14,905 nt of DNA, from NCBI GenBank assembly GCA_963749655.1, contig CAVVOB010000003.1, forward strand, positions 1 through 14,905. The letters run 5' to 3'. The notes under the pieces were generated by a model. That model was not told the DNA's origin. It made no database searches and saw only the letters and a program-made list of their open reading frames with translations. The stretch comes from Nitrospirota bacterium. Its GTDB lineage: Bacteria; Nitrospirota; UBA9217. How positions within the stretch are numbered: the stretch's first letter is position 1; every line of letters begins with the position of its first letter. The position numbers were made by a program, and so were the translations under genes. This document shows, piece by piece, positions 1 through 14,905 of the stretch.

Positions 1-458
1 CATGAGAGAACTGCTCCCGCAGCTACGGCGTAATCAGGAACATCGCCGGAAAGAACAGCGCAGAACTCAGACTGTTCAATGCCCGTGCCCAGAAGCCGCT
101 CAAGACCCCCAGGACCCGCCTTCACGACCCTGTCCTCCTCCGGCGTACGCAGCAGGACGTCGTTCCCGTTCCAGACCACGGCCACGAGGGACTGCCCCAA
201 CGGACCGTATGCCTCCATTCGAAATCGCTGCTGGCCCTTCACAACAACGCCCACCGTATCGAAAGCGCGGGTTTTCCCCCCTTTAACGACCTCCACTCTC
301 GCAAGTGCCCTCAGGCCGGCAAAAGCCTCACGTCGCAGATCCAGCGCCCGCAGAACTGCATCTGCAGGAACAACGGTCATGGGAATCTCCGGCATTTTAG
401 GCAGGCAAGAGAACAGAAGAGGGGCAATGACGAGAGCGGCGATCCTGGCGGTCTTCAC
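1..458 (-). CDS. LolB-like/LolA-fold outer-membrane lipoprotein, partial (3' end runs off the window; not in the ORF track)
   Basis: GTG start at 458-456 overlaps the TGA stop of the TPR gene (GTGA). My translation is MKTARIAALVIAPLLFSC-LPKMPEIP...QRFRMEAYGPLGQSLVAVVWNGNDVLLRTPEE..., open to base 1. It has a lipobox (LFSC), and the RMEAYGPLG segment plus its position after a TPR gene resemble the TPR-lolB arrangement. Confidence 0.75.
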   Translation of the reverse strand, partial: MKTARIAALVIAPLLFSCLPKMPEIPMTVVPADAVLRALDLRREAFAGLRALARVEVVKGGKTRAFDTVGVVVKGQQRFRMEAYGPLGQSLVAVVWNGNDVLLRTPEEDRVVKAGPGGLERLLGTGIEQSEFCAVLSGDVPDYAVAAGAVLS

Positions 459-2206
459 TTCTTATTCTTTTTCCTCGGCTTCGCATCTTTGAGAAGAATG
501 TCTGGGTTTCCGAACCCCTGTTTGACGAATTTCTCCCGAAGCTTCTGGTTGTCCGGATCCAGTTCAAGAGACTTGAGCCATTGTTCCCGCGCCTTGTCCT
601 TCCGTGCAAGCTTCAGGAAAATATCACCGTAATGCTCGCGGATCACGGGGTCGTCGGCGACTTTCTGCACAGCCTTCTTCATTACTTCTGCAGCCTCATT
701 GAGCATCCCTTTCCGGAAATAAGCCCATGCAAGACTGTCGAGGAGATAGGCATTGTCCGGCTTGATCAGCAGAGCCCGTTTTACCAGCTGTACGGCTTCG
801 TCAAGATTTTCGCCTCTGTCCGCGTACAGATAGCCGAGATAGTTCAGCGCGTCTGCATTTTCCGGATTCAGCTCGATGGTTTTTTTCAGCGTGGCAAAGA
901 GCTCGCTCGTCAGTCCCAGTTTTTCGTAGGCAACAGCCTGAGTGAACAAAAGATCGTCCCTGTCCGGAGCGAGATCAATGCCCTTCTGCAGGACATCAAC
1001 CGCCTTCCGGTACTGCTCGACCTCAATGTAGGCATTGGCAAGGTAAAGGTAGAGCTCCGGTTTCCCGGGTTGCGCGGCAAGCGCCTTTTCGAGAAACGGA
1101 ACTGCATCTGCGTTCCGGCCTAATTGAGAATACAAGTAGGCTATTTGCAGGATCGCATCGATATCATCGGGTGTGGCAGAAAGGATTGCTTCATATTCCG
1201 TAAGAGCCTTGTCATAGTGTTCCGAGGCAACGTAGGTGGAAGCAAGATACCGACGGACCTTCAGATCGCCGGGGACGGCCAGAAGAGCGGCCTGAAAGGC
1301 CGTTGCAGCAGCGTCGTACCTTTTCTTTTCCACGTAAATAAGCCCCACCTTAACCTGGGCATCGTAATTACCGGGATCCATGGCGACCAGTCGCTGAAAC
1401 AGCTCCAGTGCCTTATCGAGGGCATTCTGCTGAATGTACAGCTGGGCCAGGTGCTGCATGATCTCGCTGTTGTGAGGATTGAGCGCGATTGACTTCTTGT
1501 AAGCGTCAATCGCTTCAGGAAGTTTGTCCATCAATTCATAGACGAATCCGATGCTTGTATAGGCGGGTTCAAAATCATCGCGCAGAGAGGCGGCCCGTTT
1601 AAATGCCGAAAGCGCCTCGGAGTACATCTGCCGGTCCACATAGATCCTTCCGACATAGTAGGCGGCCATGAGAGAGGTCGGATTGACCTTTTCAAGCGCC
1701 TGAAAGGTGTCGATTGCCTCATCGTAACGTTTCAGCGATGCAAACAGAGAACCCAGGTAGATATAGGGTTCCTCCTGTTTGGGATCGATCGAGATTGCCG
1801 CGCGATAGGCGGCAATCGCCATATCATACTGTTTCCTGTTCGTGGCGATGCTGGCCAGAAGCATCTGCGTCCGGGCATCGTTCGGCTGGAGGTTGGCGGC
1901 GGCCTGCGCATAAATGGTCGCCTGATCGAGCAGTCCCTTTCGCAACGAGAGGTTTGCAAGCGAAAGTGCGATCTCGGCAGAGCGGGGATCGAGTCGGTAG
2001 GCCTCCCCGTACTCCCTTATCGCCGCATCGACCTCATTGTTCTGTTCCAGCATGCTCGCGACCATGAAGTGATAGTCGGCTTCCGCCTGCGTGCGGACAT
2101 CGGCGCTTGCGTCTCCCCGCGTCGTTTCGGGCAACCGCGTTGTGACCGACGCACAGGATACCATGAATACCGCTGTAAGGGCGACAGTCCCGATGATTTT
2201 GAGCAT
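455..2206 (-). CDS. Tetratricopeptide repeat (TPR) lipoprotein, about 583 aa
   Basis: Many tandem TPR repeats (A..Y..A...DP...A...LG..Y) and a C-terminal ALNYLGY..AD / YLLDSLAWAYF motif typical of envelope TPR proteins. The ATG at 2206 (AGGA upstream) gives a signal peptide with lipobox FMVSC; the ATG at 2251 is an alternative start. Confidence 0.9.
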   Translation of the reverse strand: MLKIIGTVALTAVFMVSCASVTTRLPETTRGDASADVRTQAEADYHFMVASMLEQNNEVDAAIREYGEAYRLDPRSAEIALSLANLSLRKGLLDQATIYAQAAANLQPNDARTQMLLASIATNRKQYDMAIAAYRAAISIDPKQEEPYIYLGSLFASLKRYDEAIDTFQALEKVNPTSLMAAYYVGRIYVDRQMYSEALSAFKRAASLRDDFEPAYTSIGFVYELMDKLPEAIDAYKKSIALNPHNSEIMQHLAQLYIQQNALDKALELFQRLVAMDPGNYDAQVKVGLIYVEKKRYDAAATAFQAALLAVPGDLKVRRYLASTYVASEHYDKALTEYEAILSATPDDIDAILQIAYLYSQLGRNADAVPFLEKALAAQPGKPELYLYLANAYIEVEQYRKAVDVLQKGIDLAPDRDDLLFTQAVAYEKLGLTSELFATLKKTIELNPENADALNYLGYLYADRGENLDEAVQLVKRALLIKPDNAYLLDSLAWAYFRKGMLNEAAEVMKKAVQKVADDPVIREHYGDIFLKLARKDKAREQWLKSLELDPDNQKLREKFVKQGFGNPDILLKDAKPRKKNKK

Positions 2207-2303
2207 GATTCCTAGTCTATGCGAACTGCGAATGGGTGTCAAGGCAAACATTCCCCCGTGAATGTATCACTCTGTCAGTCCCGCACGGCCTCAATCCGGG
2301 TGC

Positions 2304-3098
2304 CTATGTTGGTGTCGGCGGTCGAAGCCGGGCGTGGACAAACGCTTTTACCCGATCAAGGCTTGTTTCAATATCGTCTTTGTCGTGAGCCTCGACGGTA
2401 AAGACGGGCACTGGCGCATGATCCTTCACCAGACCGAAAAACTTGTCAAAAGCTATGTTCCCGCGCCCCACAGCCCAGTGCGAATCAGCGGTTCCGTCGT
2501 TATCGTGGAGATGCACTTCCACGAGTTTGGGACCGAGGGCCTCGAACCACCTTTCCATGGGAACCCTCGAAAACAGGTTGAAGTGGCCCGTGTCAAAGCA
2601 AAAGCCGAAATTCGGATCAGCGACACTCTCGATGAGCATTTGAAGAGCATCGGGATCTTCGTCAAAGACGTTTTCCACTGCGACGCGAAGACCGATCTTG
2701 GACGCTGTTTCCATAACCTTGCGCCAGGTGTCGATGCTGTAGTCAAGCCAGACATCCTTGCGGCCGCTGTACCGCCACCGATCATAAGCAGCGTGAAACA
2801 CTACTGCACGCGGCTTCAGTATCGCGGCGACGTTCAAGAGCTGGCGGAACCGCACCTGGGTCACAGAACGCACCATGGGATCGACGGCTCCAGGATTCAA
2901 GTCCATAAACGGAGCATGAAGGGTGAGCTTCGGGTTCCAGTCCAGACGTTCGAGCAGTTTTTCCAGATCATGCTTCTCGATCTGGTCGAGAACGGCCGCG
3001 GAAAGATAGATCTCGAGGTCATATCGTCGAAGTCGAATCAGCTCGAAAAAATCCTTCAGCTTGGGATAGGGGATGTGAACGTGGATAGGCTCCATCAT
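2304..3098 (-). CDS. Sugar phosphate isomerase/epimerase (xylose isomerase-like TIM barrel, AP endonuclease family 2)
   Basis: Motifs TLHAPFMDLNPG, VVFH, VAVEN, CFDTGH, VHLHDNDG..DSH...GRG.I and TVE match the metal-binding pattern of this family. Confidence 0.9.
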   Translation of the reverse strand: MMEPIHVHIPYPKLKDFFELIRLRRYDLEIYLSAAVLDQIEKHDLEKLLERLDWNPKLTLHAPFMDLNPGAVDPMVRSVTQVRFRQLLNVAAILKPRAVVFHAAYDRWRYSGRKDVWLDYSIDTWRKVMETASKIGLRVAVENVFDEDPDALQMLIESVADPNFGFCFDTGHFNLFSRVPMERWFEALGPKLVEVHLHDNDGTADSHWAVGRGNIAFDKFFGLVKDHAPVPVFTVEAHDKDDIETSLDRVKAFVHARLRPPTPT

Positions 3099-3104
3099 CG
3101 ACGA

Positions 3105-3398
3105 TCAGCCTTTGGACGGACATGTGCCGGAGCAAGTTCCTCCCGAGGCACAGCCGGCAGCCGTTTTTTTTACATCTCCGCTCGGCGCATCGCCGGCATT
3201 CTCCGGCTTCCGGTTATGAGACGGGTAATCGGTTGCGTACCAGCCGTTCCCCTTCAGCACAAAAGAAGTCGGCGAAAGCACCTTTCGCACGGTCCCTGTT
3301 TTACACAGTCTGCAGATAGTAAGAATGGGATCGCTGAATTTCTGGATAACCTCGAACCTGCCGCCGCAGGTTTCACACTCGTATTCGTAATTCGGCAT
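3105..3398 (-). CDS. FmdB-family zinc ribbon protein, 97 aa
   Basis: MPNYEYECETCG..FE..QKFSD....C..C......KVLS...F.LKG.GWY.TDY is the FmdB (CxxC_CxxC_SSSS) signature. A GGAGG RBS at 3406-3410 supports the ATG at 3398 over the ORF-track start at 3428. Confidence 0.92.
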   Translation of the reverse strand: MPNYEYECETCGGRFEVIQKFSDPILTICRLCKTGTVRKVLSPTSFVLKGNGWYATDYPSHNRKPENAGDAPSGDVKKTAAGCASGGTCSGTCPSKG

Positions 3399-3448
3399 TA
3401 CAATACCTCCCTCACACTCTCGAAGCATTAACCTGAGCTGGAATCTGT

Positions 3449-3477
3449 ATTATAAACAATGGACTGTTTAAAAACAA
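3449..3477 (-). promoter_or_regulatory. Sigma70-type promoter of the FmdB-TIM barrel-TPR-LolB-like operon
   Basis: Minus strand TTGTTT (3477-3472), 17-nt spacer, TATAAT (3454-3449), about 50 nt upstream of the FmdB start. Confidence 0.65.
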
Positions 3478-3702
3478 GTGTTTTCGAGGGGTTCCCCCAT
3501 CGCTGTTACAAGGAAATCAATTGAGTGGACATTTTAACAGGGGTGAAGAATCATCTGAGAATAATACTTTACGTTTATGGGGAAAATGCCAGCTGACATG
3601 AAGTGAGCCACGCCGTCAGGTGGCCTGAACATCTGAACCTTCCGGCTCACCGGTATCCGTCGGCAGGCTTGGGCAGACTGAGCTGTCGTCGCAGCGAAGG
3701 AT

Positions 3703-4209
3703 CTATACGCGAATCTCTTTAAAGGTGATCAGATCCGACAAGATCATGGCGACCCACGCCATGATCTGAACTGCAGCGGGCAGGACAAGGCTTGATAGAG
3801 CTGCCAGGGTGACTCTCTTTTTCCGGGCCGGTCCGCCTTGCGCTTCCTGAACACGAACCGCAGTCAGTGAGTAGTTGAGAAGGAATGCAAGAGGCAAATA
3901 GGCAAGCACACGAAGATAGAATCTCGCCTGAAGAATGATCAGCACCGCCACCATCAGGATCACTTCAAGAAAGGTGATAAAAACGGTCCTTGTCTTGGAA
4001 AGCTTCCACATTTTCTCCGAAAGGACATATTTTACGATCATCGTCACACTGACGCCGATCAAAAACATGGTAGATACGAACATGAAGGTGCAGAAGCAGC
4101 CCACCTCTACGGCACAGGCAGAAGGAGGAAAGGCAAGGAATACCGCCATGAGACAGGCCAGACTGCTGGAGACGGCGGACAAATCATCAATTCTTTGCCG
4201 AATTTCCAT
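3703..4209 (-). CDS. Hypothetical integral membrane protein, 168 aa
   Basis: Four to five hydrophobic segments. GGAGG 6 nt before the ATG at 4209 favours it over the ORF-track start at 4272. No recognisable family motif. Confidence 0.75.
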   Translation of the reverse strand: MEIRQRIDDLSAVSSSLACLMAVFLAFPPSACAVEVGCFCTFMFVSTMFLIGVSVTMIVKYVLSEKMWKLSKTRTVFITFLEVILMVAVLIILQARFYLRVLAYLPLAFLLNYSLTAVRVQEAQGGPARKKRVTLAALSSLVLPAAVQIMAWVAMILSDLITFKEIRV

Positions 4210-4353
4210 AGGTGTCCTCCCTGAACACAGAGCCCGATGCAACGGGATAAGAATTACGCAGTCATACTTCACTCTGGTTACGCATTACCTGGCTGACCCT
4301 TCGCTGAAGCCGAGTACGTCAGACCTTCGGCCTACTGCAAATTCACATGGTAA

Positions 4354-4382
4354 ATATTAATAAGTGCACCTTCTATTGTCAA
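4354..4382 (-). promoter_or_regulatory. Sigma70-type promoter upstream of the membrane protein and its structured leader
   Basis: Minus strand TTGACA (4382-4377), 17-nt spacer, TAATAT (4359-4354). Confidence 0.65.
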
Positions 4383-4566
4383 AGAAATTCGCAACAAAAT
4401 ACATCTTTTCAGAAAAGTTGCAATTTACAGATAAGCTGATATATATAATTTGAGTGATGGTTCGCCTGAATACTTATTCATTTAAGAATGTATCTTGGCA
4501 CGGCACAGGGACGCAATTATCGTGCGAAGGGAGGTCCTCGTGCATACCAGCTACAGCAACACCCTA

Positions 4567-4803
4567 TTATTTTTTTATACTGCGGGCCTTATGGCAGACG
4601 AGACACTGTTCCTTTGGAGGATGGGTACTCTTGAGCGGCGACCGCTTATCCGCGCCGTGACATTCAAGACACAGGACGTTCGACGACGCGTTTCTGTGCA
4701 GGGCATCGTCAGGAAGGGCGGGAACGTTGTTCCGGGAAGAAAGATAAAAAAGGAAAGCAAGCACCGCGCAGGCGGTAATAATGACGGGTATCGAACTCTT
4801 CAT
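4567..4803 (-). CDS. Small diheme cytochrome c (DHC2/NapB-like), 78 aa
   Basis: N-terminal signal/anchor helix, two CxxCH motifs (CLECH, CLVCH), candidate distal His ligands in P.D..H and HPP, and a GGAGG RBS at 4811-4815. Confidence 0.88.
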   Translation of the reverse strand: MKSSIPVIITACAVLAFLFYLSSRNNVPALPDDALHRNASSNVLCLECHGADKRSPLKSTHPPKEQCLVCHKARSIKK

Positions 4804-4985
4804 GTCAGAACCTCCGAAAACAATCTCGAACAGAATATCAGGGGCTGATCCAGCCGCGTCAGCCCGGCCTTATGACTGCTCAACACGCGGACAATAGTAT
4901 GCTCGCCAAAGAGATGCCTGTCAAGTCTGCCCCCGGTGACATCCTGCGAAATCCGGCTCCCATTGTATATTCCTTGCCGGCTTTC

Positions 4986-4994
4986 TGATATAAT
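4986..4994 (+). promoter_or_regulatory. Extended -10 promoter element of the giant fusion gene
   Basis: TGaTATAAT at 4986-4994 with no good -35 at standard spacing. RBS AAGGAG at 5073-5078 precedes the ATG at 5084. Confidence 0.5.
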
Positions 4995-5083
4995 TTTTAT
5001 AGCACGAAATTATCAAGCAAGCCTTTCTCAACACCCCAGAGAATTCATTCCTGAACGAGCAAGCCTTAGGAAAAGGAGTCAGC

Positions 5084-6700
5084 ATGATACAGTACAAATT
5101 CGACGTTGTGGTCGTCGGAGCCGGACCGGCAGGAGTGGCTGCCGCGGGCAGCCTGGCCCGTGCCGGCATTTCGGTAGCCCTCCTCGAAGCAGGCGTCTAT
5201 GCAGGTGCGGAAAACTGGTCCGGCTGTGTATATTTTACCGAGAACCTGGCAGCAGAGGACTGCTTCGGAAACGAGTCAGTCGAGGCCGCTCCCTTTGAAC
5301 GGCGGGTCACGCGGCGCGGAACGCTGCTGCATAACGGTCTGGACGTCCTCGGTCTGGAGGTCCGCGATTCCACTCTCTTTAAGAATTGCTACACGGTCCT
5401 GAGGCCGGTCTATGATCCCTACTTTGCCCACCTTGCGCGCTTGAAGGGCGCAGTGCATCTGACGGCGACGACCGTCACCGCCCTAATCCGGAAAAATGGC
5501 AGGGTCATCGGCGTTGAGACGAACCGGGGTCCGCTGTACGCCGACATGGTCTTTCTTGCCGAAGGAGACGCTTCGCACCTGGTCCGCTCGGAGCAGCTCG
5601 AGCGAACGGCCCGCCCGCACTACATGCAGGGCGTCAAGGCGGTGCTGTCGCTCCCTTCTCAGGAAATCGAAACCAGGTTCGGGCTCGCTTCCGGCGAAGG
5701 CGCCGCCTACGAGCTTCTTGTCCGGAATGCGTCGATCGCAGGGAGAACCGCCCGGCTGAATGTCGGCGGTTTTCTGTATACCAACCGCGACTCCCTCTCC
5801 CTCGGCTATGTCCTTCCCCTGGCCAACCTGCGCAACAATTATCACGGCGATCATGACAGGCTGTTCGAATGGCTGCGCGGCCTGCCCCTCCTCCGTGAAT
5901 TTACCCACGATGCGAAGCTCACGGCGTACGGCACCAAGATCATCAGAAGCGGCGGATGGAACGAGCGGCCCGTGCTCGTCCAGGACGGCCTCGCTGTCGG
6001 CGGCGCTTCGACCGGGCTCGGGATAGACATCCCTTTTCCGAATTTCACCGGGCCGGCCTCGGCATCAGGGCTGTACTTCGCCCGGGCAGCGATCGCCCTC
6101 CTGAGGGATGGAAAAGCGCCTGACAGTCGCAACCTTTCCCGGGCATACCTTGAACCCCTCCGGGAGAGCGTGTACGGAAAGAATGCCCGCTATCTTTCAC
6201 GATGGCCTGCCTATTTCGGGAAGTCGAGCACCCTCTTCGGCAGGACTATAGACATCGTCTGCGGCACCTCGCACTTTATTGCGTCAGGCAGCCTGTTGAA
6301 CACCGGCCGGTTCCTGCGGAGCCACCTTCTCTCGTTCCGGGGTCTCCGCGACTCGATCAGCGACACCCTGCGCGCCGTCACCAGCCTCAGGCTCTGGAAG
6401 CCGATCGCCTTGTCGGCGCTCAACCCCGCAACAATCGGACAATGGATCGCCAACCTTGCGAAGAAGCCGGCGTTGCCCGATCCAGAGCTCGTCATAACCC
6501 TGAAGATAACCGGCCAGGATGTCGATGGGAGAAAACTGCCGTGGCCGGCGGGATCGCTGATCAGGCGTCTTTCCCCGGCGCTTCTTCAAGCCCTCAAAAC
6601 AGTCTATGCCAATAACGACCGCCCCATGATGGGCAAAGCTGCAGAAGCCGTCCATTTCCTGATCCGAGGACTGCGGCTCACCGACCTCGTCATCCTCCCT
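5084..6700 (+). other. Domain of the fusion: FixC/ETF:quinone oxidoreductase-like FAD flavoprotein (about aa 1-540; boundaries approximate)
   Basis: Rossmann GAGPAG, GAENWSG, APFERRV, YTVLRP..D, MQGVK, IE.RF, GGFLYTN.DS.SLG are all FixC-type motifs. Confidence 0.85.
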
Positions 6701-9700
6701 GCCTTCAGCATAGTTCTCCTGTTCCTGTCGGCCTGGTCGGCGCTATGGGACGCTTTTCGTTATTACGTGCTCAAAACGCCTGTGGCAACAATCCTTGCTG
6801 AACCTGTTATGGCGTACAACGAACTCCTGAGGAAGGCACGCGACCTCGATGCGATCAAGCCGGAATTGAGCCTGGAAGCAAAGCTCGCAACTAATACCTA
6901 CCGCACGGGAAGCGCATCTCACATCCGAACGATCTGGCCGGAAGCAATCTCCGATCATACGGAGATGTCGAAGGCCGGGCTCTGGTGGGTCTGTCCAGCC
7001 CGCGTTTACGGTTATGACGCTCCCCTCTTCGGCCGGGGAAAAGTGACGGTAAACTTCGAGAACTGCATCAAGTGTGAATCCTGCTGGAGAGCAGAACCGG
7101 ACCGCGTGTTCTGGGGAAGACATACGGATCACAAGCTGATCTATCGGCCCGAAACCGCAGCCATCATCGACCTTCTGAAAGCGCGTCGGGAACCGGTCCT
7201 GGTCGGGCAGGGAAGCGGCAAATCTCCGGTGCCGATGACTCGGGAACTTTGGTACCTGGACGAGGATAGCAGGCGCGCAGGCAAGGCCGTTCAGCAGGCG
7301 TTGGCTGCTTTTCGTGATGCAATCCAACATCTGCCGGCATCAGCTGACAAGGGCCGGCTCGGCTGGCCGCTCCTGCTCGGGAAAAGACTGGCAGAGCGGC
7401 TGAGACGGTTCGAAACAATCCTCGCGGACAGCCGCTGGCACGATCTGGCAGATACCATCAGGACGGAGAGAACCGATATCGAACTCAAACTTACTGAAAA
7501 ACGGCTCTTCCACGCTCTTTACGCCTGCAACAGGCTTGAACAGAGGCTTGCGGTTCTGGATGAAGAAAAGGACGGAGCCGTCTCCTCAGCAACTTCCCGG
7601 ACAGCCCAGAGGAAAACCGTTGAACATGCTTCAAACGACGCAGCTGCAGTCTTCCCTGATCGAACGGTCAAACAGTGGGAAGAGGATTCCATGCCTGAAC
7701 CGTGGGCAGAGACTCTCCGGACCTTCATCGCCAGTCACCAGTCCGACCCAATCGGGACGGTCCGCTCTCTCGCTTTGGTGAACCCGGCTCTCGGCCTTGT
7801 TGCCGCCCACCATTTCTGCGCAATCAACATTCTCTCTCAAGCCGGCAGAAAACTCGGGGAAGGCATCTCCGCGGTTCGTGCCGACCATCTCGACATCGAG
7901 GAAGCCGACACCGTCCGGATCAGAGGCGTACTTCCCCTCATCCCCTGCGCAGCGACCCGAATGCTGTTGCTTTTAAACCGAAGGAGGGGATACCTCGTTC
8001 CGCTGGGTTCACCCGGTGTTACCGTCACGCCTTCGCCGTCGATCGGGTTCCGAGCAGCAGGACTTTCGGAGGTTGCTCTCGACTGCACGATAAAAAAGGA
8101 TGCTGTTTCGATACGAGAAGGAGAACCGGCGCCCGCTCCTGCCTCCTACCTTGCCATCGCCCTGGGGACGACTGATTATCTCTCCGGGCGCATCAAAGAA
8201 CATGCAACCGGAAGGGTCCAATTCCCCGGCCAGATGCTGGACACCGAAGGAAGGGACGGAATTGCCAAGCTGGGAGCCGTAAAGGCCCTCATCGCGCGGA
8301 CCGAAGCCTGGCGTCTTTTACTGCAGGCGTTGTATGACTCTTATTCTGCAATCCGCGATGAACGGGCCGCGTTGGAACTCGATCTTCTCAGTTCAACTGT
8401 TGCAGCCCTTGCCTTCAGTCCGGACCCCGGCACCATCGGATACGATGCGGGCCAGGTGTTCGGCGGCTTTGCTTATTCCGAGGACGACCTTCTCTCGCGC
8501 TTCTACCGCGACAGCGCTCTATTCCGGTTCCTCCCTCCAGGGCTGGACGCATCAGTGCGCCTGCATAGGCTGCTCAGTTCGCGAAAGGCCGGTGAAACGC
8601 CGCGACTGCACACCGTAGTTACAGGAGAACCTCTGAGTAATGATTCACAGCGGCTGGCGGAGCTTCACGGCGCATGCCTCAACCTGCCGCCGGGCATTGA
8701 CAGCGCACTTGCCGGAGAAGCGCAAGCCCTCGCACTGGGGCTTCGCCTGTTTCTCTCCGCGATCGAAGAGGGGCTGAACAGCGGGCGCAGCATGGAGATG
8801 GAATCAGCTGCCCTGGCTGTGCTGCTCAAACAGCTGGAGCAGCGGCTGGCCTCGGCCCGGCTTTCCGCAGCTCGGGGGCGGGTACTGCCGACGGCATTCT
8901 TCCCCATCGAACCAGCAGAAAAGGCAGTCGTCCTGGATATGGACTACGAATTGTTCTGCGGTGCTCCCGGCGCGCCGCACGCGTCGGGCAGTTTCCTGTC
9001 AACGGCCTTTGATCGTTCTCCCCGGTTCACTCCGGAAATGCAGCTGCACGATCCCCGGTTGCGTGCTCGATGGACCGAACTGGTGGACTGGTTCAAAGGG
9101 CACTGCAAGGGCCGGAAGTTCGACGGTCTCGACATCGAACGGGCCATCGAGAAGATCCACCGTTTGCCTGACTTCGTTATCGATGCGGTCAAAAAGCACA
9201 AGTGGCTCGCGACGTACATACCGAAATCAGAGGATGGCCTGGGCTGGCACAAGGCGGAATACTATCTCCTGAACTCCGCTGCCGGCAGCTTCGGTGACGC
9301 AGGCATCAACCTCTTGATCATGGCGAGCACCAGTATCGGCACGACACCCATTCTTCTCGGTCTGGAGGAGGAACTGCCGCGCGTCCGCGAAGAGCTTGCG
9401 CCTCTTGCGGAAGATGAAAAAAAGCTTGGCGAGATCGGCGCACGACTGGGTAAAATCACCGGCACTTTGTCCAATCCCAATCCTTCCTGGATAAAAAAGG
9501 AATACGAAGCGGTCATGCAGCTCGTGGAGAAACGCATCCGCCGGACCCGCGTGGTCAAATATCTGGCAGCCAATTTCCTGCGCGCTTTCTACGGGGCGGG
9601 CATCGCCGGCCGTCGGGGGGACTTCGGAAACTTCACTTCAAACCTCAGGCATGCAGGCGATCTTTTTACCAGGCTCATGCCCGACGTGCGCGCGGCCCTC

Positions 9701-12700
9701 GACGAGCTCCCCCGTCGCGAGCGTTGTCATCGATTGTTCCTCCGCTCTCTTGGCCATGGCGGGGTGAGCGCCTTTGCCCTGACCGAGCCGACAGCGGGCT
9801 CGGATTCTGGCGGCGTCAAGACTACGGCAAAACTCCACAGCACAAAACTGACCGCGCTTTCCGACGGCAGATATGCCTTCCGCCTCAATGATCAGGACGA
9901 GACCAGTACACGTTACCTCATAGATGCGGACCGGGTCGTTTTCCAGGACCGCGGAGCCGCGTACCGAACGCCTGATGGACAGACTGCTTCCATCAGATAT
10001 GACAAATATGACTACACCACGGACCAGGGAGTGCGGTATTACGAGTTAGAGGGGAAATCCTGCGAATTCCACGATATCGGCCAGATCCGCAAAACGGACG
10101 ACGGGATGGCCTATGAATACTATGCCCTCACAGGCGCCAAGATGTGGATCACGAACGGCAGCATCGCGACCCAGTTCTGTCTCTATGCCCAGACGGCCGA
10201 AGGTGTGACCGGCTTCCTCGTGGACCGGCACAGCGAGGGTCTGAAGGTCGGCGCCGACGAAAAAAAGATGGGCCAGCGCGGATCGCCCACAAACGAAATC
10301 TCGATCGACAGCGTGCGCGTGCCGCGGGAAGCCGTGATCGGGTATGAGGGGCACGGCCAGGTAAACGCCCTCGAGACGCTGAACGTAGGACGATGCGGCC
10401 TGGCTGTGGTTTCCGGCGCCCTCATGCGCAAGCTCATGCACGAGGCAGTCGCCGCCGTTCCCGCCAAACCGGAGCGCGATGCCCTGCTCGGCGAGGCCGC
10501 TGCCATCATGTTCGGGAGCGAGTCGCTGGCCCACTATTTAATAGGCCTGTTCGACCGGCCCCATGAATCGGTGCGCATGGAATCGGCTATTGCCAAATAC
10601 GTCTGTTCCGAAGACATTCACGAACTGCTGACGCTTGTAGAGCGCGCCTTCGGCCCCGCAGGCCTGACCGAGAAGTTCCTGCTTGAGAAAGCCCGCCGCG
10701 ACAGCCGCATCCTCACCATCTATGAAGGCACGAACGAGGTCCAGCGGTTCCTGATCCTGAAAGATCTTATCGCGCTGGCCCCGAAGTGGCCGGAACTTGC
10801 TCTGCCGGAAAACGACAAGACCGGCCGCATACTCGGTGAATGGAAAAACAGACTCCGGACACATGCGCGGTCTGCAGCCGACCTCCTGGGCGACAGTGCT
10901 TGGTCGGATGCCATGCTCCAGCCCGCGCTCTTCCCGCTCGCCGAAATGGCGGGCGAGATCCTGCGGCTGGAATGTATTTACTACCGGAAGGAATGGCTTG
11001 AAGCCAGGACCGCTCTGCTCGGAGAGAGCTACACCCGTCCCCTTCTCGCCGCCGGAACGCGTGCCGCCGAGCGGGCGCTGTCGCGGCTGGCCTTCCTCGA
11101 CGCATCCTACGCATCTGCGCAGGACCTCATCAGGAACGGCCTTGACATGCCCGAGGTCGTGGTTGCAGACGCGGCTCTTGACGCGAAGGAGACCGGCAGC
11201 TCCGCGCCGGCTCCGCAAGGAGTCCTCAAGGTCCCCGTCCGCATCCTGGCAGTCATACGGCCCGTTGCCGACCTTCCTCCCCGTCCACGCCTGTTGGACG
11301 GAACGATTCAGGAGTTAGTCTGGCGCATCAATACCCGGGACCTGGCCGGACTCACCCAGGCGCTGGACCTTAAAACTGCGGGGAACGCCCCGGTACAGGT
11401 TGACGTACTCATGCCCGGTGGACCGGAGCATGATGATCTCCTGAAGATGGCCGGTCAGGCCCGTGCAGACCGTCTGCACCGGATTAACCTCGATCCTGCC
11501 GCGGCGCCCCGGGAATTGATAGCGGCAATACAAAGCTGCGAGGCCGGGCAGCCGTTCGATATTATAATCACCGGCGCCGAGTCTTCTGATGGAGAACGAG
11601 GCCTTGGGACTTTTCTTGCCGGCGCTCTCAAGTGCAGCCACTATTATCAAGACCGCCTCGAAGTCGGACCAAACGGAACCGGGTTCGGTTCTATTAAGCC
11701 GCCGGCAGTGATCAGCATCTCCGCCTCTGCCGCGGAACTGGAAACAACCATGGTCCGGACGGTGGACGCCTTTTATTCCAGCATTCGCGTGTTAGACTCA
11801 TCTCAGCAGCGCAAAGCCCTTCCGGTCAAATTTTCCCTTCCTGCCGCATTGGAGGTGAAGAAAACAGCTATCACCGGGGTACGGCAGGCGGCGGATTACC
11901 TGCGCTCCTGCGCTGCAACGACCAAGGCATCGGCTGTTCCTGACCATGTCGACGACATTCCGCGGGGGGCACTGGACGGCACCAACGCCGTATGGGCAAT
12001 CCTTGACCCGCGGGAACCCAAGTCCAATCTCGCCGTTCTCAGGGCTGCGCACCTCGCCGCCGGGCTCGTCTCGCAGGAGGTCCATGTCGCCATTCCCGCC
12101 CCCCGAAACATGTTCCCGCAACTGGTCGGTTTTGCACGGGCTCACGGAGCAAGGCGTGCATTCTGTCTGGACACGAATGACGGCAGTCTTTCGAACGATG
12201 GTCAGCGTGAACTGCTCCGGGCCATCGTGAAAGACGCCGGCACACTGATCATTGCCGGGAAGGAGTGGCAGGGATCCTTCTCGTACACTGCGGGAGAGCT
12301 GCATTCTCCGGAGGTTCGGGCGCTGGTGTGCTCCGGCGTAACGGCGCTGGAACGGGGCTCGGAGGGACTGCTTACCTTCTCGTTGCCGGCATACGAAGGA
12401 ATGCTCGTTCGGCACTGCATGTGGCAGGGGGGGTCGGCGCTGGTGACCGTGGCCGCCGAAGCAGACTTCCCCGCGGCAGGCCGTAGCAGCGAATTCAGCG
12501 CCGTTATCGCCGACCTCCCTCTCTCACCCGGCTGGGTCAGGCCCCTCAGGCAGATCGCAGCGCCGTCGCTTTCGCAGGCCGAGGTGATCATCGATCTCGG
12601 CTACGGCATCCGCGACCGCGCCGGCCTCGGGCTGGCCGAGGAATTGAAACGCACCCTGGAGAGCATGGGACTCGAACCGATGTTCGGCGCCACGCGCAAA

Positions 12701-12973
12701 GTTACCCAGGACCTGAAGCTCTTGCCGCTCGAAGCACAGATCGGCCAGACAGGCGTCCGCGTTAATCCGAAGGTCATCATCGCCCTGGGCATCTCCGGCG
12801 CTCCCCAGCACGTCGACTATATCGCGTCACGTGCGGAAATCCTGTGCTTCAACAAGGATGCCGACGCGCCGCTGATGATGCTCAACGAGGTCCGATCCGT
12901 TCCCCGGGTGCATCCGATCGCCGGCGATCTGTTCGTGACTGTTCGGGAGCTTATTGCAGAACTGAAACGATGA
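5084..12973 (+). CDS. 2629-aa multidomain fusion: FixC/ETF-QO flavoprotein + FixX-like ferredoxin + two acyl-CoA dehydrogenase domains + ETF beta + ETF alpha
   Basis: Uninterrupted ORF with RBS. Ordered motifs: VVVVGAGPAG and GGFLYTNRDSLSLG (FixC); CPARVY..NCIKCESC (FixX); RVQF and QVFGG.AY....SRFYRD (ACAD1); FALTEP.AGSD, GAKMWITNG, KKMGQRGS, IYEGTNEVQR (ACAD2); RILAVIRPV and DIIITG.ESSDG (ETF beta); GATR, QIGQTG, GISGAPQH, NKD..AP, GDLF (ETF alpha). Confidence 0.93.
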   Translation: MIQYKFDVVVVGAGPAGVAAAGSLARAGISVALLEAGVYAGAENWSGCVYFTENLAAEDCFGNESVEAAPFERRVTRRGTLLHNGLDVLGLEVRDSTLFKNCYTVLRPVYDPYFAHLARLKGAVHLTATTVTALIRKNGRVIGVETNRGPLYADMVFLAEGDASHLVRSEQLERTARPHYMQGVKAVLSLPSQEIETRFGLASGEGAAYELLVRNASIAGRTARLNVGGFLYTNRDSLSLGYVLPLANLRNNYHGDHDRLFEWLRGLPLLREFTHDAKLTAYGTKIIRSGGWNERPVLVQDGLAVGGASTGLGIDIPFPNFTGPASASGLYFARAAIALLRDGKAPDSRNLSRAYLEPLRESVYGKNARYLSRWPAYFGKSSTLFGRTIDIVCGTSHFIASGSLLNTGRFLRSHLLSFRGLRDSISDTLRAVTSLRLWKPIALSALNPATIGQWIANLAKKPALPDPELVITLKITGQDVDGRKLPWPAGSLIRRLSPALLQALKTVYANNDRPMMGKAAEAVHFLIRGLRLTDLVILPAFSIVLLFLSAWSALWDAFRYYVLKTPVATILAEPVMAYNELLRKARDLDAIKPELSLEAKLATNTYRTGSASHIRTIWPEAISDHTEMSKAGLWWVCPARVYGYDAPLFGRGKVTVNFENCIKCESCWRAEPDRVFWGRHTDHKLIYRPETAAIIDLLKARREPVLVGQGSGKSPVPMTRELWYLDEDSRRAGKAVQQALAAFRDAIQHLPASADKGRLGWPLLLGKRLAERLRRFETILADSRWHDLADTIRTERTDIELKLTEKRLFHALYACNRLEQRLAVLDEEKDGAVSSATSRTAQRKTVEHASNDAAAVFPDRTVKQWEEDSMPEPWAETLRTFIASHQSDPIGTVRSLALVNPALGLVAAHHFCAINILSQAGRKLGEGISAVRADHLDIEEADTVRIRGVLPLIPCAATRMLLLLNRRRGYLVPLGSPGVTVTPSPSIGFRAAGLSEVALDCTIKKDAVSIREGEPAPAPASYLAIALGTTDYLSGRIKEHATGRVQFPGQMLDTEGRDGIAKLGAVKALIARTEAWRLLLQALYDSYSAIRDERAALELDLLSSTVAALAFSPDPGTIGYDAGQVFGGFAYSEDDLLSRFYRDSALFRFLPPGLDASVRLHRLLSSRKAGETPRLHTVVTGEPLSNDSQRLAELHGACLNLPPGIDSALAGEAQALALGLRLFLSAIEEGLNSGRSMEMESAALAVLLKQLEQRLASARLSAARGRVLPTAFFPIEPAEKAVVLDMDYELFCGAPGAPHASGSFLSTAFDRSPRFTPEMQLHDPRLRARWTELVDWFKGHCKGRKFDGLDIERAIEKIHRLPDFVIDAVKKHKWLATYIPKSEDGLGWHKAEYYLLNSAAGSFGDAGINLLIMASTSIGTTPILLGLEEELPRVREELAPLAEDEKKLGEIGARLGKITGTLSNPNPSWIKKEYEAVMQLVEKRIRRTRVVKYLAANFLRAFYGAGIAGRRGDFGNFTSNLRHAGDLFTRLMPDVRAALDELPRRERCHRLFLRSLGHGGVSAFALTEPTAGSDSGGVKTTAKLHSTKLTALSDGRYAFRLNDQDETSTRYLIDADRVVFQDRGAAYRTPDGQTASIRYDKYDYTTDQGVRYYELEGKSCEFHDIGQIRKTDDGMAYEYYALTGAKMWITNGSIATQFCLYAQTAEGVTGFLVDRHSEGLKVGADEKKMGQRGSPTNEISIDSVRVPREAVIGYEGHGQVNALETLNVGRCGLAVVSGALMRKLMHEAVAAVPAKPERDALLGEAAAIMFGSESLAHYLIGLFDRPHESVRMESAIAKYVCSEDIHELLTLVERAFGPAGLTEKFLLEKARRDSRILTIYEGTNEVQRFLILKDLIALAPKWPELALPENDKTGRILGEWKNRLRTHARSAADLLGDSAWSDAMLQPALFPLAEMAGEILRLECIYYRKEWLEARTALLGESYTRPLLAAGTRAAERALSRLAFLDASYASAQDLIRNGLDMPEVVVADAALDAKETGSSAPAPQGVLKVPVRILAVIRPVADLPPRPRLLDGTIQELVWRINTRDLAGLTQALDLKTAGNAPVQVDVLMPGGPEHDDLLKMAGQARADRLHRINLDPAAAPRELIAAIQSCEAGQPFDIIITGAESSDGERGLGTFLAGALKCSHYYQDRLEVGPNGTGFGSIKPPAVISISASAAELETTMVRTVDAFYSSIRVLDSSQQRKALPVKFSLPAALEVKKTAITGVRQAADYLRSCAATTKASAVPDHVDDIPRGALDGTNAVWAILDPREPKSNLAVLRAAHLAAGLVSQEVHVAIPAPRNMFPQLVGFARAHGARRAFCLDTNDGSLSNDGQRELLRAIVKDAGTLIIAGKEWQGSFSYTAGELHSPEVRALVCSGVTALERGSEGLLTFSLPAYEGMLVRHCMWQGGSALVTVAAEADFPAAGRSSEFSAVIADLPLSPGWVRPLRQIAAPSLSQAEVIIDLGYGIRDRAGLGLAEELKRTLESMGLEPMFGATRKVTQDLKLLPLEAQIGQTGVRVNPKVIIALGISGAPQHVDYIASRAEILCFNKDADAPLMMLNEVRSVPRVHPIAGDLFVTVRELIAELKR
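6866..7150 (+). other. Domain of the fusion: FixX-like ferredoxin (about aa 595-689)
   Basis: LEAKLATNTY...SHI start typical of FixX. Cys637 in CPARVY and Cys661/664/667 in NCIKCESC, followed by the conserved W and IY. Confidence 0.85.
7631..8880 (+). other. Domain of the fusion: degenerate acyl-CoA dehydrogenase ACAD1 (about aa 850-1266)
   Basis: SIGFRAA, AIALG, GRVQF, AGQVFGGFAYSED..LSRFYRD are present; the TEP..GSD and IYEG motifs are absent. Confidence 0.8.
9050..11190 (+). other. Domain of the fusion: catalytic acyl-CoA dehydrogenase ACAD2 with two insertions and a VLCAD-like C-terminal helical extension (about aa 1323-2036)
   Basis: YIPKSEDGLG, SIGTTPILLG, FALTEPTAGSD, GAKMWITNG, KKMGQRGSPT, TLNVGR, ESAIAK, RDSRILTIYEGTNEVQR (Glu1881), then Q..LFPLAEMAGEI. 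Confidence 0.9.
11237..11910 (+). other. Domain of the fusion: electron transfer flavoprotein beta-like (about aa 2052-2276)
   Basis: RILAVIRPVAD, INTRDLAGLTQALDLK, ADR, FDIIITGAESSDG, FLAGAL correspond to divergent ETF-beta motifs. Confidence 0.8.
11984..12973 (+). other. Domain of the fusion: electron transfer flavoprotein alpha (about aa 2301-2629)
   Basis: Divergent N-terminal domain (HGARRAF, PAYEG), then a well-conserved FAD domain: LSQAEVII.LGYGI, GATR, QIGQTG, GISGAPQH, NKD.DAP, GDLF. Confidence 0.9.
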
Positions 12974-13112
12974 GGAGAAGAACAGAGAAGATGAAGTTTG
13001 TGCGGAAAGCGGATAAGGAGACGCAGGAAATCAGCTGCATTTTATAAAGCTTCGGGAATAAAACTTATTGCCACCGGCGGTCAAATCTCGAACGCCCTGA
13101 AAATATCCTTTT

Positions 13113-13177
13113 ATCCTTTGTGACCTCTGAGGGTGCCCTGGCATATTCCAGCAGTCCAGGGTGGAAGTCAAAGGGAT
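13113..13177. other. Imperfect long hairpin between convergent genes (possible terminator or processing stem)
   Basis: ATCCTTTgTGAC (13113-13124) pairs with GTCAAAGGGAT (13167-13177); CCCTGG (13136-13141) pairs with CCAGGG (13156-13161). No clean U-tract. Confidence 0.3.
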
Positions 13178-13203
13178 GCGAAAAGACGAAAAAGATGGTC
13201 CTG

Positions 13204-14040
13204 CTAGGGTTCCTGTTTCACGGGAATGGAGAGGATGTTTGCTGTTCCGCCGGACTTCTTGTCGATAAAATCCTTGACCGGTGAATAATCATATCGATCG
13301 AGGCTGCTCGCGATTTCCAGCGCTTCCTCTTCAGAAACATCGTCAGGCGAAATAGTCGAGAGTTCGGGGACGATGTAGGCAAAGCGGCGGTCCAGGTAGT
13401 TCGTCAATTGATTATAGAACTCGCGCTGACATCTGCCGATGAAACCGCCACCGATCAGCACCTTCCTGGCACGCGTGGCCTGAATGAAGGTGTATAGATT
13501 TACCATGTCTTCGGCAGGCAGCGTGCCGCTGCTTGACGCAGCCGACAACACGTAGTAGATCGACCGGCCGCCTGCTGTCACGGTGTTGAGATAAGACACA
13601 TAGGACCGCGGCGCTTTGCTTTCCTCGAAATAGTCGCCGGGGATCACCAGCACCATAACGGCCCCCGACGCTGCGTGGCTTCCGATCATGATCGCTTCGC
13701 TTTCGAACTGCTTTTTTTCCAGCCTGAACTTCGCAGCGTGTGTTGAATCTTTTTCCAGATCCCGAAAAAAATGAGAATAGGCGGGGTGGACGATGATAAA
13801 GATTTCTGCCTGCTCTTTTGACTTTCGTGCGGCATTTGCCGTTTCTGCGGTAAGCTTCTGGACGGAGAGCGCACCGTCGGTGGGAGGAAAGCGGTTCTGC
13901 AACTCGGGGAAATAGGTCGTGGATGGATCAACGCAAACACCGGTCTGATTCTTAAGCATTACGGCAGCAGCATATTTACCACCATTATCGTAACATGCCT
14001 GCGAGCAATAAGGCTCCCCAAAACCACCTTTAATAATCAT
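13204..14040 (-). CDS. Hypothetical protein, probably chimeric: GC-rich body (13204 to about 13929) joined in frame to an unrelated AT-rich 37-codon N-terminus
   Basis: The body reads as a globular alpha/beta protein (IFIIVHPAY, VLVIPG, VLIGGGFIGRCQ) with GC-rich codons. Only 13 of the first 37 codons end in G/C by my count, and they carry a YCSQAC motif. RBS AAGGA lies upstream of 14040. Confidence 0.7.
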   Translation of the reverse strand: MIIKGGFGEPYCSQACYDNGGKYAAAVMLKNQTGVCVDPSTTYFPELQNRFPPTDGALSVQKLTAETANAARKSKEQAEIFIIVHPAYSHFFRDLEKDSTHAAKFRLEKKQFESEAIMIGSHAASGAVMVLVIPGDYFEESKAPRSYVSYLNTVTAGGRSIYYVLSAASSSGTLPAEDMVNLYTFIQATRARKVLIGGGFIGRCQREFYNQLTNYLDRRFAYIVPELSTISPDDVSEEEALEIASSLDRYDYSPVKDFIDKKSGGTANILSIPVKQEP

Positions 14041-14111
14041 AAAAACATCCTTTTAAATAAATATTTAAACTTCTTTTAGTTATAGTAAAGAATTTTATTT
14101 GCAACTATTTT

Positions 14112-14702
14112 TTATAATTTAACCCCAAAGGACAAATTCACCACAGGTAAATAATAATGCGAAAGTCTGCCTGTAGAGTTCCATTCCGAATACCACCATA
14201 ATAACTTTCCGAAAGTTTTACCAAACTTTGCAGGCCAATACCCAAAGCAATAGTAAAATTGCTTTTAAAGCAAAGGTAGTAGCCTAAATCGGGTTCAATT
14301 ATTAAATCTGTCCTGTTATAATCGCTATTGTTATAATCTTTACCAAATGCATATCCCAAGCCAAATTTAACGTCGGCATAAAATCCGTTTAATTTGTTCG
14401 ATAAAAAGGCTGGACCGGCAGCAAAGCCAAATTCGTGCGTTAAAAAATCATCACCATCCTTGTCCAAACGGTATAAAAAATAGTCCAGAAACACCAAAAT
14501 TATTGGTTATAGAGCGATTAACAATAATATGGATTGGCAAATAGCTTACATTCGGATCCATTGCTTTGGATACACCTTGTATTACTAAAGTATGAAGCGG
14601 GTTAATTCCAATAAACATGCTGGCATCCTTACTCTCTGTTTGAGAAATTGAATAATGAAATGTGAAAACACACATAAGAAATGTTAAAACGATCATTTTC
14701 AT
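14112..14702 (-). pseudogene. Bacteroidota-type outer-membrane beta-barrel protein (DUF3575-like), about 196 aa, interrupted by two compensating frameshifts
   Basis: ORFs 14451-14702 (signal peptide, IGINPL) and 14138-14497 (NGFY, GLGY, DLGYY, IALGIG) join by removing one base from the A6 run at 14475-14480. A second shift near 14190-14200 returns to the original frame and gives SEWNSTGRLSHYYLPVVNLSFGVKL* with the stop at 14112-14114. Confidence 0.65.
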
Positions 14703-14726
14703 AGTATAATTTTTTTGGTTAGTTCA

Positions 14727-14757
14727 GACCTTGAAGGTTTTGAAAACCTTCAAGGTC
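14727..14757. repeat. Perfect 31-bp palindrome, REP-like intergenic element
   Basis: GACCTTGAAGGTTTT-G-AAAACCTTCAAGGTC: 15-bp perfect arms, each containing an inner ACCT-N3-AGGT palindrome. Confidence 0.85.
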
Positions 14758-14774
14758 ATAAAAAATATAAATTT

Positions 14775-14905
14775 TTATTTGATAATTATTTTATTTACCA
14801 TAGTTTTCCATCCATTGTTGCTTTTATAATATAAAATCCTTTTGGAATGGATGAAATATCTATCTTTTCCTGATTAATCAATTGTATTTCAGGAATGATT
14901 TGACC
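14775..14905 (-). CDS. C-terminal end of a T9SS type A sorting domain (Por secretion CTD) protein, partial and with one frameshift
   Basis: From 14905 the frame reads GQIIPEIQLINQEKIDISSIPKGFYIIKATMDGK. Adding one base to the T4 run at 14804-14807 continues it as TMVNKIIIK* (stop 14775-14777). IDIS...KG.YIIK and terminal KIIIK match the T9SS CTD pattern. Not in the ORF track. Confidence 0.75.

What the first reader, a model, noticed from the sequence alone, without database searches (positions are those of the whole stretch)
5084..12973. A complete acyl-CoA to ETF to Fe-S/FAD to quinone electron transfer chain encoded as one 2629-aa polypeptide
Seen: one stop-free ORF carries, in order, motifs of FixC, FixX, ACAD, ACAD, ETF-beta and ETF-alpha. 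Established: these are normally separate proteins (FixABCX/EtfABCX, Bcd-EtfAB, CaiA plus FixABCX, mitochondrial ACAD/ETF/ETF-QO). Pairwise fusions such as ETF beta-alpha are known, but I do not recall a characterised six-module fusion. Inference: this is a self-contained, membrane-associated acyl-CoA:quinone oxidoreductase in which the ETF shuttle is tethered to both its donor and its acceptor. It stands alone, with no beta-oxidation genes alongside, so substrate and direction are unknown.
Basis: partly seen in the sequence, partly recalled or inferred. Interest (0 to 1): 0.93.

Follow-up and report, generated by a model that had tools for sequence, protein, structure and literature searches.

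The report
Fused acyl-CoA-to-quinone flavoprotein megaenzyme
One intact 2,629-residue gene joins the quinone reductase, the acyl-CoA dehydrogenase and the flavoprotein shuttle that normally work as separate proteins, and the same uncharacterised fusion recurs in many bacterial phyla.

Summary
Window 5084-12973 (+) is one stop-free ORF of 2,629 aa with a Shine-Dalgarno site. Its modules, in order, are:
- a FixC/EtfC-like FAD domain
- a conserved hydrophobic helix
- an ETF-QO-type single [4Fe-4S] domain
- a degenerate ACAD lacking the catalytic Glu
- a catalytically complete VLCAD-like ACAD with two large insertions
- ETF-beta and ETF-alpha

It is not an assembly artefact. 90 of 119 other listed database proteins cover at least 99% of it. 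At least 21 other genomes of the phylum hold it as one open frame. Collinear fusions are named from Acidobacteriota, Planctomycetes, Verrucomicrobiae, Gemmatimonadota and Armatimonadetes MAGs.

All four Fe-S cysteines, the ACAD-2 catalytic motif and the ET-FAD arginine are conserved. The ETF's second nucleotide site matches neither the bifurcating nor the canonical signature, which argues against a FixABCX-type bifurcating enzyme.

Best reading (0.6): a self-contained, membrane-associated acyl-thioester:quinone oxidoreductase carrying 3 FAD and one [4Fe-4S]. Substrate and direction are untested. Nine literature searches found no description. I rate it a new variant of a known kind.

The parts
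5073..5078 (+). Shine-Dalgarno-like AAGGAG, 5 bases before the ATG at 5084
   Evidence: read directly
5084..12973 (+). whole ORF, 2,629 aa plus stop (P0001)
5084..6283 (+). FixC/EtfC-like FAD-dependent quinone-reductase domain (aa 1-400; GAGPAG dinucleotide motif at aa 12-17)
   Evidence: NCBIfam PRK10015 6.2e-45 and FixC 4.7e-37. 7koe_C 2.2e-29 on aa 4-363. G12, G14 and G17 invariant in 27 sequences.
6668..6757 (+). hydrophobic helix (aa 529-558), putative membrane anchor
   Evidence: Kyte-Doolittle 2.24 over 19 residues; the only window above 1.8 in the protein. A hydrophobic window of at least 1.74 lies in the same region in all 27 rows of A1.
6866..7153 (+). FixX/ETF-QO-type [4Fe-4S] domain (aa 595-690); ligands C637, C661, C664, C667
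   Evidence: The four Cys are invariant. Aligns to the 2gmh ETF-QO Fe-S motif. PF05187 matches at 6986-7099 with 19.6 bits, below cut-off.
7691..8593 (+). ACAD-1: degenerate acyl-CoA dehydrogenase fold (aa 870-1170) without the catalytic Glu and without the TEPxxGSD and WITN motifs
   Evidence: AF2 alpha/beta/alpha fold at high pLDDT. Profile against the PDB: 10 of 12 hits are ACADs. The position aligned to the VLCAD catalytic Glu is P, A, S or T in 24 of 26 rows.
9143..10768 (+). ACAD-2: catalytically complete acyl-CoA dehydrogenase (aa 1354-1895) with insertions at about aa 1449-1562 and 1583-1677; catalytic E1881 in YEGTNEVQR
   Evidence: Pfam M and C domains above cut-off. CarC 1.8e-30, ACAD9/VLCAD 1e-28. 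Motifs identical in 26 of 26 rows.
10769..11188 (+). helical extension after ACAD-2 (aa 1896-2035), VLCAD-like C-terminal region, followed by a linker
   Evidence: VLCAD alignments run on to query 1068, which is aa 1928. Helices at model residues 2-58 have pLDDT about 90.
11234..11923 (+). ETF-beta-like module (aa 2051-2280); 'zipper' loop DGERGL at aa 2169-2174
   Evidence: PF01012 34 bits. Profile against 4kpu_B 4.3e-14 and 1efv_B 2.4e-9. Foldseek EtfB chains from 2.2e-8. Zipper alignment.
11972..12970 (+). ETF-alpha-like module (aa 2297-2629); FAD domain II at aa 2495-2629 with invariant R2538
   Evidence: ETF_alpha 61.9 bits. CarE 1.9e-27 and human 4.1e-23. Foldseek 5ol2_A 5.2e-15; 7koe_B TM 0.73. 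Conservation.

Best explanation
The gene encodes a single-chain, membrane-associated acyl-thioester (most likely acyl-CoA):quinone oxidoreductase.

Inferred path: ACAD-2 oxidises the substrate on its FAD. The degenerate ACAD-1 serves as the non-catalytic partner of an intramolecular ACAD pseudo-dimer. The mobile FAD domain of the tethered ETF picks up single electrons and delivers them to the single [4Fe-4S] cluster. From there they pass to the FixC-like FAD and on to a membrane quinone.

Predicted cofactor load is 3 FAD plus one [4Fe-4S], with no second ETF nucleotide (AMP or bifurcating FAD).

Shown here: the modules, their order, conservation of cofactor and catalytic residues, and recurrence of the fusion. 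Inferred only: electron path, direction, substrate, quinone use and membrane binding.
For: - Module identities come from Pfam, NCBIfam, PDB sequence and profile searches and from AF2 plus Foldseek.
- Invariant in 27 full-length homologues down to 34% identity: the GxGxxG of the FixC domain, C637/C661/C664/C667, E1881 in YEGTNEVQR, and R2538 and the QIGQTG..GISGAPQH block of ETF-alpha domain II. This was confirmed on 26 rows (23 distinct loci).
- The ETF-QO cysteine spacing aligns to porcine ETF-QO 2gmh.
- The 'zipper' loop and the arginine of the second nucleotide site do not match. PMC8958531 (passages read) gives DGDTAQ in 216 bifurcating ETFs, DDDSNQ in 449 canonical ETFs, and Arg in 214 of 216 and 447 of 449. 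Here 0 of 21 family members match either motif, and the Arg is Leu2434 in the window and present in only 3 of 21. The ETF is therefore a one-flavin shuttle.
- The hydrophobic helix is conserved in hydrophobicity in 27 of 27 rows.
- The fusion is under selection. At least 21 other genomes of the phylum hold it as one open frame. 24 of 26 distinct fetched loci have an ORF of 2,529-2,716 aa.
- In this genome it carries the only ETF-QO-type Fe-S match and is one of only two ACAD loci.
- Distant members named from phyla of mostly aerobic heterotrophs keep the same order. That fits a general catabolic role.
Against: - No biochemical or expression datum exists.
- No beta-oxidation genes lie next to it, and no metabolic neighbour is conserved. 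Leptospirillia-like loci have obg and proB upstream and pgi downstream.
- All NCBIfam matches are far below equivalog cut-offs, so no substrate can be assigned.
- A single 22-30 residue hydrophobic helix placed between FixC and the Fe-S domain cannot be an ordinary transmembrane span if both flanks must touch. Its role as a monotopic anchor is a guess.
- The ACAD-2 beta domain was modelled poorly (pLDDT below 50 for model residues 845-925). No inter-module geometry could be obtained.
- Five distant family members keep D-T-x-Q-G in the zipper loop, which is closer to the bifurcating signature. Loss of the second nucleotide therefore may not hold for the whole family.
Confidence: 0.6

Rival explanations
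1. A FixABCX/EtfABCX-like electron-bifurcating enzyme. NADH reduces a bifurcating FAD in the ETF base, one electron goes to quinone through the Fe-S/FixC part, and the other reduces ferredoxin for the reductive TCA cycle of Nitrospirota autotrophs.
For: - The best PDB match of the N-terminus is the bifurcating T. maritima FixC. The top ETF profile hits are bifurcating ETFs: CarE 1.9e-27 and 4kpu_B 4.3e-14.
- Within the phylum the gene is confined to two families: 30 of 44 and 7 of 7, against 0 of 149 in 24 other families.
- Luecker et al. 2013 (PMC3578206, passages read) speculated that ETFs plus an unidentified ETF:quinone reductase could supply reduced ferredoxin in Nitrospina.
- Five distant members keep D-T-x-Q-G in the zipper loop.
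Against: - 0 of 21 members of the window's clade carry the DGDTAQ signature. The Thr that is 100% conserved in bifurcating ETFs is absent in all 21. The Arg165 equivalent is Leu in the window.
- The ETF base is the least conserved part of the protein: mean column conservation 0.43-0.65 against 0.80-0.89 for the FAD domain.
- The hypothesis gives the two ACAD modules no role.
- The family also occurs in Acidobacteriota, Verrucomicrobiae, Gemmatimonadota and Planctomycetes MAGs.
Confidence: 0.07
2. The same chain run in reverse: a quinol-dependent enoyl-CoA (or other enoyl-thioester) reductase serving biosynthesis or as an electron sink.
For: - The closest characterised ACAD relatives include reductases that work with ETFs: CarC 1.8e-30 and AcrC acryloyl-CoA reductase 4.7e-33.
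- No beta-oxidation genes lie alongside.
- From recalled potentials, menaquinol (about -74 mV) could reduce enoyl-CoA (about -10 mV).
Against: - Nothing in the sequence sets the direction.
- The known ETF-dependent enoyl-CoA reductases use bifurcating ETFs with NADH. This ETF lacks that signature.
- The organism's quinone type was not determined.
Confidence: 0.1
3. The catalytic module acts on something other than a fatty or branched acyl-CoA, for example a carrier-protein-bound acyl or aminoacyl group or a ring-CoA. The protein would then be a dedicated quinone-linked dehydrogenase of a special pathway.
For: - NCBIfam hits of similar strength include cyclohexane-1-carbonyl-CoA dehydrogenase (7.7e-31) and prolyl-PCP dehydrogenase (1.1e-21).
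- Two family-specific insertions of about 95 and 114 aa lie in ACAD-2.
- ACAD-1 was not found as a free-standing protein. There were only 12 hits of 275-877 aa, 8 of them on contigs under 9 kb.
Against: - No carrier-protein or pathway genes are conserved nearby.
- The gene is single-copy and solitary in very different phyla, which suggests a common substrate.
Confidence: 0.15
4. An artefact: an operon of separate genes read as one ORF through assembly or frameshift errors, or a chance open frame in GC-rich DNA.
For: - The source is a MAG contig of 14.9 kb.
- Another ACAD-EtfB locus of the same MAG looks frameshifted.
- GC-rich relatives show long antisense ORFs (L106).
Against: - The frame is open and collinear in independent assemblies at 32-65% identity.
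- Linkers are retained.
- Short public contigs that match lie on it without indels.
- A good Shine-Dalgarno site is present.
Confidence: 0.01

Closest known systems
ACAD / ETF / ETF-QO electron transfer chain of aerobic beta-oxidation (mitochondria and many bacteria)
   Same: Same four redox modules and the same inferred order of electron flow. The ETF-QO-type C-x(23-24)-C-x2-C-x2-C single [4Fe-4S] is present. The ET-FAD arginine and the ACAD catalytic Glu are conserved.
   Different: Here everything is one polypeptide. The quinone-reductase part is closer to FixC than to ETF-QO (2.2e-29 against 5.7e-8). A hydrophobic helix is inserted between the FAD and Fe-S parts. The ETF lacks the canonical DDDSNQ/Arg AMP-site signature.
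FixABCX / EtfABCX (T. maritima, PDB 7koe)
   Same: It gives the best structural relatives of the N-terminal domain (7koe_C) and good matches for both ETF parts (7koe_B TM 0.73; 7koe_A).
   Different: The fusion has one Fe-S cluster motif, not the two reported for FixX (PMC6085437 passages). It lacks the bifurcating-FAD signature. It has two ACAD modules that Fix complexes lack. It is fused rather than four subunits.
Fused EtfB-EtfA monomeric ETF (SaETF; PMC12042025, passages read)
   Same: Beta-then-alpha order in one chain.
   Different: From the title and the passages read, SaETF is a stand-alone bifurcating ETF that contains two FADs. Here the beta-alpha unit is the C-terminal quarter of a 2,629-aa protein and lacks the bifurcating signature.
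VLCAD / ACAD9 / Bacillus FadE-type long ACADs, and alpha2beta2 heteromeric ACADs with one catalytic and one non-catalytic subunit (the latter recalled, not tested)
   Same: ACAD-2 matches VLCAD/ACAD9 at about 1e-28 and NCBIfam Bacillus FadE at 3.8e-42, with a helical C-terminal extension. Pairing a catalytic with a degenerate ACAD resembles the heteromeric steroid ACADs (recalled).
   Different: The two ACAD units are in one chain. They are separated by about 180 residues and embedded between a quinone reductase and an ETF. ACAD-2 has two large family-specific insertions.
ACAD fused to ETF-alpha domain II (about 531 aa, Bacillota cluster in the ESM Atlas; 'butyryl-CoA reductase' mentioned in PMC12042025)
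   Same: A partial fusion of ACAD and the ETF FAD domain.
   Different: Far smaller, with no quinone reductase, no Fe-S domain and no ETF base. The Atlas score was 0.79, so it is a lead only.

Membership tests
FixC / EtfC (FAD-dependent ETF:quinone oxidoreductase subunit) | Homology over the FAD domain with the N-terminal GxGxxG motif | tested here: met
   7koe_C 2.2e-29 on aa 4-363. G12, G14 and G17 invariant.
FixC / EtfC (FAD-dependent ETF:quinone oxidoreductase subunit) | Score above NCBIfam's curated cut-off for FixC or PRK10015 | tested here: not met
   127.7 bits against 610, and 153.7 bits against 466. It is a relative, not an equivalog.
FixC / EtfC (FAD-dependent ETF:quinone oxidoreductase subunit) | Quinone binding and reduction | not testable with these tools
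   No coordinates or assay available.
FixX ferredoxin-like protein | [quoted passage not shown] | tested here: not met
   Only four Cys are conserved in aa 595-690: C637, C661, C664 and C667.
ETF-QO 4Fe-4S domain (Pfam PF05187) | C-x(about 24)-C-x2-C-x2-C cluster motif | tested here: met
   Aligned to 2gmh residues 527-566. Invariant in 27 of 27 rows.
ETF-QO 4Fe-4S domain (Pfam PF05187) | Pfam gathering score | tested here: not met
   14.2 bits against 24 for the window protein. Distant collinear members pass: P0114 33.9 bits and P0110 27.8 bits.
Acyl-CoA dehydrogenase (ACAD-2, aa 1354-1895) | Pfam middle and C-terminal domains above gathering score | tested here: met
   63.4 against 33.3, and 65.9 against 22.4. 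The N-domain reaches only 16.5 against 22.9.
Acyl-CoA dehydrogenase (ACAD-2, aa 1354-1895) | Catalytic Glu in the YEGT motif, plus the TEPxxGSD and WITN flavin/substrate motifs (the roles of these motifs are recalled) | tested here: met
   IYEGTNEVQR, ALTEPTAGSD and KMWITN occur in 26 of 26 rows. They align to CarC and MmgC.
Acyl-CoA dehydrogenase (ACAD-1, aa 870-1170) | ACAD three-domain fold | tested here: met
   AF2 alpha/beta/alpha at pLDDT about 85-95. 10 of 12 profile hits are ACADs at E 0.006-0.4. All the listed top Foldseek hits are ACAD-fold flavoproteins, mostly ACADs, but the output does not say which half of the model matched.
Acyl-CoA dehydrogenase (ACAD-1, aa 870-1170) | Catalytic Glu and Pfam threshold | tested here: not met
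   The position aligned to the VLCAD Glu is Pro in the window, and Glu in only 2 of 26 rows. Pfam 14.8 against 22.7. hhalign against ACAD-2 gives E 0.16.
Electron transfer flavoprotein (alpha and beta) | ETF_alpha FAD domain and ETF domain above Pfam cut-offs; both folds | tested here: met
   61.9 against 27, and 34 against 26.7. Profile hits to EtfA and EtfB chains. AF2 pLDDT 83.7 with Foldseek EtfA at 5e-15 and EtfB at 2e-8.
Bifurcating (group 2) ETF | DGDTAQ zipper and Arg165 equivalent (PMC8958531) | tested here: not met
   DGERGL and Leu2434 in the window. 0 of 21 members have Thr4 or Gln6, and Arg occurs in 3 of 21.
Canonical (group 1) ETF | DDDSNQ zipper and the same Arg, with AMP bound | tested here: not met
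   0 of 21 match the motif. Nucleotide content itself is not testable here.

The most novel reading that the evidence does not exclude
This is a natural single-chain 'respirasome feeder'. A roughly 290-kDa protein carries out the whole acyl-CoA-to-quinone transfer with no diffusible carrier. Covalent tethering has made the ETF's structural nucleotide (AMP or second FAD) dispensable, which would make it the first ETF base without a second nucleotide. A pseudo-ACAD replaces the second subunit of the ACAD dimer. The family is ancient, collinear across at least six phyla and entirely uncharacterised. It would offer one polypeptide in which ETF domain swinging between donor and acceptor can be seen by cryo-EM.
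Probability: 0.45. Interest if true: 0.7.

Novelty: new variant of a known kind. Interest (0 to 1): 0.6.

Why it matters
ACAD, ETF and ETF-QO/FixCX are textbook separate partners that meet by diffusion. How the mobile ETF flavin domain chooses between donor and acceptor is still studied on reconstituted complexes.

A conserved natural fusion of all partners would give a stoichiometrically defined object for structure and kinetics. It also shows that the ETF base can lose its near-universal nucleotide-site signature. And it marks an unannotated route for electrons into the quinone pool in Nitrospirota, where it is the only ETF-QO-type module found in this genome, and in several soil phyla.

Genome annotation currently hides it under generic names, so metabolic reconstructions miss it.

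Tried and rejected
- **Bifurcating ETF reading.** Tested with the published zipper/Arg signature and rejected for the window's clade. Nuance: five distant members keep D-T-x-Q-G.
- **Conserved gene neighbourhood.** None links the two Nitrospirota families. Leptospirillia-like loci have obg, proB and pgi; others have an unknown 192-aa ORF and aspS.
- **Rfam on the window.** No match.
- **Promoter and terminator scan.** Nothing above shuffles.
- **hhalign, ACAD-1 against ACAD-2.** E 0.16, not significant.
- **phmmer of aa 2385-2539 alone against the PDB.** Only chance hits.
- **ESM Atlas with aa 601-2629.** Scores of 0.82 or less, leads only.
- **Complex prediction, FixC/Fe-S part against ETF domain II.** 'No answer', score 0.00. 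This is not evidence either way.
- **The look-up of sequencing runs.** No RNA holder listed, and only two DNA runs with 0.11 and 0.06 of the words.
- **Read laying.** Short contigs of 123-388 bases, several identical, no insertions or deletions. One piece at 11895-12045 bridges the ETF beta/alpha junction. Too sparse to count as independent proof.
- **Genome-contig scan.** It was swamped by ordinary ACADs because its patterns were the generic YEGTNEVQ and G[AS]KMWITN. Only L016 and L017 were full fusions. L040 and L053 (Balneolaceae) carry the modules as separate genes.
- **Literature.** Nine searches found no paper describing this fusion. Garcia Costas et al. 2017 was not held, so its ETF groups are known to me only through citing papers. 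Supplements were closed and could list such proteins.
- **Taxonomy.** Family and genus names are coded. 'Leptospirillia' for f5 and 'Nitrospiraceae-like' for f1 are inferences from source names and identities.

Full report
**Observation.** The window is the whole of contig C3 of a 4.27-Mb MAG with 39 contigs, 86.6% complete. ORF 5084..12973 on the + strand starts with ATG, has no internal stop and encodes 2,629 aa. AAGGAG lies five bases upstream of the ATG. The gene is GC-richer (0.58-0.63) than the stretches on either side (0.43-0.56).

**Modules at the N-terminus.**
- Aa 2-363 are a FixC/EtfC-like FAD domain. NCBIfam PRK10015 scores 6.2e-45 and FixC 4.7e-37, both far below their equivalog cut-offs. 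T. maritima FixC 7koe_C scores 2.2e-29, against 5.7e-8 for porcine ETF-QO.
- Aa 529-558 are the only strongly hydrophobic stretch of the protein.
- Aa 595-690 form a ferredoxin-like domain with four invariant cysteines spaced C-x23-C-x2-C-x2-C. It aligns with the cluster motif of ETF-QO 2gmh.
- Pfam Fer4_ETF_QO is sub-threshold here at 14.2 bits. It passes in distant collinear members.

**The two ACAD modules.**
- Aa 870-1170 (ACAD-1) give only a weak Pfam hit.
  - A family profile finds ACADs in 10 of its 12 PDB hits, at E 0.006-0.4.
  - AlphaFold2 folds it as helices, sheet, helices at pLDDT about 85-95.
  - All the listed top Foldseek matches of that model are ACAD-fold flavoproteins, mostly ACADs.
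  - The residue aligned to the VLCAD catalytic Glu is Pro. It is Glu in only 2 of 26 rows.
- Aa 1354-1895 (ACAD-2) are a complete ACAD.
  - Pfam M and C domains score above cut-off.
  - CarC scores 1.8e-30 and ACAD9/VLCAD about 1e-28.
  - YEGTNEVQR, TEPTAGSD and KMWITN are conserved in 26 of 26 rows.
  - Two insertions of about 114 and 95 aa interrupt it, and a helical extension follows.

**The ETF modules.** Aa 2051-2280 are ETF-beta-like and aa 2297-2629 ETF-alpha-like, by profile hits and by an AF2 model with pLDDT 83.7 and pTM 0.75 that matches EtfA and EtfB chains.

**Is it real?**
- Of 119 other proteins listed, 90 cover at least 99% of the query. They are 2,608-2,880 aa long and 33-65% identical.
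- In a sample of 201 genomes of the phylum, 38 have it. The breakdown is family f1 30 of 44, f5 7 of 7, and 0 of 149 in 24 other families. At least 21 genomes other than the window's hold it as one uninterrupted frame.
- Of 26 distinct fetched loci, 24 have an ORF of 2,529-2,716 aa. Two are broken: one by a TAG, one by several stops.
- One genome (G099) has it as two adjacent ORFs, split in the linker between the two ACADs.
- Collinear fusions of 2,476-3,036 aa at 33-40% identity are named by their sources from Acidobacteriota, Planctomycetes, Verrucomicrobiae, Gemmatimonadota and Armatimonadetes MAGs. Several sit on 4-6 Mb contigs.
- A further small phylum has it in 2 of 6 genomes.
- Balneolaceae loci show the conventional arrangement of separate etfB, etfA, fixC-like and ACAD genes.

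An artefact is excluded.

**What kind of ETF is it?** PMC8958531 (passages read) gives a six-residue 'zipper' in EtfB. It is DGDTAQ in 216 bifurcating ETFs and DDDSNQ in 449 canonical ETFs. It also gives an EtfA arginine (Rpa Arg165, Afe Arg146) that is present in nearly all ETFs of both kinds.
- Aligned to C. difficile EtfB, the window has DGERGL. None of 21 family members has the Thr or the Gln.
- Aligned to Paracoccus EtfA (FERPIYAGN), the window has FSLPAYEGM. The offset of the 4kpu_A match puts Leu2434 at chain position 146 if the alignment is ungapped.
- Only 3 of 21 members, all Leptospirillia-like, keep Arg.
- The ETF base is also the least conserved part of the protein.
- By contrast the ET-FAD arginine R2538 and the surrounding block are invariant.

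I infer a one-flavin shuttle whose base no longer needs a nucleotide because the chain is continuous. Five distant members keep D-T-x-Q-G, so this may be a derived state of the Nitrospirota clade.

**Context.** No beta-oxidation gene lies on the contig. In the whole MAG only two loci match the ACAD C-terminal domain: this gene and an ACAD-etfB-etfA cluster on C24. The only ETF-QO-type Fe-S match is in this gene. One 3-hydroxyacyl-CoA dehydrogenase locus scores strongly. Neighbours are not conserved across the two Nitrospirota families. The gene therefore acts as a solitary unit.

**Mechanism.** I commit to oxidation of an acyl thioester on the ACAD-2 FAD, followed by transfer through the ETF FAD domain, the [4Fe-4S] cluster and the FixC-like FAD to quinone. 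ACAD-1 is a structural pseudo-subunit, and the hydrophobic helix holds the enzyme at the membrane. Confidence is 0.6. Only module identity and residue conservation are shown; everything else is inference from the known chain. The rivals are a bifurcating enzyme (0.07), reverse operation (0.1), an unusual substrate (0.15) and an artefact (0.01).

**Known or new?** Nine full-text searches found no description. Known partial fusions are EtfB-EtfA (PMC12042025, passages) and ACAD with ETF-alpha domain II. Databases hold the protein under generic names. I class it as a new variant of a known kind. It is interesting to flavoenzyme and bioenergetics specialists, but its chemistry is expected.

Noticed in passing
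G000 contig C24, about 159.4-162.8 kb (loci L002-L004): A second, conventional ACAD-etfB-etfA cluster. ACAD and etfB each fall into two frames (ORFs of 303 plus 103-120 aa, and 163 plus 204 aa). This means either frameshifts or assembly errors. The etfA ORF is 405 aa, long enough for an N-terminal ferredoxin domain as in CarE or LctC (that comparison is recalled).
   Followed up: partly
window 4273-5083: About 810 bases without a convincing ORF upstream of the gene, AT-richer than the gene (GC about 0.47-0.48). There is no Rfam match and no promoter signal above shuffles.
   Followed up: partly
window 13204-14702 (- strand): Three ORFs of 278, 119 and 83 aa in the most AT-rich part of the contig (GC 0.43-0.52), none with a Pfam match. 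Possibly foreign or fast-evolving DNA.
   Followed up: no
G099:C15:29802-37627; G173:C14 (L111); G023:C81 (L107): Variant states of the orthologue. G099 has two adjacent ORFs split in the ACAD-1/ACAD-2 linker. G173 has several TGA stops or frame changes. G023 has one in-frame TAG. These could be natural splits, pseudogenes or sequencing errors.
   Followed up: no
L106 6835-14379 (- strand): A 2,514-aa open frame antisense to the orthologue in a GC-rich Leptospirillia-like genome. Almost certainly a compositional artefact, and a caution for ORF callers.
   Followed up: no
proteins P0106, P0109, P0110, P0112, P0120 (distant clade): The ETF-beta zipper loop reads x-D-T-x-Q-G, closer to the bifurcating DGDTAQ than in the window's clade. 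These proteins are also 200-400 aa longer. The distant clade may differ in cofactor content.
   Followed up: partly
window 2304-3428 (- strand): A xylose-isomerase-like TIM barrel gene (264 aa) followed by a Zn-ribbon protein (107 aa). They lie upstream of and divergent from the big gene, with no evident link to it.
   Followed up: no

Follow-up and report, generated by a model that had tools for sequence, protein, structure and literature searches.

Whether two acyl-CoA dehydrogenase (ACAD) domains carried on one polypeptide make two flavin sites or only one is the question raised by a giant fusion gene in the window analysed here, a stretch of 14,905 nucleotides from a Nitrospirota bacterium. 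The open reading frame (5084..12973, + strand, as are all features below) encodes 2,629 amino acids, in which Pfam and profile searches against the PDB give the order FixC-like, FixX-like, ACAD1, ACAD2, VLCAD-like C-terminal domain, EtfB-like and EtfA-like. The N-terminal part matched FixC (7koe_C, 1.3e-50) and the EtfA part CarE (6fah_A, 6.9e-29), and the profile also found CarC (6fah_C, 7.6e-50) and ETF beta (1efv_B, 1.4e-18). From the motifs that the two ACADs keep and lose, a first-pass annotation had proposed that ACAD1 acts as a partner without catalytic function and completes the FAD site of ACAD2; every residue and coordinate that it named in either domain was found in the translation of 5084-12973.

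We characterized ACAD1 (aa 850-1167; 7631..8584) mainly by its predicted structure. At 14.8 bits it falls short of the Pfam threshold (22.7), and it matches ACADs weakly in sequence (phmmer, E=0.0034); what identifies it as an ACAD is this match together with the predicted structure. An AF2 model of aa 850-1180 (pLDDT 86.1, pTM 0.87) matched many ACADs in Foldseek (E 3.6e-10 to 1e-08, TMq 0.54-0.74). In VIA-align, the top Z scores were 27.9, 27.8 and 26.7, with 295-303 residues aligned; the alignment with 7xp7_A (Z 27.9, rmsd 2.8) covered 303 residues over the model range 1..318. Just 54 of 48,161 chains reached Z of at least 8, and among the matches listed nearly all belong to the ACAD superfamily. 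Taken alone, ACAD1 is thus predicted to adopt a complete, three-domain ACAD fold, compact and catalytically dead. The profiles of ACAD1 and ACAD2 gave no significant alignment with each other (hhalign probability 0.2%, E 0.29), and a phmmer search of 1.84 billion representatives with the ~318 aa of ACAD1 matched no ordinary ACADs. Judged by sequence, ACAD1 appears only in the giant-fusion family. Outside its invariant residues, the domain is fast-evolving.

ACAD2 (aa 1297-1900; 8972..10783), the predicted catalytic ACAD, scored 63.4 bits with Acyl-CoA_dh_M and 65.9 bits with Acyl-CoA_dh_1 in Pfam; its best phmmer match was CarC (6fah_C, 9.3e-32) and its structural matches reached VIA-align Z 28-32. 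Alignment with CarC and the single-chain model described below delineate two insertions, a helical one (aa 1449-1562; 9428..9769) that falls between the adjacent CarC positions 120 and 121, and a beta-rich one (aa 1583-1677; 9830..10114) in place of four CarC residues. ACAD2 is followed by a VLCAD/ACAD9-like C-terminal helical domain (aa 1901-2036; 10784..11191), with which it aligned to 2uxw (Z 30.1, 509 residues, rmsd 2.8, model 448..1187) and 8phf_A (Z 29.7, 500 residues) in VIA-align. The ACAD module had been bounded at 7631..10750, which does cover both ACADs but stops too early, as this helical domain continues to aa 2036 (nt 11191).

The functional reading of the pair depends on motifs that act in cis or in trans. 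PMC13027082, PMC11153573, PMC8399759 and PMC11333196 bear out the premise that ACAD FAD sites are completed in trans and that the ChsE proteins divide these roles: in SCAD, three residues of the neighbouring subunit, R297, Q365 and G369, bind FAD (PMC13027082), and the ChsE alpha subunit carries the catalytic Glu and binds the isoalloxazine, with the ADP-ribose bound by the beta subunit (PMC11153573).

ACAD1 keeps the trans motifs, as conservation and the complex model indicate. R1044-V-Q-F (8213..8224; R1044 at nt 8213, within GRVQFPG) lies in a 19-residue loop, and G-Q1124-V-F-G1127-G1128 (8450..8467; Q1124 at nt 8453, within GQVFGGFAY) aligns with QILGG of SCAD. By contrast, FALTEP..GSD, WITN and YEG are all missing from ACAD1. 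IYEG is replaced by FRFLPPG (aa 1147-1153; 8522..8542), a stretch that varies across the family and in which P1151 takes the position of the catalytic Glu, both in the alignment to SCAD and in an ungapped comparison with ACAD2.

ACAD2 is the mirror image. It has the conserved cis flavin-binding motifs FALTEPTAGSD (aa 1564-1574; 9773..9805), aligned with FALTEPGAGSD of CarC, and GAKMWITNG (aa 1684-1692; 10133..10159), together with IYEGTNE (aa 1879-1885; 10718..10738), which contains the predicted catalytic base E1881 and whose IYEGT aligns with that of CarC, MmgC and ACAD9. At the QxxGGxG place, in the register given by the CarC alignment, it reads ERAFGPAG (aa 1853-1860; 10640..10663), with R1854 replacing the Gln and P1858 the second Gly. 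The loss of the RxQFG segment had also been proposed. The motif is indeed missing from its place (aa 1786-1806; 10439..10501), which shows variable columns and a 10-residue gap relative to CarC, but no helix is lost: the loop between two helices is shortened to ~4 residues (aa 1792-1795).

We then asked how general this split is among 105 near-full-length homologues (each at least 2,390 aa) and 38 more distant cluster representatives. In the near-full-length set, R1044, Q-F, Q1124 and G-G of ACAD1 were each present in 105/105, whereas YEG and W-x-T-N were found in none, TEP or GSD in two and an acidic residue at aa 1150-1152 in three. ACAD2 of the same proteins has LTEP..GSD in 104/105 and W-x-T-N and YEGT in 105/105, but R-x-Q-F and Q-x-x-G-G in 0/105. 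The distant set gave the same picture, with R1044 in 36/38, Q-F in 37/38, Q1124 in 38/38 and G-G in 37/38 for ACAD1, and LTEP..GSD in 37/38, W-x-T-N in 37/38, YEGT in 36/38 and both trans motifs in 0/38 for ACAD2. R1044 is replaced in two of the 38, by Cys in P0173 and by Tyr in P0230; the ACAD2 motifs of P0230 are also missing in the alignment, and this sequence may be broken or misaligned. Columns of ACAD1 that do not vary across the 69 sequences of alignment A1 include R195, Q197, F198, G274, Q275, F277, G278 and G279, where R195-F198 and G274-G279 correspond to aa 1044-1047 and 1123-1128. The complementary motif loss put forward in the first-pass annotation is therefore a split that holds in 105/105 homologues and 36-38 of 38 distant representatives, a degree of conservation that speaks against chance.

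These counts bear on the possibility that both ACADs are functional flavoproteins, with two FAD per chain and with non-canonical flavin-binding and catalytic residues in ACAD1. The family does conserve ACAD1 residues beyond the trans motifs, including S-E-D-D 1132-1135 and Y-R-D 1141-1143, and the three-domain fold is complete, both of which speak for this reading. Nevertheless, the near-total absence of YEG, W-x-T-N, TEP or GSD and of an acidic residue at aa 1150-1152 argues against it, and an ACAD1 site would have to be completed by ACAD2, in which neither the Arg nor the Gln/Gly-Gly motif is present; we regard two flavins as very improbable.

We next examined how the two domains might pack. 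The single-chain model of aa 850-2036, which had been suggested as a check on the proposal, was compact (pLDDT 87.6, pTM 0.88). A separate complex of ACAD2, ACAD1 and FAD gave an ipSAE of 0.82 (runs 0.82, 0.83 and 0.81), against 0.00 for the best of three controls; in the calibration, 116 of 157 solved complexes reached the mark, as did 2 of 215 mismatched pairs, although this run, unlike the calibration, used its own alignment and a ligand. FAD was carried but unscored, so the ipSAE bears on protein contacts, and the score may stem from solved ACAD dimer structures that the predictor has memorized. The runs shared at least 95% of contacts, with partner pLDDT of at least 89. The contacts of lowest expected error joined I1879 of ACAD2 to G1127, G1128 and Q1124 of ACAD1, D1574, S1573 and G1572 of the ACAD2 GSD loop to Q1046 and F1047, and E1885 and T1883 of IYEGTNE to Q1124. 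Interface residues were more conserved than the whole domain in both ACAD1 (0.84 versus 0.63) and ACAD2 (0.89 versus 0.75). From the contact list alone, we infer that the predicted packing has the geometry of an ordinary ACAD dimer.

If ACAD2 instead paired with ACAD2 of another chain, in the manner of VLCAD, ACAD1 would be a scaffold or a docking domain without a flavin role, serving for instance the FixC or ETF part. The structural resemblance of ACAD2 and its tail to the homodimeric VLCAD/ACAD9 type (Z ~30) fits such an arrangement. However, ACAD2 lacks both trans motifs, so that in a homodimer the ADP part of both FADs would lack its customary contacts; moreover, precisely these motifs are invariant in ACAD1, and the complex model sets them at the GSD loop and the IYEGTNE strand of ACAD2. 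We consider this homodimer improbable. Somewhat less so, but still unlikely, is a domain-swapped homodimer, in which ACAD1 of one chain completes ACAD2 of another and dimerization through the ACAD module is obligatory. Fused steroid ACADs are still dimeric, and folding tools do not separate cis from swapped pairing, the single-chain and complex models here both being blind to the difference. The two folds are connected by ~130 residues (aa 1168-1296; 8585..8971) with three long predicted helices (residues 336-350, 358-383 and 389-412 of the single-chain model), a length that suits both topologies. Against the swap stand the compactness of the single-chain model and the presence of both halves on one chain, for which cis pairing is the simplest reading.

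An intramolecular ACAD1-ACAD2 pseudo-heterodimer with one flavin site is thus well supported computationally, by three independent lines (motif conservation, the ACAD1 fold and the complex model), which agree in assigning ACAD1 the role of a predicted non-catalytic partner. We think it likely that the two domains pack within one chain like the subunits of an ACAD dimer, with one of the two flavin sites surviving. ACAD2 would provide E1881 as the catalytic base, the acyl-CoA pocket and, through FALTEPTAGSD and KMWITNG, the isoalloxazine and ribityl contacts, and ACAD1 would hold the ADP part of the same FAD in trans through R1044, Q1124 and G1127/G1128, with R1044 presumably touching the FAD. 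The mirror site would be doubly disabled, since neither the base nor the cis motifs are present in ACAD1 and the trans motifs are missing from ACAD2; hence each polypeptide is expected to have one FAD and one active site. With pairing probably in cis, the giant chain might not need to oligomerize through its ACAD module. One ACAD site per chain, as proposed, would equal the single ETF and the single FixC/FixX unit fused alongside.

Among known systems, the long ACADs VLCAD, ACAD9 and Bacillus anthracis 3owa align with ACAD2 and aa 1901-2036 over ~490-510 residues (Z 29-32, rmsd 2.6-2.8), including the extra C-terminal helical domain. These long ACADs form homodimers and retain the trans FAD motifs, whereas ACAD2 is without them and is accompanied by a dedicated dead partner. 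For the ACAD2, EtfA and N-terminal parts, the best sequence matches come from CarC-CarDE and Bcd-EtfAB (6fah and 5ol2, ACAD in complex with ETF) and FixABCX (7koe), which are multi-subunit systems with homo-oligomeric ACADs, in contrast to the one chain and predicted pseudo-heterodimeric ACAD here.

The principle of a dead plus a live ACAD is already known. In the alpha2beta2 heteromers ChsE1-ChsE2 and ChsE4-ChsE5 (PDB 4x28) and in Tcur3481-Tcur3483 (6wy8), which are encoded by separate genes, unlike the fused pair, one subunit carries the isoalloxazine, the Glu and the substrate site and its partner contacts the ADP-ribose of FAD, so that there is one FAD per alpha-beta pair (PMC11153573 and PMC8399759). 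ACAD1 superposes on 4x28_C (Z 25.5) and 6wy8_A (Z 24.9) no more closely than on ColB1 (Z 27.9) and FkbI (Z 27.8), ordinary ACAD-fold proteins, in VIA-align, so that common descent of the degenerate partner is unsupported. Two ACAD folds on one polypeptide also occur in the steroid side-chain ACADs CasC of Rhodococcus jostii RHA1 and ChsE3 of Mycobacterium tuberculosis (PMC8399759 and PMC11333196), the latter being FadE34 (PMC6678751). [quoted passage not shown] The present case differs in that the two folds form part of a 2,629-aa FixC-FixX-...-EtfB-EtfA fusion, that ACAD2 resembles VLCAD and carries both a C-terminal helical domain and two ~100-aa insertions, and that ACAD1 spans just ~318 aa and has no phmmer match to ordinary ACADs; in addition, no steroid-catabolic genes were seen within the window. 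An arrangement known from the ACADs of steroid degraders is here built into a very different, giant redox fusion.

The two acyl-CoA dehydrogenase (ACAD) folds under study, ACAD1 and ACAD2, span aa 850–1889 of the giant protein, the 2,629-aa translation product of an ORF at 5084–12973 (plus strand). Pfam and NCBIfam assigned to this protein an N-terminal FixC-like flavoprotein, a weak match to a FixX/ETF-QO ferredoxin at about aa 636–670, a clear match to the ACAD middle and C-terminal domains at aa 1678–1894, an ETF domain at aa 2079–2185 and an ETF_alpha domain at aa 2496–2577. A profile of the giant family, run against PDB sequences, matched FixC of Thermotoga FixABCX (7koe_C, 1.3e-50), CarC (6fah_C, 7.6e-50) and ETF beta (1efv_B, 1.4e-18). 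The EtfB-like and EtfA-like parts (11192–12973, aa 2037–2629) scored highest with the ETF alpha of bifurcating complexes, namely CarE (6fah_A, 6.9e-29) and LctC (7qh2_A, 1.8e-26), and human ETF alpha was little behind (1.3e-24). Only the ACAD2, FixC and ETF stretches were reported by this full-length profile. The most hydrophobic Kyte–Doolittle 19-residue window of the protein (mean 2.24) falls in aa 530–556 (nt 6671–6751), after the FixC-like part and ahead of a four-Cys motif, and could be a membrane anchor. The motif itself (C637, C661, C664 and C667; aa 637–667, nt 6992–7084) fits a FixX-type 4Fe-4S site.

The window is one entire contig of a 4.27-Mb assembly, which comprises 39 contigs and is 86.6% complete. 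The flanks of the giant ORF (1–5083 and 12974–14905) provided no functional context: they encode a 598-aa TPR protein (455–2251, minus strand; Pfam) and ORFs without any Pfam match at 3–458 (minus), 2262–3431 (plus), 3703–4272 (minus) and 13204–14040 (minus). The 2-kb stretch that precedes the giant ORF has a GC content of 0.48–0.51, as against about 0.58–0.63 inside the ORF. Acyl-CoA_dh_1 has only two matches in the assembly, the giant protein and an ordinary ACAD at position 160242 of contig C24, the latter in a region (C24:158441–162645) that also has an ETF alpha encoded on its own (C24:162406) and a frame resembling thiolase. The same genome carries a cluster of thiolase and hydratase/3-hydroxyacyl-CoA dehydrogenase at C13:298369–301324. 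Apart from the giant protein, the organism thus has a minimal set for beta-oxidation.

We distinguish the trans motifs of ACADs, R-x-Q-F and Q-x-x-G-G, which serve the FAD of the partner, from the cis motifs, TEP..GSD and W-I-T-N, and from the YEG motif with the catalytic Glu. The motifs and coordinates that the first-pass annotation had assigned to the two folds were all present in the translation of 5084–12973 (plus strand). ACAD1 has GRVQFPG with R1044, GQVFGGFAY with Q1124, and FRFLPPG at aa 1147–1153. ACAD2 has FALTEPTAGSD at aa 1564–1574, GAKMWITNG at aa 1684–1692 and IYEGTNE with E1881, as well as ERAFGPAG at aa 1853–1860. Registers were taken from HMMER alignments to solved ACADs. In ACAD1, 'GQVFGGFAY..YRDS' pairs with 'IQILGGMGY..YRDA' of human SCAD, and ungapped extension of this alignment places P1151 at the position of the catalytic Glu. 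ACAD1 lacks the catalytic base as well as the cis FAD motifs. In ACAD2, E1881 aligns with the YEG Glu of CarC, MmgC and ACAD9. By the CarC alignment, the Gln of Q-x-x-G-G is replaced by R1854 and its second Gly by P1858, and A-K-P-E-R-D stands where CarC has R-K-Q-F-G, followed by a 10-residue gap.

By sequence, ACAD1 is barely recognisable as an ACAD. It stayed under the curated Pfam threshold (Acyl-CoA_dh_2, 14.8 bits against a cut-off of 22.7, E 0.036), so that annotation based on such thresholds will miss the first ACAD copy, and its top PDB match by phmmer was SCAD (2vig_A, E 0.0034). An hhalign comparison of ACAD1 columns with ACAD2 columns was insignificant (probability 0.2%, E 0.29); its register agrees with the motif reading, and it was kept out of the evidence. 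A phmmer search with ACAD1 against 1.84 billion representatives returned 111 proteins at E<=0.001. In the long proteins among them (1,000–2,900 aa) the match lay at about residues 100–1290, and in those longer than 2,400 aa at about 770–1290; no ordinary ACAD of about 380 aa was among the 111. A search for shorter proteins with a stand-alone or split ACAD1 gave 31 matches, all of them close relatives and mostly on short contigs or pieces of the giant gene. The short matches among the 111 may represent contig-end fragments, and the phmmer search is thus no proof against a split form.

Since Foldseek and VIA-align reported only ACAD2 when given a 1,187-residue model of aa 850–2036 (pLDDT 87.6, pTM 0.88), ACAD1 was folded alone. 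The prediction for aa 850–1180, made from a 32-row alignment, had a pLDDT of 86.1 and a pTM of 0.87. Foldseek matched it to many ACADs (E 3.6e-10 to 1e-08, probability 1.00). VIA-align, run without Foldseek over 48,161 representative chains, placed 7xp7_A first (Z 27.9, 303 residues aligned, rmsd 2.8), then FkbI (1r2j_A, Z 27.8) and Rv3094c (Z 26.7), and the ranking continued with many more chains of the ACAD superfamily, among them ChsE4–ChsE5 (4x28_C, Z 25.5) and a steroid ACAD of Thermomonospora (6wy8_A, Z 24.9). The VIA-align matches span model residues 1–318. Because the structural matches cover this whole length, ACAD1 is predicted to be compact, with about 318 residues, and yet to have all three domains of the ACAD fold.

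ACAD2 was readily detected by Pfam, with Acyl-CoA_dh_M at 63.4 bits (cut-off 33.3) and Acyl-CoA_dh_1 at 65.9 bits (cut-off 22.4); Acyl-CoA_dh_N was below its cut-off (16.5 bits against 22.9). Its predicted three-domain ACAD fold gave Z values of 27–32 to about 50 ACAD entries by VIA-align. Short ACADs superpose on model residues from about 421–477 to about 1050 (Z 27–29), and long ACADs on model residues 448–1187 (aa 1297–2036), a range that takes in the additional helical domain at their C-terminus. The best long matches were 3owa_C (Z 31.7, 491 aligned, rmsd 2.7), VLCAD 2uxw (Z 30.1, 509 aligned, rmsd 2.8) and ACAD9 8phf_A (Z 29.7, 500 aligned, rmsd 2.6). The alignments of 2uxw, 7s7g, 8phf_A and 8ca1_A reach the last model residue, 1187, which corresponds to aa 2036. 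The ACAD module does not end at nt 10750, where the first-pass annotation had closed it, but continues into a VLCAD/ACAD9-like C-terminal helical domain at 10784–11191 (plus strand; aa 1901–2036). In VLCAD, the C-terminal domain sits where tetrameric ACADs have their second dimer; by analogy, aa 1901–2036 may limit oligomerisation of the giant protein. Compared with CarC, ACAD2 also has two insertions in alignment and model, a helical one at aa 1449–1562 (9428–9769, plus strand) and a beta-rich one at aa 1583–1677 (9830–10114, plus strand). The prediction is mostly of high confidence in both insertions, and each includes residues that are invariant in the family; one guess is that they dock the fused ETF.

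We then addressed how the motifs are distributed across homologues. A search with aa 850–1900 among 5.8 billion proteins gave 470 matches in 8,000 scored candidates. Among the best 120 of the 470, nearly all are 2,600–2,900 aa long with the architecture of the giant protein, and their labels, where given, are Nitrospirota, Nitrospiria, Leptospirillia or Acidobacteriota MAGs. We aligned the 105 of these 120 that have at least 2,390 aa, dropping 15 shorter ones as likely partial. In ACAD1, R1044, Q-F, Q1124 and G-G are each present in 105/105 of these near-full-length homologues, YEG and W-x-T-N are each present in 0/105, and TEP or GSD occurs in 2/105; the counterpart of IYEG varies across the family. 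ACAD2 shows the reverse, with LTEP..GSD in 104/105, W-x-T-N and YEGT each in 105/105, and R-x-Q-F and Q-x-x-G-G each in 0/105. A further 38 cluster representatives from the exhaustive phmmer search, of at least 1,600 aa and with about 31–55% identity over the matched stretch, gave the same picture: R1044, Q-F, Q1124 and G-G of ACAD1 are kept in 36, 37, 38 and 37 of the 38, LTEP..GSD, W-x-T-N and YEGT of ACAD2 in 37, 37 and 36, and both R-x-Q-F and Q-x-x-G-G of ACAD2 are found in 0/38. The exceptions are P0173, which has Cys in place of R1044 and stops before YEG, and P0230 (1,675 aa), in which several motifs are absent or unaligned. The complementary motif loss proposed from the single sequence thus extends to the 105 homologues and to 36–38 of the 38 representatives, with trans motifs kept only in ACAD1, and is no chance feature.

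This distribution bears on two alternatives. If ACAD2 formed a homodimer and ACAD1 served only as scaffold, the loss of the trans motifs from ACAD2 and the selective conservation within ACAD1 would both be misfits, and we regard this explanation as weaker than the pairing of ACAD1 with ACAD2 favoured below. The same grade applies to a pair that binds two flavins, which misfits the motifs of ACAD1 and of ACAD2 alike.

Of 301 genomes sampled evenly across the phylum, 48 had an ACAD1 match, the source genome among them; the negative genomes include incomplete ones and are to be read as not found in those searched. By family, the matches comprise 39 of 63 genomes of f1, 7 of 7 of f5 and one weak match in f30 (E 7e-4). 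The open frame containing ACAD1 has about 2,600–2,700 aa where contigs allow. In four related genomes (G151:C45, G212:C6, G179:C68 and G173:C14), the match is split into two pieces (query about 4–241 and 239–321), about 60–80 nt apart inside one long open frame, which suggests a short insertion in the ACAD1 C-terminal domain of this subgroup.

The packing of the two folds was modelled with ACAD2 (aa 1329–1901) and ACAD1 (aa 850–1169) as separate chains and one FAD. The complex had an ipSAE of 0.82 (runs 0.82, 0.83 and 0.81), with the FAD itself unscored, and the best of three controls had 0.00. In the calibration of the score, the mark was reached by 2 of 215 mismatched pairs, as against 116 of 157 solved complexes, counts that hold only roughly for the ACAD pair, for which a custom alignment was used and a ligand was included. 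At least 95% of contacts were common to the runs, and the pLDDT of the partner was at least 89. Since ACAD dimers have been solved many times over, the pass may reflect memory of the model, and the score shows likeness to solved ACAD dimers rather than independent proof. In the model, Q1046/F1047 of ACAD1 touch the GSD loop of ACAD2 (G1572, S1573 and D1574), and Q1124, G1127 and G1128 touch its IYEGTNE strand (I1879, T1883 and E1885). PMC13027082 describes, for human SCAD, that ribityl and pyrophosphate are bound in cis by G160/S161 and E396, and that the neighbouring monomer contributes R297, Q365 and G369 to the binding of the same FAD. The contacts seen in the model are therefore those to be expected. 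R1044 lies two residues ahead of Q1046 and so probably contacts the FAD. Conservation is higher at the interface than over the whole domain, both in ACAD1 (0.84 versus 0.63) and in ACAD2 (0.89 versus 0.75).

Given the motif split, the predicted folds and the modelled packing, which support the earlier proposal of ACAD1 as a non-catalytic partner for the flavin site of ACAD2, we consider it quite probable that the two folds form an intramolecular pseudo-heterodimer. ACAD2 would be the enzyme, which holds the isoalloxazine and the substrate pocket and provides E1881 as the base, and ACAD1 would act as a clamp on the ADP part of its FAD. The symmetry-related second site would be disabled from both sides, so that the pair would carry one FAD and one active site; this stoichiometry, like the pairing within one chain, is what we infer from the modelled packing and the observed motifs, conservation and predicted folds. 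In a domain swap, ACAD1 of one chain would instead serve ACAD2 of a second, leaving the chemistry the same and making dimerisation obligate; we hold this to be improbable. With an intramolecular pseudo-heterodimer, the chain would not need to oligomerise through its ACAD module, a corollary already drawn in the first-pass annotation. On this model, the pair should hold one FAD, mutants of R1044, Q1124 or G1127/G1128 should lose the flavin, and E1881Q should lose activity. It would also explain how a homo-oligomeric enzyme type fits a single-chain redox assembly with a 1:1:1 module stoichiometry.

A search of openly accessible literature found no published description of the giant protein, and we rate the pair as a probable ACAD pseudo-heterodimer outside steroid catabolism and inside an undescribed single-chain redox assembly. 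A broader reading, which we find rather doubtful, is that the pair arose separately from the actinobacterial steroid ACADs and lets one monomeric polypeptide run a complete acyl-CoA-to-quinone (or bifurcating) path with a single substrate site, a single ETF and a single FixCX unit. ACAD1, which would occur in the giant family alone, would then be a purpose-built internal flavin clamp that may also dock the fused ETF. With an independent origin, the pair would be a second case of an ACAD pseudo-heterodimer outside steroid catabolism and would suggest that evolution has led the ACAD fold to such a division of labour repeatedly.

Division of labour between two ACAD units is already established in the ChsE pairs and in CasC/ChsE3. 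In ChsE4–ChsE5 and ChsE1–ChsE2, the alpha subunit is described as binding the isoalloxazine and carrying the Glu and the substrate site, and the beta subunit as contacting the ADP-ribose part of the FAD (PMC11153573), and one FAD is given per ChsE alpha–beta pair (PMC8399759). Pseudo-heterodimeric ACADs are characterised there as two folds of which only one has the catalytic Glu, the catalytic one being C-terminal in the fused form (PMC8399759). ChsE3, identified with FadE34 (PMC6678751), is reported to share the two-domain build of CasC (PMC11333196). The giant protein resembles CasC/ChsE3 in having two ACAD folds with the catalytic Glu only in the C-terminal ACAD2, and thus in domain order and logic. 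By contrast, no steroid or bile-acid catabolic genes lie around the giant ORF in the flanks within the window, and its dead half, ACAD1, is shorter and without detectable stand-alone relatives among the 1.84 billion representatives searched by phmmer. In the VIA-align ranking, the structural similarity of ACAD1 to chains of ChsE or Tcur is no greater than that to ordinary proteins of the ACAD fold. The catalytic half also differs: it resembles VLCAD, has a tail and bears two insertions; as in VLCAD and ACAD9, the ACAD2 core is followed by a C-terminal helical domain. Finally, unlike the pairs of ChsE and CasC, that of the giant protein is embedded in a FixC–FixX–...–EtfB–EtfA chain.
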